The position numbers and the translations under genes were made by a program. This document shows, in pieces, positions 1 to 64,000 of a DNA stretch of 64,000 nt. The DNA comes from Usitatibacteraceae bacterium. GTDB taxonomy: Bacteria; Pseudomonadota; Gammaproteobacteria; Burkholderiales; Usitatibacteraceae. Position 1 is the stretch's first letter, and each line of letters begins with the position of its first letter. The stretch is taken from contig JBCKPN010000001.1 in NCBI GenBank assembly GCA_038901695.1, positions 1,105 to 65,104 of the forward strand, written 5' to 3'. The notes under the pieces are model-generated. The model was not told the origin of the DNA and ran no database searches. It saw only the letters and a list, made by a program, of their open reading frames with translations.

Positions 1-557
1 ACGGCGATAAACCGACCATTGACGGCGATCACCGGTGTGCTGCTCGCTTTGTAGAGCCCTGGCAATTGACGACCGCGCTTGATTTTGGAATCCACGGAAA
101 ACGATTTTTCAACCGATTCATATTGCTTAGGATCGACGCCTTGTTTTTCCAGCCACTTCAGCAGCGTGGCCTTGTTGCCAAGCATCACGCGCTCGTTAAA
201 CACGGCGGCAAACAGTTTTTTGTGGAGGCTGTCGAGTTTGCCCATGGCTTCGAGCGTGTAAAAAATCGGAATGCTGTCGATGCCGCCGGAATTGAATCCG
301 GCCGGGGCGCGCTTGAACTTGACATCAGGCGGCAGCTTCGCGACCCACGCCTCGAGCGCCGGCTCAAGGTTCGCACAATGAATACACCCGTAGTCAAAGA
401 ATTCCATGACTTCGATGGTGCCGTCATTCGGGGTTGGCTGTGGTGGATTAATCGGTGTCACGTCCCTCGGCCCTTGCGCCGCCGCAAGGCTGACGAACGC
501 GACCGCCGCGAGGCTGGTCAACGTGCGAATGAAAGAACTGCGAGAGAGCGTTTGCAT
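1..557 (-). CDS. dsbA: thiol:disulfide interchange protein DsbA (3' end cut by window edge)
   Basis: It is absent from the ORF track because it runs off the window. Reverse-complement translation from the ATG (complement of 555-557) reads MQTLSRSSFIRTLTSLAAVAFVSLAAAQG... This gives a signal peptide and the thioredoxin-fold motif FFDYGCIHC. The + strand ORF 66..608 is its antisense shadow. Confidence 0.8.
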   Translation of the reverse strand, partial: MQTLSRSSFIRTLTSLAAVAFVSLAAAQGPRDVTPINPPQPTPNDGTIEVMEFFDYGCIHCANLEPALEAWVAKLPPDVKFKRAPAGFNSGGIDSIPIFYTLEAMGKLDSLHKKLFAAVFNERVMLGNKATLLKWLEKQGVDPKQYESVEKSFSVDSKIKRGRQLPGLYKASSTPVIAVNGRFIA

Positions 558-604
558 TGCGAATTCCTGATCTGTAGAAATGCGGGAGCGGATGCGGTGA
601 ACGG

Positions 605-1198
605 TTAGTCGGGCTTGACGACGGCAGCGTTGATGCCATTTTGTGACAGCACACTTTTGATTCTGTTCACTTCTTCCTGACTTTTATACGGGCCTAGGCG
701 CACCCGATACAACGCGCCTTTGGCGGCAACGTTGACCGGCTTGACGTTGGCTTCAAATCCGGCGAAGGCAATTTTGGCCTTCAGATTTTCGGCTTCCAGC
801 TCGTTCTGAAACGCGCCGGCCTGCAAGAAAAGCGTTTCGTTTAACGACTTGAGTGGCACAGACTCCTTGGCCGCATCTTTGACCGGCTCGGCGGGCTTTT
901 TCGTTGCCACGTCCTTTTCACCGGGCAGCAGTTGATAGAACTCGAAGCGCGGTTTGTCCGGATTCGCCGGGTCAGTCTTGGCGGCTGTTGCGGGAGCCTG
1001 TGCCTTGATGGTCGGCAATGAATCGACCGGTTTGGTTTTTTCGACGAACGGGTTGGCGGTGCGGTTTAACCAGGTTGCTACGCCGAGTGCCAAGAAAATT
1101 CCCAATAACAGGCCGATGATGATGCCTGCGAACAGCGGGTTCATACCCGGTTTGCCACCGCCTCGCGGGGGCGCTTTTGGTTTCACGTCCATTGGCAT
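605..1198 (-). CDS. SPOR domain-containing membrane protein (cell-division/peptidoglycan binding)
   Basis: It has an N-terminal TM helix (LFAGIIIGLLLGIFLALGVATWL) and a Pro/Ala/Lys linker. The C-terminal SPOR-like segment reads LFLQAGAFQNELEAENLKAKIAFAGFEANV...YRVRLGPYKSQEEVNRIKSVL. Confidence 0.75.
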   Translation of the reverse strand: MPMDVKPKAPPRGGGKPGMNPLFAGIIIGLLLGIFLALGVATWLNRTANPFVEKTKPVDSLPTIKAQAPATAAKTDPANPDKPRFEFYQLLPGEKDVATKKPAEPVKDAAKESVPLKSLNETLFLQAGAFQNELEAENLKAKIAFAGFEANVKPVNVAAKGALYRVRLGPYKSQEEVNRIKSVLSQNGINAAVVKPD

Positions 1199-1200
1199 GG

Positions 1201-2865
1201 CTACATTCTCTCCGGCGCAGATACACCCAACACAGCAAGACCGTTGCGGATGACTTGACGCACTGCAACGATCAATGACAGTCGTGCCAGCTTCAGTGCT
1301 TCATCGTCAAGCAAGAAGCGCTCGGCATTGTAGTACGTATGCAATTTCGCGGCGAGTTCGCCCAAGTAATTGGTGACGATATGCGGCGACAGTTCGCGCG
1401 TGGCCAGGCTCAGCGTTTCCGGGAAATTGGCGATGGCTTGCAACAACGCGGATTCGTAGGGGGAAGTCAGCGACGACAAATCGACCGTCGCCAGCGTTGC
1501 CACGTCGCCACCCCACTGTTCGAGCACGCGACAAATCCGGGCATGCGCATACTGTACGTAATAGACCGGGTTGTCTTCAGAGTGACTCTTGGCAAGGTCG
1601 ATGTCGAACGTCAATTGCGAATCGGATTTACGCATGATGAAAAAGTAGCGCGTGGCATCACGGCCCACTTCGTCGATTAAGTCTCGCAAGGTCACGTAGC
1701 TGCCGGCACGCTTGGAAATTTTGACTTCTTCGCCGCCGCGCATGACGGTAATCATCTGGTGCAGCACGTAGTCGGGATAGCCTTGCGGCACGCCGATTTC
1801 CATTGCCTGTAGTCCCGCTTTGACGCGCATGAGAGAGCCATGATGGTCGGCACCGAGCTCGGTGATGGCGCGCGTAAATCCACGCTGCCATTTGCTGACG
1901 TGATAGGCAATATCCGGCACAAAGTAGGTGTAGGTGCCGTCGGATTTTTTCATGACGCGATCTTTGTCGTCACCAAAATCCGTGGTCTTGAGCCACAGTG
2001 CGCCGCCTTCTTCAAACGTATGGCCGTTTTTCTGCAGTTGCTCGACCGTTTTTTCAACGAGGCCGTCGGTGTAAATCGACGACTCGAGAAAGTGCACATC
2101 GAAGTGAACATCGAACGCTTTTAGGTCGAGGTCTTGCTCGTGCCGTAACGCGGCCACGGCAAACTTGCGTACGGTGTCGACATCATCGCCCAACGTATCG
2201 GCCGGAAATTCGCTCGCATAGCGCTCGGCAATTTCGACGATGTAATCACCGCGGTAACCGTCTTCCGGAAACGGCGCATCGACACCCGCGCGTTGTTTTA
2301 ACCGCGCCGCCACGGATGCGGCCAAGTTGTTGATTTGTGCGCCCGCGTCGTTGTAATAAAACTCGCGGCTGACGTTGTAGCCTTGCGAGCTCAACAAGCG
2401 CGCCAAGGTATCGCCGATGGCAGCGCCGCGTCCGTGGCCGACGTGCAGTGGTCCGGTCGGGTTGGCCGACACAAATTCGACCATTACCTTTTCGTGTTTG
2501 CCGTCGCTGGTGTGACCGAACGTTTTGCCTTGCGCCACGAGGGCTGCCACGATGCGCGTCTGCGCTTCCTGTGACAATCGTACGTTGATAAAGCCAGGCC
2601 CGGCGATTTCTGGCGCCGCCGCCAGCAGCGACGACGATGGTAGCGCAGCGACAATCGCCTCGGCGATTTCGCGCGGTTTCTTCCCCAACTGCTTGGCCAG
2701 ATGCAGCGCAATGTTGACGGCGAAGTGGCCGTGTTCGGGTTTTTTTGGTTTTTCGACCGCGATGGTGAACGGCGGGGACGCCAGCTTGAGTGCCGGATAC
2801 GCGGCCCACAGCGCTTGCTGAAACAATTCGGCTACGGCAGTTTTATTGTCTAAAGACGTCGTCAT
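1201..2865 (-). CDS. argS: arginine--tRNA ligase
   Basis: The class I HIGH-type motif [19 protein letters not shown] is present and the overall length fits. I prefer the start at MTTSLDNK (2865); the upstream in-frame ATG at 2892 is also possible. Confidence 0.93.
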
Positions 2866-2942
2866 GGCAAGGCACAAAACAGAATCGGCCATTATATCGG
2901 CTGCGACCCACGCGACCCTAGTGCTAAATGAAAATTCGCTGT

Positions 2943-3010
2943 GAAAGTCGTTTATTGGCGCGCTGTTTCACAGCATTTTGCTTCAAACAGCGCGCCAGTA
3001 AACGACTTTC
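2943..3010. repeat. long hairpin/palindrome (26-bp arms, one mismatch, 16-nt loop) in the priA-argS spacer
   Basis: The left arm gaaagtcgtttattggcgcgctgttt (2943-2968) pairs with aaacagcgcgccagtaaacgactttc (2985-3010). Confidence 0.85.
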
Positions 3011-3023
3011 AATATTTACAATG

Positions 3024-3148
3024 CTAGCCTGCATATTTCACGGTAGACCCAGTGCTGATCGAAGACCAAATTGGCTCGTTCAGATAAAGCCCTTATTCAT
3101 CACAGCAACCGTCGTGAACGGGGTCGACCCGTGAAATATGCAGGCTAG
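3024..3148. repeat. perfect 20-bp inverted repeat pair flanking about 85 bp (REP/MITE-like)
   Basis: ctagcctgcatatttcacgg (3024-3043) is the exact reverse complement of ccgtgaaatatgcaggctag (3129-3148). The right arm covers the priA stop codon. Confidence 0.8.
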
Positions 3149-5466
3149 ATGTCGATCGGGTCGACATCTAGCAGCCACCTCACTGCGCGCGCGTCTGCGG
3201 CGCGCAGTTGCGCAATCCAGACGCCGAGGAATTGTTGTAACGCGCGGCGCGTATCCGCCTGCACCATCAGTTGCTTGCGCACATAGCCGGCCTTGCGTTC
3301 GAGTGTGGCGAGCACCGGCTCCCACACGCGCACGGCGTCGCCAGTGTCGAGGCGTTGCGCGAGCGATTGCGCGGTGACCATAAACGCGTCGAGCTTCGCG
3401 CCGTCGCGCGACTCGCCGCGCAGCAGCGCGAGGTACGAATAGGGCGGCAAGCGCATCGACTCGCGCTCGGTCAGCGCAGCGCTGACGAACGCCGCGTAGT
3501 CATGCGTGGCGACCGCTTGATAGACCGGATGATCGACAAATCGGGTTTGAATCAACACCCGCCCGGGCAACTGCGCGCGTCCAGCGCGCCCTGCGACTTG
3601 CATGAGTTGCTGCGCCATGCGCTCGGCGGCACGAAAGTCAGCAGAAAACACCGCGCCATCGGCGTTGACCACACCGACCAGTGTCAGTTTTGGAAAGTCA
3701 TGCCCCTTGGTGAGCATTTGCGTGCCGACCAGAATGTCGATCTCGCCTTTCTCGGCGGCCGCAAAAATCTTTTCCGCGCTGCCACGTTTGCGCGTCGAAT
3801 CGCGGTCCACGCGTGCGATGCGTCGATCCGGAAATGCCGCGATGAGCGCGTCCTCAATACGCTCGCTGCCTTGCCCGGCCGCGTGAAGATCCGTCGCGCC
3901 GCATTCGCCGCAGGCACTGGGTGCGCGCGCTTCGCTGCCGCAGTGGTGGCACTTGAGACGTCTGGCGGCGCGATGAAACACCATGCGCGCACTGCAACGG
4001 TGGCATTCGGGCATCCAGCCGCAACTGGTGCACACCAGCGCGGGCGCATAACCGCGCCGATTGATGAATACCATTGCTTGCTCGCCGCGCTTGACCGTCT
4101 CATCGATGGCGCGAAGCAGTGACGGCGTGAGGCCGTCCGCGGCCTTCTCAGCGTCTAGATTGATGAACCCGACCATTGGCAACTCGGCGGACGCGACGGC
4201 GCGATCATTGAGCACCAATCGTGTGAAGCGACCGCGCGCGGCGTTGTCGAGCGTCTCGATGGATGGTGTCGCCGAGCCGAGCACCACCGGGCACTTGGCG
4301 ATGCTGGCGCGAAACACCGCAACGTCACGCGCCGAATAACGGATGCCGTCTTGCTGTTTGAACGACGCGTCGTGCTCTTCATCGACGACGATCAGCCCGA
4401 GTCGCGGCATTGGTGTAAACACGGCCAATCGTGTGCCGACGACAATATCGGCACGGCCATCGTGTGCGCGACGCCAAGCGCTGTAACGCGCAAGATTGGC
4501 CATGCCACTGTGTGCAGCGGCCACCTGATGTGCCGGAAATCGTGCCCGCACGTGTCGCAGAAAGGCCGGCGTCAAGTTAATTTCAGGCACCAACACCAGC
4601 GCTTGCCGCCCGGCTGCCAGTGCCAGCGCAATCGCTGCCAGATATACCTCAGTCTTGCCGCTGCCGGTGATGCCATCGATGACAAACGCCTGATAGCGGC
4701 CGCGCGGCGCGCAATGCGCATTGCCGACCGCATCGCCAATCGCCGCGACGGCTGCGCGTTGTTCAACGTTCAGCGTCGGCGCCAGCGATTGGACGACCTG
4801 CGCGGGGAATTGCGCAGCGTTTGCAACGTCTCCCGGTGTCGCGACGGGGCCGGCCGCGGCAAGCATCTCAATCCAGCCCTGATCGCGCAGCCGTCGCAGT
4901 GTCGCCATTGCAGTGGGGTGGCGTTGGCGCACGGCTACTGTAGTTTGCGGCGCGGCATCGAGCCACTGCAAGATGGCACGCTGCGTGGCACCACGCGCAC
5001 GCGCCTCAGCTAGTGCGAGACGACCTGCTGCGGTGATGCTGACCAACAACGGCACTGGGTCGGCGTCGGGCAAATCTTTAACGCCTCGTAGTACCGGCGG
5101 CAGCGCGTTAAGCGCGATCTGTCCGAGTGCAGCGTGATAGTAGTTCGCACAAAACTGAAACACGGCGAGGATTTCGGCCGACAGTGGCGGCAGATTTGAT
5201 TTCACCGATTCGATGGAACGCAATTTGTTCGGCTCGATGTCAGAGGCGTCGATGACTGCGATGACCATGCCGACCAAGCGTCGCGCGCCGAACGGCACCA
5301 CCACCAGCGAGCCGACCTCGGCGTGCAGATGCGCGGGCAGCAAGAAGTCAAACGCGTTGGCAAGCGGCAGGTCTAGGCCGACTTGCACGATGCGATGGCG
5401 CGGCGGATCCGCTGCCGGTGGCACAGCATCGCGCGTCACAGGGGTGGGCGGGGCGATCAGCGACAT
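3145..5466 (-). CDS. priA: primosomal protein N' (replication restart helicase PriA)
   Basis: It carries Walker A DGITGSGKTEVY, the DEAH-type box VVDEEHD, and the Cys-rich zinc region CTSCGWMPECHRCSARMVFH...CHHCGSE...CGECG. The start is placed at MSLIAPP (5466); the track ORF extends to 5583. Confidence 0.9.
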   Translation of the reverse strand: MSLIAPPTPVTRDAVPPAADPPRHRIVQVGLDLPLANAFDFLLPAHLHAEVGSLVVVPFGARRLVGMVIAVIDASDIEPNKLRSIESVKSNLPPLSAEILAVFQFCANYYHAALGQIALNALPPVLRGVKDLPDADPVPLLVSITAAGRLALAEARARGATQRAILQWLDAAPQTTVAVRQRHPTAMATLRRLRDQGWIEMLAAAGPVATPGDVANAAQFPAQVVQSLAPTLNVEQRAAVAAIGDAVGNAHCAPRGRYQAFVIDGITGSGKTEVYLAAIALALAAGRQALVLVPEINLTPAFLRHVRARFPAHQVAAAHSGMANLARYSAWRRAHDGRADIVVGTRLAVFTPMPRLGLIVVDEEHDASFKQQDGIRYSARDVAVFRASIAKCPVVLGSATPSIETLDNAARGRFTRLVLNDRAVASAELPMVGFINLDAEKAADGLTPSLLRAIDETVKRGEQAMVFINRRGYAPALVCTSCGWMPECHRCSARMVFHRAARRLKCHHCGSEARAPSACGECGATDLHAAGQGSERIEDALIAAFPDRRIARVDRDSTRKRGSAEKIFAAAEKGEIDILVGTQMLTKGHDFPKLTLVGVVNADGAVFSADFRAAERMAQQLMQVAGRAGRAQLPGRVLIQTRFVDHPVYQAVATHDYAAFVSAALTERESMRLPPYSYLALLRGESRDGAKLDAFMVTAQSLAQRLDTGDAVRVWEPVLATLERKAGYVRKQLMVQADTRRALQQFLGVWIAQLRAADARAVRWLLDVDPIDI

Positions 5467-5766
5467 GATTGCGGCACTAGCAAGACGTGTTTTCACGCGG
5501 GTTCCGCGCCAGTGGTGGAGGGCTGGTCGGCCTGTGGATAACTTTGTGCATACTTCCGTCCTAGTGGCGCTCGACAGCGACACACGCTGCGTTTTTTAAT
5601 CGATTGCGCGCCGCAACAACATAAATAAACTATTTAATTCAACCACTTGGCGCGGGTTCTTCATCAAGCAAAAGAAAATTGGCGAAAACGGGTAGATAGA
5701 GGTTGCTGTGCATAAGCAAGGACAAAAATTGCCAAGCCACAAAAAAAATTGCTTGACTTGGGCGTT

Positions 5767-6834
5767 TCAGGCATCCCTAGCACTGGCGCGGTGTACCGCG
5801 TGAACGAGTGCTTCCACATGGGTTGGATCGGTGAACTGTGAAATGCCGTGGCCGAGGTTGAAAACGTGGCCATTGGCGTTGCCGTCGGCGGCAAATTCGC
5901 GTAGTACCCGCTCGGCGTGCTGCTCAATGACCGCAGTGGGCGCAAACAGGGTAGATGGATCGAGGTTACCTTGCAGGCACACCTTGCCGCCCACCCGCCG
6001 CTTGGCGTCGCCCAAGTCGATGGTCCAATCGAGACCGAGTGCATCGGCACCGCAATCGGCCATGGTTTCAAGCCACAAGCCGCCGCCTTTGGTAAAAAAG
6101 ATGCGCGGTACCACGCGCCCGTCGTTGGAACGCTTCAACCCCGCCATGATCGTCTTTACGTAGGCCAGCGAAAACTCGCGATACGCCGCGTGCGACAGCA
6201 TGCCGCCCCAAGTGTCGAACAACATTACCGCCTGCGCACCGGCGTCGATCTGTGCATTCAGATAGGCGATGACGCTCTGCGTGTTCTTCTGCAGGATGTT
6301 GTGCAGCAAATCGGGGCGCTGATAGAGCATGGTCTTGGTCAATCGATAATCGTCCGAGCCGCCACCTTCGATCATGTAACAGGCGAGCGTAAACGGGCTT
6401 CCGGAAAAACCGATGAGCGGTACGCGGCCGTCGAGGGTGCGGCGAATCTGGGACACGGCATCAAACACGTACTGCAACGATGACATTTCGGCCACGGCTA
6501 AGCGCGCAACGTCGGCTTCATTGCGAATTGGGCGCTCAAATTTCGGCCCCTCGCCCTCGACAAAGTAGAGCCCCAAGCCCATCGCATCTGGAACCGTGAG
6601 AATGTCCGAAAACAAAATGGCGGCGTCGAGCGGAAATCGATCCAACGGCTGGATGGTGACTTGCGTGCAGTAGTCGGGATTTTTTGCCAGCCCTAAAAAG
6701 CTCCCCGCTTGCTTGCGCGTGGCGCGGTATTCCGGCAGATAGCGCCCGGCCTGTCGCATGATCCAAATCGGCGTGTAGGGCGTCGGTTCGCGCATCAACG
6801 CGCGCAAAAATACATCGTTTTTCAGAGAGGACAT
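5767..6834 (-). CDS. hemE: uroporphyrinogen decarboxylase
   Basis: The N-terminal signature [16 protein letters not shown] is present and the 355-aa length fits. Confidence 0.93.
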
Positions 6835-6951
6835 GGAAAAAACGCGGCAACAAAATGAGAAAGGCGCAATCGATTGACCGCGCCGTCACATTATCGCACT
6901 CACTCTGGCCACATCACGGCGGGGGAATGTCGCCGCGACGTGCATCGCCGC

Positions 6952-8391
6952 TTATCGCGGCAGTTCGCTGGTTCCCATCAGGAATTCGTCGACGGATCGC
7001 GCGCATTGGCGGCCCTCACGAATCGCCCACACGACCAGCGATTGGCCGCGCCGCATATCGCCTGCGGCAAACACCTTCGGGTTGGTCGTCTGATACGCCA
7101 TCGTGCCCTCAGTGGCGGCCTTGACGTTGTGACGCTGATCTTGCTCGACGCCCAACGCCGAAAACTGTTCGAGTAAACCAGCTTGAACGGGCGAGACAAA
7201 ACCCATCGCCAGCAGGATCAGATCGGCCTTCATTTCAAATTCGGAGCCCGGCACTTCTTGCATCTTGCCGTTCACCAACTCGACGCGGGATGCGACCAGT
7301 TTTTCGACTTTGCCGTTGCGACCAACGAAGCGCGTGGTTGCGACCGACCAATCACGTGCGCAGCCCTCCTCGTGTGACGACGAGGTACGCAACTTCACCG
7401 GCCAGTACGGCCACACTAGGGGCTTGTCTTCGTGTTCAGGCGGCATCGGCAGCAACTCGAACTGCACTACCGACGCGGCACCCTGCCGATTCGACGTGCC
7501 GACGCAATCGCTACCGGTGTCGCCGCCACCGATGACCACCACGTGTTTGCCGCGCGCACTGATTTGATTCGACACTTTGTCGCCTGCGACTATCTTGTTT
7601 TGCTGCGGCAAGAAATCCATCGCGAAATGCACGCCGTCGAGTTCGCGCCCCGGCACCGGCAATTCGCGCGGACATTCCGCGCCGCCGGCCAATATCACCG
7701 CATCAAGATCGGCCATCAGCGCCGAGGCCGGCGTGTCGACACCGATGTGTTGATTGACGCGAAACTGCACGCCCTCGGCCGTCATTTGTGTGATGCGTCG
7801 ATCGATGTGCGACTTTTCCATTTTGAAATCAGGAATGCCGTAACGCAACAGCCCGCCCACGCGATCACTTTTTTCAAACACGATCACGTCGTGGCCGACG
7901 CGTGCGAGTTGCTGCGCCGCGGCGAGCCCGGCCGGGCCGGAACCAACAATGGCGACGCGCTTGCCAGATTTGCGTTTGGGCGGCTGTGGAACAACCCAGC
8001 TCATCTCCCAACCCTTGTCGATGATGGCGTGTTCAATCGACTTGATGCCCACCGCATCGTCGTTGATGTTCAGGGTGCACGCCGCTTCGCAGGGCGCGGG
8101 ACACACGCGTCCGGTGAACTCCGGAAAGTTGTTGGTGGAATGCAGCGTGGTGAGCGCTTCTTGCCAATTCTGGCGAAACACCAGATCGTTGAAGTCGGGA
8201 ATGATGTTGTTGACCGGGCAGCCGGTCTGGCAAAACGGGATACCGCAATCCATGCAGCGTGCGCCTTCTTGCACCGCATCGCCGTCCGATAAATGCAGCA
8301 CAAATTCCTGGTAATTCTTGACGCGTTCGGCAACGGGCAGCGCCGGCTCGTTGAGGCGAGCAATTTCCTTGAACCCGGTGATTTTTCCCAT
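6952..8391 (-). CDS. gltD: glutamate synthase small subunit
   Basis: It has the N-terminal Fe-S cysteines CMDCGIPFC...GCP and [11 protein letters not shown], plus dinucleotide folds [14 protein letters not shown] and [13 protein letters not shown]. Confidence 0.93.
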
Positions 8392-8580
8392 GCTGTGTAT
8401 CCGATTGGAATGACTAAAAGCTTGCTTGGAACCGCAGATGAACGCGGATAAAACTCTAGGAATGGCGGGCAGTTCCAGCCCATTTTGCTCGAAACTGCGC
8501 GCCCTTAAAGGACTTTGCGTTTTTATTCGCGCTCATCTGCGCTCATCTGCGTTGGGCCGCGGCGAAAGTTTTATTCGAAC

Positions 8581-11500
8581 TCATGCCGCTGCCTTTTGCG
8601 GCACCGTGGCACCGTGCTGCGCTGACAATTCTTTCAACGCCCGCCGATATTCGGTCGGCATCACTTTGACAAACTTCGGTAACCACACCGCCCAGTTGGC
8701 GACGATCGTTTTCGCGCGCTCACTCCCGCTGTAGCGTGCATGGCGCTCAATCAGCGACAACACAATATCGGTGTCGGCTTTGCCCAAGTGGCTATCGACA
8801 GTTGCCTTGTCTTGCAGCGCTTCGATGCTTACCATCGCTGTATTGCAACGATGGACGAATTGGCCGTCATCGTCCAACACGTAGGCGACGCCGCCCGACA
8901 TACCAGCTGCGAAATTGCGGCCCGTGGCACCGAGCACCACCACCGTGCCACCGGTCATGTATTCGCAGCCGTGATCTCCCAAACCTTCAACGACGGCCGA
9001 GGCGCCGGAATTACGCACGCAAAAGCGCTCGCCGGCGACGCCGCGAAAGTAGCCTTCGCCCGCCGTTGCACCATACATGACGGTGTTGCCGACGATGATG
9101 TTTTCGATCGGGTCGCCCTTGAACGCCGCGTTAGGCCTGACCACGATCTTGCCGCCACTTAAACCCTTGCCGACGTAGTCATTCGCTTGCCCGGTCAAAT
9201 CGAGTGTCACGCCGCGCGCCAGAAACGCACCGAAACTTTGACCCGCAGTGCCGTTGAGGTTGACCGTGATGGTGTCGTCGGCGAGTCCGGCGTTGCCATA
9301 GCGTCGCGCGACTTCGCCCGACAACATCGTACCGACCGTGCGGTTCTGATTGCGAACCTCCGATGCGATGAGAACTTTTTGCCGATGTTCGAGCGCAGGC
9401 ATGGCCTCGATCAGCAACTTGTTGTCGAGCGCACCGTCGAGACCGTGGTCTTGGGTTTCGTTGTGGTAGCGCGAGACCGCTTTGGGCATCGCCGGCAAGT
9501 GAAAGATGCGCGAAAAATCGAGGCCCTTGGCTTTCCAGTGAACGATGCCCTTCGCGGTGTCGAGCAAGTCCGCGCGACCGATGAGTTCAACGAACGACCG
9601 AACGCCAAGACTCGCCATGATTTCGCGCACTTCTTCAGCAACAAAGAAAAAATAGTTCACCACGTGTTCGGGTTGGCCGGAAAATTTCTTGCGCAACTCA
9701 GGATCTTGCGTCGCCACGCCGACCGGACAGGTGTTGAGATGGCACTTGCGCATCATGATGCAGCCCTCAACCACCAACGGCGCGGTGGCAAAGCCAAACT
9801 CGTCGGCACCGAGCAGCGCGCCAATCACCACATCACGCCCGGTCTTGATCTGACCATCGACCTGCACTGCAATGCGACCGCGCAAGCGATTCAACACCAG
9901 CGTCTGCTGGGTTTCGGCTAGCCCCAGTTCCCACGGCGTTCCTGCGTGCTTGATCGACGACACGGGTGAGGCACCGGTGCCGCCGTCGTGGCCGGCAATG
10001 GTGACGTGATCGGCCTTTGCCTTGGCCACCCCTGCCGCGACTGTGCCGACACCGACCTCGGAGACCAGCTTGACCGAAATTGACGCGCGTGGATTGGCGT
10101 TTTTCAAATCGTGAATGAGTTGCGCCAAATCTTCGATCGAATAAATATCGTGATGTGGCGGCGGCGAAATCAACTCCACACCAGGTGTTGAAAAACGCAA
10201 CTTGCCGATGTAGGCCGACACCTTGTGTCCGGGCAGTTGCCCGCCTTCACCTGGCTTGGCACCCTGCGCCATCTTGATTTGCAACTGATCCGCTGATTGC
10301 AAATATTCCGCGGTGACGCCGAAGCGTGCCGAGGCGACTTGTTTGATGCGCGAGCGCAACGAGTCGCCTTTTCTGAGTGCGATGTCGGTCACGACCGCGT
10401 CGCCTAATTTGCTCTTCAGCGTCTCGCCGTCATTTTCGACCGGAATAAATCGCTTCGGATCTTCGCCTCCTTCACCGGTATTCGATTTGCCGCCGATGCG
10501 ATTCATGGCAATCGCAAGTGTGGCGTGCGCTTCGGTCGAAATGGAGCCCAACGACATGGCACCGGTGGCAAATCGTTTGATGATGTTCTTCGCGGACTCC
10601 ACTTCATTGATTGCTACTGGCGGGCCGAGCGGCTTGAGCTCAAACAATCCACGCAGTGTCATATGCCGACGGGTTTGGTCATTGATGAGTTGCGCGTATT
10701 CTTTGTATGTGTCGTAGGAATTCTTGCGCGTGGCGTGCTGCAGCTTGGCGATGACATCCGGCGTCCACATGTGTTCTTCGCCGCGCACCCGATAGGCGTA
10801 TTCGCCACCGGCATCGAGCTGTGTTTGCAATACCGGATCGTCGCCGAAGGCTTTTTTGTGCAAACGCATCGCCTCTTCGGCAATCTCAAAAATGCCGATG
10901 CCCTCGATGTTGGACGCGGTGCCGGTGAAGTACTGTTTGATGAACGCTGATGACAAGCCCACCGCCTCAAAGATTTGTGCACCACAGTAGCTTTGATAGG
11001 TCGAGATGCCCATTTTTGACATGACCTTCAAAAGACCCTTCGACAGCGCCTTGATGTATTTTTTCTCGGCGTCCACCGCGTCGTAGTCGCCGAGGTAGTT
11101 GTGCATGTGATGCAAGGTTTCCAGCGCCAGGTAGGGATGTACTGCGGCCGCACCGAACCCACCGAGCAGTGCGAAATGGTGCACTTCACGCGCCGACCCG
11201 GTTTCGACGACCAGGCCGGTTGAGGTACGCAACCCCTTTCGCACCAAGTGTTGGTGTATGCCCGCGACGGCGAGCAACGCCGGAATCGCGACGCGCTCGG
11301 CGTTGATTTTTCGATCCGAGACGATCATGACGTTAAAGCCCAATCGAATCACGTCTTCGGCGTGCGCGCACAGGCTCGCCATCGCCGCTTCGATGCCTTC
11401 CGGCCCCCACGATGATGGATAGGTGATGTCGAGTTCTTCACTTCTGAGAAAGCCACCCGTGAACAATCCGATATGCCGGATTTTTTCCATGTCTGAGGTA

Positions 11501-13227
11501 GTCAAAATCGGTTGCGCGACTTCCAGCCAGCGGCCCGGGTCAGTGTGATGAATGTCCAGTAGGTTCGGACGTGGCCCGATGGTGATCGCGAGCGACATCA
11601 CCAGCTCTTCGCGAATCGGATCAATCGGCGGATTGGTGACCTGTGCGAACAGCTGTTTGAAATAGTGATAGAGATTGCGCGGCTTGTCCGACATGATGGC
11701 GAGCGGCGAATCATCGCCCATCGAGCCGGTTGCCTCGATGCCGCTTTGCGCCATCGGTGCCATGATGACTTTCAAATCTTCTTGCGTGTAGCCGAACGCT
11801 TGTTGCCGATCGAGCAATGCAACGTTTGACGATTCTGCGGGCGCGGGCTCGGGTAGTTCGTCGAGGCGGATGCGGGCTTGCTTGACCCAATCGCGGTACG
11901 GCTTGGCGGTGGCGAGCTCTCGCTTCAAATCGTTGTCGTCAATGATCTTGCCGCGCTCGAGGTCGACCAAAAACATCTTGCCGGGCTGCAGTCGCCACTT
12001 CTTGACGATTTTTTCTTCCGGGATGTCGAGCACACCCGCTTCTGAGGCGAGCACCACCATATCGTCGTCGGTCAGAATGTAGCGTGCCGGGCGCAGCCCG
12101 TTGCGATCGAGCGTTGCGCCGATCTGGCGGCCGTCGGTAAATGCCATCGCAGCGGGGCCATCCCACGCTTCCATCAATGTCGCGTGATATTCGTAGAACG
12201 CCTTGCGGTCTTCGTCCATCAGCTTGTGGCCACTCCACGCTTCCGGAATCATCATCATCATCGCGTGGGCCAACGAATAGCCGCCCATCACCAGCATTTC
12301 CAGACAGTTATCGAACGACGCGGAGTCCGATTGGCCGTCGTAAATCAACGGCCAGATTTTTTTCAAGTCGTCCTTGAGAATGGGCGAGGCGATCGCTTGT
12401 TGGCGTGCGCGAATCCAGTTCACATTGCCGCGCAGGGTGTTGATTTCGCCGTTGTGCGCGACCATGCGAAACGGATGCGCCAGATCCCAAGTCGGAAAGG
12501 TGTTGGTGGAAAAGCGCTGGTGCACGAGAGCCAGTGCGGTGATCATTGCTGGGTCTTGCAAATCGGTGTAGTACTTGCCGACCTGGTCGGCAAGCAACAT
12601 GCCCTTGTAGACGATGGTGCGCGACGAACACGACGGCACGTAAAACTCCTTGCCATGGCGCAGATTGAGCGCCTGAATCGCGTGGCCGGAACGTTTGCGA
12701 ATGATGTAGAGCTTGCGCTCAAGGTCGTCTTGCGACATCTCGGCGCCGCCGCGCCCGACGAATACTTGACGAATGACTGGCTCGACGGCGATGGTGGCGG
12801 ATGAAAGCCCCTGATTATTGGTCGGCACATCGCGCCAGCCCAACAAAATTTGTCCTTCGGCCTGAATGGCGCGCTCAATCTCCTGTTCGCACGCCATCCG
12901 TGAGGCGGGCTCTTGCGGCAAAAACACCATGCCGACCCCATAGTGGCCGATGGCTGGCAACGTGATGCCCTGTTTGCCACACGCACGTCTCAAGTGCAAA
13001 TCAGGCAACTGAATCAGGATCCCGGCACCGTCGCCGAGCAGCGGATCGTAGCCGGTCGCGCCGCGGTGTGACAGATTTTCCAGAATCTTCAGCCCTTGCG
13101 CGACTAACGCGTGCGACTTATTGCCCTTGATATTGGCAATGAATCCGACGCCGCAAGCGTCGTGCTCGTGGGTTGGGTTGTACAGGCCCTGCGCGAGTGG
13201 AGGATGGTTGGCGTTTTCGAGGGACAT
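8581..13227 (-). CDS. gltB: glutamate synthase large subunit
   Basis: It is 1548 aa with the Ntn amidotransferase start ...HDACGVGF. The FMN/3Fe-4S region and the C-terminal GXGXG-type repeats are readable. Confidence 0.95.
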
Positions 13228-13819
13228 TAGCGAATTTCTCCTGACAGGGCGCGCCGATTTTCATCGCGCAGTTTCCACTGCAAGATGGATGCCAAAACAA
13301 CACCCATCTCTAGTAACAAGGGTACCGAATGTACGACTTTTCCGGGGAGAAATCGGCTTTTGACCGAGTGCGGATCCAATCCACTCGCGACGCTCGTTGG
13401 GCGTGCAGTGGCAACATACAAATATGGCCGTCCCGGCATCATAGCGCCCCTTTTGGTGCGCCGCAATAAATCTGTACGGCTGCGAACCGACCCGCCACGG
13501 CGCAATCTGCCGATATTAATGCTTGGGCCGAGCGGATTCGCGCACCGGATCGAGGGAGGTGCCCGGTTGCAAAAATGGCACATAATCGCTTGCAACCAAG
13601 TGAAAGTTGCGCTTTAATAAAGCGAGATAACTTCATAATTTGTAAGCAGTTTGCAGTTGTAAGAAGATCTGTGTGAGTCTTGGTAGGCAATTCTGCTGGT
13701 GCCTGTTGTGATCAAGTGACTCCTCGTTTTTCCATCGATTGATGACACTAGAGGGACGAGCCGTGGCTAACCAAAATATTTTCGGCAGCATCACAGGGTG
13801 GCGTGGGTTGCAAACTCGT

Positions 13820-14965
13820 GTGAACCATGCAGCGAGAACAGCGGTGGCGACCGCCATGCTGGCCTTGGTTGCAGCTTGTGGCGGAAGCGGGGTGTCTGCG
13901 CCAGCTATCGTCGGTGGCGACCTTTCGATCACGCCCAACGCGTTTACGTGGACCGGCGCCTTCAAGGATGGCTGCGTTAGTGGCGGTTTGACCTCGCATC
14001 TCATCACCGGTGGAACGCCTCCTTATGCAGTTGGACAATCGATTCCTGCCGCGGCCATCCTGACCGGGTCGCCACCCGGGCCACCCGGACAGGTCGTTCC
14101 GGCCGAAACGGTGACCACTGTCGGTCGGAATTTCGGCTCGCTGCTGGTGATGGTCACGGGCGCGGTGTGCAGTACCGGCGCTGCCGGCAACCTCATCACC
14201 GTGACCGACTCCATCGGACGCGTCGCGACGCTCACCATGGGCAACACGCTCGGCACGGCGGATCCGCCCGCACCGGGGGCGGCGATGACACTGCCAGTGC
14301 CGACGCTGATGCCGAGCACGTTCACGGGTCTCGGGTGTGGTGTCTCGACTTCGTTCTTTGTGGTGCAGAACATTCCGGCAGGCTACACTGGCACACCACC
14401 CGTGTTGTCCGTGGTGCCGCTCGAGCCACAGCGAATCACGGCGAATCTCAGCAATGGCATCACGACCGTGACGCGTAGCAACACCGATCCAGGTGGTGGA
14501 CAGACCACACTGGTGCGCGTATCGAACGGTGTAAATTTCGCCGACTTCACCATTGGCATGGCTGGTGTGGCACCCTTTGCGTGTGCGGTCGGAAGTGCAA
14601 CGCCGATTACGGACACGACCGGGATACCTCTCTCGCTCAAAGTGGGGGTCGCCCCAGTGCCGGCGTGCACGACGTGCACGCCGGCCACGTCGGCCACGTC
14701 GGGCACGCCGGGCACGACTGTATCGCGCGCCTTTGATGGTGGCACTGGCCCTTACACGATCACCTCGGCTGCAGCGGGTATCGCAGTGGTGAGCAACGAC
14801 GGCGCGACCTTTGCCGCCACGATCACGGTGGCTCTCGGCGCACCGAAAGTGTTCTTTGCGCGCACACCGGTCGGCACCCTCGCCGGGGCGGGCAGCTTCA
14901 TCACCGTCAGCGATTCGTCTGTCCCGCAGCAGACGTTGATTATTGTTGTGACCACGATTCCATAA
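13820..14965 (+). CDS. Thr/Gly/Pro-rich putative lipoprotein, function unknown
   Basis: The in-frame GTG at 13820 gives MNHAARTAVATAMLALVAACGGSG, a signal peptide plus lipobox. The rest is low-complexity and T/G/A/V/P rich. The track ORF starts at 13739. Confidence 0.6.
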   Translation: MNHAARTAVATAMLALVAACGGSGVSAPAIVGGDLSITPNAFTWTGAFKDGCVSGGLTSHLITGGTPPYAVGQSIPAAAILTGSPPGPPGQVVPAETVTTVGRNFGSLLVMVTGAVCSTGAAGNLITVTDSIGRVATLTMGNTLGTADPPAPGAAMTLPVPTLMPSTFTGLGCGVSTSFFVVQNIPAGYTGTPPVLSVVPLEPQRITANLSNGITTVTRSNTDPGGGQTTLVRVSNGVNFADFTIGMAGVAPFACAVGSATPITDTTGIPLSLKVGVAPVPACTTCTPATSATSGTPGTTVSRAFDGGTGPYTITSAAAGIAVVSNDGATFAATITVALGAPKVFFARTPVGTLAGAGSFITVSDSSVPQQTLIIVVTTIP

Positions 14966-14982
14966 GCACTCAATGAAGAAAG

Positions 14983-15009
14983 ACGGGCACCGCGTGGTGC
15001 CCGTTTTTC
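14983..15009 (+). terminator. rho-independent terminator
   Basis: The stem acgggcacc/ggtgcccgt is followed by TTTTT, 18 nt after the stop of the lipoprotein gene. Confidence 0.7.
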
Positions 15010-15025
15010 ATTCTGGCTGACGAAA

Positions 15026-16138
15026 TTGACACCCATCCTGATCTTTTTGGCGAGCGCTGCCGCTACCGCGCTGGGTGTTTTATTGTTGTTGAAAACACCG
15101 GTCGGCAATTTTTTTCTCGACACGACGGATAAGCCTAACGCGATGCACGCCGCCCCTGTCCCGCGCATTGGTGGCTTGTCGATCGCACTGTGCGTGACGG
15201 TAACGGCCTGGTGGGTGACGACACTTCGCATCGATGCGAGTCTCGTGGCCGCCGTCACCGCCGCGTCGGTTCTCGCGCTGATTTCGCTGATTGATGACAG
15301 ATTCGGGCTTCCCGCGCTGCTGCGATTGGCGGCACACGCCGCAGCCGCAGTGGCGGTCGTCTCGCTTATCACCGACAACGACACGCCTGCGGCCATCGGC
15401 GCATATTCGTACGCGTGGGGCGCAATCTGGTGCATGGTTCTTGCGACCGTTGGCGTGGTGTGGATGACCAATCTGTACAACTTCATGGACGGTGCCAACG
15501 GCATGGCCGGATTCATGGGGCTGATCGGTTTCGGCGCACTCGCTCTCGCCGCGACCATGCCACTCGACGCCGCGCGTGCGCATGAATTTAGCAATATTGC
15601 GTTGTTGTGCGCATCAACCAGCGGTGCGTGTGGCGGATTTCTGGTGTTCAATTTTCCGGCAGGCCGCGTGTTCATGGGCGATGTGGGCGCAGTGTTTCTC
15701 GGCTTTCTGGCGGGGTCAGTCGGCTTGCTAGGCGCGGCGCAGCTGGTGTGGCCTTGGTGGCTTCCGCTATTGGTGTTTTCGCCCTTCGTCGTCGACGCGA
15801 CCGTCACGCTGCTGCGTCGTGCGTGGTGCCGTGAAAAGGTGTGGCTCGCCCACCGTGAGCACACCTACCAACGCTTGATCGTCGTGTGCGGTTGGTCACA
15901 CCAACGCACGGCAATCGTCTACGCAACGCTGATGGCGTTGACCGCCGCGCACGGACTGGTGTGGCTTTTCTACAAATCCAGCGAAAAAAATGCCGCCGAC
16001 AGTGCGCCGCCGCTTTCTATCGCGCTGACCTGGATGTTAATATATGCAGCGTTGCTCGCAGTGGCAGAGCGGCAAATTCGGCAGCAAGAACTAACAAAAA
16101 CAAACATGTCGGCAAAAGAAGATCAAGGAGCCAGATGA
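15026..16138 (+). CDS. glycosyltransferase family 4 (WecA/WbpL-like polyprenyl-phosphate sugar-1-phosphate transferase)
   Basis: It is a polytopic membrane protein with the family motif NLYNFMDGANGMAG and VFMGDVG. The start codon is TTG. Confidence 0.8.
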   Translation: MTPILIFLASAAATALGVLLLLKTPVGNFFLDTTDKPNAMHAAPVPRIGGLSIALCVTVTAWWVTTLRIDASLVAAVTAASVLALISLIDDRFGLPALLRLAAHAAAAVAVVSLITDNDTPAAIGAYSYAWGAIWCMVLATVGVVWMTNLYNFMDGANGMAGFMGLIGFGALALAATMPLDAARAHEFSNIALLCASTSGACGGFLVFNFPAGRVFMGDVGAVFLGFLAGSVGLLGAAQLVWPWWLPLLVFSPFVVDATVTLLRRAWCREKVWLAHREHTYQRLIVVCGWSHQRTAIVYATLMALTAAHGLVWLFYKSSEKNAADSAPPLSIALTWMLIYAALLAVAERQIRQQELTKTNMSAKEDQGAR

Positions 16139-18036
16139 CGTCTTTTTCAGTCAATGAGCGCGCAATCCTTGCGTTCTTTCATGACGTTGTCATGCTGTGC
16201 ATATCCTGGGGGGCGGTGATGCTCCTGTTCAGGATAGCAGGCAATTCAGACGCGGAAACGCTGTCGTTGACCACCCTGCAAGTGCTGCTCGTGGCGATTC
16301 CTGTTCAGGCGCTGGTCGCAACTATCTTCGGAATGTATCAGGCGCTGTGGCGCTACGCGAGCCTGCCGGACGTGCAGCGCATCGTTTCGAGTGTCGTCGC
16401 CGGCACGATCGCAGTGGCCGCCACGCTTTGGGCAGGCGATTGGTTGGGTGCGCTGTCGTTCTCACACTTTTTTGTGCAGGCGTTGTTGCTGGTCGTGTTC
16501 ATGGCCGGTAGCCGCATCACCTACCGTTCATGGAAAGAATGGATGCTGTACGGCAAACCCGATGATCAAGGGGTGCCCGTCATCATCCTTGGCGCGGGTG
16601 ACGCTGCGGTCGGATTGTTGAAAGAATTACTGCGCAGTCGCGACTGGCGCGTGATTGGATTGCTCGACGATGATGCGAACAAGCAGAATCGGCTGATTCA
16701 CGGCGTGCGCGTGATCGGTGCACTCGATGAGTTGCCACATATTGCGCGCACACTGAAGGTCAAGCACGTCATTATCGCGATGCCGTCTGTGGCGTATCAG
16801 AAGCGTCGCCAGATCATCGAAATCTGTAACCGCGCACGCGTCACCGTGATGACGGTACCCAAATTTTGGGAATTACCGCCGGACACTGCCGTGCCCGGGA
16901 AGACGCCGACGCCGAAGTTTCGCCGACTGTCGTTCGAAGATTTGGTTAAACGCGAACCAGTAACACTCGACGATGCCGGATTACACGATCTGCTGACCGA
17001 CAAGGTAGTGATGGTGACCGGCGCGGGTGGTTCCATTGGTTCGGAACTGTGCCGTCAGATTGCCGCCTACCAGCCATCGATGCTGGTGCTGTTCGAACAA
17101 AACGAATACGCGCAGTACAAGATCGAGCAATCGCTTCGCGACGAATTCGAGAACCTGCCGATAGCGAGCGTAATTGGCGATATCAAAAATACCCGGCGCG
17201 TGAATCAGGCGATGCATCAGTACTCGCCAGCGATTGTTTTCCACGCCGCTGCATACAAGCATGTGCCGCTGATGGAAGAAAGCAACGCATGGGAAGCGGT
17301 GCAGAACAATGTGCTCGGCACGCTCGTCATGGCGCGTGCGGCGATTGAGTACAACGTCAAAAAATTTGTGTTTATTTCTACGGACAAAGCGGTCAACCCC
17401 ACTAACGTCATGGGCGCGACCAAGCGGCTTTCCGAGATGGTGTGCCAAGCGTTGCAGCACAAGGGCGATACGCGCTTTGAGATGGTGCGGTTTGGCAACG
17501 TGCTTGGTAGCGCCGGCAGCGTGATCACGCGCTTTGAAGAGCAAATCGCCAAAGGTGGTCCGGTGACGGTGACCCACCCGGAAATGGTGCGTTACTTCAT
17601 GTCCATTCCGGAAGCCGCGCAATTGGTGTTGCAAGCCGGCGCAATGGGACTGGGAGGGGAAATTTTTGTCATGGACATGGGCGAGCCAATTCGCATCGTC
17701 GATCTCGCGCACGACATGATCCGCCTTTCAGAAGCCACAGAAGACGAAATCAAAGTTATCTACACGGGGCTGAGACCGGGCGAGAAGCTGTTTGAAGAAC
17801 TGCTCACCGACGATGAGCACACCCGTGCGACGCCACACCCGAAGCTGCGCGTCGCGAAAGCCAGGGATGTCACGATCGAGTTGGTGGACAATCTGGCGCT
17901 GTGGTTGAATCAGGAGAAGCTACCGGAGGACTCGGATGTCAGGCGCGACCTGAAGCGCTGGGTACCGGAGTATGTTGCGCAGATTCGGCCAAAGCTGAAG
18001 TCCATTTCAAGTACCGCCGGACGCAAATCTGCTTAG
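16135..18036 (+). CDS. polysaccharide biosynthesis protein, CapD/WbpM/PglF-like NDP-sugar 4,6-dehydratase
   Basis: N-terminal TM helices are followed by two Rossmann folds, ILGAGDAAVGL and VMVTGAGGSIGSELCRQ. Its ATG overlaps the upstream stop (ATGA at 16135-16138). The track ORF 15886.. is the same frame run upstream. Confidence 0.85.
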   Translation: MTSFSVNERAILAFFHDVVMLCISWGAVMLLFRIAGNSDAETLSLTTLQVLLVAIPVQALVATIFGMYQALWRYASLPDVQRIVSSVVAGTIAVAATLWAGDWLGALSFSHFFVQALLLVVFMAGSRITYRSWKEWMLYGKPDDQGVPVIILGAGDAAVGLLKELLRSRDWRVIGLLDDDANKQNRLIHGVRVIGALDELPHIARTLKVKHVIIAMPSVAYQKRRQIIEICNRARVTVMTVPKFWELPPDTAVPGKTPTPKFRRLSFEDLVKREPVTLDDAGLHDLLTDKVVMVTGAGGSIGSELCRQIAAYQPSMLVLFEQNEYAQYKIEQSLRDEFENLPIASVIGDIKNTRRVNQAMHQYSPAIVFHAAAYKHVPLMEESNAWEAVQNNVLGTLVMARAAIEYNVKKFVFISTDKAVNPTNVMGATKRLSEMVCQALQHKGDTRFEMVRFGNVLGSAGSVITRFEEQIAKGGPVTVTHPEMVRYFMSIPEAAQLVLQAGAMGLGGEIFVMDMGEPIRIVDLAHDMIRLSEATEDEIKVIYTGLRPGEKLFEELLTDDEHTRATPHPKLRVAKARDVTIELVDNLALWLNQEKLPEDSDVRRDLKRWVPEYVAQIRPKLKSISSTAGRKSA

Positions 18037-18052
18037 GCGAAAGCCCGCAAAC

Positions 18053-18084
18053 AAAAAGCCGCACGAACGTGCGGCTTTTTGTTT
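18053..18084. terminator. bidirectional rho-independent terminator between convergent genes
   Basis: aaaaagccgcacgaacgtgcggcttttt is a perfect 8-bp stem flanked by A and T runs. Confidence 0.8.
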
Positions 18085-18186
18085 GGCGACTGCTCGAGCG
18101 AGCGAACCGGCCAATCACCCTGCGGCAATACCGTTCAATCTCGCATGTAGCCGATGGGAGTGCCGACGCCAACCGCTGGCAAGCGT

Positions 18187-19632
18187 CTAGTCGGTCACCG
18201 GAATCGAGAACGTGGATAGGGTTCCACTCGGCGCTTTGACCGTCGCTGTCAATGTGCCGACAGGTCTTGTGTTCTCACAGGAAAATGGCGGCCCCGACAA
18301 ACTCTGTGCCGCGTCGCTCTCAACGGTCACGGCGAATGTCCTCACGCCGTCGGCACCCGGCGACGGGCTGATGGACGCGTTGGAGCTAGGGACAGTAAAG
18401 GTCTCCGGCGATGAAATAATTCTTCCATTGGTCGCCGCAAACGCGACGGTGGTACCGGCAGGCATGACGTTGCCGTTGGCGTCACGAACCGTAAACAGTG
18501 CAGTGGCGGACGTTCTGACGAACGGAACTGTCGTACTGCATGGTGCTAATGCAATTGCCGTGGGAATGGTGGTGATGGTCGCGACGGAGCCGGAAAAAAC
18601 CACCACCGTGTTGCCGCGAACGTGGACGCTCTTCGGTGTGCCGCACGAGCCTGGCACGCTGCGACCCGGGACAAGGTCGTCGCAACTGACACCGTTGAAC
18701 TTGCCATCGGGGTCATCGTAGCGGCCATTGTTGTTGAAGTCGATGAACGGCTCGTTCGCGTCGCGAACACCGTTTTCGTTTACATCAAGCCAGGCTTCAG
18801 GCAAATCGGTTGACCTGCCGTTCAAATCCATCAATTCACTGACGGGCGCGATATCAAACCAGCCATTGCCATTGCGATCCGTAAAGGACTCCTCGCCGAT
18901 GGCGTAGGCGAGTATCGCCACACGCCCGTTAGTGGGTCGGAAGTTTTGACTGGTCATCGTCGAAGAACAAGCACCAGCGACTGTCGTGCACGAGCTGACG
19001 ATCGAACCACCGGCGGCCATAAAGTTAACGGCGGTACCGTCCGGCACCGGGTTGCTGAATCTATCAGCGAGTCGCGCGGTGACTTGCGTGGTCACGCCAT
19101 CGATATTGCCGCCTTCGATATTGAAAGTTGACACCGACAGGGAAAATCCGCCTTGCGATGGCACGCCTGTCGGAGACGCGGGTGGCGCAACCGCGGCGGC
19201 GGTGTATGAAATTGAATTCGTATACGTGGTCGGCGAGGTGGCACCGGAAAGCGTCGTTTGCCCGCTGGCGGTGACGGTGCCCGCCCCAGATGCCGTGGAG
19301 GAATTCAAGATTACCGAAGCGACGCCGGTGGCATCGGTCAAGGCGGTACCGGTGGTTGGATTAAACACGCCAAGTGTTGAGTCGGTTGTGAAGGTGATGA
19401 CGGCACCAACGATGGGGTTGCCGCGTGAGGTCTTGAAGGTTACGCTGACCTTGGCGGGACTGCCGAAGGCGATGCCGGTACGCGCGGCCGCACTATTCAC
19501 CTCGGTTAATGTCACGACCAACGTTGCCGGCCCGGTATCAGGCAGCGAGGAACTTGATACGGCACCGCTGCAGCCGCCGAGCGTTGCGCCGAGTGAAAGC
19601 AGCAGCGCTAGACCAACCAACTGCTTCATCAT
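18187..19632 (-). CDS. lipoprotein with bacterial Ig-like (Big_1-type) repeats and Asp/Asn-rich loops
   Basis: MMKQLVGLALLLSLGATLGGCSG is a lipobox signal peptide. Repeats resemble Big_1, for example KTSRGNPIVGAVITFTTD...TDATGVASVILNS...GTVTASG. The Asp/Asn-rich stretch is DRNGNGWFD...DVNENGVRDANEPFIDFNNNGRYDDPDG. Confidence 0.65.
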   Translation of the reverse strand: MMKQLVGLALLLSLGATLGGCSGAVSSSSLPDTGPATLVVTLTEVNSAAARTGIAFGSPAKVSVTFKTSRGNPIVGAVITFTTDSTLGVFNPTTGTALTDATGVASVILNSSTASGAGTVTASGQTTLSGATSPTTYTNSISYTAAAVAPPASPTGVPSQGGFSLSVSTFNIEGGNIDGVTTQVTARLADRFSNPVPDGTAVNFMAAGGSIVSSCTTVAGACSSTMTSQNFRPTNGRVAILAYAIGEESFTDRNGNGWFDIAPVSELMDLNGRSTDLPEAWLDVNENGVRDANEPFIDFNNNGRYDDPDGKFNGVSCDDLVPGRSVPGSCGTPKSVHVRGNTVVVFSGSVATITTIPTAIALAPCSTTVPFVRTSATALFTVRDANGNVMPAGTTVAFAATNGRIISSPETFTVPSSNASISPSPGADGVRTFAVTVESDAAQSLSGPPFSCENTRPVGTLTATVKAPSGTLSTFSIPVTD

Positions 19633-19892
19633 GTCCTTAAACCCGCAAGAGAAATTGCTCATTGACTAGACCGTATGTTTTTGTTGGCGATGTTAGAAGT
19701 GTCGTGCGGGTGGCGGTGGTTAGAACCACTGGCAATTTTCCTGCGAAACAAACCAGAGGCGCAACCGGTGTAGGTCGTTCCCGCAGGCAAATATTTTCAA
19801 GGCTCGATAGTGGCTCTGATCGGGGCGACCAGCATCCAATGACGCTGCACCGTATCTTCGTCTGACGCAGCATGAATGCTGAGTTTTAAAAC

Positions 19893-19969
19893 TGGCGCGC
19901 CCGACACGATTCGAACGTGCGACTTCTACCTTCGGAGGGTAGCACTCTATCCATCTGAGCTACGGGCGC
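19893..19969 (-). tRNA. tRNA-Arg (anticodon CCG)
   Basis: The reverse complement folds as a cloverleaf. The acceptor stem is GCGCCCG/CGGGCGC, the anticodon stem CTACC/GGTAG with loop CTCCGAA, and the T-loop TTCGAAT. CCA is encoded. Confidence 0.92.
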
Positions 19970-20188
19970 TTGGGGCAAGTTTACCATTTTGGTAGCGGCC
20001 GCCAGCTTGGGACTGTCTGGCAAGTGCGCGGTGTGGGCTGGCCCTTTGCAGGCGTTTGAGCAGGGCGCGGGAGAACGATACAATGTTGACAGTGTGTGTT
20101 TGCCAACGCGAAGACGAGTCAGGGTCGCGTCGACATCACACCGATTGCCGCAACCTCCAATTGACTCAGACCAGCCGCGGGAGCGCAC

Positions 20189-20764
20189 ATGATTGATCTT
20201 TTACTCGTTGCGATACGTGATGGAGACGCCGACAAAATGAATGTGCTATTGGCCGCCGGCGCCGATTGCAATGCAGTCGACGCCGAAGGCGTCAGCGCGC
20301 TAATGCATGCTGCACATTCGGGCAATCTTGCCGTCGTCAATAGATTGATCGGCGCTGGCGCTGATGTTAATTCGACCGATGCAACCGGTTGGAACGCGCT
20401 AGTGAAAGCAGCTTACAACGCGGATCGGAATTGTGGTTTCCCAAGTGTAGTGCAGGCGCTTATCGATGCCGGCGCAAACCTGGAAGCACCTATTGCGTAT
20501 GGCGTCAGGCCGTTGATGCTCGCCGCCGCCTACGGCGAAACGGCGGTAGTGGAAGTGCTCTTACAGGCTGGTGCGGACGTGCTGGCGCGCAATCATGGCG
20601 GCCTGACGGCGCTGATGATGGTCAAGGAAAAACACTACGTCGATGTGATCAACATGTTGCACGAAGCCGAGCGTGATGCGGGCGTCGGCGAGGGGAGCTG
20701 TTCGACCAAAAATCCACCCGGCTCTCAGGTGGTGACATTTTTAAAGCGCGCCCCCAAAGCCTGA
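20189..20764 (+). CDS. ankyrin repeat protein
   Basis: It has four to five ankyrin repeats, such as LLAAGADCNAVDAEGVSALMHAAHSGNLAVVNRLIGAGADVN. Confidence 0.8.
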   Translation: MIDLLLVAIRDGDADKMNVLLAAGADCNAVDAEGVSALMHAAHSGNLAVVNRLIGAGADVNSTDATGWNALVKAAYNADRNCGFPSVVQALIDAGANLEAPIAYGVRPLMLAAAYGETAVVEVLLQAGADVLARNHGGLTALMMVKEKHYVDVINMLHEAERDAGVGEGSCSTKNPPGSQVVTFLKRAPKA

Positions 20765-20871
20765 AGGGGCGCTAACGATTTCGTTGTCGCTTGGTACTGG
20801 CGCCGTAATTGAAGCCAGTGATCGCGACTTCGCGCCCACCTTGGCTTTGGCTCTGGAGTTGCTCGCGGGAC

Positions 20872-21228
20872 TCACCAAAAAGCAAGTACGCGGCCGTTGG
20901 CGGCTTTCGAATCCAGCCGTGTGAGCGGCGTATTCCCGTTCTTGATACAAGCCCCGCTCGCAACGTCAAACGCCCATTGATGCTTTGGGCAGGTCAGCGC
21001 CCCCGCTTGCAGCGCAAGCTCAGGAATGTCCATCTCCAGAATGATGTCCACCGCCAAAATGATTTTGGCTAAACCCAAAGCTGGAAATGCCATGAGCAGC
21101 GCGTCCTGAATTTCGGCTGGTGTACATCCTTCACGCCATGCTCTACTGAGGTACTGCCTGAACCCACGATCCGTCTGCGCATGCACTTTGGTAATCACTG
21201 AGGTAAGGCACTGTAGTCTTGGGGTCAA
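20872..21228 (-). pseudogene. possible chimeric remnant: AhpD/CMD-like fragment joined to a Rieske/NirD-like C-terminal fragment
   Basis: The N-terminal half (GCTPAEIQDALLMAFPALGLAKIILAV) resembles carboxymuconolactone-decarboxylase-like proteins. The C-terminal half (CPKHQWAFDVASGACIKNGNTPL) resembles the second half of a Rieske motif, without the first CxH. The start codon is non-ATG. Confidence 0.3.
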
Positions 21229-21308
21229 GATGCTTTCCGGTATCCTTTAGAAAGGCAAAATAGTGTCCGAGCGCGTCAGGACGTGCTTTGAGTAGTTAGT
21301 TCAATGCG

Positions 21309-23156
21309 TCACTCATTTGAATCTGTCCTTGGTGTGGATACGATTGAGAATTGTGGCTTCAGCGTAAGTTCGTCGGGCTGTCGCGCTGAGCCGTCGGGCA
21401 AGTGAGTCTGGCATTCCTGAAACACGCGGTGGGGACAGCGGCGACAGATGTCACTATCGAGCAGGCCGTAGGCTGCGCGCAGCGCCTCCCCTTTATGTGC
21501 GATGACCCGTTCTGCACCCAGTTCGGCGATTTGACCGCCGCGCTCCAGAAACTGTTGCACAACAGGCTGTACGCCGACCAACAGCAGCCCGCCCCCCAGC
21601 AATTTTCGCCGTCTCGCTTCGTGCACCAGTAACTCTGCGCCGGCAAGATCAATGAAACTGACCCCTCGCGCAAGCAGCAATACCCATTTGCGATTTGGTT
21701 GGGACTCGTCTACCTTGCGCAGGTGGTCGCGCACTTGTTCCACCGCGCCAAAGTAGATTGCGCCCGTCACTTTCAACATCGCCATTTGCGGACAAACGGG
21801 AATGTCCGGCGTCGCTGGTACCAGCTTGCGCGAAACGTTCGCCAGCTCGCCGGCTGGCGGCGCACGCTCCTCAATCGATGGTTGCGAGGTACGGTGCAAA
21901 TAGTAGACGAGGGACAGTACGATGCCCAGAAAAAGCCCCTTCTCAATGTCGACGAGTGTCCCGATGAACGTGACAACGAGGATAAATCGCTCTTGCGGCT
22001 GGCGCCTGAGTATCTGACCGATCTGTTTGAAGTCGATCAATGACCAAGCGACAATGAACAAGATCGCCGAGACGGACGCCACAGGCAAAAATGACACTAA
22101 TGGCGCGGCAAAGTATGCGATCGCCAGCAGGAACAGTGCAGACATCGCTGCTGCCAACGGGGTTTTGGCGCCGGATGCAAAATTCACGCCGCTACGATTG
22201 AACGAACCGCTCGCCGTATACGACGAAAAAAATCCGCCCGCGATATTGGAAAGTCCCTGCCCCACGAACTCTTGGTTGCTATCAATGCGCTGGCCTGAAT
22301 GGAGTGCAATCGAGCGCGAAATAGTGAGAGCTTCGGTCAGCGCCAGCAGCGCCACGATGAATGCCGGAAAGAGCGTCGACGTAATAGCCGTATAGGAAAA
22401 ATCCGGCAGTGAAAGAGGCGGGAACGTCGCCTGAATGGTGCCGATGGTTTCTATGCCGGCTTTGTCTGCGCCAATCAGCAGGTTAAACAATAACGCGAGT
22501 AGGCTGCCGGCTACCATGGCGACGATCATGTACGGCAGCTTTGGCGCGTAACGTTTCGCAAGCAAGCCACACGTTAGTGTCAGCACGCCGACCGAGATCA
22601 CCCATACGTGTGTTTCACCGATGTGGTCCAACGCAAACAAAATAGTCTGGTGAAAGTGCAGCCCGCGCGGCACGGCCAATCCTAAAACGTTTCCAATCTG
22701 GCCGGCGAAAATGAGGCAGGCAGCTCCCGCCGTGAAGCCGAGTACGACCGTATGTGAAATAAAGTTCATCAGCGTGCCCAGGCGCGCCAGACCCATTGCC
22801 AGTTGAATGATCCCCGCCAACAACGTGAGCGTGAGGACCAAGCCGATGTAATGGTCGCCTCCGGGTTCCGCCATGGTGCTGACCGACGTAAAGACAATGA
22901 TCGAAATCGCCGTGGTCGGACCGGAGACCATATGCCAGCTGGAACCCCACAATGCTGCCACCACCGCTGGCACCATGGCCGTATACAGGCCGTATGCCGG
23001 TGGCAGGCCGGCAATGCTGGCGAACGCAATCGCCTGCGGCAGCACGATAACGGCACCGGTGATGGCTGCGATCATATCCAGCCTGAACTTGTCTGGGGTG
23101 ACGTGCGGCCAAGCGAGAAACGGCAGCCACCGCGTTAGCGATCCCCGGCTAATCAT
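21309..23156 (-). CDS. SulP family anion transporter with C-terminal STAS domain
   Basis: The typical SulP N-terminus is present (DMIAAITGAVIVLPQAIAFASIAGLPPAYGLY). The STAS-like region reads ...LKVTGAIYFGAVEQV...LLLARGVSFIDLAGAELL. A Cys/His-containing tail follows. Confidence 0.85.
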   Translation of the reverse strand: MISRGSLTRWLPFLAWPHVTPDKFRLDMIAAITGAVIVLPQAIAFASIAGLPPAYGLYTAMVPAVVAALWGSSWHMVSGPTTAISIIVFTSVSTMAEPGGDHYIGLVLTLTLLAGIIQLAMGLARLGTLMNFISHTVVLGFTAGAACLIFAGQIGNVLGLAVPRGLHFHQTILFALDHIGETHVWVISVGVLTLTCGLLAKRYAPKLPYMIVAMVAGSLLALLFNLLIGADKAGIETIGTIQATFPPLSLPDFSYTAITSTLFPAFIVALLALTEALTISRSIALHSGQRIDSNQEFVGQGLSNIAGGFFSSYTASGSFNRSGVNFASGAKTPLAAAMSALFLLAIAYFAAPLVSFLPVASVSAILFIVAWSLIDFKQIGQILRRQPQERFILVVTFIGTLVDIEKGLFLGIVLSLVYYLHRTSQPSIEERAPPAGELANVSRKLVPATPDIPVCPQMAMLKVTGAIYFGAVEQVRDHLRKVDESQPNRKWVLLLARGVSFIDLAGAELLVHEARRRKLLGGGLLLVGVQPVVQQFLERGGQIAELGAERVIAHKGEALRAAYGLLDSDICRRCPHRVFQECQTHLPDGSARQPDELTLKPQFSIVSTPRTDSNE

Positions 23157-25318
23157 GCTGTCGCTGTAGGCGGTTTATCGGCCGGGTCGGTCAGCGGCAC
23201 ATTTGCAGGCGTCAGCAACTCGTGCCGGGCCTCGTTGCCCAACCATCGGTAAATCGCTTCTAGCGCCGTGTCCTCACTTGGGAAAATCTTATCCGCACCA
23301 ATCACGTCATAAAGGCCAGTGTTGTGCAGCACATCCAATACTTGTCTTTTTAAGCCGCAAAATACTAATGTGACCCCGCTCGCTTCCAACCTTTGCACCA
23401 GATGGCGAACGACCTCTTCACCGGTTGCGTCGATCTGATTGATGCCACCCGCCACAACCAGAAGATATTTGGTCTTCGGTTGCTCGGCAATCGCGCCCAA
23501 GATCGCGTCTTCAAAAAATGGGGCATTGGCAAAGTACAGCGAATCGTCAAACCGGAACGCGATCACGTTGTCGCTGGTTGGCAGATTCGGATAGATGAGC
23601 ACATCGCGCAACGTACCATCGGGGTGCCGACCAAGCAGTGCAACCCTAGGGCGCATAGTGCGATACAGATACAGCAGGATCGCAAGCGCGACACCCGCTA
23701 AAATACCTTTGTCGAGATGCGGAGCGGACACCAACGTGACGAAGAAAGTGGCCCCCGCCACCACGCCGTCCGACCGCCTTGCCCGCCACGCGTGCAACAT
23801 GGCTGGAAGTGAAACTAGGCTCGTGATCGCCAGCAGAATGATCACGGCGAGCGTCGCTTTAGGAAGGTGGTACAAATAAGGCGTGAAGAACAATAGCGCG
23901 ATGACGACAAACAGCCCGTTGAACACCATCGCAAATCCGGTCTTGGCTCCCGCATCCAGATTAATGGCCGAGCCAGTGAATGAACCTGATACCGGATACG
24001 ATTGAAAAAAAGATCCACTGAGATTGGCCATGCCTTGGCCGATCAGTTCCTGATTCGGATTGATGCGCTGTTTGGTACGTGCCGCAAGCGCTTTGGCCAT
24101 CGCCATCGACTCCATCAGCGCCACCAGCGCGATGACCATGGCGACTGAGAGGAGCGAAAGTAGGCCATCTAACGTGATGCTGGGTGGTCGAAACGAAGGC
24201 AGGCCGGGTGAAATTTTCCCGACTACCTCGCCGCCACCTACTAGATGCAGCTGATCGCCCTCGATTTTCCGGATGCGCCATGGGCGAGCGTCCGTAATTA
24301 TCCCTTCGGGTACCCGACCTGCAACGTATAAAATGTCGTCGTCCGGCTGACTCACCATGTAGAAAAGCGTCTGGCCAATGGCTTGCAAGCGCTGCTTGTT
24401 TTCGGTCGTGAGGTCGGCAGCATCAAGTTGACCTAGATGCAACTGGTGGCGTTGCTCGGCGGCATCTCTAGCGTTGGTCGACTCTAGTTTGCGTACGGTG
24501 GCTGCTTTCGCCGGTAATTGCGTACCAAGCTCTTGTATCCGCTTGTCCGCTTCCGCGTAGGCAGAAACGGTGCTGCGTGTCTCGTTGTCAGCAATGCGGG
24601 CCGTCTGGCTGCTGGCCGTCCGTTCGAAGTTGAATGCGTAACTCGCGACGATGGTGACGGCGACCGCGATCAGCACGCTTAGATTGGCGAGCCATGGTAT
24701 TTTTCTGAGAACCAAAATCATCGTTAGTGCAAACAACGACATCAGTACGGTCGGCCAGTGGGCCTGCGTCAAAACGATGCGCATCTCCCAGATGTCGCTC
24801 AAAAAAGAGTCGCTGCGACCTTTCGGGATGCCCAGCAGCACATCAATTTGAGACAGGGCGATGATGATGGCGGCGGCGTTTACAAAACCCAGCAAGACCG
24901 GATGCGAAACAAAGTTGATGATGGCGCCGAGTTTTAGCGTGCCCAGTGCGAACTGAATCAAACCGACCATCAGCGTCAGCAGCAACGCAAGTTCAACGTA
25001 CTCGCGTGAAAACGGCGCCGCCAACGGCGTCAGCGCCGCGGCAGTCATTATCGAAATAATCGCGACGGGACCGGTAGCCAGTTGCCGCGAGGATCCCCAC
25101 AGTGCCCCGAAGATGGCGGGAACAAATGCGGCATACAGACCAAAGTGCACTGGCATGCCGGCCAAATGCGCATAGGCCATCGCTTTTGGAACCAGCACGA
25201 GGGCACCCGTAAAACCTGCAATCAGGTCGCTGCGCAGCACGATCTGCGTTACCGGAAACCAAGATAAAAACGGCAACAGTCGCAGCGCCCATTGCCAGAT
25301 TGGCGAGTGAATTTTCAT
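23153..25318 (-). CDS. SulP family anion transporter with STAS domain and a roughly 145-aa internal insertion
   Basis: The SulP core (DLIAGFTGALVLVPKAMAYAHLAGMPVHFGLY) and a STAS domain are present. Its stop overlaps the downstream SulP start by 4 nt. The insertion lies at about 24185-24625. The start is placed at MKIHSP (25318). Confidence 0.85.
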   Translation of the reverse strand: MKIHSPIWQWALRLLPFLSWFPVTQIVLRSDLIAGFTGALVLVPKAMAYAHLAGMPVHFGLYAAFVPAIFGALWGSSRQLATGPVAIISIMTAAALTPLAAPFSREYVELALLLTLMVGLIQFALGTLKLGAIINFVSHPVLLGFVNAAAIIIALSQIDVLLGIPKGRSDSFLSDIWEMRIVLTQAHWPTVLMSLFALTMILVLRKIPWLANLSVLIAVAVTIVASYAFNFERTASSQTARIADNETRSTVSAYAEADKRIQELGTQLPAKAATVRKLESTNARDAAEQRHQLHLGQLDAADLTTENKQRLQAIGQTLFYMVSQPDDDILYVAGRVPEGIITDARPWRIRKIEGDQLHLVGGGEVVGKISPGLPSFRPPSITLDGLLSLLSVAMVIALVALMESMAMAKALAARTKQRINPNQELIGQGMANLSGSFFQSYPVSGSFTGSAINLDAGAKTGFAMVFNGLFVVIALLFFTPYLYHLPKATLAVIILLAITSLVSLPAMLHAWRARRSDGVVAGATFFVTLVSAPHLDKGILAGVALAILLYLYRTMRPRVALLGRHPDGTLRDVLIYPNLPTSDNVIAFRFDDSLYFANAPFFEDAILGAIAEQPKTKYLLVVAGGINQIDATGEEVVRHLVQRLEASGVTLVFCGLKRQVLDVLHNTGLYDVIGADKIFPSEDTALEAIYRWLGNEARHELLTPANVPLTDPADKPPTATA

Positions 25319-25735
25319 TTTGCCGTCCGAATCCGACCCGCAGACCGCGTAGATCTTCCGCATCGCGGATGCACCCCGTGCCCGTTACGCTTAAGAAACG
25401 CCGACGGCAGATGTCGACTGGCGTCCATGGTGGATCTCAACGCGCGAGACTCAACATTCCGGAGATTGCGCCAATTGGTGCTTTGTTGATGCTGGGCCCA
25501 CACTGGTTTTTCTCACTCACGAAATGGTCTGGTAGTAGAGGTTTTGCGGATGATTGGCTTGCGCGAAAAAAACCAGCGCTCCGCAATCAGCTAGCTGAGT
25601 CTGTGTTGTGACCGGGTCAGCGATCCAGATTGCGTGGATTTTCGACCCTGTTAATTCCAGCGTCTGCACTACGATGCGGGATAGTGCTGTACAGTGAAGT
25701 ATATCCGCCTTACAAACGCTGCATAGAGGGAATCC

Positions 25736-25936
25736 ATGGCCACGGGCAAGACCAGCACGCTGACCTTTCGCATCGAGCCAAATCTGAAGGAAGCGCTGCG
25801 TGCCGCGGCCACGCGCGAACACAGGTCCATCGCAAATATGGTCGCGGTATTGATTCGGGACTACTGCGGGCGCGAGGGTATTGGCATTCCAGAGCAGGGC
25901 ACGGTGTCAGTCAAAGGCCGGAAAAAGAAAAAATGA
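25736..25936 (+). CDS. ribbon-helix-helix (CopG/Arc-type) protein
   Basis: The 66-aa product starts MATGKTSTLTFRIEPNLKEALRAAATREHRSIANMVAVLIRDY, the classic RHH pattern. Its stop overlaps the next ATG (ATGA at 25933-25936). Confidence 0.7.
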   Translation: MATGKTSTLTFRIEPNLKEALRAAATREHRSIANMVAVLIRDYCGREGIGIPEQGTVSVKGRKKKK

Positions 25937-26319
25937 TCACCCTCGGATCCATCACACCCGGTCTTTCGCTCACCGGTCTTGACCCCACTGGTATTGGGAG
26001 CGTAATTGCCGTTGTGCCAATTGCCGACGGTGCGGTGCAAGTCCTTTACAAAACGCCCGACGGCGCACTCAAGGAACGTCTGCTCAATCGGGGAGATGAA
26101 CCCAACATCTCTATTGCCACCACCGAGCGTCCCTGGTCTTTCGATGGCGATGGCGAGGCGTTCAAGCTCACCGTCGAGGCCAAGCGCATTGATCTCGCCT
26201 TTCTGTTCGACCCGATGATGGACTGGGCTTCATGTCACCCCTCGAAGCCCGTTAGGCATATAGTCTACAAAAGGCGGCCTGAGTTGCAAAACCGTGTCCA
26301 GAGCGAGCCGGTACATTAA
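25933..26319 (+). pseudogene. N-terminal fragment of a large SNF2/DEAD-like helicase (truncated)
   Basis: ...RPWSFDGDGEAFKLTVEAKRIDLAFLFDP matches, from memory, the conserved N-terminal region of large helicases found in restriction/defence loci. The similarity stops near 26215 and no helicase motifs follow. Confidence 0.45.
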
Positions 26320-26633
26320 GTGGTGGTGTTGAATGGCATCGGACAAATTTCGGCTTTAATTACTTGCACTTGCAATCCTGAATTCACGGGAAAAAAAGGA
26401 GACTTATGAGCGAGCAAAAACCCATTACCAAAGTTCCTGACGGCCATACGCGTTTTTTTACAACGCGTCAGATGGCACCAAACGAAAAGGGGTTTGTTGG
26501 TTACGAAACCGTCTGGAAACCACTCCAGAAGGAAGTTGAATACAAGACGCCGAAAAAGCCGTAGGCGTAATGCCGTAGCATCGATGAGCCGGATCGCGCG
26601 GCTAGGATGCGGACCCATAAAGGGAATTGCCTC
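26316..26633 (+). repeat. inverted-repeat module, copy 1 (leader + 52-aa ORF + conserved stem-loop)
   Basis: It aligns with the reverse complement of 34074-34392, with about 25 differences in about 318 bp by manual alignment. Confidence 0.9.
26406..26564 (+). CDS. small basic protein, 52 aa, unknown function (copy 1)
   Basis: The product is MSEQKPITKVPDGHTRFFTTRQMAPNEKGFVGYETVWKPLQKEVEYKTPKKP. A strong SD (AAAGGAG) lies 5 nt upstream. A paralog lies at 34144-34302, with 3 synonymous and 4 non-synonymous codon differences. Confidence 0.6.
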   Translation: MSEQKPITKVPDGHTRFFTTRQMAPNEKGFVGYETVWKPLQKEVEYKTPKKP

Positions 26634-26800
26634 CTGAAAATACCGGCTGCGCGGGGCTATGGCTGCGTCGTGCGTTGCTCGTGACCTCGCCTAACTACTA
26701 ACTACATGGTTATGTCTCGGTCCCTGCGCTCCGTGCTCCTTGCCCTCGCGCCGCTCGCGACGGTTTTTCAGCGGTTTCCTGAAGCCTCCGCGTTGTCAAT

Positions 26801-26831
26801 AAAAAAGCCGCTTTAACAGGCGGCTTTTTTT
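26801..26831. terminator. bidirectional rho-independent terminator (small ORF / sat convergent)
   Basis: aaaaaagccgctttaacaggcggcttttttt forms the stem-loop with flanking A and T runs. Confidence 0.8.
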
Positions 26832-26865
26832 ATGGGGCAGGCAGGTTGTTAAACCCGCAAGGTTG

Positions 26866-28083
26866 TCAGCGTGCGGAATGGCCGGAGAGCTTGACCTCGA
26901 CCTTGTCTTTGGCATCGATGCTGGCGTAGTACTCACGGAGAATTTCCAGTACCTCAGGCCGCGAGAATTCCGCGGGCACCGCATCGCCATCGGAGAGCCA
27001 TTTGCGCAGTTTGGTCCCTGACACCAGCAGGCGATCTTTTTCATCGTGCGGGCAGGTGCGCGCGGAGGCCATGCCGCCGCACTGGTAACACCAGAAGGTC
27101 CAGTCGATTTTCAGCGGTTTGGTTTCCAGGGCACCGGCTGGTATCTCATCAAAAATGTGATGCGCATCGAAGGGGCCGTAATAGCTGCCGACACCGGCAT
27201 GGTCGCGGCCAACGATCTGGTGCGAGCAGCCGTAATTCTGGCGGAACAGTGCATGCAGCAGTGCTTCGCGCGGCCCGGCATAACGCATGTCCAGCGGATA
27301 GCCGGATTGCACGACGGTGTTGGGTGCGAAATACTTGTCGATCAGCACTGCGATGGATTGGGTGCGTACGTCGGCAGGGATGTCGCCGGCCTTCAGGTTG
27401 CCGAGCAGGGAGTGCACCAGTACGCCGTCACAGACTTCGATGGCGACCTTGGCCAGATATTCGTGCGAGCGGTGCATCGGATTGCGCGTCTGGAAGGCGG
27501 CGACCGTGGTCCAGCCATTGGCTTCGAACGCCGCGCGAGTCTGCGCCGGGGTCATGTACATTGCGCCATATTTTTCCGGGAATCCGCCTTGTGACAGCAC
27601 TTTTACCGGACCGGCAAGGTTGATGTCGCTCTGTGACATCACCATTTGGACGCCAGGATGCTCAAGATCGGTAGTCTTGAACACCATCGCACATTCCTGC
27701 GTCTTGTCGATGGTGTATTTCTCCGTGACCTTCATGGTGGCGAGTATTTCGCCGGTGTCGGGATTGGTGAGCGCAATTTCAGCGTTGATTTTCAGCGCGT
27801 CAGCATGTGCCTTGGTTGCAGATAGTGTGATTGGTATTGGCCAGAATAAGTCATTGGCCAGCGTGCAGTGGTCACAGACACTGCGCCAGTCGGCCTCAGT
27901 CATAAAGCCGTCCAAAGGCGTGAATCCACCGATGCCCAACATCAGCAGATCACCTTTTTCTCGGGAAGTGACCGGAATCTTCGCGAATGATTGTGCTCGC
28001 TTTAGTTCTTCTCGCCGCGGTGCGTCATTCAATAACAGCGGCTTTAAAGAGCCACCCCCATGTGGTTTTACCAGTTTTGTCAT
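26866..28083 (-). CDS. sat: sulfate adenylyltransferase (ATP sulfurylase), homo-oligomeric type
   Basis: The signatures [12 protein letters not shown] and GRDHAGVG are present and the length is 405 aa. Confidence 0.93.
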
Positions 28084-28286
28084 CGCAGTTTTTGTAACCT
28101 GTTTTGTTTAGTAAGGGCCACGACTTTGTGCGTTTATAGCTTTTGAGAAGGCAGGTATTGGCGCCGGATGAATTTTGACCACCTGTGCCGGTTCAATATT
28201 GATCAGGGGCTTTTGCTGACGTGAATCCAGTCAGCTATGAATAACTATATCGTTTCTGTGATCGTAGTGACTCCTTTTTTCATCGT

Positions 28287-28470
28287 TGTTAGCGCAAAGC
28301 CTAATGTCCGGTTTCTCCAAAGCAGTAATGTCCGCATTTGGCAATTTATGTGGAGATTTTGCGATGGAGGTCACGACGGGTGTAAAAGCGGCGAAGCGGT
28401 TAGAAATAGTGCTGTGCGTAGAGAAGGGAATGCTGAGTTGTGCAGAGGGCGAGAAGCGGCTAGACTGGCC
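28287..28470 (+). mobile_element. solo end remnant of the same IS family as 39365-40870
   Basis: tgttagcgcaaagcctaatgtccggtttctccaaagcagtaatgtccgcatttggcaa... parallels the right end of the full IS, read in reverse complement. It includes the terminal repeat, the internal repeat copy and the first ~45 codons of the transposase. Similarity is lost after about 28470. Confidence 0.75.
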
Positions 28471-28515
28471 TTTTCAGATATTTCGGTTTACTGTGGCGTC
28501 CGCCGCTGGTCTTAT

Positions 28516-28656
28516 GGGCATCTCTAAAAATCCAAACTTCGTCGCGATGCGTTGTTGCTCAAAAAATTTTATCCCTTACATATCAGGTATATGCTGCGGG
28601 CTAAAATTTTTCTCGCGCCTAGCCTCGCTTAGAATTTTGAATTTTTAGAGGTGCCC
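28516..28656. repeat. MITE-like element, diverged copy C
   Basis: The termini gggcatctctaaaaatcc ... tgaatttttagaggtgccc match the family at 62103-62245 and 63569-63759. The interior is related in the opposite orientation. Confidence 0.65.
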
Positions 28657-28678
28657 TTATAAACATAGGAGAAATACC

Positions 28679-29155
28679 ATGCACACCATCAAGCAGGCAC
28701 TCATCACCCTTGTCAGCTCCGGATTTCTGGTTGCCAGCGGCGGCGCATTCGCGCAGGCGCCGCCTGAAACCCCAGCCAAAGTGCCTGCCGGCATCAACGT
28801 CAAGCTGATAGGTGCAAAAGAAGTGCAGGATCTGCAGGCGAAAGGCGCCGTCCTCGTTGACACCCGCAGGGCTAACGAGTTTGCCGAAAAAAGCATCAAA
28901 GGCGCGATCTCCGTTCCCTATGATCCTGAGAAAAGCGCCAAGACACCGGATGGCATCTTCGATCCGTCGTTAGACCAGTTCGACTTGACTAAGTTTAAGG
29001 ATAAAAATGCCCATCTCGTGATGTTCTGCAATTCCGGTATCTGCTTCAAGTCATATAAAGCGGCGGTTGTGGCGGCTAAAGCCGGTTACAAGAACGTCTA
29101 TTGGTACCGTGATGGCTTGCCTGACTGGACAGCACGCAAGCTCCCGACGGAATAA
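28679..29155 (+). CDS. periplasmic rhodanese-domain sulfurtransferase
   Basis: It has a signal peptide (MHTIKQALITLVSSGFLVASGGAFA) and the PspE-like active-site loop FCNSGICFKS. A good SD is present. Confidence 0.75.
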   Translation: MHTIKQALITLVSSGFLVASGGAFAQAPPETPAKVPAGINVKLIGAKEVQDLQAKGAVLVDTRRANEFAEKSIKGAISVPYDPEKSAKTPDGIFDPSLDQFDLTKFKDKNAHLVMFCNSGICFKSYKAAVVAAKAGYKNVYWYRDGLPDWTARKLPTE

Positions 29156-29254
29156 CGCTATCATTTGAAATCAAAGCTGCGGCCTGCCAATAGTGTGGGC
29201 CGTGCTTGTTTAATTGATTGCGGAAGTTCAATACACCAACAGGGGGAGTAAAAA

Positions 29255-31018
29255 ATGATCTACACCATAAAATCACCCGCCTTGCTCATCATCGGCATAC
29301 TCATGCTGGTCTGGGGAGGCTTGAATACAAGCGGTGCCTTGGACGGCGTGCAATCCTATCTGCAAAAAAGTGCCTACGGCAACCACATGACCGTCAAAGC
29401 GAAGTTTGATTTCGAGGCGCGTGCGGCTACTGAAATCGCAGCAGCCGAAGGCAAGCCAGCACCGGCGGTAATGAAAATGCCGGCCTCGAGCTTCGACGCC
29501 GCAAAGGCCGATCAGGCCAGAATAGTGAATATGTTTGGCGGCACCTTTCTTCTGATAGGTCTGTTCACCCTGCTGTGGAAGCCCAAGCAGGGCGATCTCG
29601 ACTACTTTATTTCGGTAGTTCCGGGAATCGCCTTTATCCTGCTTATTGTAGTTGTTGTGCGATGGGTTCTTGATCCGATTTTTGGCAACTTGGGCAGGGC
29701 GGTTCAGGATGCAGGCATCCTGTCGTGGAACTTTGCCAGGATATTTAACCTAAACCATATAGTGCTGGGGATATTGGCCGGCATAATTGCAGCTAACGTG
29801 TTCAAGATTCCCGCATGGGCCGGCAATGGCGTGCGCACCGCGCGTTTAGGTCTCAAGACCGGCGTGATTCTGCTGGGTACCCTTTACAGCGCGAAAGAAC
29901 TGGCGCAATTGGGCGTGCTGTCCGTGGTCATGATCGGCATCTTCGTGCTGGGCTCGGTATGGCTGGTGCTCATCATGGGCAAGCGCATGCAGTGCACCAA
30001 TTCGATGACGGGCGTACTGTCGGCGGGAATAGGGGTGTGCGGGGTGTCGGCCGCGGTGGCAGCGGCTCCTGTAGTCAAGGCCACGGCCGAGGAGATCGCG
30101 TACACCATCGGCACCGTCCTGATCTGGGGCGTGGGCTGTATGTTCCTGTTCCCTACTGTCGGGCATCTCCTCGAGATGGGTCCGGTACAGTTTGGCGCAT
30201 GGGCCGGAACCGGTATTTTGAACTCCGCACAGGTGGCGGGCGCGGCTTTGGCGTTCGATCCGAATGGCATTGAAACCCTCAAGGTGGCGGAGATTTTCAA
30301 CATCACCCGCGTGCTGTTTCTGCCTCTCATCGTGTTGTGGCTTGCTGCCTGGTATATGAAACATGAAGTGGGTGCGGAGAAAATAAACCTGACACAGGTC
30401 GTTATCTCCAAATTTCCGTTATTCGTGCTCGGTTTTATTGGCATGTTCGCGATGAGCACAATGGGTGTCTTTGCACCAGCCGACCACTATCAGGGCAAAT
30501 ACTTCAGCAGCGCGGAAGTCAAGCAAGACAAACTGCTCAGTGGCAAGGCATTGAGAGCCTTGGATGGCGAGCTGACACGTCTGCGCGGGGCGGAAGATGC
30601 GCAAGTGCTGAGCAAGTTTCTGGTGGAGAAGACTGTGGTGATTGAGAGTCACAGGGTAACGTCGGAAGAAGTCTACAAGGCGTTCGTTGAGTTGATTGCC
30701 AACAAGAAGATGATGACGCGCGACCAGAGTTATATTCTGTTTGCCGTGAGCAAGATGGAGGGGCTGGATCCCGGTGCAAAGGGTGCGATTGACAACGCCA
30801 AAAAGGCAGCAGAATTCGACTCCAAGGTCATCACGGCTTACCGCGACTGGCTTGTATGGCTGTTCGGTTTTGGTCTGGTCGGTCTGGGCATGCAGATTAC
30901 CGGCAAATCGCTTAAGCAGGCGGGTGGTATGCCATTGATCATCGGAGGCACAGTAGGTACGGTGAAAGCTGTCGGTTCCCTGATTGTGGTGATGTTATTT
31001 GTCAAAGAGTTTATTTAA
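29255..31018 (+). CDS. YeiH/UPF0324 (putative sulfate exporter family) membrane protein, enlarged
   Basis: The core reads NHIVLGILAGIIAANVF...KTGVILLGTLYS...GVCGVSAAVAAAPV...GAWAGTGILNSAQVAGAALAF. At 587 aa it carries an extra N-terminal segment and a soluble insert of about 130 aa before the last TM helices. Confidence 0.7.
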   Translation: MIYTIKSPALLIIGILMLVWGGLNTSGALDGVQSYLQKSAYGNHMTVKAKFDFEARAATEIAAAEGKPAPAVMKMPASSFDAAKADQARIVNMFGGTFLLIGLFTLLWKPKQGDLDYFISVVPGIAFILLIVVVVRWVLDPIFGNLGRAVQDAGILSWNFARIFNLNHIVLGILAGIIAANVFKIPAWAGNGVRTARLGLKTGVILLGTLYSAKELAQLGVLSVVMIGIFVLGSVWLVLIMGKRMQCTNSMTGVLSAGIGVCGVSAAVAAAPVVKATAEEIAYTIGTVLIWGVGCMFLFPTVGHLLEMGPVQFGAWAGTGILNSAQVAGAALAFDPNGIETLKVAEIFNITRVLFLPLIVLWLAAWYMKHEVGAEKINLTQVVISKFPLFVLGFIGMFAMSTMGVFAPADHYQGKYFSSAEVKQDKLLSGKALRALDGELTRLRGAEDAQVLSKFLVEKTVVIESHRVTSEEVYKAFVELIANKKMMTRDQSYILFAVSKMEGLDPGAKGAIDNAKKAAEFDSKVITAYRDWLVWLFGFGLVGLGMQITGKSLKQAGGMPLIIGGTVGTVKAVGSLIVVMLFVKEFI

Positions 31019-31029
31019 AGGAGAATATT

Positions 31030-31152
31030 ATGTCAAAACAAAATTTTGAACGCGGTAGCAGCTTGTCAATTTTTGTAAGCGACCGGCGCGAAGACTTAAC
31101 TGCACTGATCTTTGCATTCGCCATTGCTTTCGGCGTTATGCTGACGGTTTAA
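31030..31152 (+). CDS. small membrane protein, 40 aa
   Basis: The product is MSKQNFERGSSLSIFVSDRREDLTALIFAFAIAFGVMLTV. A strong SD (AAAGGAG) lies upstream, the ORF starts 11 nt after the exporter stop, and a terminator follows. It is below the ORF-track size cut-off. Confidence 0.5.
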   Translation: MSKQNFERGSSLSIFVSDRREDLTALIFAFAIAFGVMLTV

Positions 31153-31166
31153 GGTAGTTTAACCAA

Positions 31167-31209
31167 GCGCGGGTGCCCTGCGAGAGCAGGGTTCCCGCGC
31201 TTTTTTTTT
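31167..31209 (+). terminator. rho-independent terminator
   Basis: gcgcgggtgccctgcgagagcagggttcccgcgc is followed by T9. Confidence 0.85.
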
Positions 31210-31240
31210 GGTATTTCACTATGTTTTTTGGTATTTCACT

Positions 31241-31711
31241 ATGCGGAATATAAAAACATTATTACTTGCCCATCACGGCACAACTGGGGCCGCGCTGGCG
31301 GAGACATTGGCGCTGGAGATTGCAACACCTGGCCAGACCAGAATCGTACACCTGCTGGTCGTGCCCGATTTATGGGCAGGCATGCAGGGGGACGACTGGC
31401 TGAACAACGCATCCACACGGGATGCATTCGGCGACTATGTGGAAGGCATTCTAGAGGCGGAAGCCAAGAAACAGCTACGCGCAGTGGAAGGGCGCTGCAG
31501 CGAACGCGGTATCGACTACAAGGCTGTGATGCGTCTGGGTGACCCGGCAGAATGTCTGCTGGAAATAGCGGCACAGGAAAGCGTGACTATGGTCGTGATC
31601 GGCCCGCCCCGCCCCAAGGGTGTAACAGGCCTGCGTTCGCGCATGGATATGGAGAAACTGGCGCGCGGTTTGTCGGTGCCGCTGCTGATGGCTGCACGAA
31701 CTGCTTCATGA
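31241..31711 (+). CDS. universal stress protein family (UspA-like)
   Basis: It starts MRNIKTLLLAHHGTTGA... and shows a typical USP fold pattern with LGDPAECLLEIAAQESVTMVVIG. The start lies in the second copy of a 20-bp tandem duplication. Confidence 0.7.
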   Translation: MRNIKTLLLAHHGTTGAALAETLALEIATPGQTRIVHLLVVPDLWAGMQGDDWLNNASTRDAFGDYVEGILEAEAKKQLRAVEGRCSERGIDYKAVMRLGDPAECLLEIAAQESVTMVVIGPPRPKGVTGLRSRMDMEKLARGLSVPLLMAARTAS

Positions 31712-32355
31712 TGGGAAAACCCCCCGACCAGAGCGGAGAAGATTTTGCCTTGATCAGTGTCGATTTGCCGCTGTCGACGGGCGAACTCTATGCATTTATT
31801 CAGCAGACAGAACGGCTGTTCAGGCTCAATCCCCACCTTGAAATTAAATCTTGGCAGGAGGATGCGCCGGGTAAAATTTTTGCGGGCAAGCAGATTCGCG
31901 TCAATTGCATGAATGAGATGAATGGCCTGACGCAGAGCATGACGCTGAGTGTGAGTGATGTGCAGCCGGAGGTGTCGTTCACGCTCAATTATGACAGCGG
32001 CCTGAAGAAAGCCACTATTTTTACCGTGCAGCCTGTTGGTTCGGCATCAAGCAAACTGGTGGTGAAGGAGCTGTATCCGGACGAGCTCAGCACCGCTGAG
32101 AGGGAGAAGCGATTGAACGAGGTGGACAACTCTCTGCTGCCGTGGGGTGCGGCTATCCACAGCTATTTCAAGCGCAAGTCGCGTTGGGGGTGGCTGCCCT
32201 TTTACAGTTGGCTGCAGAATTCATGCTGGCTGGGTATGATGCCACGCCATCGGCGCATCAGCCGCTTGATTATCTGGACGACGGTGTTGGAGTTTGTGGT
32301 GTTTTTGTTTGTGTTCGCTATTTACTGGTCGGAACTGGGGCGTGCGAATGCATAA
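31708..32355 (+). CDS. hypothetical protein with C-terminal membrane anchor (paralog 1)
   Basis: Its ATG overlaps the USP stop. The C-terminus RRISRLIIWTTVLEFVVFLFVFAIYW is a TM helix. I recognise no family. Confidence 0.6.
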   Translation: MMGKPPDQSGEDFALISVDLPLSTGELYAFIQQTERLFRLNPHLEIKSWQEDAPGKIFAGKQIRVNCMNEMNGLTQSMTLSVSDVQPEVSFTLNYDSGLKKATIFTVQPVGSASSKLVVKELYPDELSTAEREKRLNEVDNSLLPWGAAIHSYFKRKSRWGWLPFYSWLQNSCWLGMMPRHRRISRLIIWTTVLEFVVFLFVFAIYWSELGRANA

Positions 32356-32366
32356 ACAAGCTGAGC

Positions 32367-32477
32367 ATGTCTCCCCGCCAGCGTCGCATCAGCCGTCTCC
32401 TGATCTGGATTGTGGCGCTCGAATTTATCGTGTTCCTGTTCGTGTTTATCATTTACTGGCTGGAATTCTTGCGCTAG
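32367..32477 (+). pseudogene. tail-only partial duplicate of the preceding gene (36 codons)
   Basis: MSPRQRRISRLLIWIVALEFIVFLFVFIIYWLEFLR mirrors the last ~35 residues of 31708-32355. Confidence 0.5.
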
Positions 32478-32519
32478 TGTCGTGAATCGGAAATACGAAT
32501 AGGAACTCCAAGCGCATGA

Positions 32520-33235
32520 GCCCAAGTATCGCACCGTAACGCCGCCCCGGAAAACGCGGTTCGGCGCAGCATCGACGAGGCATCGTCAATCAGATCCAGG
32601 ATTTTTCGCCCCACTGCGCACAGGGGTGCGTATACGAGCCCAGCGCAGGAAGATTACGCCCGCGCCCAGACCCCCCATATCCCGATCGGCCCCGATGCCT
32701 TGTTCGAGTTCGTTGCGGACATTGGGTGCCTGTTGCGTATCAATCCCCATCTCGACATCGAGATCTGGCAGCGCATGCCCGACGGTGTACGATTGGCCGC
32801 GCTCAACGAGACGACAGGGCGACGCATCGAACGGCGGTCCGCGTCGAGACGATCCGGGCGACACGCACCATCGTCCTGAGCTACGAGGCCGACTTCAAGC
32901 GCGCAACCAAGCTTACGGTCGAGGACGGCGATGACCACGGCAGTCGCCTCGTCGTTACCGAGCACTACCCGGTCATCGGGGACGACAAGGATCCGCGCGT
33001 CGCCGAGGTCGATCGCAGCCTGATTCCCTGGGTCGATGCCATCCGCCGCCATCTGCTCGGCCGCGAACGCTGGGGCTGGTTGCCAGGTTGGCGCTGGTGG
33101 AACGAGAGATTCCTGCCCGGCATGGTGCTGCGGCAACGCCGCATCGTGCGCATGATCGTCTGGGTCAGCCTGATCGAATTTGTGGTATTTCTCTTCGTCG
33201 CCGCAATATTCTGGCTGGAACGCCAGCGCGGCTGA
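32520..33235 (+). pseudogene. second paralog of 31708-32355, apparently frameshifted and lacking a start codon
   Basis: The N-terminal homology (AQEDYARAQTPHIPIGPDALFEFVADIGCLLRINPHLDIEIWQ...LNETTGRRIE) is in one frame. The continuation (TAVRVETIRATRTIVLSYEADFKRATKLTV...RWGWLPGW...RRIVRMIVWVSLIEFVVFLFVAAIFW) is in another. The switch is at about 32828, consistent with a 1-nt loss. Confidence 0.6.
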
Positions 33236-33324
33236 TTTTCATGGCGTCAATCCGCGTCATAGCACCCTTCCACCGTGCGCATGCTGGCGTTCCGCGCATT
33301 ACTCCGGTAAACGCCCGGCAAGAA

Positions 33325-33936
33325 TCACTTCTTCGCCGCAATCTCCTGCAACTTCGTCGGCTGAATGATGTGCCCGTCCAGCCCCGCCTCCTTGACTGTG
33401 CCGCCGTAGGCCACGGTCATGAGCTGCGAGTAGTAGAGCACCGGCATGTTGAGCTTGGTGCCCTGCTTGCGGTTGATCTCGGACTGGTAAATCTCGACAT
33501 TGGCTTGGCACAGTGGACAGGGTGTGACAATCATCTTGGCGCCGTGATCGTAGGCCGACTCCATGATGTCACGAATCTGCTTCTGGCTCTTTTCCGGTTC
33601 TGAAAAGGCCAGCGCCCCGCCACAGCAGGTCACCTTCTGGTCATAGGCTGCAATCACCTCGCCGCCCACGGTTTCAACCAGCTTGTCGAGATAGACCGGA
33701 TTCTCGAACGACTCGCCATCAATGCTAAATGGCCGGTTGGTCTGGCAGCCCACGTAGCCGGCAAACTTGATCCCTTCGAGCGATTTGACCACCGGCTTTT
33801 TCAGTTCGTCGTAACCAAAATCGGCGTGGTTCAAAATCGGGTAACACTTTTTCGGGTGGCCATCGGTTGAGTCATAGGCAAACCATCCAAAATTCACATT
33901 GTCCGTGTTACCCAAAAACGTTACTTTTTGAACCAC
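33325..33936 (-). CDS. HdrB-like CCG-domain protein, possibly 5'-truncated
   Basis: It has a single CCG-type cysteine motif set (GCQTNRP...TCCGG...TPCPLCQ). The start is GTG, 4 nt after a terminator. HdrB-type proteins normally carry two CCG domains. Confidence 0.55.
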   Translation of the reverse strand: MVQKVTFLGNTDNVNFGWFAYDSTDGHPKKCYPILNHADFGYDELKKPVVKSLEGIKFAGYVGCQTNRPFSIDGESFENPVYLDKLVETVGGEVIAAYDQKVTCCGGALAFSEPEKSQKQIRDIMESAYDHGAKMIVTPCPLCQANVEIYQSEINRKQGTKLNMPVLYYSQLMTVAYGGTVKEAGLDGHIIQPTKLQEIAAKK

Positions 33937-33939
33937 GCC

Positions 33940-33969
33940 AAAAAAGCCGCCTGTAAAGGCGGCTTTTTT
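33940..33969 (-). terminator. rho-independent terminator after small ORF copy 2
   Basis: aaaaaagccgcctgtaaaggcggctttttt forms the stem-loop with flanking A and T runs. Confidence 0.8.
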
Positions 33970-34073
33970 GTCAGCGTCCGAAGTCCGGCATCAGTCGATG
34001 ATGTGGTAAACCGGTGCCTTCTCCATATCCCACTTGAGAACTTGTGTGCGGTGCCGCCAATGGTATCGCCGCT

Positions 34074-34392
34074 GAGGCGATTCCCTTTATGGACTCGCAT
34101 CCTAGCCGCGCGATCCGGCTCATCGATGCTACGGGTATTACGCCTACGGCTTTTTCGGCGTCTTGTATTCGACTTCCTTCTGGAACGGTTTCCAGACGGT
34201 TTCGTAACCAAAAAACCCCTTTTCGTTTGGCGCCATCTGACGCGTTGTAAAAAAACGCGTGAGGCCGTCAGGAACTTTGGTGGGGGGTTTTTGCTCGCTC
34301 ATAAATCACCTTTTTTTGCCGTGAAGTCAGGATTGTAAGTGCAAGTAACTAAATCCGAAATTTGTCCGGTGCCATTCAAAACCACCACTTAA
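34074..34392 (-). repeat. inverted-repeat module, copy 2
   Basis: It is the reverse-complement match to 26316-26633. Confidence 0.9.
34144..34302 (-). CDS. small basic protein, 52 aa, unknown function (copy 2)
   Basis: The product is MSEQKPPTKVPDGLTRFFTTRQMAPNEKGFFGYETVWKPFQKEVEYKTPKKP. An SD (AAAGGTGA) lies upstream. Confidence 0.6.
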   Translation of the reverse strand: MSEQKPPTKVPDGLTRFFTTRQMAPNEKGFFGYETVWKPFQKEVEYKTPKKP

Positions 34393-34898
34393 ACAGGCCT
34401 CATGAGTGACGGGTCGATATCCGCGCCCGCAATGATCGCCTCGCCCACTCTGGTCTCTTCATCAGTTGCATCGCGCACGGTCAGTATCTCGAGTGTAAAG
34501 ACGACCGCTCTGCCGCAAAGCGGATTGTTGCCATCGACAGTCAGTTTCTCGTCGTCCATCTGCGTCACGATAAAGCTGCGAGGCTGGCCCTTGTCGTTTT
34601 CCATGAGGATGGAGCCGCCGATTTGCCGATACGCCTCGGGGACATTCTCAATGTGATCGGTAAAAACCAACGACTCGTCTCTGGGGCCGAAGATCTGATT
34701 GCCATCGATTGGCACTTCGATCACGTCGCCAACGCACTTGCCCTCCAGCTCCTGATGGACGGAAGGCGCCAGAATTTCATTGTACCCATGGACATAGCCC
34801 AACGGGAAATCGACCCCGGAGAGAACATGCCCCGATTTCTTGTCGGTCACCTTGTAGGTTAATTCGACGAACTTGCCGTCTTGGATGGTTTCACTCAT
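34389..34898 (-). CDS. FKBP-type peptidyl-prolyl cis-trans isomerase (SlyD/FkpB-like)
   Basis: It starts MSETIQDGKFVELTYKVTDKKSGHVLS... and contains ...NNPLCGRAVVFTLEILTVRDAT, the typical FKBP/IF-domain pattern. Confidence 0.75.
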   Translation of the reverse strand: MSETIQDGKFVELTYKVTDKKSGHVLSGVDFPLGYVHGYNEILAPSVHQELEGKCVGDVIEVPIDGNQIFGPRDESLVFTDHIENVPEAYRQIGGSILMENDKGQPRSFIVTQMDDEKLTVDGNNPLCGRAVVFTLEILTVRDATDEETRVGEAIIAGADIDPSLMRPV

Positions 34899-34918
34899 GT
34901 CGAATCCGAACGAACTGC

Positions 34919-35326
34919 TCAAAAGATGGATGCACCAAAAATCTTGACCTCTTCATTTTCATAGCCGAGGACAAGTCTGCCAAGCCATTCGCCTTGCTTT
35001 TTAGTGCTCCGCTGCCGGTAAAGAACCGTCACATGCTCGCCCCGGCGGATAATGCCGAGCGAGTCGACGTCATCAGACAGATTTCTCGCCAGTTCACTAT
35101 TCGCGAACTGATGGCCCGCCACAACATGATTCAAGGCAAGCGCCATGGGAGTGGAAAAATTCTTTACAAATTCTCCGTATTGGCCTTCGTTCGAATGTTT
35201 GACGAGGTCGCGCCACAGGGGATCGGCGATGGCCAGAATCTCTTCATCGGTTTTTCCAATAATGTTCACGCGAGGGTCTTGGCTACCGGAAGAGACCCGC
35301 TCTATAGGGCTCACAACACTCGACAT
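34919..35326 (-). CDS. hypothetical protein, 135 aa, downstream of aprA
   Basis: The ORF starts at MSSVVSPIERV, 26 nt after the aprA stop. The longer track ORF (to 35701) overlaps aprA and is not credible. I recognise no family. Confidence 0.55.
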   Translation of the reverse strand: MSSVVSPIERVSSGSQDPRVNIIGKTDEEILAIADPLWRDLVKHSNEGQYGEFVKNFSTPMALALNHVVAGHQFANSELARNLSDDVDSLGIIRRGEHVTVLYRQRSTKKQGEWLGRLVLGYENEEVKIFGASIF

Positions 35327-35352
35327 GCTGGTCTCTTCTGCCTGGGATATTG

Positions 35353-37221
35353 CTACTCGCCATCCGTAACCAAGTGATACAAAGGCGCCTTCTCCATGGT
35401 GTATTCGCCGGTTTCCGGATCGCGACGCGAAACTGTCAGCACGTGCCAACTTTCGTCGTCCAGCTTCATGAAGTCGCCTCGGTAGTAGTAACCCGGCCAA
35501 CGGGTCTCCTTGCGGAACAGCGTGTGCTGCGTAACGCACTCTGCAGCGCGATGACGGTGCATCAATTCCCACGCACGCAGCAACTCGTGGATATCCGCTG
35601 CGGCCAAGCTCTGAAGGTCTTCCTCCATGATCTCGAGCTTCTTGAGACCGATATTCAGGAGCTTCTCGTTGGTCATGTAGTTGACGGTCACTCCGCCGCA
35701 ATACTCGTCCATCAGTTTCTGTAGACGGTCTAGGCCCTGCTTGGGATTGATGTAGTGCGGGTTGACATCGCCCGCCACGATCGCATTGCGGTACATCTTG
35801 TAATGCTCCAGTGGCTTGTAGATCTCTTTCTTGCGACGGTTGATCTGCTCATCGGATACGACGATGCCTTCGGCCTTTCCGTCGTCGATGTATTTGCAGG
35901 CAGCCTTCGCGGCGAGACGACCTTCGGTGAACGAGCCGGCGGAGAATTTGTGCGGCGTGCCGCCGACTGCGTCACCGGCGCCGAACAGACCATCGATCGT
36001 CGTCATGCGGTTGTAACCCCAGAAATACTCGGGAGGGGAAAGGTCCTCGGGACCCGAGCACCAAGCACCAGAGCCAGTCGCGTGCGAGCCCATGACGTAG
36101 GGCTCGGATGTGGTCAGCTCGGGATTCTCGTGCTTGGGATCCACGTCGGTGGCGGCCCACAGAACCGCCTGGCCGACGGTCATGCCGAGGAAGTTTTCCC
36201 AACCGACCTCTTCCAAATGAGGATCCTGGAAGGCTTGCATGGTCACCATGTGAATGGGACCGCGGCCGGCGTTGACTTCGCTGATAATTGCATGGTTGCG
36301 CAAGCAGGTCGGGATTGGCCGATGGGTCAAGTGCGACGCTTCCGGATCGAGATATTCCTTGCCAACCATTTTCTGTAGTTCGGGGAACCATTTGGATTCG
36401 TACTCTTCGCCCAGGCAGTTCTGCGTATAGGTCTTCAGGTGCAGGAAGTAGGCGCCAACCGGGCCATAACCGTCCTTGAAACGTGCCAGCACGATGCGAT
36501 TTTCCATCTGCGTCATTTTGGCGCCAGCGTCGATCATGAGCCCATAGGCAGACGCGGACGACCAGGGCGCATACCAAGTGCGGCCGGCACCTTCGCCCAC
36601 TGAACGCGGTTTAAAGATGTTGGAGGCGCCGCCCGCAGCGCAGATCACGGTCTTGGATTTGAAGACGTGGTAGTTGCCTGTGCGGACGTTGAAGCCAACG
36701 GCACCGGCAATCCGGTTCTCCTTGCTGTCGTCCATCAGCAGGTGGGTGACGCAGATGCGGTTGAAGATCTTGTCCGCCGATTTTTTGGCGGCCTCGGCCA
36801 CGATGGGCTTGTAGGACTCGCCGTGAATCATGATCTGCCATCGCCCTTCACGCAGATAGCGCCCGGTTTTCGGGTCCTTCATGATGGGCAGGCCCCAATC
36901 TTCGAACTGATGCACCGTGGAGTCAACGTGACGGGCCATATCGAACAGCAGGTCTTCCCGCAGCATCCCCATCAGGTCGATGCGGGCGTAGCGGACATGA
37001 TCCTCCGGCTTATTTTCGCCCCAGCGGGTGCCCATATAGCAGTTGATAGCGTACAGCCCCTGGGCGACCGCACCGGAGCGATCAATATTGGCCTTCTCGG
37101 CAATGACAATATTCTTGTCTTGACCCCAGAATCGGGCCTCCCATGCGGCACCAGTGCCGCCAAGGCCTCCACCGACGACTAGAACATCAATGCCTTCTTC
37201 AACGATCGTTTCGTAAGCCAT
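35353..37221 (-). CDS. aprA: adenylylsulfate (APS) reductase alpha subunit
   Basis: The FAD fold VLVVGGGLGGTGAA is present. The length is 622 aa with AprA-typical sequence throughout, and it sits immediately after aprB. Confidence 0.93.
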   Translation of the reverse strand: MAYETIVEEGIDVLVVGGGLGGTGAAWEARFWGQDKNIVIAEKANIDRSGAVAQGLYAINCYMGTRWGENKPEDHVRYARIDLMGMLREDLLFDMARHVDSTVHQFEDWGLPIMKDPKTGRYLREGRWQIMIHGESYKPIVAEAAKKSADKIFNRICVTHLLMDDSKENRIAGAVGFNVRTGNYHVFKSKTVICAAGGASNIFKPRSVGEGAGRTWYAPWSSASAYGLMIDAGAKMTQMENRIVLARFKDGYGPVGAYFLHLKTYTQNCLGEEYESKWFPELQKMVGKEYLDPEASHLTHRPIPTCLRNHAIISEVNAGRGPIHMVTMQAFQDPHLEEVGWENFLGMTVGQAVLWAATDVDPKHENPELTTSEPYVMGSHATGSGAWCSGPEDLSPPEYFWGYNRMTTIDGLFGAGDAVGGTPHKFSAGSFTEGRLAAKAACKYIDDGKAEGIVVSDEQINRRKKEIYKPLEHYKMYRNAIVAGDVNPHYINPKQGLDRLQKLMDEYCGGVTVNYMTNEKLLNIGLKKLEIMEEDLQSLAAADIHELLRAWELMHRHRAAECVTQHTLFRKETRWPGYYYRGDFMKLDDESWHVLTVSRRDPETGEYTMEKAPLYHLVTDGE

Positions 37222-37700
37222 CAGTAGTACACCCCTGTCTTTAGCGTGAGACCGTTGGACTTAAGCGTATGTAAACCGCCATCATCCATGCGGATATATT
37301 TCGGCTCGCTGTACAACAACTCGCTGTCGCGCATTTCCTGGCTGGGCCCGGAAACATCCGCGAGCTTAGGGATCGCCGTCCCCCAGGGCTTGGTGGTAAT
37401 GGGCGACAGGAAGTTCTTTTCCGTACCATTCCGGAATTTGATCTTCCAGGCGATCGTGCCTTTCGCTTCGTCTCGGTCGACACGAACGCTGTGACCGAGC
37501 GGGGCAAAGTCGGCATATCCGCGCACATCGATCGCATTCTGCGGACAAGCCTTGACGCATGAGTAGCACTCCCAGCACATGCTAGGCTCGATGTTGTAGG
37601 CACGGCGATAGGTCTTATCGATGTGCATGATGTCCGAGGGGCAGATGTCGACGCAATGTCCGCATCCGTCGCACTTTGTCATATAAACAAAGGTAGGCAT
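37221..37700 (-). CDS. aprB: adenylylsulfate reductase beta subunit
   Basis: It has two [4Fe-4S] motifs, CDGCGHCVDICP and CWECYSCVKACP. Its stop overlaps the aprA start by 1 nt. Confidence 0.93.
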   Translation of the reverse strand: MPTFVYMTKCDGCGHCVDICPSDIMHIDKTYRRAYNIEPSMCWECYSCVKACPQNAIDVRGYADFAPLGHSVRVDRDEAKGTIAWKIKFRNGTEKNFLSPITTKPWGTAIPKLADVSGPSQEMRDSELLYSEPKYIRMDDGGLHTLKSNGLTLKTGVYY

Positions 37701-37744
37701 AAGTCGGTTCCTCGATCTGTTCTTATAGAATTTGCGGGCTGTTT

Positions 37745-38584
37745 TTAATAGTGACGGGGCGCTTCGCGCTTGATGCCAAGTCCCATGTCCGCCGGAGCGT
37801 CTCGCAACAGTTCCATAGAGTGTCTTTTCTGTTGTTCGGGATCGTCACGGGTCAGCGTCGGCAAATTATCGACCGTACCATTTGCCTTGGATACCCTTTT
37901 CTCGAAGGCCGCTGCGGGCTTGAAGAACATGTGCGCAAACTTGGACCAGGGCACCGATCCGAACAACACCGTGGTGGCGATGATGTACAGGCCGAAGAAC
38001 ACGTCGGCGCCGGCGTTGCCCTTCGCTTGCAGGAAAGCCCAGATCAGCCCCAGCGTGACGCTGGCCAGCAGCGAAAGGATGAACAGATCCGCGCGCATTA
38101 GCCGAAACGGCGATTTGCCCTCGGCGGCGACATCGACGCGGATGAAGAACCAGAACCAGTATCCGCCGACGCAGATCATCAGCCCGCCGATCCACCACAG
38201 TTGCGGCAGTATGGTGGGCGTAGCCGTCGCGGTCGTCGGATAGCAGAAAATCATGAGTGCTGTGGTGACCACATAGATCACGAACCCATACATAGTCAGC
38301 AGATGGGCAATCCGGCGCCGTGCGTTGCAGAACTCCCCGGACAGCAACACATCGACCAGACCAGTCTTGACGGCAATCGACACCATTTCGCCGCCATCGA
38401 CCTCTTTCACGCCTTTGCTTCTGGACTTGCGCCAGTTTTCGAAAAAATACTTGGCACTGCCCTTGTGGATAGTGTCGAACAGAGTCCCTGCCGCAACCAG
38501 CAGGATCATGACAATGACAAAAGTCTGCATGACTGCGGACGGTACGGACGCCGAAAGTTCGGCAAACGGATTAACGTTAATCAT
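37745..38584 (-). CDS. aprM: AprM-like membrane anchor (NarI/HdrE/DsrM-related)
   Basis: It is a polytopic membrane protein directly upstream of aprBA. It has a conserved His-containing helix (ARRRIAHLLTMYGF). The start is placed at MINVNPF. Confidence 0.6.
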   Translation of the reverse strand: MINVNPFAELSASVPSAVMQTFVIVMILLVAAGTLFDTIHKGSAKYFFENWRKSRSKGVKEVDGGEMVSIAVKTGLVDVLLSGEFCNARRRIAHLLTMYGFVIYVVTTALMIFCYPTTATATPTILPQLWWIGGLMICVGGYWFWFFIRVDVAAEGKSPFRLMRADLFILSLLASVTLGLIWAFLQAKGNAGADVFFGLYIIATTVLFGSVPWSKFAHMFFKPAAAFEKRVSKANGTVDNLPTLTRDDPEQQKRHSMELLRDAPADMGLGIKREAPRHY

Positions 38585-38741
38585 CAAACCCCCATTTTTT
38601 ACTGCGGTAATTTTAACCCAGATAGGGCACATCTAAAAGTTCAGTGCATTTTTGATAAATTCTGGTACACGGAGATTAAGCCTGTGCGGCCATAGAAAAA
38701 ACTTGGTGCGGCATCGGGTACAATGCGCGCCGAGGTGTCGA

Positions 38742-39266
38742 TTGAAAATATGCATTGTTTCTGACAGTCACGATCATCGTGAACCCTTTGCCATGGCCGT
38801 CGCCGAAGCCAAAGGGCTCGGTGCACAAGCCGTACTGCATTGCGGCGATTTAATAGCACCGTCCACATTGCATGCCGTCGTCGGACTGGGGCTGCCGATC
38901 CACTTGGTTCATGGCAACAATACGGGTGATCTGTACTTCCTGTCCAAATGGGCGCACGAACCCAAGAACCGCCTGCACTACTACGGCCAAGACGGTTCGC
39001 TGGTGCTGGCTGAGCGGCGAATCTTCATCGTGCACTACCCGCATTACGCAAAAGCCATGGCGCTCACCGGCGACTATGACCTAGTCTGCAACGGTCATGA
39101 GCACCGCGCCGTCATTGAGCGAATCCGGAATATCAAGGGCGGCGATACGTTGCGCATCGATCCCGGCACCGTCGCCGGCGTGAGCGCGCCCGCAACCTAC
39201 GTATTCGGCGACCTGCAGACCCTAGAATTCGAGATCCGGCCGGTTCCCACGCCAATGAAAAATTAA
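38742..39266 (+). CDS. metallophosphoesterase (YfcE/MJ0936 family)
   Basis: The motifs KICIVSDSHD, HCGDL and VHGNNTGD ... NGHEH are present. The start is uncertain, either TTG at 38742 or ATG at 38652. Confidence 0.7.
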   Translation: MKICIVSDSHDHREPFAMAVAEAKGLGAQAVLHCGDLIAPSTLHAVVGLGLPIHLVHGNNTGDLYFLSKWAHEPKNRLHYYGQDGSLVLAERRIFIVHYPHYAKAMALTGDYDLVCNGHEHRAVIERIRNIKGGDTLRIDPGTVAGVSAPATYVFGDLQTLEFEIRPVPTPMKN

Positions 39267-39364
39267 TAATTATTAAATTAAAACAATTAGTTATGATGTA
39301 ACCCGCGCATCGAGGGTACATGCTCTACCATGTTCCGCTGAACGAGTAACTTCCAAGTCTTGTC

Positions 39365-40870
39365 TGTCAACGCAAAGCAGTAATGTCCGCTGTTGCACTG
39401 TGATGCAGCGGATAAGGCATCGCAGTTTGGTTTAGTGTTGCTGTTGCTGGCAGGAGCGCGTCGTGAAAGGCGCAGGGCGTTAGCCCGACGCCTGAAACGA
39501 CGCTTTCCTGCCAGCGGCGTCCCTTTTTGGAGCCGGGTCGGGGTCTTGCCAGCGCGCCCACGGATGTTCGGCTGCAGGCTTGTGGCCGCGGCGCTGGCGG
39601 CTGAGGTCGTCAAGTCTCACGTCCAGATACTTGCGCCCGATGACGATCGCCGCTTTGGGCTGCTTTTCCACCACCGTGTAGGGCAATACCGCACCCTGTC
39701 GACGCACCTCTATGCGCCCGTCAAAGTGCCAGTGAATCTGCACCTTCATCCCGCGCAGCCCGCGCCCACTCCCCGATGGGTTCAATTGCAGCAGTTGACC
39801 TTCAACGCTACACGTCAAATTCTTCGACAGTCGGCGATCTTCCTGAATCGACAAAATCGCCGTCAACGTCTCTACGCTGTCGGTATAGGCGACATGTCCA
39901 TTCTCGGGTTCACGCGGCACGCAACCAAAGCGACCATTGTATTTTGCGGTGTAGTCACGAAGCATCGCATTGCCCTGCTCAGGCGTGTTGATGCCCATCA
40001 GACGCAATTCTTTGACGAGCCGATCCTGTAGCGTCTGATTGACGCGCTCGACGCGCCCCTTGGCCTGCGGCGAGTTGGCGCAGATCAATTCAATGCCCAG
40101 TGCCGATACCGCCCGGCCAAATTGCGTTTCACTGTCCACGTCCTTCGCGTTGACCCGAAATACGCTGTGCTTGTCGCTGTAGAGCGCCATCGGCAACCGT
40201 GCGTGTCGATGTAGCGGCTCAGCGCTTGCATGTAGCTCAACGTGCTTTCCGAGGGAACAAAGGCGAGGTGCATCAGTTGCCCGGTGGCGTCGTCGATGAA
40301 GACAAGGAGGGTACAGGCGGGTTGTGCTTCACCAAACCAGTGGTGCGGTGATCCGTCGATCTGACTCAGTTCGCCGTAGCGTGCCCGTCGCTGACGCTGC
40401 GGATGCAGCACCACTTTTTTGCCTCGCTTGGCCGTCCACAGTCCCTCTAGGATCATGAGTTGCCGCACGCTTTCTATCGAGACATTGATCGCATGTTGTT
40501 CGCCCAGCTTCTCCTGTACCAGCGTGGGACCAAAGCCTTGGTAGTGTTGCGCCACCAAGCCGCTCACGCTGCGCCTGAGCTCCTCGGCCATGCGGTTTCT
40601 GGCGGGCAGCCCTTTGCGTTTGCTGACCAGCCCGCCAATGCCTTCTGTGCCGTAGCGTTTCCGGATTCGCCGCAGCTGTCTCTCGGTCACCCCCAGCCGC
40701 CTCGCGCCCTCCGCGTGGCTCACCGTTCGATCCTCTACCCGCAGCACGATTTCTAACCGCTTTGCTTCCTTTGCCCCCACCTTCACCTCCATCGCAGCAT
40801 CCCCGCTTGATTTGCCAAATGCGGACATTACTGCTTTGGAGAAACCGGACATTACTGCTTTGCGTTGACA
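39365..40870 (-). mobile_element. insertion sequence with perfect 25-bp terminal inverted repeats
   Basis: tgtcaacgcaaagcagtaatgtccg (39365-39389) is the exact reverse complement of 40846-40870. A second, internal copy of most of the repeat lies at 40822-40838. Confidence 0.85.
39480..40792 (-). pseudogene. DDE (rve-type) transposase split by a frameshift
   Basis: The N-terminal ORF (40085-40792) carries an HTH (RLGVTERQLRRIRKRYGTEGIGGLVSKRKGLPARN) and the start of the catalytic core. It ends ...YIDTHG, then runs out of frame. The second ORF (39480-40196) resumes with PMALYSDKHSVFRVN...ANSPQAKGRVER. The junction is at about 40190-40200. Confidence 0.75.
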
Positions 40871-41031
40871 ATAATGCACCTTCTTAATAGCAGCAATTCT
40901 GGAAATGATAAATTACGACTTCATTGGGTGGAACGCACGCACGCGCAATTTGATTGCCAAGACGCCCTCCGGCGACAGCGGGCGCTTTCACGGTTCTGGG
41001 ATTGTGACGCAGCAGATTCGAAGGATGCACC

Positions 41032-42246
41032 GTGAAAATTCTGGAGCGTGGCGTGACTGACTGCGCTGACATTAAACATCGTGCGGGGGGGGAAGACGTC
41101 GGGGAAGCGCTGGCCGAGATTACCGCGAGCCTCTCGGCAGAGGCTGATGTCGACACCGTGCTGGCGCGATTTCTTGGCGCAATCGTCAAGCTCACTGGTG
41201 CGGATGCTGCTGCTGTTCAGATGCTAACCGAAGATGGACTGCGGCTGCGTGTGACCGCTTCAATCGGTCTGCCGGCGGAAGTATTGAAACGAGAACAATC
41301 CGTCAGCGCGACTTGCGGCGTCTGCGGCGAAGCGGTTCAGAAAATCTTCGCGCATGACAGCAAGGAGTTGTTGGCCGACTGCAATGGCTGCTGTCGCTTT
41401 TTCGGGCTCGGCTTTCACAATGCGGTTGCGATTCCAATCCCGTTTCAGGGCAAAGTGCTCGGAATATACAGCCTGTTTTTGGCAGAAGGCCAGACGATCC
41501 CGGACACCGTGTGGAATCTTCTGCGCTCGATCGGTGAACTGCTCGGCATGGCGTTTCAAAACGCGAGACTGATGGCTGAGAACCTGCGGGTGGGTTTGCT
41601 TCGGGAGCGCCAATCGATCGCAAGTGATGTTCACGATTCACTGGCGCAGACACTTTCGTACATGAAAATGCGCATGAGCTTGTTGCAGGACGCATTGCGG
41701 CAAAATGATTCTGCGCAATCGCAGCAATACGCACTAGAAATCAACGAGACCCTCGGCAGCGCCTACTCGAGTCTCAGGCAGTTGCTCACAAATTTTCGCA
41801 ATCCGGTCGATCCCGAAGGTTTGTTGTTTGCGCTGCAACAAGTGAAAGTGAAGTTTTGTCGAACGACCGGAATACGCGTAGATCTCACGAATAATGCGTC
41901 AGACTTGAATCTCTGTGCGGATCAGGCGTCCCAAGTGTTTTATATCGTGCAGGAGGCGCTGAATAACATCGCCAAACACGCCAATGCAACCTGCGTCAAG
42001 CTGACGCTGGACAGGAAAGATGGATGGGTCGAAATCTGCGTCGAGGACAATGGCGCAGGGATGTCGGCAAACGGCACTCCGGCGAATGCGGGCGATGCGG
42101 AGACCGCACACCTTGGACTCGATATCATGAGGGAACGGGCTCGCCATCTGCGAGGGCAACTTAAAATCGAAAGTGCCAGCGGGCGCGGTACCCGCGTACA
42201 CTTAAGGTTTCGCGGTACCTTTGCGACGGACAAGGATTTGGCATGA
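41032..42246 (+). CDS. GAF-domain sensor histidine kinase (HisKA_3/NarX-type), cytoplasmic
   Basis: It has a GAF-like N-terminus with five cysteines (CGVCGE ... CNGCC). The H-box is SDVHDSLAQTLSYMKM and the ATPase N-box is QEALNNIAKHANA. No TM helix is present. The start is GTG. Confidence 0.8.
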   Translation: MKILERGVTDCADIKHRAGGEDVGEALAEITASLSAEADVDTVLARFLGAIVKLTGADAAAVQMLTEDGLRLRVTASIGLPAEVLKREQSVSATCGVCGEAVQKIFAHDSKELLADCNGCCRFFGLGFHNAVAIPIPFQGKVLGIYSLFLAEGQTIPDTVWNLLRSIGELLGMAFQNARLMAENLRVGLLRERQSIASDVHDSLAQTLSYMKMRMSLLQDALRQNDSAQSQQYALEINETLGSAYSSLRQLLTNFRNPVDPEGLLFALQQVKVKFCRTTGIRVDLTNNASDLNLCADQASQVFYIVQEALNNIAKHANATCVKLTLDRKDGWVEICVEDNGAGMSANGTPANAGDAETAHLGLDIMRERARHLRGQLKIESASGRGTRVHLRFRGTFATDKDLA

Positions 42247-42908
42247 ATGCCCCCATACGAGTCGTACTAATCGACGACCATGCGTTATGCCGTAAGGGCT
42301 TATCGGAGATGTTGGAGAAGCGCGCGGGAATGCAAGTGGTCGGGCTGACGGCCAGTCCGGATGAAGCGCTCAGCATGCTAATGGAGCTTAAGCCCGATCT
42401 GGCGGTCATGGATTTGCGCATGCCCCAGATGGATGGACTCAGCCTGCTCCGCCGTTTTAGAACGGAGGGCTGCAATACACCGGTGCTGATTCTGACTGTG
42501 AGTGATGCGCAGGAAGATCTGGCCAATGCATTGGCTGCTGGCGCAAGGGGGTATCTGCTGAAGGACATGGAGCCGGACGATGTGGTTGAGGCGATCCAGC
42601 GGGCAGCGAAGGGCGAGTTGGTGCTGGCACCTGCCATGACGGTGAAGCTGGCACGCATGTTGCAAGTTGCGCAAAAAGGTTGCGGTACCGACGACTTGTT
42701 TAATCTGTTAACTGAACGCGAGCGGGAAATTCTTGAACATCTTGCGCACGGAAAAACAAACAAGGCGATTGCGAAGGAACTCGGCATTAGCAACGATACC
42801 GTCAAGCTGCATGTGAGCCGCATTCTCGCGAAGCTGCATTTGACATCAAGAGTGGAAGCCGCTGTATTTGCGGTTGAACATCGAGCCAATCCCACGCGTT
42901 CGATGTAA
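42243..42908 (+). CDS. NarL/LuxR-family response regulator
   Basis: The receiver domain shows VVLIDDH and DLRMPQMDG. The LuxR HTH reads LTEREREILEHLAHGKTNKAIAKELGISNDTVKLHVSRIL. Its ATG overlaps the kinase stop. Confidence 0.88.
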   Translation: MNAPIRVVLIDDHALCRKGLSEMLEKRAGMQVVGLTASPDEALSMLMELKPDLAVMDLRMPQMDGLSLLRRFRTEGCNTPVLILTVSDAQEDLANALAAGARGYLLKDMEPDDVVEAIQRAAKGELVLAPAMTVKLARMLQVAQKGCGTDDLFNLLTEREREILEHLAHGKTNKAIAKELGISNDTVKLHVSRILAKLHLTSRVEAAVFAVEHRANPTRSM

Positions 42909-42922
42909 CTTGGCGAGTCTTT

Positions 42923-44356
42923 TCAATTAGAGGCAAACGCGCCGGCTGGCTCATCTGCCGCATGTGAACCGCCGCCCGGCTCGTACCATGCAAGCTTCTC
43001 GTGCAGTTTGACCACTTCGCCCACAATAATGAGTGTCGGCGGCTTAAGTTTTGCGGCGGCAGCGAGCGCGGGCAGGGTCTGCAACGTTCCGGTTATCACC
43101 CGTTGGTGTTCGGTGGTGCCTTGTTGAACGATGGCGATCGGTGTCGACGCGGGTAGGCCGTGTGCGACCAGTTCGCGACATACTACCGGCAGACCCATCA
43201 AGCCCATGTAAACCACCACGGTTTGCCGTGGTTGTGCGAGAGCTTTCCAGTTCAGATCCATGCTGCCATCTTTGAGATGGCCGGCCACAAACACGCACGA
43301 TTGCGAGTAATCCCGATGAGTCAAGGGGATACCTGCGTAGGCCGCAACGCCACTCGCCGCCGTGATTCCCGGAACGACTTGGAAGGGGATTCCGAAGCTG
43401 GATAAGGCTTCGATTTCTTCTCCGCCCCGTCCAAAAATGAACGGATCTCCACCCTTGAGTCTTAGAACGCGTTTTCCTTCCTGCGCCAGTCGCACCAGCA
43501 AGTCATTGATTTCCTCTTGTGCGAGCGCATGATTTTCCCGTTGCTTGCCAACATAGATAAGCTCTGCGTCGCGTCGGACCAAATCGAGAATGGCTGGCGT
43601 GACTAGGTTATCGTGCAGTACGACGTCGGCCTGTTGCATTAGCCGGAGTGCGCGCAATGTGAGCAGATCAGGGTTGCCGGGGCCAGCACCGACCAAATAC
43701 ACCTCGCCCTGCGGCGCACTATTGGGCTCTGCCCGAAGCGCCTCGTTGAGATACTTTCTAGCGGCGCCGTCTTGACCGGCGAAAACCATCTCGGCAAATG
43801 GTCCGCGCAAGGTGGTTTCCCAAAAGATACGACGCTTTTCCGTGTGCGTAAAATGCGCCTTCACTCGACTGCGGAATTCCTCGGCCAGCGCCGCAAGGCG
43901 GCCATAGGCGGCAGGAATCATGGTTTCCAGCCGTTCACGTAGCTGACGCGCCAGCACCGGCGAAGCGCCCCCCGTGGAAACGGCGACCACCACCGGCGAG
44001 CGGTCAACGATTGACGGAAGGATGAACGAGCATAACGCCGGGGTATCCACCACATTGACCGGCAGCCGCGCCTGTCTTGCCGCCGTAGCCACCTCGCGGT
44101 TCACCTGATTGTCATCAGTCGCGGCGATGACCAATTCCATATCTTGCAAGTGTTGCGGCGCAAAACGTTCGGCCAGGTGGGTGATGCCGCCAAGCCGCAT
44201 GCTTAAGCGCAACTTATCATCAATCTCCGGCGATACCACCGTGACAAGCGCACCACATTTACGCAGTAAATCAATCTTGCGCGCCGCCACCTCACCACCG
44301 CCAACGACTAAACAGTGTCGGTCCTTAATCTTCACAAATATCGGTAAGAAATCCAC
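42923..44356 (-). CDS. cysG: siroheme synthase (multifunctional CysG)
   Basis: The N-terminal dehydrogenase/chelatase fold is LVVGGGEVAARK. The SUMT domain shows VYLVGAGPGNPDLLTLRA and LKGGDPFIFGRGGEE. Confidence 0.92.
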   Translation of the reverse strand: MDFLPIFVKIKDRHCLVVGGGEVAARKIDLLRKCGALVTVVSPEIDDKLRLSMRLGGITHLAERFAPQHLQDMELVIAATDDNQVNREVATAARQARLPVNVVDTPALCSFILPSIVDRSPVVVAVSTGGASPVLARQLRERLETMIPAAYGRLAALAEEFRSRVKAHFTHTEKRRIFWETTLRGPFAEMVFAGQDGAARKYLNEALRAEPNSAPQGEVYLVGAGPGNPDLLTLRALRLMQQADVVLHDNLVTPAILDLVRRDAELIYVGKQRENHALAQEEINDLLVRLAQEGKRVLRLKGGDPFIFGRGGEEIEALSSFGIPFQVVPGITAASGVAAYAGIPLTHRDYSQSCVFVAGHLKDGSMDLNWKALAQPRQTVVVYMGLMGLPVVCRELVAHGLPASTPIAIVQQGTTEHQRVITGTLQTLPALAAAAKLKPPTLIIVGEVVKLHEKLAWYEPGGGSHAADEPAGAFASN

Positions 44357-44408
44357 GCTTTAGGCCTGATGAAGATTGATTTGCGGGGCGCCCAACGTCA
44401 TCCAGCGC

Positions 44409-44774
44409 CTACTCGTTAGGGACGTCTGACTGCTTGCTGGCGGACACTCTATTGGTTGGGTCAGATGTTTGCCCGGCAGACGCGGCCGCATCGTTCGGGT
44501 TGATGAAAATGAACTCGAACGTACCAGGGGTAAGTTCGACATAGTCAACCACCAAGCCCTCAAGTAGCGATTTGCTGTGCGGTGAAACCAGCACCGTCAA
44601 ACCTTCGGTAAATATCTCGATGTCGTTGGCACGTTCGGCGTCGAAGCCCATGCCATACTCGATCGAGCCATCGGGCGCCCGCTTGGCCGCGACGCGTAAC
44701 CCCATTTTGTCAGCGCCACTCGACGCGGTCGCATTACGTATTTGTTGCGCCGCTTCTTTTGTCACTTTTAGCAT
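44409..44774 (-). CDS. dsrR: DsrR, IscA/HesB-like protein lacking the Fe-S ligand cysteines
   Basis: The A-type carrier fold is present (MLKVTKEAAQQIRN...GLRVAAKRAPDGSIEYGMGFD) but it has no cysteines. It sits directly after dsrN. Confidence 0.75.
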   Translation of the reverse strand: MLKVTKEAAQQIRNATASSGADKMGLRVAAKRAPDGSIEYGMGFDAERANDIEIFTEGLTVLVSPHSKSLLEGLVVDYVELTPGTFEFIFINPNDAAASAGQTSDPTNRVSASKQSDVPNE

Positions 44775-44777
44775 TGG

Positions 44778-46265
44778 TCAGTCCCCAAGGCGCGAGCCAT
44801 CTATCGCGCCGGTTGTGTGTTTATCGGCTGTCACTGCTCGTACTGTTGCCTGGGTGTCGGTAGCTTGTTCTGCTTGAGAACGTATGGTGTCGCGCACAAA
44901 CGCCACAAAACGCGCGACCCAGTTATTCGACCTGCCGTTGCGAAGGTGCGCATAGGACGCCATTACGTTGCGAAATACGATTCCGTCATGTTTGCCATCG
45001 ACACCATGGCCGCGCTGGACGCCGTAGGCGAACTTTACTTCAGGCGAAAGGTTTTCCAGCGTGGAATAGTGAAATTCGTGAGCATACAGATCCGCGGATT
45101 CGCCCGCAGTCTGGCTATCAGCGTGCTGCCACAGAGCATTGTTTGTTTCCCGCAGTCGTACATAGCCACGTCCAACCGGCTTGTCACGCATCACAACGTC
45201 GCCTTGCAGTGCGCCTACCATTTGTGCGGTTCGACCTTGCCAAGAAAGCGTGCTGGCGAGATACATCAGGCCGCCGCATTCAGCATAGACCGGCAATCCC
45301 GCGTCGATGGAGTGGCGAATATCCTCACGCAGAGAAACATTAGCCTCCAGCTCGGCAAGAAAAACTTCCGGGAAACCTCCGCCGATGAATACGCCGTCGA
45401 CAGCAGGCAATCGCTGATCCGACAGCGTATCAAAGGGGATCAAATCCGCCCCCGCCGCGGAAAATGCGTCGAGATCATCAGCGTAATAAAAACCGAACGC
45501 CTTGTCTCGAGCAATGCCAATGCGAATTTGGCACTCCTGCTTGTTTGCGATGATCGCCGGAGCTGCCTGCGGAGCAAGCGGAGTCACATTGGCGGCGGCC
45601 ACGACGAGACGGTCAAGATCTACCTGATCGGCAATCATGTTCGCGATAATCGCGATTCGTTGCCGTTCATCGTCCAATTCGCGGCCAGGCGTCAGCCCGA
45701 GGTGACGCTCGATCAAACATAGTTTGGAGTCACTCTGCACAGCGCCCAGCACCGGCACATCGGTGTAGTGTTCGATCACCGCCCGCAATTTTTCCTCGTG
45801 GCGTGAGCCGCCAACGTTGTTTAGGATCACCCCGGCGATCCGCACCTTGCTGTCAAATGCCTGATAGCCAAGAATCAGCGGTGCCGCACCGCGCGTCATG
45901 CCGCGCGTGTCGAGCACCAGCACCACCGGAAGCGCCAAAAGGTGAGCTAACGCAGCATTACTGTTGCTGCCATCGAGTGCGAGACCGTCGTACAAACCCT
46001 TGTTTCCTTCCACCAGACTGATGTCCGCGGTAGCTGCGTGGCGACTGAAAAGCGCAGTAATCTCGTCGTGCGCCATCATATAAGGATCAAGGTTGTAGCA
46101 GGGGCGGCCACATGCCGCGCTTAGCCACATGGGGTCGATGTAATCGGGACCTTTCTTGAATGGCTGCACGATCATTCCGCGTCGCTGCAGCGCTGCCCCC
46201 AGACCGACGCTGATGGTGGTCTTGCCGGAGGACTTGTGTGCCGCTGAAATGAGCAGACGAGACAT
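44778..46265 (-). CDS. dsrN: DsrN, cobyrinic acid a,c-diamide synthase-like (siroheme amidase)
   Basis: It has a CobB/CbiA-type N-terminus (LLISAAHKSSGKTTISVGL) and a glutamine amidotransferase-like C-terminal domain with YAECGGLMYL. Confidence 0.88.
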   Translation of the reverse strand: MSRLLISAAHKSSGKTTISVGLGAALQRRGMIVQPFKKGPDYIDPMWLSAACGRPCYNLDPYMMAHDEITALFSRHAATADISLVEGNKGLYDGLALDGSNSNAALAHLLALPVVLVLDTRGMTRGAAPLILGYQAFDSKVRIAGVILNNVGGSRHEEKLRAVIEHYTDVPVLGAVQSDSKLCLIERHLGLTPGRELDDERQRIAIIANMIADQVDLDRLVVAAANVTPLAPQAAPAIIANKQECQIRIGIARDKAFGFYYADDLDAFSAAGADLIPFDTLSDQRLPAVDGVFIGGGFPEVFLAELEANVSLREDIRHSIDAGLPVYAECGGLMYLASTLSWQGRTAQMVGALQGDVVMRDKPVGRGYVRLRETNNALWQHADSQTAGESADLYAHEFHYSTLENLSPEVKFAYGVQRGHGVDGKHDGIVFRNVMASYAHLRNGRSNNWVARFVAFVRDTIRSQAEQATDTQATVRAVTADKHTTGAIDGSRLGD

Positions 46266-46337
46266 AATCAGGCTGCTGGTAACCGTATGTCGCGCGATTT
46301 GCGTAATTTATTCGTCAACTTGTTCACGCCCACTACC

Positions 46338-47534
46338 CTAATTTCTTGCAACTACATCGTCGCCCAAGCTCGTCGGTAGAAAATCCAATAGCTTCACGCC
46401 CGCCACGACCAAGAGCCCGGCAATCGCGACACCGCCGAGGCCGAGCAATATTTCCGGCATGCTGGGAATGTAGGCGTGGATGAGACCGTCGCCATAGCTG
46501 CTTGATACCTGTGCGCCGGGGAACAACTCTATAGGGTATGCTTGCCCGCCAATGATGGTGACATACATTTGCGCCACGCCTCCAACCAACACCAGCGCGG
46601 CGGCGAAAGCGATGCCCCGGTTAGCCTTGCCAAGGCGAGGATGAAACAAGATTAGCAGCGGTAATACGCTGCCCAACACGACTTGGCCTAGCCAAAACAT
46701 CAGGGTGTAAATGCCGCCATCAAGCAGCGCAAATCGCTCGAAGCCGTGGCTCTTTGTGAAATACAAATTCGTGAGGTGGAAGACGGCGACAAAATAGAGG
46801 GCTGCGCCTATAAATATTGCCAGCAGCTGCTTGAGCCGCAGCATGATTGCTTCGCCGAGCGGACGCTGTGTCCAGCGACACACGGCCATCAACACCAACA
46901 AGTAGATGGCAAGCCCGTAGGAAAGCGAGAGGGCAATGAACATGGGGGCGAGCAATGCTGACCCATAGGCCTCACGCCCCACCAGAAACCCGAAGATAGA
47001 CCCAGTGCCGGTCGTTAGCAAAATGCGCCAAACAAAGGCAAATGTGCCTATTGCTTTTGTGTAGGTGCCCATGTGATGTTCCATCATCGACCAAAGATAG
47101 GCGGCGACAATGGCAATAAAGCCGGTGTAAAGAAAAACATTCCACGCAAAAATGGATTTGAAGTTGAAGTGGGTCATCGCCACAATCAGACGATCTGGTC
47201 GTCCTAGGTCGAGCAACAAGATGCACAGACCGCCAATCAATAACGCAATGGCCAGCAGCCCGGACAAGGGCGCCAACGGTTTATAAATTGCTTGACCAAA
47301 CACCGACGCAATCGAGGCCACATTCAGCGCACCTGACGCCGCCACGATCAAAAATACTGCGAACACATGTGGTGTGCCCCAAACAATGTGATTGTTCATG
47401 CCCGTGACGATGTGGCCGAAGTGATCCATGTAATAAGCCGAGCCGAGACCGGCAGTCAACATGACGACCAATAAGGCCAGCAGTCCGTAGTAACGTGCGC
47501 CGCTCTCTTCGACACGTCGAAAAACGATCTCCAT
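46338..47534 (-). CDS. dsrP: DsrP, NrfD/PsrC-like integral membrane subunit
   Basis: It is a ten-helix type membrane protein following dsrO. Confidence 0.85.
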   Translation of the reverse strand: MEIVFRRVEESGARYYGLLALLVVMLTAGLGSAYYMDHFGHIVTGMNNHIVWGTPHVFAVFLIVAASGALNVASIASVFGQAIYKPLAPLSGLLAIALLIGGLCILLLDLGRPDRLIVAMTHFNFKSIFAWNVFLYTGFIAIVAAYLWSMMEHHMGTYTKAIGTFAFVWRILLTTGTGSIFGFLVGREAYGSALLAPMFIALSLSYGLAIYLLVLMAVCRWTQRPLGEAIMLRLKQLLAIFIGAALYFVAVFHLTNLYFTKSHGFERFALLDGGIYTLMFWLGQVVLGSVLPLLILFHPRLGKANRGIAFAAALVLVGGVAQMYVTIIGGQAYPIELFPGAQVSSSYGDGLIHAYIPSMPEILLGLGGVAIAGLLVVAGVKLLDFLPTSLGDDVVARN

Positions 47535-47537
47535 CGC

Positions 47538-48290
47538 CTATATGCCCTGGTACCGTATGCCGGTGTTCAATCCGAGATCGGCGCGCACTTGTGAGCTGGC
47601 AACACTCGCGATGCGCTTTGAAATTTTGCTGTGGGGATCATTCAGGTCGCCGAAAATCATCGCGTTATGGCCGGCTTCGGAACACGCGTCAGCGCAAGCC
47701 GGCGTCAGGTCGTTGTCGACGCGATGTACGCACATGGTGCAGGCTTCCACGCAACCTTTGCCGCGCGGTACATCGGGTTTTTGATCGGTGAGTGGCTCGT
47801 GCACAAACGAACGCGCCCCATAGGGGCAGGCTAATACGCAATAGCGGCAGCCTATGCAGGAATGCATGTCCACCAGCACGATTCCGTCGGCTCGTTTGAA
47901 TGATGCACCGGTGGGGCACACATCCACGCACGGTGGGTCTGCGCAGTGTTGGCACAACATCGGCAAGGATGTCACCTTGCCTACCTGGCTTTTCATTTCG
48001 ATCTTACGAATCCATTGCGAATCAGTCGGCAAGGTGCCGCCTGAAAGGCCATTCTCGGTATTGCAGGCAGTCACGCAGGTAGTACATCCGCTATCGCAGG
48101 TGTTGGTGTCGATCAACATGCCCCAGCGCACCTGACTCGACGCGGCGACTTCGCCGGGCTGTGCAGCTGCCAACGCAATAAGCTGCACGCCGGGTGCGAT
48201 CATCAATCCAGCGATGGCGGCAACGGACGTGCCGAGGAATTGGCGCCGGCCTTCCTGATGCGGTTTGCCCTCCTGCTTTTCTTCGTTCAT
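47538..48290 (-). CDS. dsrO: DsrO, periplasmic 4Fe-4S ferredoxin-like subunit (Tat signal)
   Basis: The twin-arginine signal is GRRQFLGTSVAAIAG. Several CxxCxxCxxxCP motifs are present, for example CIGCRYCVLACP. Its start overlaps the dsrJ stop (ATGA). Confidence 0.88.
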   Translation of the reverse strand: MNEEKQEGKPHQEGRRQFLGTSVAAIAGLMIAPGVQLIALAAAQPGEVAASSQVRWGMLIDTNTCDSGCTTCVTACNTENGLSGGTLPTDSQWIRKIEMKSQVGKVTSLPMLCQHCADPPCVDVCPTGASFKRADGIVLVDMHSCIGCRYCVLACPYGARSFVHEPLTDQKPDVPRGKGCVEACTMCVHRVDNDLTPACADACSEAGHNAMIFGDLNDPHSKISKRIASVASSQVRADLGLNTGIRYQGI

Positions 48291-48751
48291 CGCGGCTTGT
48301 CCTTTGTAGTTGCAATTAACGGAGCTGACGCCGACTCGTCCCCCGATTGACGGCGCGGTGCAGTAACAGTGGTCGCTTTGGGTTTGGTCGCGTGGCATTC
48401 AAAGCAATCGATTTTGACAGCAGCGTAACTATGGCAACTTTGGCAGAAATTTTCGTTGCTGCCTACCACGCTATTTGTTGTCACGCTGGCATGACAGTCG
48501 ATACAATTCTTCAAACTATGCTTCTTGGTTCGAATTCCTGCGTGAACCGTCTTGTCGCGTTGATGGTTCAACAAATGCATATGGTTCTTGCGCATGAAAT
48601 CTGTTTCTTCCACGCATTGCCCGCCACTCGCGGCTTCAATGAAAGGTCTTGGAACACCCGTAGCCTTGCTTTTGTCGCCAGATCCGGCAAGCGCGGATGT
48701 TGTCAACAGGAGCAAGGCGGCGACTATCCGCACCCTCATCATGTGCGTCAT
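48287..48751 (-). CDS. dsrJ: DsrJ, periplasmic triheme cytochrome c
   Basis: It has a signal peptide and three CxxCH motifs (CIDCH, CQSCH, CFECH). Confidence 0.88.
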   Translation of the reverse strand: MTHMMRVRIVAALLLLTTSALAGSGDKSKATGVPRPFIEAASGGQCVEETDFMRKNHMHLLNHQRDKTVHAGIRTKKHSLKNCIDCHASVTTNSVVGSNENFCQSCHSYAAVKIDCFECHATKPKATTVTAPRRQSGDESASAPLIATTKDKPR

Positions 48752-48754
48752 CCG

Positions 48755-50710
48755 CTAGTCCAGACCCATCTGGATATAACCTGTTGGACATACTTCCGCG
48801 CAGATGTGACAGCCGATGCACTTGTCGTAGTCGGTATCGACGTAGCGACCCATGGTCGATTTGGATTTTGGCACTTTGAATACGGCGATCTGTGGACAAT
48901 ACACGACGCAATTGTCACATTCGAAACACATGCCGCAACTCATGCAACGCTTGGCCTCCTCCACAGCCTTTGCTTCGGTCAGTGCTTGCAGTCGCTCCTC
49001 AAAATTGCCGAGCGCCTGCTCTGCCGTCAGTTGGGTGACACCCCGCACGTTGCGTGGTGTGTAATTAAAGTGACCAAGATATAGTTTGTCGTGTGGGATG
49101 ACGTAGCGTTCGGAGCGATTGTCAAAATTGTGGATGGCAGCAGTGGTGCTGTCGGTGCCCCAAATAGGTTCATGCACCTCGGTGATGGTCAACCCTTTTT
49201 CCAGCATTTTTCGATGTAAATCGAAATAGTGCACATCAATCTTCGGGCGCTTGCCTTGTTCTTCGCCTTTCATATGGCGGTCGATTCCTTCAGCCGCAAT
49301 CGCGCCATGGCCAATCGCAGTGGTCAGCAGGTGCGGCTTGATCAGGTCACCGCCAACAAATACGCCAGGCATGCCGACGACTTGATAGCTGCGGTTGGCG
49401 CTAATGCCGCCCTTGCCGTTGTTGAACATCTCCATGCCGGTAAAGTCAACCGCCTGGCCGATGGCGGACACGATCAAATCTGCCGGAATGTCCTCCTCGG
49501 ATCCTTCGATGTTTTTGATTTCCAGCTTGTCGCCTACCATCTTTGCCTCGCACTTTGCCACGCGTAATGCCACCGCGCGCCCGTCGTCGCCCAGCACGAC
49601 GCAAACTGGTGACAGTCCGCCGCGAATGGCAATGCCCTCGCCAAGCGCGTGATCAATCTCGTGCTTGTTGGCCTGCATTTTGTCGATCGCGAAAATCGAC
49701 GTCAACGTCACTTCGGCACCCTGCTTGGCGGAAATTTCCGCCACGTCATGGGCGGCGTACCCACCGATGACATGCTCTGGGCGATCCTTTTCGCTGACTT
49801 TATCGATGTGTCCCAAACGGCGCGCAACGGTCGCCACGTCAATCGAGGTGTCACCGCCGCCGATGACCACCACGCGTCTACCCACGTGGCGCATGCGACC
49901 GTCGTTGAAGGCGCGTAGGAATGAAGTAGCCGTCACGCAGTTCGGCGCATTGGTGCCTGGCACCGGCAACGCTCTGCCCGCTTGGGCGCCCATGCCAAGG
50001 AACACGGCATGAAACGCGGCGTTGATTTCCTCCATGCTGATGTCGGTGCCTACGCGACAGTTCATGTGCGTTTTGATACCGAGATCGAGGATTCGCTGAA
50101 TTTCTGCGTCGAGTACCTCGCGGGGTGTGCGAAATCCCGGAATGCCGTAGCGCATCATGCCGCCCAGTTCGGCGTGGTCATCAAAAACGGTGACCTCATG
50201 CCCCATTTTGGCTAACTGAAAAGCGCATGAAAGACTCGCGGGGCCGCCACCGATCACCGCGACGCGCTTGCCGGTACTCGCGCGCGGCGCATTGTAGGCG
50301 ATCTTGTTTTGAATGCCATAGTCGCCGAGAAAATGTTCGACAGAGTTGATACCAACGGTGTCGTCCACCTGATTTCGATTGCAGCCGGATTCGCAAGGGG
50401 CGGGACAGACGCGACCCATCACGGAGGGGAATGGGTTGGCGTCGGTGAGGCGCCGGAATGCGTATTCTTGCCAGCCCATGCCAACGGGCGGTTTTTCAAT
50501 ACCGCGCACGATATTGAGGTAACCGCGAATATCCTCCCCTGCGGGACAACTACCCTGACACGGTGGCGTGCTCTGAATGTAGGTGGGACACTTGCCTGAT
50601 GTGTCCTCGTTGAAAATTTTCTGCTGCCACGGTAATGGTGCGCTATCGTCATCCTTGTAGCGGCGGAAGGTAAGCGGCGTGGGCGTGGTTAGGTCCGTTG
50701 TGGCTGACAT
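48755..50710 (-). CDS. dsrL: DsrL, GltD-like NAD(P)H:acceptor oxidoreductase with C-terminal ferredoxin domain
   Basis: It has a GltD-like N-terminus ([38 protein letters not shown]). The C-terminus carries CMSCGMCFECDNCVVYCP and CIGCHICAEVCP. Confidence 0.88.
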   Translation of the reverse strand: MSATTDLTTPTPLTFRRYKDDDSAPLPWQQKIFNEDTSGKCPTYIQSTPPCQGSCPAGEDIRGYLNIVRGIEKPPVGMGWQEYAFRRLTDANPFPSVMGRVCPAPCESGCNRNQVDDTVGINSVEHFLGDYGIQNKIAYNAPRASTGKRVAVIGGGPASLSCAFQLAKMGHEVTVFDDHAELGGMMRYGIPGFRTPREVLDAEIQRILDLGIKTHMNCRVGTDISMEEINAAFHAVFLGMGAQAGRALPVPGTNAPNCVTATSFLRAFNDGRMRHVGRRVVVIGGGDTSIDVATVARRLGHIDKVSEKDRPEHVIGGYAAHDVAEISAKQGAEVTLTSIFAIDKMQANKHEIDHALGEGIAIRGGLSPVCVVLGDDGRAVALRVAKCEAKMVGDKLEIKNIEGSEEDIPADLIVSAIGQAVDFTGMEMFNNGKGGISANRSYQVVGMPGVFVGGDLIKPHLLTTAIGHGAIAAEGIDRHMKGEEQGKRPKIDVHYFDLHRKMLEKGLTITEVHEPIWGTDSTTAAIHNFDNRSERYVIPHDKLYLGHFNYTPRNVRGVTQLTAEQALGNFEERLQALTEAKAVEEAKRCMSCGMCFECDNCVVYCPQIAVFKVPKSKSTMGRYVDTDYDKCIGCHICAEVCPTGYIQMGLD

Positions 50711-50727
50711 TACATTTGTCCTTGCGG

Positions 50728-52260
50728 TTATGCTTGAGTCGAAGCCGACTTGAGGGACTCGGCCTGTTTACTGCCGTCGAGCACAATGGCAGTGCTGACC
50801 AGTTGGTGTACGCCACCCATCATGTTCATGTCGAACCCGTAATACGGCAGCACCTTGGTAAACTGCGCTTTGCAAATTGCACATATTGCGGCCATGAAAT
50901 TGACCTTTCGCTGTTTCACCAGTGTGTTCAGCGCTTCCATGCGCGGCAATGCACCTTTGACGCGAATCTCCATTAGGTCGTCGGTCAATAAGCCGCCGCC
51001 AGCGCCGCAACAGAATGTAGCCTCGCCGATCGTGTCCGGCGCCATATCGTAGAAATGGTTGGCTACGGCCTTGATGATTTCTCGCGGGATAACGAACTGA
51101 CCGCCGGGCATGTCGCCCATGCGCGATGCCCGCGCGACGTTGCAGGAATCATGATACGTAATGACGCGGTCGTCGTTGGCGGCCTTGTCCAGCGTGAGGA
51201 CGTTGCGCTTAATCAGGTCAAAGGTGAATTCGCATATGTGCTGCGGCACTGGATAGCGTTGATCCAGATAATCAAAGGGTCCAATCAGCGTGTGCCAGAA
51301 ATTGTATGCAACCCGCCAGGCATGGCCGCATTCACCCACGACGATGCGTTTTACGCCCAACGCCAGCGATGCTTCACGCACGCGCATGGAAATATCTTTC
51401 ATCTGCTGATAGTTGCCAATGAACAGGCCGAAATTGCCGGCCTCGGAGGCATGCGAACTCAAGGTCCAGCTTATGCCGGCGGCGTGAAATACTTTGGCGT
51501 ATCCGATCAGGCTTTCTACATGCGGCTCGGAAAAGAAATCTGCAGAAGGTGTGATCAACAAGACTTCGGCACCCGGCATATCGAGGGGAAATTTGACTGC
51601 AACCCCCGTCTCCTCGAGCACGTCTTCTTCCAGCCCCTCCAGCGTGTTCTTCAGTGCTGGTCCGGGCAGGCCAAGATTGTTGCCGATGCGATGAACCTTG
51701 CCGATAATTTCGTTGGTATATTTCTGACCATAGCCTACCGTGTCGAGAATCTCTTTGGCCGCCATGGTGACTTCTGCCGTATCGATGCCATACGGGCAGA
51801 ACACTGAACAGCGGCGACACTGCGAACACTGGTTGTAGTACGTGTACCAGTCATCCAACACTTCCCTGGTCAAATCCTTGGCGCCGACCAGTTTTGGAAA
51901 ATATTTGCCGGCGATGGTGAAATTTCGTCGATAGACCTGCCGCATGAGGTCTTGCCTCGCCACCGGCATATTCTTTGGGTCGCCCGTGCCGAGAAAGTAG
52001 TGGCATTTGTCGGAGCAGGCGCCGCAGTGCACACAGGTATCCATGAACACGCGCAACGAGCGGTTTTTGTCGAGCAACTCGCCCATCTTGTCGATGGCCT
52101 TGTCGTGCCAATCCTCTACCAACTCGCCGGGGAATCCCAGCGCTTCTTGAATCGGCGCGGCGGCAACGAAAGGCTTGCTGTGCGCCATTGACCCGATCGC
52201 AACGATGGGGATGACCGGATAGTCATTGAGGACGGGAGTGTCGAATTTGAAGGCGGCCAA
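50728..52260 (-). CDS. dsrK: DsrK, HdrD-like catalytic subunit
   Basis: The motifs CVHCGACSDKCHYF and CSQCRRCSVFCPYG are present. The CCG domains include FCCGAGGG. Confidence 0.9.
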   Translation of the reverse strand: MAAFKFDTPVLNDYPVIPIVAIGSMAHSKPFVAAAPIQEALGFPGELVEDWHDKAIDKMGELLDKNRSLRVFMDTCVHCGACSDKCHYFLGTGDPKNMPVARQDLMRQVYRRNFTIAGKYFPKLVGAKDLTREVLDDWYTYYNQCSQCRRCSVFCPYGIDTAEVTMAAKEILDTVGYGQKYTNEIIGKVHRIGNNLGLPGPALKNTLEGLEEDVLEETGVAVKFPLDMPGAEVLLITPSADFFSEPHVESLIGYAKVFHAAGISWTLSSHASEAGNFGLFIGNYQQMKDISMRVREASLALGVKRIVVGECGHAWRVAYNFWHTLIGPFDYLDQRYPVPQHICEFTFDLIKRNVLTLDKAANDDRVITYHDSCNVARASRMGDMPGGQFVIPREIIKAVANHFYDMAPDTIGEATFCCGAGGGLLTDDLMEIRVKGALPRMEALNTLVKQRKVNFMAAICAICKAQFTKVLPYYGFDMNMMGGVHQLVSTAIVLDGSKQAESLKSASTQA

Positions 52261-52272
52261 GTTGGTCTCGCG

Positions 52273-52998
52273 CTACTTTTGTGAGGCGGCCCAAGCGGCA
52301 ACGTGTTGTCTTTCACGCGCGTTGTCGGCTTGATTGCGGGTGGGGCTGAAAAATAGTCCCGGCGCATGCAGCAATTTGCTGATCGGAAAGATCAGCATGA
52401 GTGAAGCAACTAGAAATAGGTGCAGCAACAGAATTGGGTCAGCCGGTAACGGCTGCCAGTCAAACGCCATCAGGCCGAGCATAAACGCCTTGACGGCGAC
52501 GATATCGGTCGGCGCGACATACTTCATCGCAAGTCCGCTGAGGGCAATCGCCAAAATTAGCAACAGCATGAGGTGATCAGACGGTGTCGAGATATAGCGC
52601 ACACGATCGACAAAAAAACGGCGCGCAGATAGACCGATGAGGCCCGCGACCATACCAAACGCCGCATACAAGCCAAACGGTTGAATCATCTCAACCATCG
52701 GCCAGACAGGCTGCGTGAAATAGCGAAGATGCCGCAGCAACACGAGCAGCAGCGTAAAGTGAAACAGCCAACCGAACAGCCATGTCCATTTGCTGGCTTT
52801 AAACAGGCTTTCAAAGAATACGACCTCGCGGGTCATACGCAGAACCACCCCCGACGTCGTTGTCGGCGCAGGCGTGATGGGAATTTTTAACGGGGATGGC
52901 GTGCGCGTGTAGCCGTAGATTTTGTGCGCGGTTCCGAATACCAGCACGCACGTGGCAGCGTAAAAAAGCAATGCGAAGACGATGGTCAGCGCCGACAT
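52273..52998 (-). CDS. dsrM: DsrM, NarI-like dihaem b membrane subunit
   Basis: It is a five-helix membrane protein with conserved His-containing helices, directly upstream of dsrK. Confidence 0.85.
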   Translation of the reverse strand: MSALTIVFALLFYAATCVLVFGTAHKIYGYTRTPSPLKIPITPAPTTTSGVVLRMTREVVFFESLFKASKWTWLFGWLFHFTLLLVLLRHLRYFTQPVWPMVEMIQPFGLYAAFGMVAGLIGLSARRFFVDRVRYISTPSDHLMLLLILAIALSGLAMKYVAPTDIVAVKAFMLGLMAFDWQPLPADPILLLHLFLVASLMLIFPISKLLHAPGLFFSPTRNQADNARERQHVAAWAASQK

Positions 52999-53073
52999 GA
53001 TTTGGCCTTGCAGGCGCGGATCGCCTTCGCTTTGAACGATCGATCCGCATCAATATGAAAAGGTGGAAATTCG

Positions 53074-53406
53074 CTAAATACATCCGGTCGGTTTTGGCAG
53101 GCCGGCAATTTTGCACGCTTGTTTCGCCGGGCCATAGGGGAAAAGTTCATACAGATATTTGCTGGTACCCTTGTCCGCGCCGAGTTTTTTACCAATGGAT
53201 TTTGTCAACACGCGAACGGCCGGTGCAACTTGATACTCGGCGTAGTACTCCCGCAAGAAGTTCACCACTTCCCAGTGGTTTTCGTTCATGTCGATTTTTT
53301 CCTCCACCGCGAGGTGCTTGGCGGCGTCTTCGGTCCACTCCGCCAAATTCAATAGATAGCCTTCTTCGTCAGTTTCATAGGTCTTCCCGTTTATTTCGAA
53401 TGCCAT
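53074..53406 (-). CDS. dsrC: DsrC, sulfur-carrier protein with both redox-active cysteines
   Basis: It starts MAFEINGKTYETDEEGYLLNL and contains ...HWEVVNFLREYY... The C-terminal arm is PAKQACKIAGLPKPTGCI, with Cys-x10-Cys and a penultimate-region Cys. Confidence 0.92.
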   Translation of the reverse strand: MAFEINGKTYETDEEGYLLNLAEWTEDAAKHLAVEEKIDMNENHWEVVNFLREYYAEYQVAPAVRVLTKSIGKKLGADKGTSKYLYELFPYGPAKQACKIAGLPKPTGCI

Positions 53407-53461
53407 CTTGTTCTCCAGCTCATTGATAAGAAAGTGCTCAGGCCCTGCTGTTTATATTCTC

Positions 53462-53761
53462 TTACAACCACGAGTGGACGGCATGGTGTTGCGCGACCAA
53501 TTCAACAAAGCCGCCGTAATTGACCAACTCCACGCCCTCAGTTAACGCGCCCGTCATTCCGCGCGCTTCCAAGTCGGGTGCTAGCGCGTAGACTTTTAGC
53601 GAGGGCATCGCGTTGCGAATTTTTGATTCCCCGGGGCTGCCCTTGGTCGCAGCGTAGACCGCATCCTCGATCAGCAGCAAGGCATTCCCCGCGCCGGCCA
53701 CACGCAGGCAACTATCCAGTGAAGTGTTTTCGGTCGGCGATTTGTTTACGATGTGTAGCAT
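53462..53761 (-). CDS. dsrH: DsrH
   Basis: It is a 99-aa DsrH/TusB-like protein positioned after dsrF. Confidence 0.85.
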   Translation of the reverse strand: MLHIVNKSPTENTSLDSCLRVAGAGNALLLIEDAVYAATKGSPGESKIRNAMPSLKVYALAPDLEARGMTGALTEGVELVNYGGFVELVAQHHAVHSWL

Positions 53762-53774
53762 GGTGAAATCCTAA

Positions 53775-54188
53775 TCAAAAACTGATGATGACATCTTGTT
53801 CGGCCATCAACGCGCCCATCTGCGCCGAGGTCAATACTTCAACTGGAACGAGCAGTTGTTCCTCGCTTAGTCCCCTCACGTCGAGAGACTCTTTCTCGAC
53901 GTAAAGTTTTTCGATGTCATAACCTTCGAGTGCCCGATAGGTGGGCGAAAAATTCTTCATGCCAATGGCCTTGGCCTGCTGACCTTTGATGATCTCGTAT
54001 ACCCCATCGTCCAGGAAGACCATGCTCACGTCTTGATCGAATGCCGCGCTGATCAGCACCACTTCGAGCCCTTCAAGCGCGTACACCGTCCCATATGGGG
54101 CTTTACGGTTGACGAACATGAATTTTTTGATGGTGCCAGATTCCTGGCCGTCAGTTTCGATGTCTTCAGCCATGCGTTCCTCGGTCAA
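53775..54188 (-). CDS. dsrF: DsrF
   Basis: It is a DsrF/TusC-like protein. Its start overlaps the dsrE stop by 4 nt. Confidence 0.85.
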   Translation of the reverse strand: MTEERMAEDIETDGQESGTIKKFMFVNRKAPYGTVYALEGLEVVLISAAFDQDVSMVFLDDGVYEIIKGQQAKAIGMKNFSPTYRALEGYDIEKLYVEKESLDVRGLSEEQLLVPVEVLTSAQMGALMAEQDVIISF

Positions 54189-54544
54189 TCGCCAAACACC
54201 ATTAGTCGGTCGGCTTGAATGCCGAGTTCAACCAACTGTCCCAATCCGGAAATACGAAACCCATCGGCGAGAATTTCCTCGGTGATTCCTCGACGCAACG
54301 CAGCCGCAACGCAAACAACCAAATCTACCCCGTGGTCTGCCGCGAGCTTGGACCAGCGATTGACGATGTGCCGATCGTCTTGCGGCGGCTCAGTCAATTT
54401 AGTCGCGTTGTTGACGCCGTCATGATAGAAAAAAATACGGTTTACCTGATGTCCATTTTCAAGTGCCGCGGTTGCAAAGTGAAACGCCGTGTCCGATGCC
54501 TGATGGGTGTAAGGCCCCTCGCTGACGAGTATTCCGAATACCAT
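54185..54544 (-). CDS. dsrE: DsrE
   Basis: It starts MVFGILVSEGPYTHQAS... and contains ...DLVVCVAAALRRGI (DsrE/TusD fold with the active-site Cys). The start is trimmed from the track ORF, which overlaps dsrB. Confidence 0.85.
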   Translation of the reverse strand: MVFGILVSEGPYTHQASDTAFHFATAALENGHQVNRIFFYHDGVNNATKLTEPPQDDRHIVNRWSKLAADHGVDLVVCVAAALRRGITEEILADGFRISGLGQLVELGIQADRLMVFGD

Positions 54545-54557
54545 GATCCTCCTCGAA

Positions 54558-55631
54558 TCAGAATCGAATGTGCGTGGAGGCGTTGAGGCTGGCCCGCGAG
54601 CCGCGCCAGTCGTCAATCAAATACTTTGTGAAAGGCAACCCGGTTTTTTCAAAGAATCGCGGCCAGCCGATCCGCTCCACCCAGTCCGCCGTGCGCTCCC
54701 ATGGCCGGGCGTCTGCCTTGTAGGTGTAGAGAATTTTCTTGACCACTTCCGATACCTCAGGCCAGCGCGGCGGATTGTTTGGCAAGCCTGATGCAACCAA
54801 CTTCATAAACGTTGGTTTGCCGCGCGCGTTGGAATTCTTGCCACCAACCCAAATGGCAAGTTTGGAATGCTCCGGATCATTGATTTGCATTGGCGGGCAG
54901 GGCGGATAACAGGCGCCGCAGCAGATGCATTTCTTCTCGTCCACTTCCAATGAAGGCTTGCCGTTCACCAGCGCCGGACGAATCGCCGCAACCGGGCAAC
55001 GCGCGACGACAGCGGGTCGCTCGCATACGTTGGCGACCAGCGCATGATTGATTTTTGGTGGCTTGGTGTGCTGCACGACGATGGCAATATCGGCTTGTCC
55101 GCCGCAATTGATTTCGCAACAGGACGTAGATAGGTGCACGCGATTCGGCATCTCCTCCTTGATGAACTCTTCGTATAGGTCATCCATCAAGGCCTTTACT
55201 ACGCCTGATGCATCAGTTCCGGGAATATCACAATGGAGCCAGCCCTGTGTGTGGGCAATCGCGGATACCGAGTTGCCGGTGCCGCCAACCGGGAAGCCAT
55301 GTTTGGTCAACGCCTCAATCAGCGGCGCGACTTTGCTCTGATCCGCGACCATGAATTCAATATTGCTGCGGATGGTAAAACGCACGTGGCCGTCGGCGAA
55401 CTGGTCGCCAATGTCACAAAGCGTGCGAATGGTAAACAAGTCCATCTGCCGCTGGGTGCCTGCGCGCACGGTCCAGATTTCCTCGCCGATATGGGAAACG
55501 TGGTGCAGGACGCCGGGGCGCGGCCGGTCATGGTATTTCCAGTTGCCGTAGTTTTTCAACATCACAGGGTGCATGTACTGCTTGTTGTCCGGCACACCGC
55601 TCTCTATTGGCGCTCGCATTTCACCCATCAT
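54558..55631 (-). CDS. dsrB: dissimilatory sulfite reductase beta subunit (reverse/oxidative type by context)
   Basis: It carries siroheme/Fe-S cysteines and the ferredoxin insert CPVAAIRP...KCICCGACYPPCP. The length is 357 aa. Confidence 0.93.
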   Translation of the reverse strand: MMGEMRAPIESGVPDNKQYMHPVMLKNYGNWKYHDRPRPGVLHHVSHIGEEIWTVRAGTQRQMDLFTIRTLCDIGDQFADGHVRFTIRSNIEFMVADQSKVAPLIEALTKHGFPVGGTGNSVSAIAHTQGWLHCDIPGTDASGVVKALMDDLYEEFIKEEMPNRVHLSTSCCEINCGGQADIAIVVQHTKPPKINHALVANVCERPAVVARCPVAAIRPALVNGKPSLEVDEKKCICCGACYPPCPPMQINDPEHSKLAIWVGGKNSNARGKPTFMKLVASGLPNNPPRWPEVSEVVKKILYTYKADARPWERTADWVERIGWPRFFEKTGLPFTKYLIDDWRGSRASLNASTHIRF

Positions 55632-55678
55632 CTTCTCCTGGCAATTCTTTCGTGGAACATGGTGTTTCGAATCGGAAC

Positions 55679-56959
55679 CTATGCCGCCACTTTTTTGGCG
55701 TTGATCTTGGCGACTTCGTCGTCCCAGCCGTCCATCCGGACATACGGATTCGTACGCGGTGCTGTCACCATGTTTACATCAATTTCGACGCCGATGCCTT
55801 CTAGGAAATTTACCAGCCCAATGCGTTCGATCATCTCGCCGGTGCGCTCGTGCTCGAGCGCATTTTCAGCAAAGAAATCAATGACCTTTTGGCCGAGCTC
55901 AACCAACTTTTCGTAGTCTTCCTCGGTGTCGAGCTTCAGGAACGGAACGATCACCGTCCCCATCAAGTCGCCGATTTTTAGGGTCCGCTTGCCGCCAATC
56001 AGAATTGTTGCACCTTTATCAGTGCCGGTGGCCAACGCACCGGTCATCACGTTGATGCAATGCATACAACGCACACAGTTGCTGTTGTCAATCTCAAGAG
56101 ACTGGGTGTCGTTGATCGCGACACTGGATATCTTTTCACCCTTGGCGACATTCTTGGTTTCCTTGAGCATGATGGTTTTCGTCGGACAGCGACTGATCAC
56201 GTCATTGACCAATTCGTCCATGCCATGCTTTGCAAACCACTTTTTTGCCAGCACTTCGTCGGTCCGCATATTGTCGCGCCACGTGCCGATGACCGCCATA
56301 TCCGAGCGCTGAATGGAATTCATGCAGTCGTTGGGGCAACCTGAAAATTTGAATTTGAATTTGTAAGGCAGTGCCGGGCGATGAATGTCGTCAATAAACG
56401 TGTTCAGCACCTTGCGATGGGCTTTGGCTTCGTCGTAACAGGATTGCTCGCAGCGTGCGGCGCCAACGCAGGACATCGACGTACGTACCGCCGGGCCTGC
56501 TCCACCCAGATCGAATCCCAGTTCGTTGATCGCATTGAATGCGTCCTGTACTTTTGCAGAGGAAGCGCCCTGAAACATGATGTCACCGCTCTGGCCGTGG
56601 AACGCGATCAGGCCGGAGCCGTGTTCTCCCCAAGCGTCGCAAAGTTTGCGCAGAATGTCAGTGCTGTAGTGCATACCCGGCGGCGGTTGCACGCGCAAGG
56701 TGTGAAACTCTGCCGATTCGGGAAACATGCTGGCGACTTCAGAAAACCGCGGAATAATCCCGCCGCCATAACCAAACACGCCGACCGTGCCGCCCTTCCA
56801 GTAGCCTTTTCTGGTTTTGTACGAATGCTCCAGTTGACCCAGCAGGTCAACCATGTAGTCCTTTTCCTTGGCAAGACGCTTCAAGCCGGTGACGAAACTG
56901 GGCCACGGGCCGCTCTCGAGTTGGTCGAGCATTGGGGTGTCATATATTTTCTTTGCCAT
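55679..56959 (-). CDS. dsrA: dissimilatory sulfite reductase alpha subunit (reverse/oxidative type by context)
   Basis: The motifs MSCVGAARCEQSC and FSGCPNDC are present. The ferredoxin insert reads CPTKTI...CVRCMHCINVM. The length is 426 aa. Confidence 0.93.
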   Translation of the reverse strand: MAKKIYDTPMLDQLESGPWPSFVTGLKRLAKEKDYMVDLLGQLEHSYKTRKGYWKGGTVGVFGYGGGIIPRFSEVASMFPESAEFHTLRVQPPPGMHYSTDILRKLCDAWGEHGSGLIAFHGQSGDIMFQGASSAKVQDAFNAINELGFDLGGAGPAVRTSMSCVGAARCEQSCYDEAKAHRKVLNTFIDDIHRPALPYKFKFKFSGCPNDCMNSIQRSDMAVIGTWRDNMRTDEVLAKKWFAKHGMDELVNDVISRCPTKTIMLKETKNVAKGEKISSVAINDTQSLEIDNSNCVRCMHCINVMTGALATGTDKGATILIGGKRTLKIGDLMGTVIVPFLKLDTEEDYEKLVELGQKVIDFFAENALEHERTGEMIERIGLVNFLEGIGVEIDVNMVTAPRTNPYVRMDGWDDEVAKINAKKVAA

Positions 56960-57317
56960 GGCGCCTTCTCCTGTGAGAACTATTTACCTTGCGACAATCA
57001 TATTCCGGTCGCTATGACGACTCGTTGTTTTGTGCTGCATGCCGAAACGGTGCGGAATGCTGGTGTCCATATCCACCCGCGTAACAAGTGTAAACCAGTA
57101 CACTCTTTGCATGGTGGAACAGTACCATTGTGTTCGCGGCGTAACGATAGACCTGTTAGGGGGGGGGTGGCCATTACCCATATGGGGTATGCGCAATCCC
57201 CCGTCGTGGCTATAGACTGGGGTAGGGGCAATTCTGCCCAATGCTAGCCTGTGCGCAGTCGTCGCCCGCGCACGTTATAGGGCTACAAGGTGTCGGTATT
57301 TCGCGCGCAATCTTAGG
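56960..57317. promoter_or_regulatory. divergent promoter/regulatory region between dsrA and the Cas6-like operon
   Basis: The spacer is about 358 bp, non-coding, and lies between divergently oriented first genes. It contains a G9 tract (57159-57167) and the near-palindrome tacccatatggggta. No promoter boxes were assigned with confidence. Confidence 0.5.
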
Positions 57318-57602
57318 GTGAGATTCGCATTAACGTTGGGGCGACGCGGATTTGGCGCTCGCATGGTGCTGGAGCATGGCATGACCACAATTGTCCCGCT
57401 AGAAAAATTTCACGTGCCGTTGGGTGGGCAGGATATTGAACTGCAGCAAATTGATTACGCGGGCGGCGGAATGAGTCTGTTGCGTATCCGAATACGCGAG
57501 GGCAGCCGGTTTACAATTTTCGACATCGACCCCGTTACGGCTGCGCAAATTGCTGGTGCCATTCAAACTTGGGCGGACGCGCAATTACGGGACGTCGTAT
57601 GA
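57318..57602 (+). CDS. small hypothetical protein, first gene of the divergent operon
   Basis: The ORF is translationally coupled to the next gene (ATGA at 57599-57602). The start is uncertain: GTG 57318, ATG 57363 or ATG 57381. I recognise no family. Confidence 0.45.
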   Translation: MRFALTLGRRGFGARMVLEHGMTTIVPLEKFHVPLGGQDIELQQIDYAGGGMSLLRIRIREGSRFTIFDIDPVTAAQIAGAIQTWADAQLRDVV

Positions 57603-58216
57603 CAGAGCCAGATCGACAATCGACGTTCGTGGACGTTTTGTTTGCGTTGGAGGGCAGCGCATTGCCGAAAGACTACCGATTTCTGCTCATGCGAGAGATT
57701 GGCCGCCACCTGCCTTGGTTCGAGTCGGATGACTCGGTCGGCATGCACCCGATTAAGGCGTCCAAAACAGATTATGGAATGGTGCTGTTGCCGCGACGCG
57801 CCAAACTGATTCTGCGTATGCCGCAGACGCGCGTCGCAGAAGTTCGCGTGTTGATTGGGGCGGTACTCGATATTGCGGGTCATACGCTGCGTGTTGGCGA
57901 GTTCACCGTGCGCCCAATTCAACCATATGGCACTCTTTATGCGTACTTTGTCGTTGACGACACCGGAGACGAGTTGGCCTTTATACGGCGCATCGAAGCG
58001 CAGCTTGATGCACTTTCGGTTCCATGCAGCGTCGTCTGCGGGCAGCACGGCGCGCTACAGGGGGACGGGCGCGAGTTGGAGGGCTACAGCCTGATGTTGC
58101 ACGGTCTTGCAGCACCACACTCGGTCAGGTTGCAGGAAACAGGTTTGGGGAGCGATCGCAATCTCGGTTGTGGCATGCTCGTACCGCATAAATCAGTGGT
58201 GGCGGTAGGGTTTTAG
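57599..58216 (+). CDS. orphan Cas6/Cmx6-like RAMP-family protein
   Basis: The C-terminal glycine-rich loop LQETGLGSDRNLGCGMLVPHKS is typical of Cas6/RAMP proteins. The N-terminus FVDVLFALEGSALPKDYRFLLMREIGRHLPWF...GMHPIK resembles the Cas6/Cmx6 (type I-MYXAN) family as I remember it. The length of 205 aa fits. Confidence 0.55.
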   Translation: MTEPDRQSTFVDVLFALEGSALPKDYRFLLMREIGRHLPWFESDDSVGMHPIKASKTDYGMVLLPRRAKLILRMPQTRVAEVRVLIGAVLDIAGHTLRVGEFTVRPIQPYGTLYAYFVVDDTGDELAFIRRIEAQLDALSVPCSVVCGQHGALQGDGRELEGYSLMLHGLAAPHSVRLQETGLGSDRNLGCGMLVPHKSVVAVGF

Positions 58217-58265
58217 CTGCTTGAGATGGGTTGGCGGCAATTTTGATCTGGAAAGGATGGGCGAA

Positions 58266-58595
58266 ATGGCTTACTTGATCGACGGCGTTGAACGTGAAAC
58301 TGATGACTTGGGATACTTGCTGGAACCAGACTACGGCGCGGATGTACCGCCGGTGATTGCCGCCGCCGAGGGCATCACCCTGACCGATGCGCACTGGGAG
58401 GTCATCAACTACTTGCGGGAGGAATTCAAAGAACATGGACACACACCCAACTTTCGTAATTTGATGAAAGGGATGGAAACAATTCGCGATGGCGTGGACA
58501 GTAAATATCTGTACAACTTGTTTCCAATGGGGCCGGCCAAACAGGCCGCCAAGGTTGCCGGACTGCCCCAGCCGCTGGGTAAGGGTGGGTACTAG
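58266..58595 (+). CDS. DsrC/TusE-family protein lacking both conserved cysteines
   Basis: MAYLIDGVERETDDLGYLLEP...HWEVINYLREEF... parallels DsrC residue by residue. The C-terminal arm is PAKQAAKVAGLPQPLGKGGY, whereas DsrC has PAKQACKIAGLPKPTGCI. Confidence 0.75.
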   Translation: MAYLIDGVERETDDLGYLLEPDYGADVPPVIAAAEGITLTDAHWEVINYLREEFKEHGHTPNFRNLMKGMETIRDGVDSKYLYNLFPMGPAKQAAKVAGLPQPLGKGGY

Positions 58596-58642
58596 CAATC
58601 ATGCGTGCGGTTTCTTGCAGGTTTAGAAGGCGGGATTGAGCA

Positions 58643-59254
58643 ATGTGTGCAATGCGATTAAAGAGTCACTGGTTCAAGGCAGACAAACCCAAGACCATGA
58701 AACAAATGGCGGGCGCGATGGCGTTTATCACCTGGAGGGTCACCGACAATGCTCTCAAGCAACTGCGGACGGCCAAGTTCGACATCGACGCTGGCCCGCA
58801 GTATTTCGCTTTCACCAGAGAATTTCTGGTGTTTCTGATCCAGATCGCGGACCGCATCGCCTATGAACGCTTGCAACCACAAGAGCGCGTCGAATTTACA
58901 ACCGAGCTGGTGATCCGGCTGTCGGAAATTTTGGAAGAAAACGAAGATCGATTGCTTGAGCCGCCGCTGAACCAAAGTTACAGAAGCCGATTCATTGACT
59001 TATTCAACGAGCTTTCGGATCATTACGCGGAATTCAAATATGTGGACAACAATCCGGACTTCGCGTTCGTGCGCTATTTGGGTAGTCGAGTCACCGAACT
59101 CATGGTGGCGAAGGATCGCACTTGGGTGATGGATCAGATCATGGCCATTGAGGCACCCGACGCGATCAAATTTCTGCAGCAGAGTATGACGGACCTGTTC
59201 CATACGGGACCGCGCGAACGCTCGAAGCGGCCGGCGCGTGCTAGCGGCGATTGA
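58643..59254 (+). CDS. hypothetical protein, 203 aa
   Basis: The ORF has ordinary, non-repetitive amino-acid composition, unlike the shadow ORFs nearby. Its stop abuts the next ATG. I recognise no family. Confidence 0.5.
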   Translation: MCAMRLKSHWFKADKPKTMKQMAGAMAFITWRVTDNALKQLRTAKFDIDAGPQYFAFTREFLVFLIQIADRIAYERLQPQERVEFTTELVIRLSEILEENEDRLLEPPLNQSYRSRFIDLFNELSDHYAEFKYVDNNPDFAFVRYLGSRVTELMVAKDRTWVMDQIMAIEAPDAIKFLQQSMTDLFHTGPRERSKRPARASGD

Positions 59255-60172
59255 ATGGCAACCGTAATGGCCACGGCGTGCACGGCAACACGACGCGATA
59301 GTCCGTTCGAGCTCGGCAATGACGATGCTTATCGACGCTGGCGTGATGAAAAGCTGCTTGACTATCCAGCGCGAGTCGACGAACTCGTGGTCGACGTTGT
59401 CGATCCGCGCGCGCTCACGTCGGCTGAAAAGGCGGCGATACTGGCGCGTGTCCGCAAGACCAATATGGCGCTATACGCAAGCAAGGTGCGTGACGCTGAC
59501 AAGAACATTTTGCGCCTGCTCGGCGGGCAATTTGGCCTTCTGCGCCTCGATCAAAACATGCTTGCCGACGACGATGGCATTACGCAAGTTAGGGTCGCCG
59601 ACGCCAATGCGGGCGCAGCGCAGCGCTATATCCCCTATACCAACCGCCCGCTCAATTGGCACACCGACGGCTACTACAATTCTCCTGCGCGACGAATCCA
59701 GGCGATGCTGTTGCACTGTGTTTGCGACAGCGTTTCCGGAGGTGAAAATGCGTTCATGGACCACGAAATTGCTTATCTATTTCTACGCGATGAAAACCCT
59801 GATTACGTGCGTGCGCTCATGCATCCGGATGCCATGACGATTCCTGCGCGCGAAGACGACGATGGCGTTGCACGTGGCGCGCAGTCTGGCCCGGTGTTTG
59901 CGATCGATCCGCATAGTGGCGCGCTGCACATGCGCTACACGGCGCGAACGCGTAGTATCGAATGGCGACAAGATGCGAGCACTCAGGCAGCAGTAGCAAC
60001 GCTCGCCCAGCTACTCAACGCCGGCTCGCCCTATATTTTCCGCATGGCATTCAAGCCGGGAATGGGTATCATAAGCAACAACGTACTGCACGATCGCACC
60101 GGTTTTTCTGATGACGTTACCCATCGTCGATTGCTCTACCGTGCCCGTTACCTTGATCGGGTGGAACCATAG
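59255..60172 (+). CDS. TauD/TfdA-family Fe(II)/2-oxoglutarate-dependent dioxygenase-like protein
   Basis: The HxD motif is present in PLNWHTDGYY and the distal His in NNVLHDRTGF. The length is 305 aa. Confidence 0.6.
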   Translation: MATVMATACTATRRDSPFELGNDDAYRRWRDEKLLDYPARVDELVVDVVDPRALTSAEKAAILARVRKTNMALYASKVRDADKNILRLLGGQFGLLRLDQNMLADDDGITQVRVADANAGAAQRYIPYTNRPLNWHTDGYYNSPARRIQAMLLHCVCDSVSGGENAFMDHEIAYLFLRDENPDYVRALMHPDAMTIPAREDDDGVARGAQSGPVFAIDPHSGALHMRYTARTRSIEWRQDASTQAAVATLAQLLNAGSPYIFRMAFKPGMGIISNNVLHDRTGFSDDVTHRRLLYRARYLDRVEP

Positions 60173-60260
60173 TGACGTCGATGGCGACGCACTTAGAGAT
60201 GAGCGATTTTCCGGTGAGCCGCAGCAGTCGCCGCGCTTGGTGCGCTATTGAAGGGTATTC

Positions 60261-61745
60261 ATGACGCAATGGCTAACATTATGGCGAGCCGCGCACTTGA
60301 TCGGGGTGTCGCGAAGTGTGCTGCAACAAAAAATCCGGGTCGGGGAGTTGCAAACGACCGAGGGGACTATTTCGACCGAGGAATTGTTAAGGGTGTACCC
60401 GCAGGTTCAGTTGGAAGAGTCGGGAGCCTTTGAGCGCGTCTCGAAAATCAAGGAACAGGCGTTCGGGCGTCGCGTGCGTGAACATGTGCTCCCCAGCCAG
60501 GAGGTATTGGCACAACGCCTGTTCGCGCAGAGCGAGGAACTGACCGACTTGCGTCGTCACTTGCAGCGTTATCACAATCTGGTGGTCGCCCTGCAATCGG
60601 GGATTCACGATGTCGCGACGGCATCGAACATAGATGCACTAAACAGTCTTGAATTATTTGCCGAGAAGGGACTTGCGGATGTACTCGCCACTGAAGCCGC
60701 CGATGTGTTGGATATCATGAACGACGCGTTAAAGGTCATGTTCGCCCAAGTGACCATCCGACCAAGCGGACGCGAGTTTACGGTCGAAGGTCACGATACA
60801 TTGCTGCAGGCGGGGTTGCGTGCAGGGCTTCGGCTCAACTACGGCTGCGGCAATGGCACGTGCGGCCTCTGCAAAGCTAGGGTGATTTCCGGTGCTGTGA
60901 CGCGGACGCAGCCGAGCGACTATCCGCTTTCAGAAGCCGAAAAATTGCAGGGCTACACGCTGTTGTGTTCGCATACGGCGGCGTCTAGCGAAGTCGTCAT
61001 CGAAACTTTGGAGGCGCGCGGCTCGCAGGACATTCCACCGCAGCAAATCGTCGCCCGCGTACGCGCTGTCACGCCGTTGGCGAAGGACACGCTATTGCTC
61101 CACTTGCAGACGCCACGGACTAATCGCCTGCGTTTTCTTGCCGGGCAAAGCGTCACACTCGGCACCGCCACCAACGGCGACGATGAGCACGCCGATTATT
61201 CAATTGCGAGTTGCCCATGCGATGACCGCAACGTGCAGTTCTACATTCCGCGAAATGCGAAAGACCTATTTGCCCAACGGCTGTTTGAAGGCGCGGTGAA
61301 AGTTGGCGATAGCGTGAGTATCTGGGGGCCGCAAGGAAACTTTATTCTTGCGGAGACTCAGCGCCCGTTGGTTTTTATCGCGTGCGACACGGGATTTGCC
61401 CCGGTAAAAAGTTTGATCGAGCATGCCATGGCGGTGGACGCGGCGGAATCGTTGTCGCTCTATTGGCTGGCTACGCGTGCTGACGGACATTTTTTGGCAA
61501 ACCAATGCCGCGCATGGGGGGAAGCGCTGGACAATTTCGACTATTCGCTGCATACCGACAGCGATGTTGCCGCCGGCGCGCGACATTTTCTGCCCGCGAT
61601 TCGGGCGGATCTTTTTGTTACCCAATGCGAATACTATCTTGCAGGCTCCGCCGAGTTTACCCAGACTATGTCTGACGAGTTGCGCATGGCAGGCGTGCCG
61701 CAGCGACAGATATTTGCGTTGGAAATGCGGGAATCACATTCATGA
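60261..61745 (+). CDS. fusion protein: N-terminal HTH + coiled region + plant-type [2Fe-2S] ferredoxin + FNR-like FAD/NAD(P) reductase
   Basis: The HTH-like start is MTQWLTLWRAAHLIGVSRSVLQQKIRVGEL. The ferredoxin motif is CGNGTCGLCKARV...LLCSH. The reductase part shows RFLAGQSV, YSIAS and LVFIACDTGFAPVKSL. Confidence 0.7.
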   Translation: MTQWLTLWRAAHLIGVSRSVLQQKIRVGELQTTEGTISTEELLRVYPQVQLEESGAFERVSKIKEQAFGRRVREHVLPSQEVLAQRLFAQSEELTDLRRHLQRYHNLVVALQSGIHDVATASNIDALNSLELFAEKGLADVLATEAADVLDIMNDALKVMFAQVTIRPSGREFTVEGHDTLLQAGLRAGLRLNYGCGNGTCGLCKARVISGAVTRTQPSDYPLSEAEKLQGYTLLCSHTAASSEVVIETLEARGSQDIPPQQIVARVRAVTPLAKDTLLLHLQTPRTNRLRFLAGQSVTLGTATNGDDEHADYSIASCPCDDRNVQFYIPRNAKDLFAQRLFEGAVKVGDSVSIWGPQGNFILAETQRPLVFIACDTGFAPVKSLIEHAMAVDAAESLSLYWLATRADGHFLANQCRAWGEALDNFDYSLHTDSDVAAGARHFLPAIRADLFVTQCEYYLAGSAEFTQTMSDELRMAGVPQRQIFALEMRESHS

Positions 61746-62104
61746 TTGCAAATCAGGAGGCGCCACAACCACCAGCATCACTGATGGCTGTAGACAGTAA
61801 TTGTGCGGGCGGTGAATCGTTTGCGCTGATGGTGTTGGGCACGAGCATGGAGCCTGAATTCGTTGAGGGTGAAGTCATCGTCATTGAGCCGGATGGCCTC
61901 GCGACGGATGGTGCCTACGTATTGGCGTTTCTCGCCGAAGAGTGGACCATGCGGCAGCTGGTGCGGCGTGGCGACTTGTGGGTATTGCATGCCTTGAACG
62001 CAGCGTTTCCGGATGTGTCGATCCCCGACCTCGCGCCCGTCAAAGGCGTCATTATTCAAAAGTCCAAACCCGGGCGACGGCGGGCTTCCAAGCGATATGT
62101 TTAG
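61742..62104 (+). CDS. stand-alone S24 (LexA/UmuD-like) peptidase domain protein
   Basis: The Ser motif is LMVLGTSMEPEF with a beta-rich S24-like fold pattern, and no DNA-binding domain. Its ATG overlaps the upstream stop (ATGA). Confidence 0.6.
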   Translation: MIANQEAPQPPASLMAVDSNCAGGESFALMVLGTSMEPEFVEGEVIVIEPDGLATDGAYVLAFLAEEWTMRQLVRRGDLWVLHALNAAFPDVSIPDLAPVKGVIIQKSKPGRRRASKRYV

Positions 62105-62245
62105 GGCACCTCTAAAAATTCAATCAAGCCGATGATGGCAAGGCGCAAAGTCGCGAAAAAGCGCCGTGTACACATAGTACATGAGCATTTTGAGCGGCTT
62201 TGCAACGCCGCCAGCGCGGCTTCAGTGAATTTTTAGAGGTGCCCT
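62103..62245. repeat. MITE-like element, copy A
   Basis: The terminal inverted repeats are agggcacctctaaaaattca ... tgaatttttagaggtgccct. The left end overlaps the stop codon of the S24 gene. Confidence 0.8.
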
Positions 62246-62330
62246 TTAGTTGGTGGGCGCGTGCGGCAAACGTCGATCGTCGGCGCGTTCATATGCAATA
62301 TCAGATCAACTTGAGATGAAAGGTTTCACC

Positions 62331-62723
62331 ATGGAAAACCGCTACGGCTTCGGCAAACGGGTGGCAATGACATTTGACGCTGCAATTGACAAGGTGACGA
62401 AGGAGCTACAAGTAGAAGGATTCGGCATCCTCACCGAAATTGATGTGGCAGCCACACTGAAAAAGAAGTTGGACCACGACATTCCCCCGTATCGAATACT
62501 GGGTGCCTGCAACCCGCCGCTCGCCAAGCGCGCGTTGACCGCTGAACCGACTGTCGGTCTGCTGTTGCCGTGCAACGTGGTTGTGAGGCAGGACGCAGCG
62601 GGAGACGTACACGTTGAATGCATGGATCCAGCCATCATGAGCGAACTATCCGCCAACGCAGATGTGGGCCAAGTGGCGGCCGAGGTGCGCGAAAAATTGG
62701 TGCGTGTAATGAACGCACTGTAG
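62331..62723 (+). CDS. DUF302 domain protein
   Basis: MENRYGFGKRV...GFGILTEIDVAATLKKKL...YRILGACNPPLA is the typical DUF302 pattern. An alternative ATG lies at 62316. Confidence 0.75.
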   Translation: MENRYGFGKRVAMTFDAAIDKVTKELQVEGFGILTEIDVAATLKKKLDHDIPPYRILGACNPPLAKRALTAEPTVGLLLPCNVVVRQDAAGDVHVECMDPAIMSELSANADVGQVAAEVREKLVRVMNAL

Positions 62724-62768
62724 GCTGGTAGCAATTCAGGAATTATCAAAATATTCAATCTGGGGTCA

Positions 62769-62996
62769 GTGTTGCCTTACTATATTTATCAAGTATTCAA
62801 GTTCAAGCGGCTCGAAAAGGTGGCCGAGTACGCATCCTTCAAGGACGCATCAGCGCAAGTGAAGGCGTTGCGTGTCGCGCCCGACCTGCCACTGGAATGC
62901 ACGGTGAAGATGATCTTCGCGGAAAGCGAATGGCAGGCCGAGGACCTGCTGTCGGAAATTCGCAAGCGCGAGCGAGGGTTGGCCGGTGACGAATGA
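62769..62996 (+). CDS. small hypothetical protein, 75 aa
   Basis: The ORF has a GTG start and no recognisable motif. Confidence 0.35.
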   Translation: MLPYYIYQVFKFKRLEKVAEYASFKDASAQVKALRVAPDLPLECTVKMIFAESEWQAEDLLSEIRKRERGLAGDE

Positions 62997-63032
62997 ACAG
63001 GGCTGCCGCCCGCCAGATCCTACAAACGACGC

Positions 63033-63479
63033 GTGAGCGGGATCCGATTTCAAACGGCTGACGGCCGCATAAACCGAATACCGTGCGTATTCGAGAAGGC
63101 CGTGTTGTCTGGTTGCGTAACCTGTGAACTTGCATTGAGCCGCACTCAGGGCGAACGCGAGTCGATGGTGTGTGATTCGCAGGTCGCGCGCAACAATTGC
63201 GCGACATTGTTTGAACTGTTGCGCGAGCGGTCGACCTTTCCGCTCAGGCTACCCATATCGGATGAACCGATCACGCACGCCATGATCATGAAATTGCAGT
63301 GTGGCGGGCTGGTCGCGCTGCAGAAATCGCTGAGCCATGATTCGTCAGATGTTCACCGTTCCGTTATCAGCGCGCAAGCCCGTTGGGGCAGCTTACTGGA
63401 GTTGCCGTGGCCTGCCATCGTGGAGGGGGTAACGGGGTGGCAAGGACGGCCGCGCCGCGCGAGGCCAAAGACACCGTAG
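63033..63479 (+). CDS. hypothetical Cys-containing protein, 148 aa
   Basis: The ORF has a GTG start and several cysteines (CVFEKAVLSGCVTC, C..C). I recognise no family. Confidence 0.35.
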   Translation: MSGIRFQTADGRINRIPCVFEKAVLSGCVTCELALSRTQGERESMVCDSQVARNNCATLFELLRERSTFPLRLPISDEPITHAMIMKLQCGGLVALQKSLSHDSSDVHRSVISAQARWGSLLELPWPAIVEGVTGWQGRPRRARPKTP

Positions 63480-63568
63480 CAAGGGAGCGCGCCCGCGCCT
63501 CCGTCAGTATTGAAAACGTCGCAATTGCCCCCATCGGATATTGGCGGCGCAAATTCCGAGCCGAATGT

Positions 63569-63759
63569 AGGGCACCTCTAAAAATTCAATCAAGTCGATG
63601 ATGGCAAGGCGCAAAGTCGTGAAGGCGTGAAGGCGTGAAGGCGTGAAGGCGCGAAGGCGCGAAGGCGCGAAAAAGCGCCGTGTACACGTAGTACATGAGC
63701 ATTTTGAGCGGCTTTGCAACGCCGCCAGCGCGGCTTCAGTGAATTTTTAGAGGTGCCCT
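63569..63759. repeat. MITE-like element, copy B (with internal microsatellite expansion)
   Basis: The termini and interior match copy A, plus 48 extra bp. Confidence 0.8.
63619..63666. repeat. 8-bp tandem repeat, six units (gtgaaggc x3, gcgaaggc x3)
   Basis: Copy A has only gtcgcgaaaaagc at the corresponding place. Confidence 0.85.
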
Positions 63760-63878
63760 GTAGTCGAAATAGTGCTGGTGGCTGACAACGCCAACACGCA
63801 TGCATGAGCCCCGGAGTCGAAAATGATCCATTGGAAAGGTAAGGCGAGATATTCGTGTTGACCGCGCCACATGCCAAA

Positions 63879-64000
63879 ATGGTAATGGTAATGGTAAATG
63901 GCCGAGAAGTCCCCACCGACTCAGAGGGCTATCTCAAAAATCTCGAGGAATGGTCGGAAGAGTTCGCGCGCGTGTTGGCAGCGCAAGAGCAACTGGAGCT
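63879..64000 (+). CDS. TusE/DsrC-family protein (5' part only, cut by window edge)
   Basis: MVMVMVNGREVPTDSEGYLKNLEEWSEEFARVLAAQEQLEL follows the family N-terminal pattern (xxGxxxxTDxEGYLxxxxxW). The C-terminal cysteines cannot be assessed. Confidence 0.65.
   Translation, partial: MVMVMVNGREVPTDSEGYLKNLEEWSEEFARVLAAQEQLE

Follow-up and report, generated by a model that had tools for sequence, protein, structure and literature searches.

What does a gene for a Cas6-like protein do beside an oxidative dsr operon? Such a gene lies in a 64-kb stretch of DNA from an Usitatibacteraceae bacterium (the window below means this whole stretch), and an initial annotation had proposed that it encodes a Cas6 domesticated outside CRISPR. 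The answer depends on whether the protein is a genuine Cas6, on the company that its gene keeps in related genomes, and on the features that it still shares with CRISPR-linked relatives. The gene at the center of this analysis is:

57599..58216, plus strand: Cas6/Cmx6-family protein, 205 aa (PF09559, TIGR02807, AF2/Foldseek), the central finding

The reading frame runs from ATG at 57599 to the stop codon TAG at 58214-58216. A mechanical ORF list places the start at TTG 57569, but we prefer the ATG because homologs P0001-P0004 are 205 aa long and align end to end. The Pfam profile PF09559 matches the protein with 177.1 bits (cut-off 26.7, E=4.9e-52) over residues 11-199 and profile positions 1-191 of 191, i.e. 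at full length, and the NCBIfam model TIGR02807 (cas6_cmx6) matches with 144.5 bits, above its equivalog cut-off of 98.85. Six Cas6 models of PADLOC also match, and a profile search of PDB sequences finds 8fcj_B (E=1e-26). The AF2 model (pLDDT 91.3) contains two beta-alpha-beta-beta-alpha-beta halves, i.e. tandem ferredoxin-like (RRM) domains. Its top structural matches in Foldseek are all Cas6 proteins, the first being 8fcj_B (TM 0.86) and the next ones Pf Cas6 and Cse3. The protein ends in ...LQETGLGSDRNLGCGMLVPHKSVVAVGF, and residues 182-192 (GLGSDRNLGCG) match the Cas6 glycine-rich loop pattern GhGxxxxxGhG, with a basic residue within. The initial annotation had recognised this C-terminal Cas6/RAMP loop and a Cas6/Cmx6 resemblance in the N-terminal third, and had proposed a profile search and a fold search expecting two ferredoxin-like/RRM folds. 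The loop fits the pattern, the profile matches extend the resemblance to the whole length at scores above both cut-offs, and both folds are present. Homologs are publicly annotated as 'type I-MYXAN CRISPR-associated protein Cas6/Cmx6' and are 35-90% identical to the window protein along its full length. The dN/dS of the gene is 0.14-0.19, indicating purifying selection, and we therefore regard the gene as functional. The product of 57599-58216 is a genuine, structurally intact member of the Cas6/Cmx6 family, whose Pfam family PF09559 comprises 1775 clusters.

Structural and sequence comparisons with known systems show what has been kept and what has changed. The Cas6 of a type I-B CAST (PDB 8FCJ/8FCU chain B, a cyanobacterial 'type I-MYXAN Cas6/Cmx6') belongs to the same Pfam and TIGRFAM family and superimposes over the full length with a Foldseek TM of 0.86-0.88, although it shares just 22-30% identity with the window protein. 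Residues common to this Cas6 and the dsr-linked set are D12, F15, R73, Q179, G182, G184, C191, G192, F194, P196 and the histidine of the G-I-H-P motif; CRISPR-linked Cmx6 likewise has R73 and C191. More distant relatives, i.e. Pyrococcus Cas6, Cas6e/Cse3 and Cas6f/Csy4, have the same double ferredoxin-like (RRM) fold and C-terminal glycine-rich loop, with Foldseek E-values from 1e-8 down to 1e-3 and identities of ~10-15%. They act on CRISPR repeats, whereas the dsr-linked locus is without a repeat or an identified hairpin.

The glycine-rich loop grips the RNA backbone in Cas6 proteins. In the dsr-linked protein, no other part is as conserved as this loop and the Arg, His and Lys residues that flank it. 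The four loop glycines (G182, G184, G190 and G192) are invariant among 27 homologs. Three of them (G182, G184 and G192) are 99-100% conserved in the dsr-linked set and in CRISPR-linked Cmx6 alike, whereas G190 is invariant within the dsr-linked set and replaced by Met in the CAST set. The dsr-linked set also has its own conserved residues, including R67, R187, H197 and K198 around the loop, and W40, E125, G148 and G190. The candidate catalytic histidine H50 lies in a G-I/M-H-P motif (G-M-H-P in the window protein). It is present in 100% of CAST Cmx6 and 82% of the dsr-linked set; it is missing in the other ~18%, and the Sterolibacterium group has Leu instead. The net positive charge of CRISPR-linked Cmx6 is lost in the dsr-linked proteins: CAST/I-B Cmx6 is basic (median pI 9.15, net +5), whereas the window protein has a pI of 6.15 and a net charge of -3, and the two dsr-linked clades have near-neutral or acidic medians of 7.5 and 6.4.

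No repeat-spacer array was found within the window by TRF, a direct-repeat search and Rfam at the gathering threshold, nor by a separate array scan that detected the array of a positive control (locus L091). The same scan, again recovering the control array, found none in 89 dsr-linked loci, and no array or cas gene was found across ~1.4 Mb of flanks of related loci. Pfam (~45 further ORFs) and PADLOC identified no Cas family among the window ORFs besides Cas6/Cmx6 itself. The other ORFs belong to families including ArgRS, PriA, HemE, GltBD, SulP, Sat and AprBA, and they include a two-component system, dsrABEFHCMKLJOPN and cysG. These scans agree with the initial annotation, which had reported neither arrays nor other cas genes in the 64 kb. 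Type I-B/I-MYXAN systems are recognised by adjacent cas8, cas7 and cas5 (plus cas3 and cas1/2/4) and by a repeat-spacer array; these adjacent genes are absent from the window, and the array from the window and the 89 dsr-linked loci. True Cmx6 genes lie inside cas6-cas8(DevT)-cas7-cas5 operons, and the type I-B CAST Cas6 in a TniQ-cas6-cas8-cas7-cas5-array unit, whereas the window protein is encoded in a dsr-linked operon. No copies of Cmx6 were found on viral contigs.

This operon and the divergent dsr operon contain the following further features:

44778..56959, minus strand: oxidative-type dsr operon dsrABEFHCMKLJOPN (phmmer and Pfam), transcribed away from the Cas6 operon
56960..57380, no strand: divergent control region between dsrA and the Cas6 operon (alignment of 81 loci)
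57381..57602, plus strand: DUF6967 small protein, 73 aa (PF22295, 97 bits)
58266..58595, plus strand: cysteine-less DsrC/TusE-family paralog (PF04358, 108 bits; TIGR03342, 94 bits)
58643..59254, plus strand: all-helical protein, 203 aa, no assigned family, conserved (AF2 pLDDT 80, six helices)
59255..60172, plus strand: TauD/TfdA-family Fe(II)/2-oxoglutarate dioxygenase-like protein (PF02668, 73 bits)
60261..61745, plus strand: 494-aa protein combining a [2Fe-2S] ferredoxin domain with an FAD-binding reductase domain (PF00111, PF00970)
61742..62104, plus strand: S24 (LexA/UmuD-like) peptidase-domain protein (PF00717, 52 bits)

The plus-strand genes are read as a single operon because the intergenic spacers are short and Shine-Dalgarno sequences are their only content. 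The DUF6967 ORF ends in GTA TGA and overlaps the ATG of the Cas6 gene as ATGA, so the initial annotation was right to describe translational coupling to a small upstream ORF. The gene downstream, which had been described as DsrC-like, does encode a DsrC-family protein, though a cysteine-less one: its C-terminus (...AGLPQPLGKGGY) is without redox cysteines, whereas the DsrC of the dsr operon (53083-53406) ends in CKIAGLPKPTGCI, within an operon DsrC end pattern of PTGC[VI]. Bona fide DsrC has two C-terminal cysteines (C-x10-C-V). Since these are absent, the 58266-58595 product is a DsrC/TusE-family paralog and not DsrC. The KGGY end occurs without exception in the 81 clade-1 paralogs adjoining Cmx6 (out of 83 plus-strand matches; two second copies, in loci L040 and L076, end in ...KGEH) and likewise in 44(+11) clade-2 loci. 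The 203-aa helical protein has no match in Pfam, NCBIfam or PADLOC and no relative in Foldseek structural or PDB searches, and none of its 457 homologs carries a functional name. The N-terminus of the 494-aa protein resembles a helix-turn-helix, by eye only; the protein is kept in many clade-1 loci, and the S24 peptidase-domain gene is the last frequently conserved member of the operon. Some loci carry an inserted TusA gene within the operon.

Relatives of the window protein are carried by at least 260 species-level genomes and hundreds of metagenome contigs, and they form two clades. Carriers include Thiobacillus, Sulfuricella, Rubrivivax-type and other lineages, with CP070653.1 and OZ252249.1 among the closed genomes. 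Clade 1 was sampled through 87 related loci, which come from genomes and metagenomes of betaproteobacteria. In 85 of them dsrA lies divergently upstream of Cmx6, the remaining two having less than 600 nt of upstream flank, and the gene order is divergent dsrAB followed by DUF6967, Cmx6 and the cysteine-less DsrC paralog. Across these 87 loci Cmx6 never lies beside cas genes or arrays. Clade 2 is deeply divergent and has another gene order, with the same core of TauD-like protein, Cmx6 and DsrC-KGGY next to dsrAB; dsrA is upstream in 28 of the 32 loci having at least 2.5 kb of upstream sequence. The dsr operon layout recurs in related loci, and in 87+80 of them the neighbours of Cmx6 are dsr, DsrC-like and TauD-like genes. 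The constant partners in both clades are the DsrC/TusE paralog with the KGGY end and the TauD-family oxygenase; in clade 2, a full-length homolog of the oxygenase (E ~1e-100) is encoded upstream of Cmx6. The other partners differ between the clades. DUF6967, called as 72-86 aa in related loci, is present in 86/87 clade-1 and 0/72 clade-2 loci, and the 203-aa protein occurs in most clade-1 loci and in only 7/39 clade-2 loci. Clade 2 also encodes a ~240-aa protein upstream of Cmx6, which gives no match in Pfam and is unrelated to the 203-aa protein.

These observations show that Cas6/Cmx6 has left its CRISPR context and is now a fixed part of a small operon divergent from the oxidative dsrAB genes of sulfur-oxidising Proteobacteria. 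The exaptation of Cas6 into the dsr locus is well supported, and the initial proposal of a domesticated, non-CRISPR Cas6 is supported by the 260 genomes, by the dsrAB synteny and by the second clade. We found no description of a dsr-linked Cas6 in the published literature, nor transcriptome or mutant results on dsr co-expression or a sulfur-oxidation phenotype. Cultivated relatives, e.g. Thiobacillus denitrificans or Sulfuricella denitrificans, probably carry the module, so that its function is likely to be open to direct tests.

The control region contains several conserved elements. These are a dyad TTACCCATATGGGGTAT (57174-57190), the element GATAGACC (57146-57153), and the blocks TATAGAC (57211-57217) and GCCCAAT (57236-57242), which lie ~18 nt apart with constant spacing and a variable spacer sequence. 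We infer that they are operator and promoter DNA. RNAalifold finds no consensus structure in the control region and no covariation supporting an RNA hairpin. Single sequences of the dyad region often fold well (z down to -7). An extended hairpin on the dyad TACCC-N4/5-GGGTA was rejected, as it pairs in 63.8% of cells versus 62.9% in shuffles, a level reached by 52/500 shuffles. A DNA operator with degenerate half-sites is the better reading of the dyad. The motif CGCGCTCAATGCC upstream of the Cas6 operon resembles the repeat 3' end GTTGCTCAA found next to true Cmx6 genes, and it was considered as a 'solo repeat' following a hairpin. This candidate was also rejected: the motif lies a constant ~18 nt from the block TATGGAC/TATAGAC, and the folding of the spacer before GCTCAAT does not exceed that of shuffled sequences (mean z +0.28), so a promoter-like arrangement explains it better.

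The initial annotation had pointed to the hairpin between dsrC and dsrM (53048-53016, minus strand) as a possible target, and this suggestion is not supported. The hairpin is unremarkable in the window (z = -0.57), and the stems 3' of dsrC are unrelated in sequence across loci and sometimes absent; they look like ordinary terminators or stabilisers. The search for a conserved hairpin or repeat-like element in the intergenic spacers of the operon was negative, as was Rfam at E<=5 across the 44-64 kb region. The putative RNA target is not a conserved hairpin of the intergenic regions of the locus.

We favour a role with RNA because the glycine-rich loop, R73, C191 and mostly H50 are retained as hallmarks of RNA binding. 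The domesticated Cas6, as part of a dsr accessory or regulatory module, probably still binds RNA. Through the glycine-rich-loop cleft of Cas6 it would recognise one particular structured RNA, and most lineages would also cleave this RNA; hairpin-specific Cas6 endoribonucleases, which attach to a short stem-loop and cleave it at the base, may serve as a model of such activity. Cmx6 would then be the RNA-recognition subunit of a module dedicated to dsr, and the output of the module would be post-transcriptional control of sulfur-oxidation genes. The state of the DsrC-KGGY protein may be one input coupled to the module, and oxygen, via the TauD-like enzyme, an alternative one. DsrR and DsrS of Allochromatium vinosum reportedly modulate dsr expression post-transcriptionally. 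They are dsr-encoded accessory proteins acting after transcription, the kind of role proposed here for Cmx6, although they have no sequence or fold relationship to it and their genes lie at the end of the dsr operon rather than divergently upstream. Taken as a whole, an intact non-CRISPR Cas6/Cmx6 fixed beside dsrAB with a role in RNA recognition is our best explanation, and we hold it tentatively, at slightly less than even confidence. That a captured Cas6 endoribonuclease, a KGGY-armed cysteine-less DsrC and a TauD-type oxygenase together form an RNA-level, possibly oxygen-responsive Dsr switch is a doubtful extension of it.

The strongest alternative is that the Cas6 fold is only a scaffold that has lost RNA binding. 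The protein would instead bind a small ligand or a protein partner, with DUF6967, DsrAB and the flexible KGGY arm of the adjacent DsrC paralog as examples, and would act as a chaperone, adaptor or regulatory subunit with the TauD-like oxygenase. The loss of positive charge and the failure to find an RNA target point in this direction, as do the universal co-occurrence of DsrC-KGGY and the TauD-like enzyme, the translational coupling to DUF6967, which suggests a protein complex, and the dispensability of the candidate catalytic histidine in some lineages. However, the most conserved part of the protein is the very loop, with its basic flanks, that holds the RNA backbone in Cas6. No fusion of Cmx6 to DUF6967 or DsrC was found that would indicate a protein partner, and we know of no Cas6 that acts without RNA. 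We consider this alternative possible but rather unlikely.

Less probable still is a function in RNA modification, in which the Cas6-like protein would hand an RNA such as tRNA to a sulfur-relay or hydroxylation pathway of TusE-like, TusA and TauD-like proteins. E. coli TusE passes sulfur to tRNA-bound MnmA, and by analogy the TusE/DsrC-family neighbour, the TusA gene of some loci and the ever-present oxygenase would fit such a pathway. But the DsrC/TusE paralog is without the cysteine required to carry persulfide sulfur, no enzyme for adenylation or thiolation, such as MnmA, is encoded in the operon, and the strict linkage to dsrAB would be left unexplained. An ordinary Cas6 serving a CRISPR-Cas locus elsewhere in trans, or a decaying remnant of a lost locus, would agree with the public annotation, with the TIGR02807 equivalog score and with the inspection of the source genome within the 64-kb window, but is largely refuted and very unlikely given the dsrAB adjacency in every locus with enough flank in both clades, the absence of arrays and cas genes from the window and the ~1.4 Mb of flanks, the cas6-cas8-cas7-cas5 setting of true Cmx6 genes, the purifying selection and the clade-specific conserved residues.

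Returning to the favoured role in RNA recognition, we note that the lack of a hairpin target, the charge shift and the missing histidine in ~18% of the dsr-linked set count against it. The constant partners also count against it, as all belong to sulfur-relay or oxygenase families and none is a protein of RNA metabolism.

Exaptation from CRISPR is known for Cas1, for relatives of Cas9 and Cas12, and for entire effector complexes found in transposons. A Cas6 lineage of this size and conservation, working outside defence, would be a new case. The results also show that sulfur oxidisers are systematically mis-annotated where an 'orphan cas6' is called. The analysis also defines a conserved, previously undescribed accessory module of dsrAB, consisting of Cmx6, DsrC-KGGY and the TauD-like oxygenase, to which one clade adds DUF6967 and the helical protein. 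If the RNA-level Dsr switch were true, it would be the first Cas6 exapted to control core energy metabolism and would reveal an unrecognised regulatory layer in a globally important sulfur-cycle pathway. If the protein were a sequence-specific RNase of new specificity, it might become a tool, like Csy4.

Among plasmid-encoded proteins, the window protein is best matched, at 30% identity, by a Cmx6 homolog on plasmid pGMOR1 of Gloeobacter morelensis (WP_230844345.1). By annotation only, no cas gene lies within 9 kb on either side of it. The surrounding genes encode PAPS-reductase-family proteins, a cupin, DNA methyltransferases and hypothetical proteins, with no dsr genes. Since this homolog is without annotated cas neighbours, non-CRISPR use of the Cas6/Cmx6 family may extend beyond dsr loci.

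The Cas6/Cmx6 gene comes second in an operon on the plus strand that diverges from dsrA, and the first genes of this operon are separated by short spacers holding Shine-Dalgarno sequences alone. The genes of the region and one intergenic element are:

55679-56959, minus strand: dsrA, divergent from the Cas6 operon
57174-57190: dyad TACCC-N4/5-GGGTA, from an alignment of 81 loci
57381-57602, plus strand: DUF6967, first operon gene (Pfam/NCBIfam scans)
57599-58216, plus strand: Cas6/Cmx6 gene, 205 aa, intact ORF (Pfam, NCBIfam, PADLOC, AlphaFold2)
58266-58595, plus strand: DsrC/TusE-family protein (Pfam/NCBIfam scans)
58643-59254, plus strand: 203-aa protein without family match
59255-60172, plus strand: TauD-family oxygenase (Pfam scans)
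60261-61745, plus strand: [2Fe-2S]/FAD protein (Pfam scans)
61742-62104, plus strand: S24 peptidase-domain protein (Pfam scans)

The ATG at 57599 was preferred as the Cas6 start over the TTG at 57569 in the mechanical ORF list; four homologs with 87-91% identity, all exactly 205 aa long, use the equivalent start. This ATG overlaps the DUF6967 stop codon as ATGA, which bears out the translational coupling to a small upstream ORF proposed in the initial annotation, and the DsrC-like gene noted downstream is indeed a DsrC/TusE-family ORF. Sulfur genes at 20000-57000 include two SulP transporters, sat, a rhodanese, aprBA with an Hdr-like CCG protein, a two-component system (GAF histidine kinase and LuxR-type regulator), cysG and dsrABEFHCMKLJOPN. 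Pfam scans also identified ArgRS, PriA, HemE, GltBD and polysaccharide genes in the window, which is a compact sulfur-oxidation island.

Near the operon end lie two full copies (62102-62250 and 63568-63764, 96% identity) of a MITE/REP-like element, ~150 bp long, whose terminal inverted repeats measure 29 nt (AGGGCACCTCTAAAAATTCAATCAAGCCG). Further copies or half-sites are found at 28515-28657 and 38624-38643, and a 20-mer of the element has 7 matches versus 0 expected. Within the second copy, AAGGCG(C/T)G, a unit of 8 nt, has expanded to eight tandem copies (63606-63671). At intergenic positions 31204-31243, a 20-nt unit, TTTTTTGGTATTTCACTATG, is perfectly duplicated in tandem.

The Cas6/Cmx6 protein, whose C-terminus is LQETGLGSDRNLGCGMLVPHKSVVAVGF, matches PF09559 over all 191 profile positions (E=4.9e-52, 177 bits), TIGR02807 'type I-MYXAN Cas6/Cmx6' with 144.5 bits against an equivalog cut-off of 98.85, and six PADLOC Cas6 models. 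With a 27-homolog profile, the sole PDB sequence match was chain B of 8FCJ, a type I-B CAST (CRISPR-associated transposon) Cas6 (E=1e-26). The AlphaFold2 model (pLDDT 91.3, pTM 0.87) contains the expected two beta-alpha-beta-beta-alpha-beta halves; its best structural match is again 8FCJ_B, superposing at TM 0.86, and the remaining significant matches are all Cas6, Cse3 or Csy4. The protein is thus a Cas6/Cmx6 family member by every sequence and structure criterion, along its full length and not just in the N-terminal third, and the assignment rests on tests. Public databases label such proteins 'type I-MYXAN CRISPR-associated protein Cas6/Cmx6'.

By context, the protein stands outside any CRISPR-Cas system. 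As first noted, there is no CRISPR array in the 64 kb (TRF, direct-repeat search, and Rfam at gathering threshold) and no Cas family among the ~45 other window ORFs in Pfam scans; PADLOC found no defence family among the neighbours of the gene. Across dsr-linked loci totaling ~1.4 Mb, no array-like repeats were detected by a scan that did find the array of the control locus.

Comparative genomics provides the decisive evidence. When 1.84 billion cluster representatives were searched in full with HMMER, 1775 family clusters emerged at E<=1e-3, 387 of them at E<=1e-30. Metagenome homologs with 34-56% identity all share the gene arrangement of the window. With each species represented by a single genome, a scan gave relatives in 260 genomes, and the 80 best all come from Betaproteobacteria (Rubrivivax/Piscinibacter-type Burkholderiales, Thiobacillus, Sulfuricella, Sterolibacterium and Gallionellaceae). 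When the ORFs of 87 loci were searched with the window's own proteins, dsrA was found divergently upstream in 85, the remaining two having less than 600 nt of upstream sequence, DUF6967 in 86, and the DsrC-like and 203-aa genes downstream in most.

A second group (clade 2) within the top 150 of that HMMER search (~229 aa, MYWQE start, SGNGWxRP insertion) had 580 relatives in a metagenome scan. In the best 80 of these loci, the gene order is dsrFEBA on the minus strand, followed on the plus strand by a TauD-like gene, two unknown ORFs, Cmx6 and a DsrC-like gene; dsrA is present in 28 of the 32 loci whose upstream flank is long enough. DUF6967 never occurs in this group and the 203-aa protein is rare. 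The core surviving rearrangement next to dsrAB is the TauD-like oxygenase, Cmx6 and the DsrC-like protein. Proteins of ~60 and ~240 aa stand in DUF6967's place (clade-2 loci L153, 6891-7881, and L088, 562-1488); neither has a Pfam match, and the larger is unrelated to the window's 203-aa protein.

The dN/dS of the Cas6 gene against two close relatives is 0.14-0.19, and the first four operon genes range from 0.04 to 0.19. Of the domesticated Cas6 proposed initially, the exaptation part stands on two-clade synteny and dN/dS: in both clades this is very probably a Cas6-family gene devoted to the dsr locus and maintained by selection. The proposed RNA target was not supported, and no conserved hairpin was found at the locus.

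We tentatively favor a role in which the protein would recognize or process RNA for post-transcriptional control of sulfur oxidation, a reading we hold at somewhat less than even chances. The main argument that it may still handle RNA is its sequence features. D12, F15, R73, Q179, G182, G184, C191, G192, F194 and P196 are common to dsr-linked Cmx6 and the CRISPR-linked alignment set (cyanobacterial CAST/I-B Cmx6), and around the glycine-rich loop the dsr-linked set alone conserves R67, R187, G190, H197 and K198. The histidine of the G-I/M-H-P motif also occurs in both groups, in 100% of the CAST set and 82% of the dsr-linked set. In Cas6 enzymes, such conserved features hold and cut RNA. Two observations count against it. 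The motif histidine is substituted in some dsr-linked lineages. Unlike their CRISPR-linked relatives (median pI 9.15, net charge +5), dsr-linked proteins lack a positive net charge (clade medians pI 7.5 and 6.4; window protein pI 6.15, net charge -3).

A less probable role is a ligand-switched scaffold acting on DsrC-KGGY, the DsrC/TusE paralog beside Cmx6. A (G/R)KGGY C-terminus was found in 81/81 clade-1 paralogs adjoining Cmx6 and in 44(+11) clade-2 loci (within L096-L175). This protein lacks the penultimate cysteine and the redox cysteines, unlike the operon DsrC, which ends in CKIAGLPKPTGC(V/I). The neighbor is a distinct paralog whose KGGY end is a defining feature of the module, and this Gly-Gly-containing end of the DsrC swinging arm could be a site that the co-conserved TauD-like oxygenase modifies. 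None of the 457 homologs of the 203-aa protein is informatively named; its predicted model is confident and all-helical, with no PDB relative by sequence or fold. No fusions of Cmx6 with neighboring genes and no viral copies were found. A role in RNA modification is improbable, roles beyond those named have a similarly slim chance, and an ordinary trans-acting or decaying Cas6 is very improbable given the two-clade synteny and selection.

For the favored RNA reading, a substrate was sought at the locus. The dsrC-dsrM hairpin (53048-53016, minus strand), suggested initially as a candidate target, exists, but it is unremarkable (z = -0.57) and not conserved. In other loci this position holds unrelated stems or none, and Thiobacillus-type loci commonly have long stems followed by short U-tracts; such variation fits ordinary terminators or stabilisers. 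Rfam gave no match at E<=5 within 44-64 kb.

The dsrA-DUF6967 intergenic region contains strongly conserved blocks in 81 loci: the dyad, extra GGGTA half-sites, GATAGACC, and the pair TATGGAC/TATAGAC and GCTCAAT/GCCCAAT, always separated by a spacer of ~18 nt that varies in sequence. Repeats at true Cmx6 loci, such as GTGATTCATGGCTTCATGCCGTTAGGCGTTGCTCAA, show a tetraloop on a 5-bp stem, with a GCUCAA tail. GCTCAAT resembles this tail but was rejected as one in view of the constant ~18-nt spacing and the spacer folding (mean z +0.28, no excess). The larger dyad hairpin folds well in single sequences. It was rejected as a conserved RNA: there is no RNAalifold consensus, pairing is 63.8% versus 62.9% of cells in shuffles, covariation does not exceed shuffles (52/500 reach the observed value), and where loci depart from the dyad, one side changes without compensation on the other. 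The region is probably promoter and operator DNA common to both divergent operons; this reading supports joint regulation of dsr and the Cas6 operon and yields no RNA substrate. Because Cas6 proteins and their hairpins evolve together, a target could be lineage-specific or lie elsewhere in the genome. We note that the control region (57140-57245) is conserved from Thiobacillus-type to Rubrivivax-type loci, and that the block pair with its constant spacing is somewhat ECF-type promoter-like.

In full text outside subscription journals, no mention of dsr-linked Cas6 or DUF6967 was found, and papers containing both terms deal with ordinary CRISPR loci. The closest plasmid relative (30% identity) is an annotated Cmx6 on Gloeobacter morelensis plasmid pGMOR1 (NZ_CP063846.1, 79927-80718), with no annotated cas gene within 9 kb. 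Its neighbors are PAPS-reductase-family genes, a cupin and DNA methyltransferases, and it may represent a second non-CRISPR use of the Cmx6 family.

Follow-up and report, generated by a model that had tools for sequence, protein, structure and literature searches.

A cysteine-free DsrC-fold protein with an invariant KGGY tail, putative accessory of the oxidative Dsr pathway

Dissimilatory sulfur metabolism has DsrC as its central substrate protein, and the chemistry of DsrC is held to depend on two cysteines alone. The family name DsrC/TusE/RspA, in which cysteine-less members are termed 'regulatory sulfur-related proteins', is attributed to Venceslau 2014, as relayed in part through PMC8477390 and PMC9371685. 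In Methylovirgula thiovorans, two DsrC-like proteins without CysA are encoded in the rDsr region, near TusA, DsrE2A and TauD/DsrQ, and they were assigned to RspA without experiments (PMC9371685). TusA and rhodanese are recognised as donors to DsrEFH and DsrC (review: PMC7596348). Furthermore, Lenk 2012 gave the name dsrQ to a TauD-like gene that lies upstream of dsr and placed it in mostly aerobic chemotrophic sulfur oxidizers, as far as that work is relayed in PMC7596348. Here we describe a member of this family that lacks cysteine altogether and ends in an invariant KGGY, encoded beside an oxidative dsr cluster in a bacterial metagenome-assembled genome. The window, as we use the word, is the whole stretch of 64,000 nucleotides that was analysed, and its relevant features are collected in Table 1.

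The translated reading frame, MAYLIDGVERETDDLGYLLEP...PAKQAAKVAGLPQPLGKGGY, comprises 109 aa and closes with a TAG stop (58593-58595). It matches the DsrC profile PF04358 with E = 3.6e-31 and 108.2 bits (cut-off 24.9) and TIGR03342 with 94.4 bits (cut-off 53.5), which by profile makes it a member of the DsrC/TusE/RspA superfamily. Over its full length it is 47% identical to the bona fide DsrC of the window, whose sequence ends in ...AKQACKIAGLPKPTGCI. The initial annotation, made from the letters alone, had described it as a DsrC paralog adjoining the true DsrC cluster, with both functional cysteines replaced and an arm two residues longer that ends in GKGGY. All of this is borne out by our analysis: the cysteine count of the whole protein is zero, alanine stands at the CysB position, a two-cysteine DsrC is encoded close by, and after the conserved AGLPxP the arm runs for six residues (LGKGGY) where DsrC has four (TGCI). 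If the alignment of the two arms is anchored at PxG, Lys106 can be placed opposite CysA. Among the best 120 homologs, all of the GKGGY type, the CysB position holds A, V, G, C, T or P, and this variation indicates that the position is under relaxed constraint. A protein free of cysteine cannot carry a persulfide or trisulfide in the manner of DsrC or TusE, as had been claimed.

Table 1. Features of the window, with positions counted from its first letter
Feature	Position	Strand	Basis or remark
DsrC-family paralog, KGGY-tailed clade	58266-58595	+	ORF, 109 aa + stop, PF04358, DsrC fold
AAGGA Shine-Dalgarno / ribosome-binding site	58253-58257	+	8 nt upstream of paralog ATG, read from sequence
Ala95, at DsrC CysB position	58548-58550	+	alignment to DsrC
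Codons of invariant tip K106-G107-G108-Y109	58581-58592	+	directly before stop
Bona fide DsrC, CysB-X10-CysA (...QACKIAGLPKPTGCI)	53074-53406	-	PF04358 2.8e-47; within 2-Cys DsrC clade
Third DsrC-family gene, start only, runs past window end	63879-64000	+	PF04358 2.1e-34
DUF6967 protein, first gene of divergent operon	57318-57602	+	PF22295 5.2e-28
Stand-alone Cas6/Cmx6-like protein, directly upstream of paralog	57599-58216	+	PF09559 5.8e-52, TIGR02807, conserved synteny
p203, conserved ~200-aa protein directly downstream of paralog	58652-59254	+	synteny
TauD-family Fe(II)/2-oxoglutarate oxygenase, dsrQ by position and Pfam family	59255-60172	+	PF02668 5.1e-20
HTH-[2Fe-2S]-FNR protein, lineage-specific operon tail	60261-61745	+	domain matches
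S24 peptidase, lineage-specific operon tail	61742-62104	+	domain matches
Oxidative Dsr core, divergent from operon: dsrA, dsrB, dsrE, dsrF, dsrH	53462-56959	-	ORFs; related loci arranged alike
dsrA	55679-56959	-	ORF
dsrB	54558-55631	-	ORF

An AlphaFold model of the paralog, built on 28 orthologs, has a mean pLDDT of 92.7, and residues 106-109 alone are disordered (pLDDT <50). Its top Foldseek match is A. vinosum DsrC (1YX3; TM 0.85, rmsd 2.0 Å), followed by other DsrC structures, among them 1SAU at TM 0.83. The model thus agrees with the earlier reading that the DsrC fold and a flexible C-terminal arm have been kept, and by predicted fold as well the paralog belongs to the superfamily. A search of solved structures matched chains of the two-cysteine or one-cysteine DsrC/TusE type only, and no KGGY-type protein. 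The paralog does not belong with the ubiquitin-like sulfur carriers of the ThiS/MoaD type, which combine a beta-grasp fold with a free C-terminal Gly-Gly: it has a DsrC-like fold and an invariant tyrosine after the two glycines.

Our phylogenetic analysis indicates that the KGGY tail does not stem from a recent event in this genome. In a maximum-likelihood tree of 84 DsrC-family members, the dsr-linked GKGGY proteins formed one clade (support 100/98), whose sister group, joined at 98/87, consists of proteins of other classes ending in ...AGLPES(R/K)RKGGY; both groups stand apart from the clades of two-cysteine DsrC and of TusE. When the tree was rebuilt without the tail and CysB columns, the KGGY proteins still formed one clade (98/87); the tip is therefore an ancestral trait of an old lineage and reflects neither convergence nor recent loss. 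The trees with and without the tail columns contradict the idea that a duplicate of dsrC has recently lost its cysteines in this genome. The KGGY proteins are an old and separate lineage, a point missed by the initial annotation. We also searched 1.84 billion cluster representatives; of the top 150 matches, 27 have a GGY ending, with variants such as LPESRRKGGY, LPQSTRKGGY and LPQVMRKGGY. Other cysteine-less tails also exist in the DsrC family, such as ...SFGSV and ...RPRGWSTG. The third family member that had been noted at position 63879 is real, and its full reading frame, read from the contig, lacks both arm cysteines as well, which had gone unnoticed; its tail is ...QKQGNRLAGLLKTKGEH, and on the tree it forms a long branch beside the KGGY clade. 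The assembly (2.1 Mb, 69.6% complete) holds exactly three DsrC-family genes, all of them on this contig.

The paralog is under strong purifying selection. A search of a collection of 5.8 billion proteins returned 2433 homologs, and among the best 120 of these, 119 are exactly 109 aa long and all 120 have a GKGGY C-terminus. An alignment of 28 rows that covers Comamonadaceae, Gallionellaceae, Sulfuricellaceae and others has a mean column identity of 80%, and in it K106, G108 and Y109 do not vary. The reading frame is intact in every genome examined, and the median dN/dS is 0.154 (54 orthologs; 841 pairs, limited to dS of 0.3-2). In the same 54 orthologs the codons of the tail drift synonymously (AAG/AAA, GGC/GGT/GGA/GGG, TAT/TAC), with the residues fixed. 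A comparison of positions among 57 GKGGY, 4 RKGGY and 64 DsrC sequences further indicates what has been kept and what has been replaced. The motif FPxGPAKQxxKxAGLPxPxG, which in DsrC makes up the arm base and hinge, is retained in the paralog, and within this region P87, P90, K92, Q93, K96, A98-G99-L100-P101, P103 and G105 are common to the KGGY and DsrC groups, as are R51, P61, R64 and K68 elsewhere. Specific to the clade are the tip and the loop at 58-60, which reads G-H-T in the GKGGY type and Q-I-A in DsrC. The clade is also strongly acidic, with a median pI of 4.75 and a net charge of about -8.

The distribution of the KGGY type follows that of oxidative dsrAB. We surveyed an order sample of 401 Burkholderiales genomes and a phylum sample of 401 genomes. 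In the order sample, the GKGGY type occurs in 70 genomes, as a single copy in each, and DsrA in 83; both are present in 69, that is, in 69 of the 70 GKGGY carriers, an association which is very strong and for which we give no probability figure because related genomes are not independent. A second look, with the threshold lowered, at five of the 14 genomes with DsrA only revealed a KGGY-type gene beside dsrA in two of them, one of the GKGGY type and the other, from the window's own family, of the RKGGY type. In the phylum sample, nine genomes have the KGGY type, all of them with a DsrA of the oxidative type and among the 11 whose DsrA reaches at least 64% identity. It was seen in none of the 339 genomes of this sample without DsrA and in none of the 51 with a distant DsrA (46-57% identity), which have two-cysteine DsrC only. 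Two genomes of a single genus, with DsrA at 70% identity, have no KGGY type and carry another thiol-poor paralog ending in ...ACKIAGMRRPRGWSTG. Since some genomes with oxidative dsrAB are without the KGGY type (G136, G317, G412, G531 and G562), the protein is not a core Dsr component. The tie to oxidative dsrAB is thus frequent, not universal. In addition, five RKGGY genes of the phylum sample lie away from dsrA, and all five of their genomes carry dsrA. Housekeeping genes (a mutL-like gene, parAB, a polA-like gene) adjoin four of the five, and the fifth lies ~6 kb beyond the end of a dsr gene cluster. A Cas6-like homolog is detectable in only one of the five genomes, so that the operon partners cannot be essential to the role of the tail, and the KGGY type is tied to oxidative dsrAB (five of five) more than to the Cas6-like neighbour (one of five). 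A search for KGGY-type relatives on viral contigs found none.

The gene arrangement around the paralog is similarly conserved. We compared 80 related loci from reference genomes, and the order DUF6967, Cas6/Cmx6-like protein, paralog, p203 and often TauD/DsrQ is kept in all 80, in each as far as the contig reaches. Wherever a related locus extends that far upstream, the DUF6967 gene keeps its place, and in the 71 loci with sufficient upstream sequence dsrA always diverges from the operon. No protein of the operon is better conserved than the paralog, with 63-77% identity to the window copy, compared with 32-45% for the Cas6-like protein and 31-60% for p203. The p203 gene is present in 79 of the 80 loci, and the single exception ends ~140 bases past the paralog. 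Its product has no match in Pfam or NCBIfam, and the confident model (pLDDT 92.4) is an all-helical bundle with no neighbour in the PDB (best E = 0.1, TM <0.3). TauD/DsrQ occurs in most related loci and is absent from those of the Sulfuricella type, and the HTH-[2Fe-2S]-FNR protein and the S24 peptidase are found mainly in Comamonadaceae-type loci, in a few of unclassified Burkholderiales and in one Casimicrobiaceae locus. Moreover, an extra sulfurtransferase gene lies between paralog and p203 in 31 of the 80 loci, directly after the paralog: 11 loci, of the Sulfuricella type, have a tandem rhodanese there, and 20, of the Gallionella, Ferriphaselus and Casimicrobiaceae types, a double TusA. 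No terminator-like site is present in either of the gaps flanking the paralog (49 nt and 47 nt), and a scan of 56900-58700 against Rfam gave no match even with E allowed up to 1. Some 9-mers in the dsrA/DUF6967 intergenic regions are common to 16-30 of 77 loci; one of them is the dsrA ribosome-binding site, the window contains no more than part of the rest, and such words cannot assign a binding protein.

Taken as a whole, the KGGY protein is probably an accessory of the oxidative Dsr pathway, and neither a decayed copy nor a proven regulator. Because the body and hinge of DsrC are kept and only the reactive tip is changed, a DsrC mimic that docks without sulfur is the simplest reading, and the sulfurtransferase genes inserted next to the paralog point to a role in the relay that loads DsrC. 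We therefore favor, with slightly less than even confidence, a thiol-less DsrC-fold protein that serves the oxidative (reverse) pathway as an accessory by docking on the partners of DsrC. Of the proteins with which DsrC interacts (rDsrAB, DsrEFH or the TusA/Rhd donors), the paralog might bind at least one, its KGGY arm entering the site that CysA of DsrC would otherwise take. It would carry no sulfur, and could instead gate, scaffold or protect the relay, for instance as a competitor of DsrC or by keeping a partner in a particular state; it would also probably act within a complex that includes its operon neighbours. Docking alone gives no explanation for the invariance of the lysine and the C-terminal tyrosine in particular, and to our knowledge the Cas6-like neighbour has no link to sulfur chemistry.

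Several other readings address parts of this pattern. The initial annotation had proposed a regulatory or decoy role, and the decoy half fits the data better, since the arm base is common with DsrC and sulfurtransferase genes adjoin the paralog in the 31 loci. That the protein is a transcription regulator of the RspA type, whose HTH-like part binds the divergent control region of dsrA and the operon and regulates dsr, seems to us quite unlikely. The gene does lie ~1.3 kb from dsrA in a divergent operon, and DNA binding by A. vinosum DsrC was reportedly described by Grimm et al. in 2010. Residues 39-70 resemble a LexA DNA-binding domain (E = 0.0026) and LexA chains are the first non-DsrC Foldseek matches (E = 0.44, probability 0.6); however, the LexA-like match, at 17.9 bits against a cut-off of 23.7, is the only DNA-binding signal, and the helix-pair residues R51, R64 and K68 are common to true DsrC and not specific to the clade. 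A classical DNA-binding regulator is also made less likely by the strong acidity of the protein, and such a role would leave the invariant K-G-G-Y-COOH tip unexplained. Moreover, RKGGY relatives are surrounded by housekeeping genes and distant from dsr promoters, yet they occur only in dsrA genomes, and at many loci the same operon already has a dedicated HTH protein. The label of 'regulatory sulfur-related proteins' for cysteine-less DsrC-like proteins near dsr, as partly relayed in PMC9371685 and PMC8477390, would favor a regulator, but it derives from inference and not from experiment. The Cas6-family gene, which adjoins the paralog in every one of the 80 loci that reaches far enough upstream, suggests in turn a ribonucleoprotein that processes or stabilises RNA, such as a dsr transcript, and the RKGGY variants have a basic tip resembling RRK/RGG with which RNA might be contacted through K/R-G-G-Y. 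We consider this very unlikely, as the whole protein is very acidic, the region has no Rfam match, four of the five RKGGY genomes have no detectable Cas6-like gene, and the rhodanese and TusA neighbours indicate sulfur transfer instead.

The tip itself is addressed by a covalent-carrier arm, in which lysine or tyrosine is modified, possibly by TauD/DsrQ, or a glycine thiocarboxylate forms after removal of the tyrosine, so that sulfur or redox equivalents are carried without cysteine. In support of this idea, K, G, G and Y are invariant as protein while their codons drift, the modelled tip is flexible in the way of a swinging arm, and Lys106 can take the place of CysA in the alignment. The TusA pair or rhodanese directly after the paralog in the 31 loci could act as sulfur donors, and a TauD-family oxygenase is part of the operon in most loci. 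The TauD-family enzymes SyrP and KtzO act on carrier-tethered substrates, and in the mycofactocin precursor the modified site is a C-terminal Gly-x-Tyr. We nonetheless regard such an arm as unlikely: the ligase, adenylating enzyme or protease that it requires is not conserved in the operon, p203 is all-helical without a nucleotide-binding fold or PDB neighbour, DsrQ is missing from Sulfuricella-type loci and from the flanking genes (the only ones considered here) of the RKGGY genes distant from dsrA, and the invariance of the terminal tyrosine speaks against its simple removal to expose GG. It could further be speculated that the KGGY tip is a cysteine-independent reactive arm, and that in this protein the oxidative DsrAB of aerobic and facultative sulfur oxidizers has a second substrate or carrier protein of different chemistry, which we hold to be distinctly unlikely; candidate chemistries are lysine or tyrosine modified possibly by O2-dependent TauD/DsrQ, a protein-derived cofactor, and a C-terminal thiocarboxylate loaded by TusA or rhodanese. 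Finally, the absence of the residues that define DsrC function might suggest a decaying, functionless dsrC duplicate. This is scarcely conceivable given an intact frame, a dN/dS of 0.15, 80% mean column identity, an old separate clade and more than 2400 homologs, with 109 aa in 119 of the best 120; a pseudogene is ruled out by the dN/dS and the conservation.

The KGGY protein is single-copy, conserved as well as DsrC itself and almost confined to oxidative-dsrAB genomes, and it is present in at least 83% of the dsrA-positive Burkholderiales sampled. This suggests that chemotrophic sulfur oxidizers may employ an extra, unstudied component in their oxidative Dsr pathway. Pathway predictors that count DsrC-family matches may be misled by the paralog. 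The CRISPR-free Cas6 relative, DUF6967 and p203, which has no PDB neighbour, form together with the paralog a defined module that is genetically testable.

Among known systems, the closest is DsrC itself. The paralog matches it in Pfam and TIGRFAM family and in fold (TM 0.85 to A. vinosum 1YX3, with 43-47% identity to that protein and the window DsrC), has the same arm base and hinge (PAKQxxKxAGLPxPxG), and like DsrC it is encoded beside dsrAB. It differs in that CysA and CysB are absent, the arm is longer by two residues with the invariant KGGY, the clade is separate, and the gene lies in a divergent operon with the Cas6-like protein, DUF6967 and p203 and not inside dsrABEFHCMK. Where bona fide DsrC has a penultimate CysA, the tail reads ...PLGKGGY, and where it has CysB ten residues before CysA, Ala95 is found. 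The DiSCo motif for DsrC, AGLPKPTG(not N)CA with at most one difference (PMC8477390), contrasts with AGLPQPLGKGGY, which differs from it at several positions, and on the tree the paralog groups with RKGGY proteins and not with two-cysteine DsrC. TusE (E. coli YccK), which acts in the tRNA 2-thiouridine relay, is of the same family, but the paralog has no TusE cysteine, lies outside the TusE clades, has no tusBCD context and scores 82.1 bits against the TusE model NF008562, whose cut-off is 191. For these reasons the names given in public databases, 'TusE/DsrC/DsvC family sulfur relay protein' and 'tRNA 2-thiouridine synthesizing protein E', are misleading, as the function of a sulfur relay protein or TusE is impossible for the paralog in the known cysteine-dependent way.

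As a DsrC-family member without the conserved cysteines, the paralog falls under RspA, and like the published case in M. thiovorans it is encoded in an rDsr gene region. For RspA, the regulatory role in the literature is a proposal by inference and not by experiment. RspA as defined is probably heterogeneous, since other cysteine-less tails (...SFGSV, ...RPRGWSTG) exist beside KGGY. In the literature searched, the KGGY tip, the tie to oxidative dsrAB and the Cas6-like partnership are not described for RspA, and we found there no use of KGGY, GKGGY or RKGGY in this sense, no functional link between Cas6 and DsrC, no match for the Thiobacillus locus tags, and no paper describing the separate clade, the co-occurrence with oxidative dsrAB or the Cas6/DUF6967/p203 operon. 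Thus, within the loosely defined RspA class, the KGGY-tailed proteins and their conserved gene module apparently constitute a distinct and previously undescribed lineage.

The contig carries a third DsrC-family gene beyond the cysteine-free paralog that ends in K-G-G-Y (the KGGY paralog), running past the window end (Table). Its product retains one internal cysteine and, in the family tree, forms a long branch adjoining the KGGY clade. Because both further paralogs lack CysA and CysB, the two conserved arm cysteines of bona fide DsrC, true DsrC is encoded only once on the contig as assembled, alongside two paralogs that are thiol-less. A further DsrC-family type keeps CysB, lacks CysA and ends in ...ACKIAGM(K/R)RPRGWSTG; it lies directly 3' of a TauD-like gene in L071 and L082, and it occurs in two dsrA-positive genomes without the KGGY type. 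P0122, from the cluster-representative library, is a tandem-repeat DsrC-family protein of 541 aa, with five DsrC-like stretches in a row and a C-terminus (...AGLPRIVGTI) that has no terminal cysteine.

Table. Coordinates of features discussed in the text (L, fetched loci; L002 is from the window contig)
Feature	Location	Remarks
Third DsrC-family gene	window 63879-64000, continuing in L002 1486-1824	without CysA and CysB; tail ...QKQGNRLAGLLKTKGEH
DsrC-family type with ...RPRGWSTG tail	L071 10613-10942
	L082 9880-10209
	L064 9774-10115
	L121
	L123
Inserted sulfurtransferase gene	L081 8414-9271
	L059 8472-8945
p203 gene	window 58652-59254
dsrA / DUF6967 intergenic region	window 56960-57317
Recurrent 9-mer	window 57209-57217	GGCTATAGA

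In 31 of the 80 related loci, the KGGY paralog is separated from the downstream gene for p203, a protein of ~200 aa, by precisely one inserted gene, which encodes either a tandem rhodanese (11 loci) or a fused double TusA (20 loci); the window has neither. The structural model of p203 is confident (pLDDT 92.4) and all-helical, with six long helices, and a Foldseek comparison with the PDB returned no neighbour (best E = 0.1); the predicted fold is without a representative among solved structures. Upstream, several 9-mers recur in 16-30 of 77 dsrA / DUF6967 intergenic regions and could be marks of a shared promoter or operator.

DsrA was found in only two of nine sampled genomes of the window's family, and both DsrA and the KGGY gene are absent from all five other sampled genomes of its genus. 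This rarity implies that the dsr island in this metagenome-assembled genome (MAG) was either acquired horizontally or lies on a mis-binned contig. The same gene order (dsrABE..C, DUF6967, Cas6-like, KGGY) was also observed in L057, a contig assigned to Candidatus Levyibacteriota, a CPR phylum. In the family tree, the KGGY protein of this contig pairs as a starred sister (100/100) with that of a betaproteobacterial MAG, and the CPR assignment looks like a binning error in a public MAG.

Follow-up and report, generated by a model that had tools for sequence, protein, structure and literature searches.

HFF and S24-R, two coupled protein families tied to oxidative-type Dsr systems and probably part of their regulation

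A coupled gene pair beside dsrAB

We analyzed a 64-kb stretch of DNA (hereafter the window) in which an accessory operon diverges from dsrAB and carries at its distal end two consecutive genes, whose products we name HFF (494 aa) and S24-R (120 aa). Both open reading frames exist as the initial annotation had described them, and the ATG of S24-R overlaps the TGA of HFF (tcATGAtt). The features of the locus are listed in Table 1.

Table 1. Features of the HFF/S24-R locus, in window coordinates
Feature	Coordinates	Strand	Basis
HFF gene, 494 aa (HTH / coiled-coil / [2Fe-2S] ferredoxin / FNR-fold)	60261..61745	+	ORF, Pfam, homologues, AF2 and Foldseek
HFF residues 1-50, predicted winged HTH, excisionase/MerR superfamily	60261..60410	+	AF2, Foldseek, sub-threshold HTH models
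HFF residues 56-164, conserved linker and long helices (probable dimerization coiled coil)	60426..60752	+	AF2
HFF residues 164-238, plant-type [2Fe-2S] ferredoxin	60750..60974	+	Pfam Fer2, invariant Cys
HFF residues 266-494, FNR fold with degenerate flavin/NAD(P)H motifs	61056..61742	+	FAD_binding_6, motif comparison
ATGA stop/start overlap of HFF and S24-R, translational coupling	61742..61745	+	Sequence
S24-R gene, 120 aa, UmuD′-sized S24 fold	61742..62104	+	Pfam PF00717, alignments to CI and LexA chains
Upstream genes of the same operon: DUF6967, Cas6/Cmx6-like, Cys-less DsrC/TusE-like, 203-aa protein, TauD-like (dsrQ)	57318..60172	+	Pfam, NCBIfam
Downstream conserved genes: 75-aa and 148-aa proteins (then DUF6866 in other genomes)	62769..63479	+	tblastn
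Candidate operator, palindrome ACCCATATGGGGT flanked by GATAGAC/CTATAGAC, dsrA-operon intergenic region	57140..57240	.	Conservation in related loci

Comparison with related genomes by tblastn revealed that the pair is tightly coupled and conserved together, as had been proposed. S24-R lies 3′ of HFF in 76 of 80 related loci, the 4-nt stop/start overlap recurs in 45 of 75, and the two frames are separated by between -4 and +4 nt in 60 of 75, a pairing far from chance. In one distant metagenome locus with a rearranged cluster, the genes for HFF, the DsrC-like protein, the 203-aa protein, S24-R, and the Cas6-like protein still stand together. Many distant HFF genes have no S24-R gene nearby. Within a class-wide genome sample, S24-R is also present in 38 of 43 HFF-positive genomes, and HFF is missing from about half of the S24-R genomes (45/83).

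The surrounding operon is similarly stable. The order of the upstream genes is the same in 62 to 78 of the 80 related loci, with the TauD-like dsrQ gene directly upstream of HFF in 78. On the other side, the 75-aa gene occurs in 71 loci (directly after S24-R), the 148-aa gene in 60, and DUF6866 in 48; DUF6866 was not found in the 64-kb window. Here S24-R is followed by a DUF302 gene and the 75-aa and 148-aa genes, in agreement with the initial statement that no umuC follows, and neither umuC nor a second S24 gene was found anywhere in the window. Searches against PADLOC defense families matched only the Cas6-like protein, with no match for HFF, S24-R, or the uncharacterized operon proteins.

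The dsrA-operon intergenic region contains a palindromic element that may serve as a local operator or may form RNA hairpins for the Cas6-like protein. An ACCC-N3-7-GGGT motif is present in 46 of 59 dsrA-operon intergenic regions from related loci and occurs once in the window; an ACCC-N4-GGGT copy also lies 100 bp upstream of one distant HFF gene (L106). As a family-wide HFF operator the palindrome was rejected, as none of 71 distant HFF upstream regions carries it, and HFF could be assigned no operator. Promoter and terminator scans of positions 56900-63600 gave site counts not above those of shuffled sequence.

Gene neighborhoods vary further among distant genomes. HFF is divergent from an adjoining recJ in 45 of 80 distant metagenome loci, where none of the searched operon partners (TauD included) lies nearby, and in one distant locus it adjoins a DsrL-like flavoprotein gene. 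In one genome S24-R lies downstream of mutL, and in a second it lies downstream of fpg. In four gammaproteobacterial genomes, the genes beside S24-R encode a HAMP-GAF kinase, a rhodanese, and a response regulator of the LuxR/NarL type; S24-R is located there either at the dsrR end or close to dsrA.

Domain architecture and cofactor motifs of HFF

The three-part architecture proposed for HFF, with an HTH-like N-terminus, a helical linker, and a ferredoxin (Fer2) plus FNR-fold module, is supported by Pfam and AF2. Residues 1-50 are predicted to form an excisionase/MerR-type winged HTH: the AF2 model contains strand 4-6, helices 7-14 and 18-26, strand 36-38, and helix 39-45 (pLDDT 78-88), followed by long helices at 56-75, 80-121, 124-143, and 149-164. 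The best 50 Foldseek matches of the N-terminus are nearly all MerR-superfamily DNA binders, with NmlR, BmrR, SoxR, BldC, Xis, RacA, CueR, and MerR among the neighbors; the top E value is only 0.064. The HTH of the initial annotation stands as a structural model, with fold matches that are consistent but not significant.

Sequence profiles gave a similar picture. Pfam assigned no significant family to residues 1-163 (HTH_8 best, E 0.03), and searching PDB sequences with an N-terminal profile returned only coiled-coil noise. Among 18 diverse HFF members, sub-threshold matches were obtained to HTH_17 in 10 (best E 4e-4) and to HTH_8 in 12; no curated family threshold (MerR, HTH_17) was reached, which counts against a DNA-binding reading. 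In the alignments, the HTH residues are the best-kept HFF positions outside the cluster ligands, and R9, A11, G15, R18, Q22, G28, G35, and P47 show no substitution even in members of only 33% identity. A linker stretch, ERVxxIKxEAFxxRVRExxLPxxEVLAxRL, is also conserved, and the segment between HTH and coiled coil was modeled with low confidence. HFF is probably a DNA-binding iron-sulfur protein.

Full-length homologues of HFF, about 490 aa long, number in the thousands, and the family is usually annotated as ‘glucoseen reductase’. Its ferredoxin domain is recognized by Fer2 (residues 164-238, E 5e-14) and retains Cys196, Cys201, Cys204, and Cys236, which correspond to the plant-type CX4CX2CXnC ligands and are invariant in all alignments; AF2 modeled this domain with low confidence. 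FAD_binding_6 matches residues 266-361 at 31 bits (cut-off 21.1), NAD_binding_1 reaches 17.6 bits (under its 22-bit cut-off), and all NCBIfam equivalog scores fall far under their cut-offs. By fold (AF2 and Foldseek), HFF resembles reductases of the T4moF/GcoB/CarAd/BenC type (4wqm, 5ogx, 7c3a, and 1krh; E 1e-16 to 3e-19).

To characterize the cofactor sites, we compared HFF motif by motif with six canonical paralogues. RxYS is replaced in HFF by ADYS or xxY[PH], with loss of the Arg, and GGxF[ST] by KDLFA-type sequences, whereas the six canonical paralogues keep both motifs. G-T-G-x-A-P has become CDTGFAP and C-G-P has become AGS or AGP. In every HFF examined, the RxYS Arg, GGxF[ST], GTG, the CGP Cys, and the C-terminal aromatic residue are all altered. 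The family instead has two motifs of its own, ASCPC[DE] and N[LQ]CR[AS]W, and a Cys-Pro-Cys pair (Cys318, Cys320) and Cys416 that are nearly invariant. These substitutions do not bear out the initial description of a ‘complete’ FNR module, although the fold itself is kept, and the motif comparison suggests that flavin and NAD(P)H binding has been lost.

The same evidence bears on whether HFF could be a working reductase, its [2Fe-2S] cluster relaying electrons of NAD(P)H or some other donor to the TauD-like DsrQ dioxygenase or to the reverse-Dsr (rDsr) machinery, with its N-terminal helices serving oligomerization or docking and S24-R acting as an accessory subunit. We regard this as unlikely. 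Its nearest relatives by both sequence and fold are class-IB oxygenase reductases (BenC, AntC, MmoC, T4moF, GcoB, CarAd), its cluster ligands are invariant, dsrQ is its almost constant upstream neighbor, one distant HFF does exceed the NAD_binding_1 threshold, and the DsrL-like neighbor of another distant locus also fits electron transfer. However, the altered flavin/NAD(P)H residues speak against it in every member, as do the conservation of the HTH residues within the N-terminus and the recJ-adjacent loci that lack TauD. Moreover, dioxygenases of the Fe(II)/2-oxoglutarate type ordinarily require no reductase.

An S24 fold with arginine at the lysine position

S24-R consists of an S24 domain only (PF00717, E 6.7e-14; 52 bits against a cut-off of 23.3), and Pfam found no DNA-binding domain in the chain, as the initial annotation had stated. 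phmmer matched it to CI, LexA, and UmuD chains; the NCBIfam lexA model gave 28.6 bits (cut-off 111) and NF007621 gave 26.6 bits (cut-off 110).

In the S24 family, the general base is a lysine (LexA K156, CI K192), and self-cleavage occurs at an Ala-Gly or Cys-Gly site within a strand-loop-strand segment some 35 residues N-terminal to the serine. S24-R carries the serine motif GTSMEP (Ser35) and the sequence TMRQL, and HMMER alignments to the lambda CI and LexA chains place Arg71 on the catalytic lysine. The suspected lysine-to-arginine change was thereby confirmed: this position is Arg in all 120 close orthologues and also in orthologues of 31-56% identity. Lys107 was rejected as an alternative catalytic lysine, being Arg or Gln in distant orthologues, and no other lysine is invariant. 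Ser is kept in 119 of the 120 close orthologues, a possible sign of residual catalysis; Met or Tyr takes its place in 2 of 10 distant, class-wide orthologues, and Arg71 and Cys21 are invariant throughout. Only 34 residues precede Ser35, of which the first 20 are variable, and the self-cleavage-site region is absent. Cys21 lies 14 residues ahead of Ser35 and is joined by further invariant positions, Glu25, Gln72, and Asn86, and by a basic C-terminal tail (...Q-K-x-x-G-R-R-R...Y). The possibility that the frame is a degraded lexA or umuD fragment, raised at the outset, was rejected because S24-R is a conserved family with invariant residues of its own.

The initial annotation had seen in the pair a LexA/CI-type repressor split onto two chains, and this interpretation failed on several grounds. 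The predicted HTH of HFF belongs to the excisionase/MerR type and bears no relation to the heads of LexA or CI; S24-R has no cleavage-site region, and its serine is dispensable in some orthologues; and the two genes frequently occur apart, many HFF having no S24-R nearby and about half of the S24-R genomes having no HFF. From its sequence, S24-R is probably a pseudo-peptidase rather than one half of a split LexA.

A related alternative retains catalysis: S24-R would be an active serine peptidase, with a Ser/Arg or other dyad, that upon a signal cleaves HFF or another operon protein in trans and so inactivates a repressor. The near-universal GxSM serine among close orthologues, the tight coupling of the genes, and the conserved, poorly modeled HFF linker between HTH and coiled coil would suit such a scheme, and LexA K156R retains slow cleavage at high pH. 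Arginine, however, serves poorly as a general base at physiological pH, and the chain offers no alternative invariant lysine. The Met and Tyr orthologues lose the serine yet keep Arg71 and Cys21, no cleavage-site region exists, the HFF linker is equally conserved where the locus has no S24-R gene, and 45 of 83 S24-R genomes have no HFF to cleave. We therefore consider trans-cleavage quite improbable.

Association with oxidative-type DsrA and a proposed role

The distribution of both families follows that of oxidative-type DsrA. In the class sample, S24-R occurs in 76 of 88 DsrA-positive genomes (86%) and in 7 of 212 DsrA-negative ones (3%), and HFF in 38 of 88 and 5 of 212, respectively; in a phylum sample, oxidative-type DsrA is present in all eight genomes with the HFF N-terminal domain and in none of 390 others, the genomes behind these counts being related and not independent. 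Across many lineages and in several arrangements, HFF and S24-R are found within dsr clusters or at their ends. Outside genomes with oxidative DsrA both families are almost absent, an association that is new here. Since they occur almost only in sulfur oxidizers with reverse DsrAB, they probably form an undescribed control layer of reverse-Dsr sulfur oxidation.

This distribution also weighs on a role in DNA damage or repair, in which S24-R would be a UmuD′-like accessory factor, HFF a DNA-binding iron-sulfur protein, and the dsr position incidental. The divergent recJ next to distant HFF genes, the mutL and fpg neighbors of S24-R, and the UmuD′ size of S24-R point in that direction. But the near confinement of both families to oxidative-DsrA genomes and their recurrent position within or at the ends of dsr clusters point away from it, and no umuC is adjacent in the window. 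As recJ, mutL, and fpg are housekeeping genes, their proximity can be plain synteny, and we judge a repair function very improbable.

The initial annotation had put forward a redox-sensing regulator candidate, and a regulatory role remains the best-rated explanation. Our tentative reading, with a probability of roughly 0.4, is that HFF and S24-R act as a regulatory sensor/adaptor pair in reverse-Dsr sulfur oxidation. HFF would be a dimeric DNA-binding protein in which the winged HTH and long coiled coil are tethered to the plant-type [2Fe-2S] domain and to an FNR-fold domain that has exchanged the canonical flavin/NAD(P)H residues for the conserved Cys-Pro-Cys and third Cys. Through this iron-sulfur/cysteine module, the DNA-binding head might be informed of the redox or sulfane-sulfur state of the cell, in a SoxR-like logic with different parts. 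S24-R would be the partner of a neighboring DNA-binding regulator, which it would bind or modulate without proteolysis: HFF in Burkholderiales, and in other Gammaproteobacteria the NarL-type response regulator encoded, along with the rhodanese, by an adjoining gene. In those gammaproteobacterial genomes, S24-R and the two-component genes run convergently and do not share an operon, which counts against the sensor/adaptor reading.

A more specific and rather doubtful version holds that S24-R is a pseudo-protease that senses sulfane sulfur through persulfidation of Cys21. This cysteine lies on the N-terminal arm, shortly before the former active site, which retains Ser, Arg71, Gln72, and Asn86, and it could be persulfidated by the adjacently encoded rhodanese in Gammaproteobacteria or by DsrC/TusE-like proteins of the Burkholderiales operon. 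Persulfidation would switch the binding of S24-R to HFF or to the NarL-type response regulator, and transcription of the rDsr genes would then track the level of stored sulfur, with HFF adding a redox input via the [2Fe-2S]/Cys-Pro-Cys site that replaces the flavin of the FNR fold.

Reverse-Dsr sulfur oxidation is a major route in the global sulfur cycle, and little is understood of how it is regulated. HFF and S24-R provide two testable candidates for the missing layer of dsr control, and cultured carriers include Hydrogenophaga aromaticivorans D2P1, Curvibacter sp. PAE-UM, Piscinibacter defluvii SH-1, and Azohydromonas sediminis; S24-R could additionally serve as a genomic marker of oxidative-type Dsr systems. 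Both proteins also bear on protein evolution, with a ‘self-cleaving’ S24 fold apparently turned into a non-catalytic module, and an FNR fold that has shed its flavin/NAD(P)H motifs and gained cysteines beside a retained [2Fe-2S] domain.

Among known dsr accessory genes, Lenk et al. 2012 gave the name dsrQ to a tauD-like gene that lies upstream of dsrA and is divergent from it, according to PMC7596348, which notes the gene again. The present locus occupies the same genomic place as DsrQ and the accessory dsr genes known from aerobic, chemotrophic sulfur oxidizers, with HFF and S24-R directly downstream of the tauD-like gene; of these neighbors, the available portion of the PMC7596348 text names the tauD-like gene only. 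A literature search returned no match on an HTH-Fer2-FNR protein or an S24-like protein beside dsr, nor on DUF6967 or DUF6866.

Compared with UmuD′ and the C-terminal domains of LexA and lambda CI, S24-R shares the beta-fold and GxSM serine and matches the size of processed UmuD′. It differs in its invariant Arg in place of Lys, a serine that is not universal, the missing Ala/Cys-Gly cleavage loop, the lack of a DNA-binding domain and (in the window) of umuC, its own invariant Cys21, Glu25, Gln72, and Asn86 with the basic tail, and its ties to dsr rather than SOS genes.

HFF has the same order of Fer2, FAD_binding_6, and NAD-binding fold as the class-IB oxygenase reductases (BenC, AntC, T4moF, GcoB, CarAd, MmoC), with 5ogx as best sequence match (E 3e-21), 4wqm as best fold match (E 3e-19), and the CX4CX2C...C ligands kept. 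It departs from them in an extra 160-residue HTH/coiled-coil N-terminus, in new CPC and Cys motifs, in substitutions at the C-terminal aromatic residue and at all four canonical flavin/NAD(P)H motifs compared, and in scores far under the NCBIfam equivalog cut-offs; no Rieske or diiron oxygenase partner lies near HFF.

Relative to the SoxR/MerR sensors, no significant sequence or fold score was obtained for HFF, and the HFF loci scanned showed neither a MerR-type operator nor a long-spacer promoter. The outline is alike, comprising an N-terminal winged HTH (predicted in HFF), a long helix suited to a coiled coil, and a C-terminal sensor, which in SoxR is a [2Fe-2S] cluster. Where SoxR holds its cluster in a short CX2CXCX5C loop, HFF houses it in a whole ferredoxin domain, to which an FNR-fold domain is appended.

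Gene order and conservation of the HFF/S24-R pair

ORF calling and the sequence itself bear out the initial annotation: HFF (a putative HTH, coiled-coil, [2Fe-2S] ferredoxin and FNR-fold protein) is followed by S24-R (an S24-fold protein with Arg at the catalytic-lysine position), whose ATG overlaps the HFF TGA. Pfam and NCBIfam searches revealed that the two genes form the distal end of a plus-strand row diverging from dsrAB, in the order DUF6967, Cas6/Cmx6-like, DsrC/TusE-like, an uncharacterised 203-aa protein, TauD-like dioxygenase, HFF and S24-R. For the tauD-like gene divergent from dsrA, the account of Lenk et al. (2012) in PMC7596348 gives the published name dsrQ; our literature search returned no description of HFF or S24-R genes.

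Features of the dsr-linked region in the window and of related loci (L-numbers)
Feature	Location	Strand	Remarks
dsrAB	54558-56959	-	diverges from the plus-strand row
Palindrome ACCCATATGGGGT	57140-57240		dsrA/DUF6967 intergenic; flanked by GATAGAC and CTATAGAC
DsrC/TusE-like gene	58221-58595	+
HFF gene	60261-61745	+	ORF, 494 aa
S24-R gene	61742-62104	+	ORF, 120 aa
DUF302 gene	62250-62723
148-aa gene and end of the operon	63033-64000
Kinase/response regulator/rhodanese module	L204:6132-8787; L205:5925-9014; L206:880-4009; L208:3874-7267		convergent with S24-R; gammaproteobacterial sulfur oxidisers
MoxR/DUF2201 pair	L103:6192-8748; L205:9-2292
S24-R away from dsr clusters	L194:3-1839; L199:671-1875		downstream of mutL or fpg
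Stand-alone HTH/coiled-coil gene	L108:9465-9902

A scan of species-representative genomes recovered more than 500 HFF relatives, the best 80 of which were examined as loci. All 80 belong to Burkholderiales, including Hydrogenophaga, Curvibacter, Rhodoferax, Rubrivivax, Piscinibacter and Ideonella and several cultured strains. Within this one lineage the pair is conserved together: among these best 80, S24-R follows HFF in 76 and TauD lies upstream in 78, and every contig that extends far enough carries the complete row back to dsrAB. The genes overlap by 4 nt in 45/75 loci, and the gap falls between -4 and +4 nt in 60/75.

The operon end appears rearranged in the window, since a DUF6866 gene follows the 148-aa gene in 48/80 related loci and no DUF6866 homologue occurs anywhere in the 64 kb. 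In the window only, a DUF302 gene, located after a MITE-like element, separates S24-R from a conserved 75-aa gene; any DUF302 gene is nearby in just 1/80 related loci, and another lies near S24-R in L103.

Distant relatives are arranged differently. HFF genes of 40-50% identity are divergent from recJ in 45/80 metagenome loci, none of which has a searched operon partner nearby, S24-R included; the spacer spans just 44-95 bp (L112-L181), and one large subgroup carries a conserved TTCAGAATCTGGTGAATTGCCGATTCTG element in it. Distant locus L188 still groups HFF with S24-R, the 203-aa protein, the Cas6-like gene and two DsrC-like genes, in a changed order and orientation, and this retention of membership despite loss of order supports a functional link well. 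A MoxR-type AAA+ ATPase and DUF2201 (metallopeptidase-like/VWA) pair adjoins HFF in one genome and lies a few kb from S24-R in another.

The dsrA intergenic region contains an ACCC-N4-GGGT palindrome with flanking GATAGAC repeats, an architecture shared by 46/59 related loci; a CGCGCTCAATGC box and another palindrome, ACCCGTACCGGGTATGGAC, are often present too. Where the window has its G9 run, the other loci have a conserved G-rich stretch. The palindrome could be an operator or could form RNA hairpins for the Cas6-like protein. None of 71 distant HFF genes has it upstream, and we therefore do not assign it to HFF.

Association with oxidative DsrAB

In an evenly drawn sample of 401 genomes of the phylum, the HFF N-terminal domain occurred in eight genomes, all of which (8/8) encode a DsrA at least 64% identical to the oxidative-type DsrA of the window. 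Such a DsrA was found in only 11 genomes of this sample, and HFF in 0/390 of the others; in several of the eight, HFF lies far from dsrA.

Among 300 genomes scored from the class, S24-R was present in 76/88 with DsrA and 7/212 without, and the HFF N-terminal domain in 38/88 and 5/212, respectively. Several of the DsrA-negative exceptions are incomplete genomes. These genomes are related, so that Fisher p-values overstate the association, but the effect sizes remain large and span many families. S24-R accompanied HFF in 38/43 genomes and occurred without it in 45. One 100% complete genome has the HFF N-terminal domain and S24-R and no DsrA match at E 1e-100, so that the pair can be retained where DsrAB is absent, perhaps in company with a different route of sulfur oxidation.

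In four gammaproteobacterial genomes, S24-R is convergent to a HAMP-GAF HisKA_3 kinase, a LuxR/NarL-type response regulator and a rhodanese. This module lies just past dsrR in two of them; a third has it after a tauD-Cas6-like-DsrC-like row that diverges from dsrA, and such a row is directly followed by S24-R in a fifth genome. Across these genomes, S24-R at dsr clusters is thus accompanied by sulfur-transfer proteins and by regulators that bind DNA, and its pairing with HFF is confined to the Burkholderiales-type operon. Away from dsr clusters, one genome has S24-R directly downstream of mutL, with a TauE sulfite exporter gene alongside, and another has it directly downstream of fpg. With recJ, mutL and fpg as neighbours, a DNA-repair role could be imagined, and we consider it very improbable.

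Variant domains of HFF and S24-R

The initial annotation proposed an excisionase/MerR-like HTH at the HFF N-terminus. No curated family matched residues 1-163 significantly. Proteins of ~480-500 aa that begin with this segment account for nearly all of its occurrences (359 clusters at 50% identity). Its invariant residues (R9, A11, G15, R18, Q22, G28, G35, P47) follow a helix-turn-helix pattern, and AlphaFold2 models of whole HFF and of residues 1-165 concordantly predict a strand (4-6), helices (7-14, 18-26), a strand (36-38) and a helix (39-45; pLDDT 78-88) before long helices. Foldseek returned no significant match for the 165-residue model (best E 0.064), and its top 50, at that level, were almost all MerR-superfamily DNA binders; neighbours included NmlR, BmrR, SoxR, CarH, BldC, MtaN, mycobacteriophage Xis, RacA, CadR, CueR and MerR, with local superpositions of ~3 Å over 44-54 residues. 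Among 18 diverse family members, 10 gave sub-threshold HTH_17 matches (best E 4e-4) and 12 gave HTH_8 matches, likewise below threshold. Together these make the proposed HTH the best reading, though an unproven one. Stand-alone ~150-aa homologues of the HTH and coiled coil, without ferredoxin/FNR, occur in L108 and at least 14 class-sample genomes; many rDsr-bearing (reverse Dsr sulfur-oxidising) Gammaproteobacteria have them.

The remainder of HFF contains Fer2 (164-238) and FAD_binding_6 (266-361), with NAD_binding_1 below its Pfam cut-off. In NCBIfam and PDB sequence searches, the C-terminal 330 residues came closest to BenC, AntC, MmoC, GcoB and T4moF-type reductases, with all family scores far under equivalog cut-offs. 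The AlphaFold2 model (mean pLDDT 65.5; FNR part good, ferredoxin part poor) matches BenC/T4moF-type reductases with E down to 3e-19, and none of the alignments shows a substitution at the four [2Fe-2S] cysteines. When six HFF proteins (38-100% identity) were set against six canonical Fer2-FNR paralogues of ~340 aa encoded in related genomes, each of the four canonical flavin/NAD(P)H motifs proved altered, as did the C-terminal aromatic: RxYS has lost its Arg and often its Ser (ADYS, xxYP, xxFP), GGxF[ST] reads xDxFA, GTGFAP reads [CW]D[TEG]GFAP, CGP reads AGP/AGS, and the terminal aromatic is absent. The family instead keeps ASCPC[DE] and N[LQ]CR[AS]W, giving Cys318, Cys320 and Cys416. Judging from these motifs, HFF therefore has the FNR fold but is unlikely to work as a flavin/NAD(P)H reductase of the canonical kind. 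Its service as a true reductase for DsrQ or rDsr is doubtful.

S24-R matches Peptidase_S24 clearly, and the suspicion that its lysine is replaced proved correct. HMMER alignments with lambda CI and LexA chains place Arg71 (TMRQL) on the catalytic-lysine column, which the CI K192A mutant chain in PDB confirms; all 120 close orthologues compared have Arg there, and 119 have the GxSM serine. Distant orthologues from other Gammaproteobacteria (31-56% identity) keep Arg71, Gln72, Cys21, Glu25 and Asn86, as well as a basic tail that ends in ...K-H/R-Y; the serine is Met or Tyr in 2/10 of them, and no lysine elsewhere in the protein is invariant. S24-R lacks the lysine, cleavage site, DNA-binding domain and adjacent umuC by which LexA/UmuD membership was judged. 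We read it, from these alignments, as a probable conserved pseudo-peptidase. The split-repressor picture of the initial annotation, taken as a trans-acting protease switch, is quite improbable. Decay from lexA/umuD was rejected, the family being conserved. The DsrC/TusE-like protein shows a weak sub-threshold match to PF01726, the DNA-binding domain of LexA (E 0.0033, residues 54-85), and would be an alternative to HFF as the S24 "head", if any protein here plays that part.

A candidate sensor/adaptor pair

Drawing on sequence, predicted structure and gene context, as all our functional statements on the two proteins do, we tentatively propose, at a probability of about 0.4, that HFF and S24-R together regulate the rDsr regulon as sensor and adaptor. 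In HFF, the HTH and a helix for dimerisation would be joined to a sensory module, and S24-R would modulate HFF, or elsewhere a response regulator, without proteolysis.

Neither fold is itself new. The novelty lies in the variant form that each protein takes, in their coupling and, most of all, in the almost exclusive link of the two with oxidative DsrAB, of which our literature search found no description. Whereas LexA and UmuD have a cleavage-site region, the 34 residues preceding the S24-R serine leave no room for one, and Arg71 occupies the position of the lambda CI/LexA catalytic lysine (CI K192). HFF would share the outline of a MerR-type sensor, namely HTH, dimerising helix and sensory module, but its sensor would be a whole [2Fe-2S] ferredoxin domain joined to a cofactor-depleted FNR fold with Cys-Pro-Cys.
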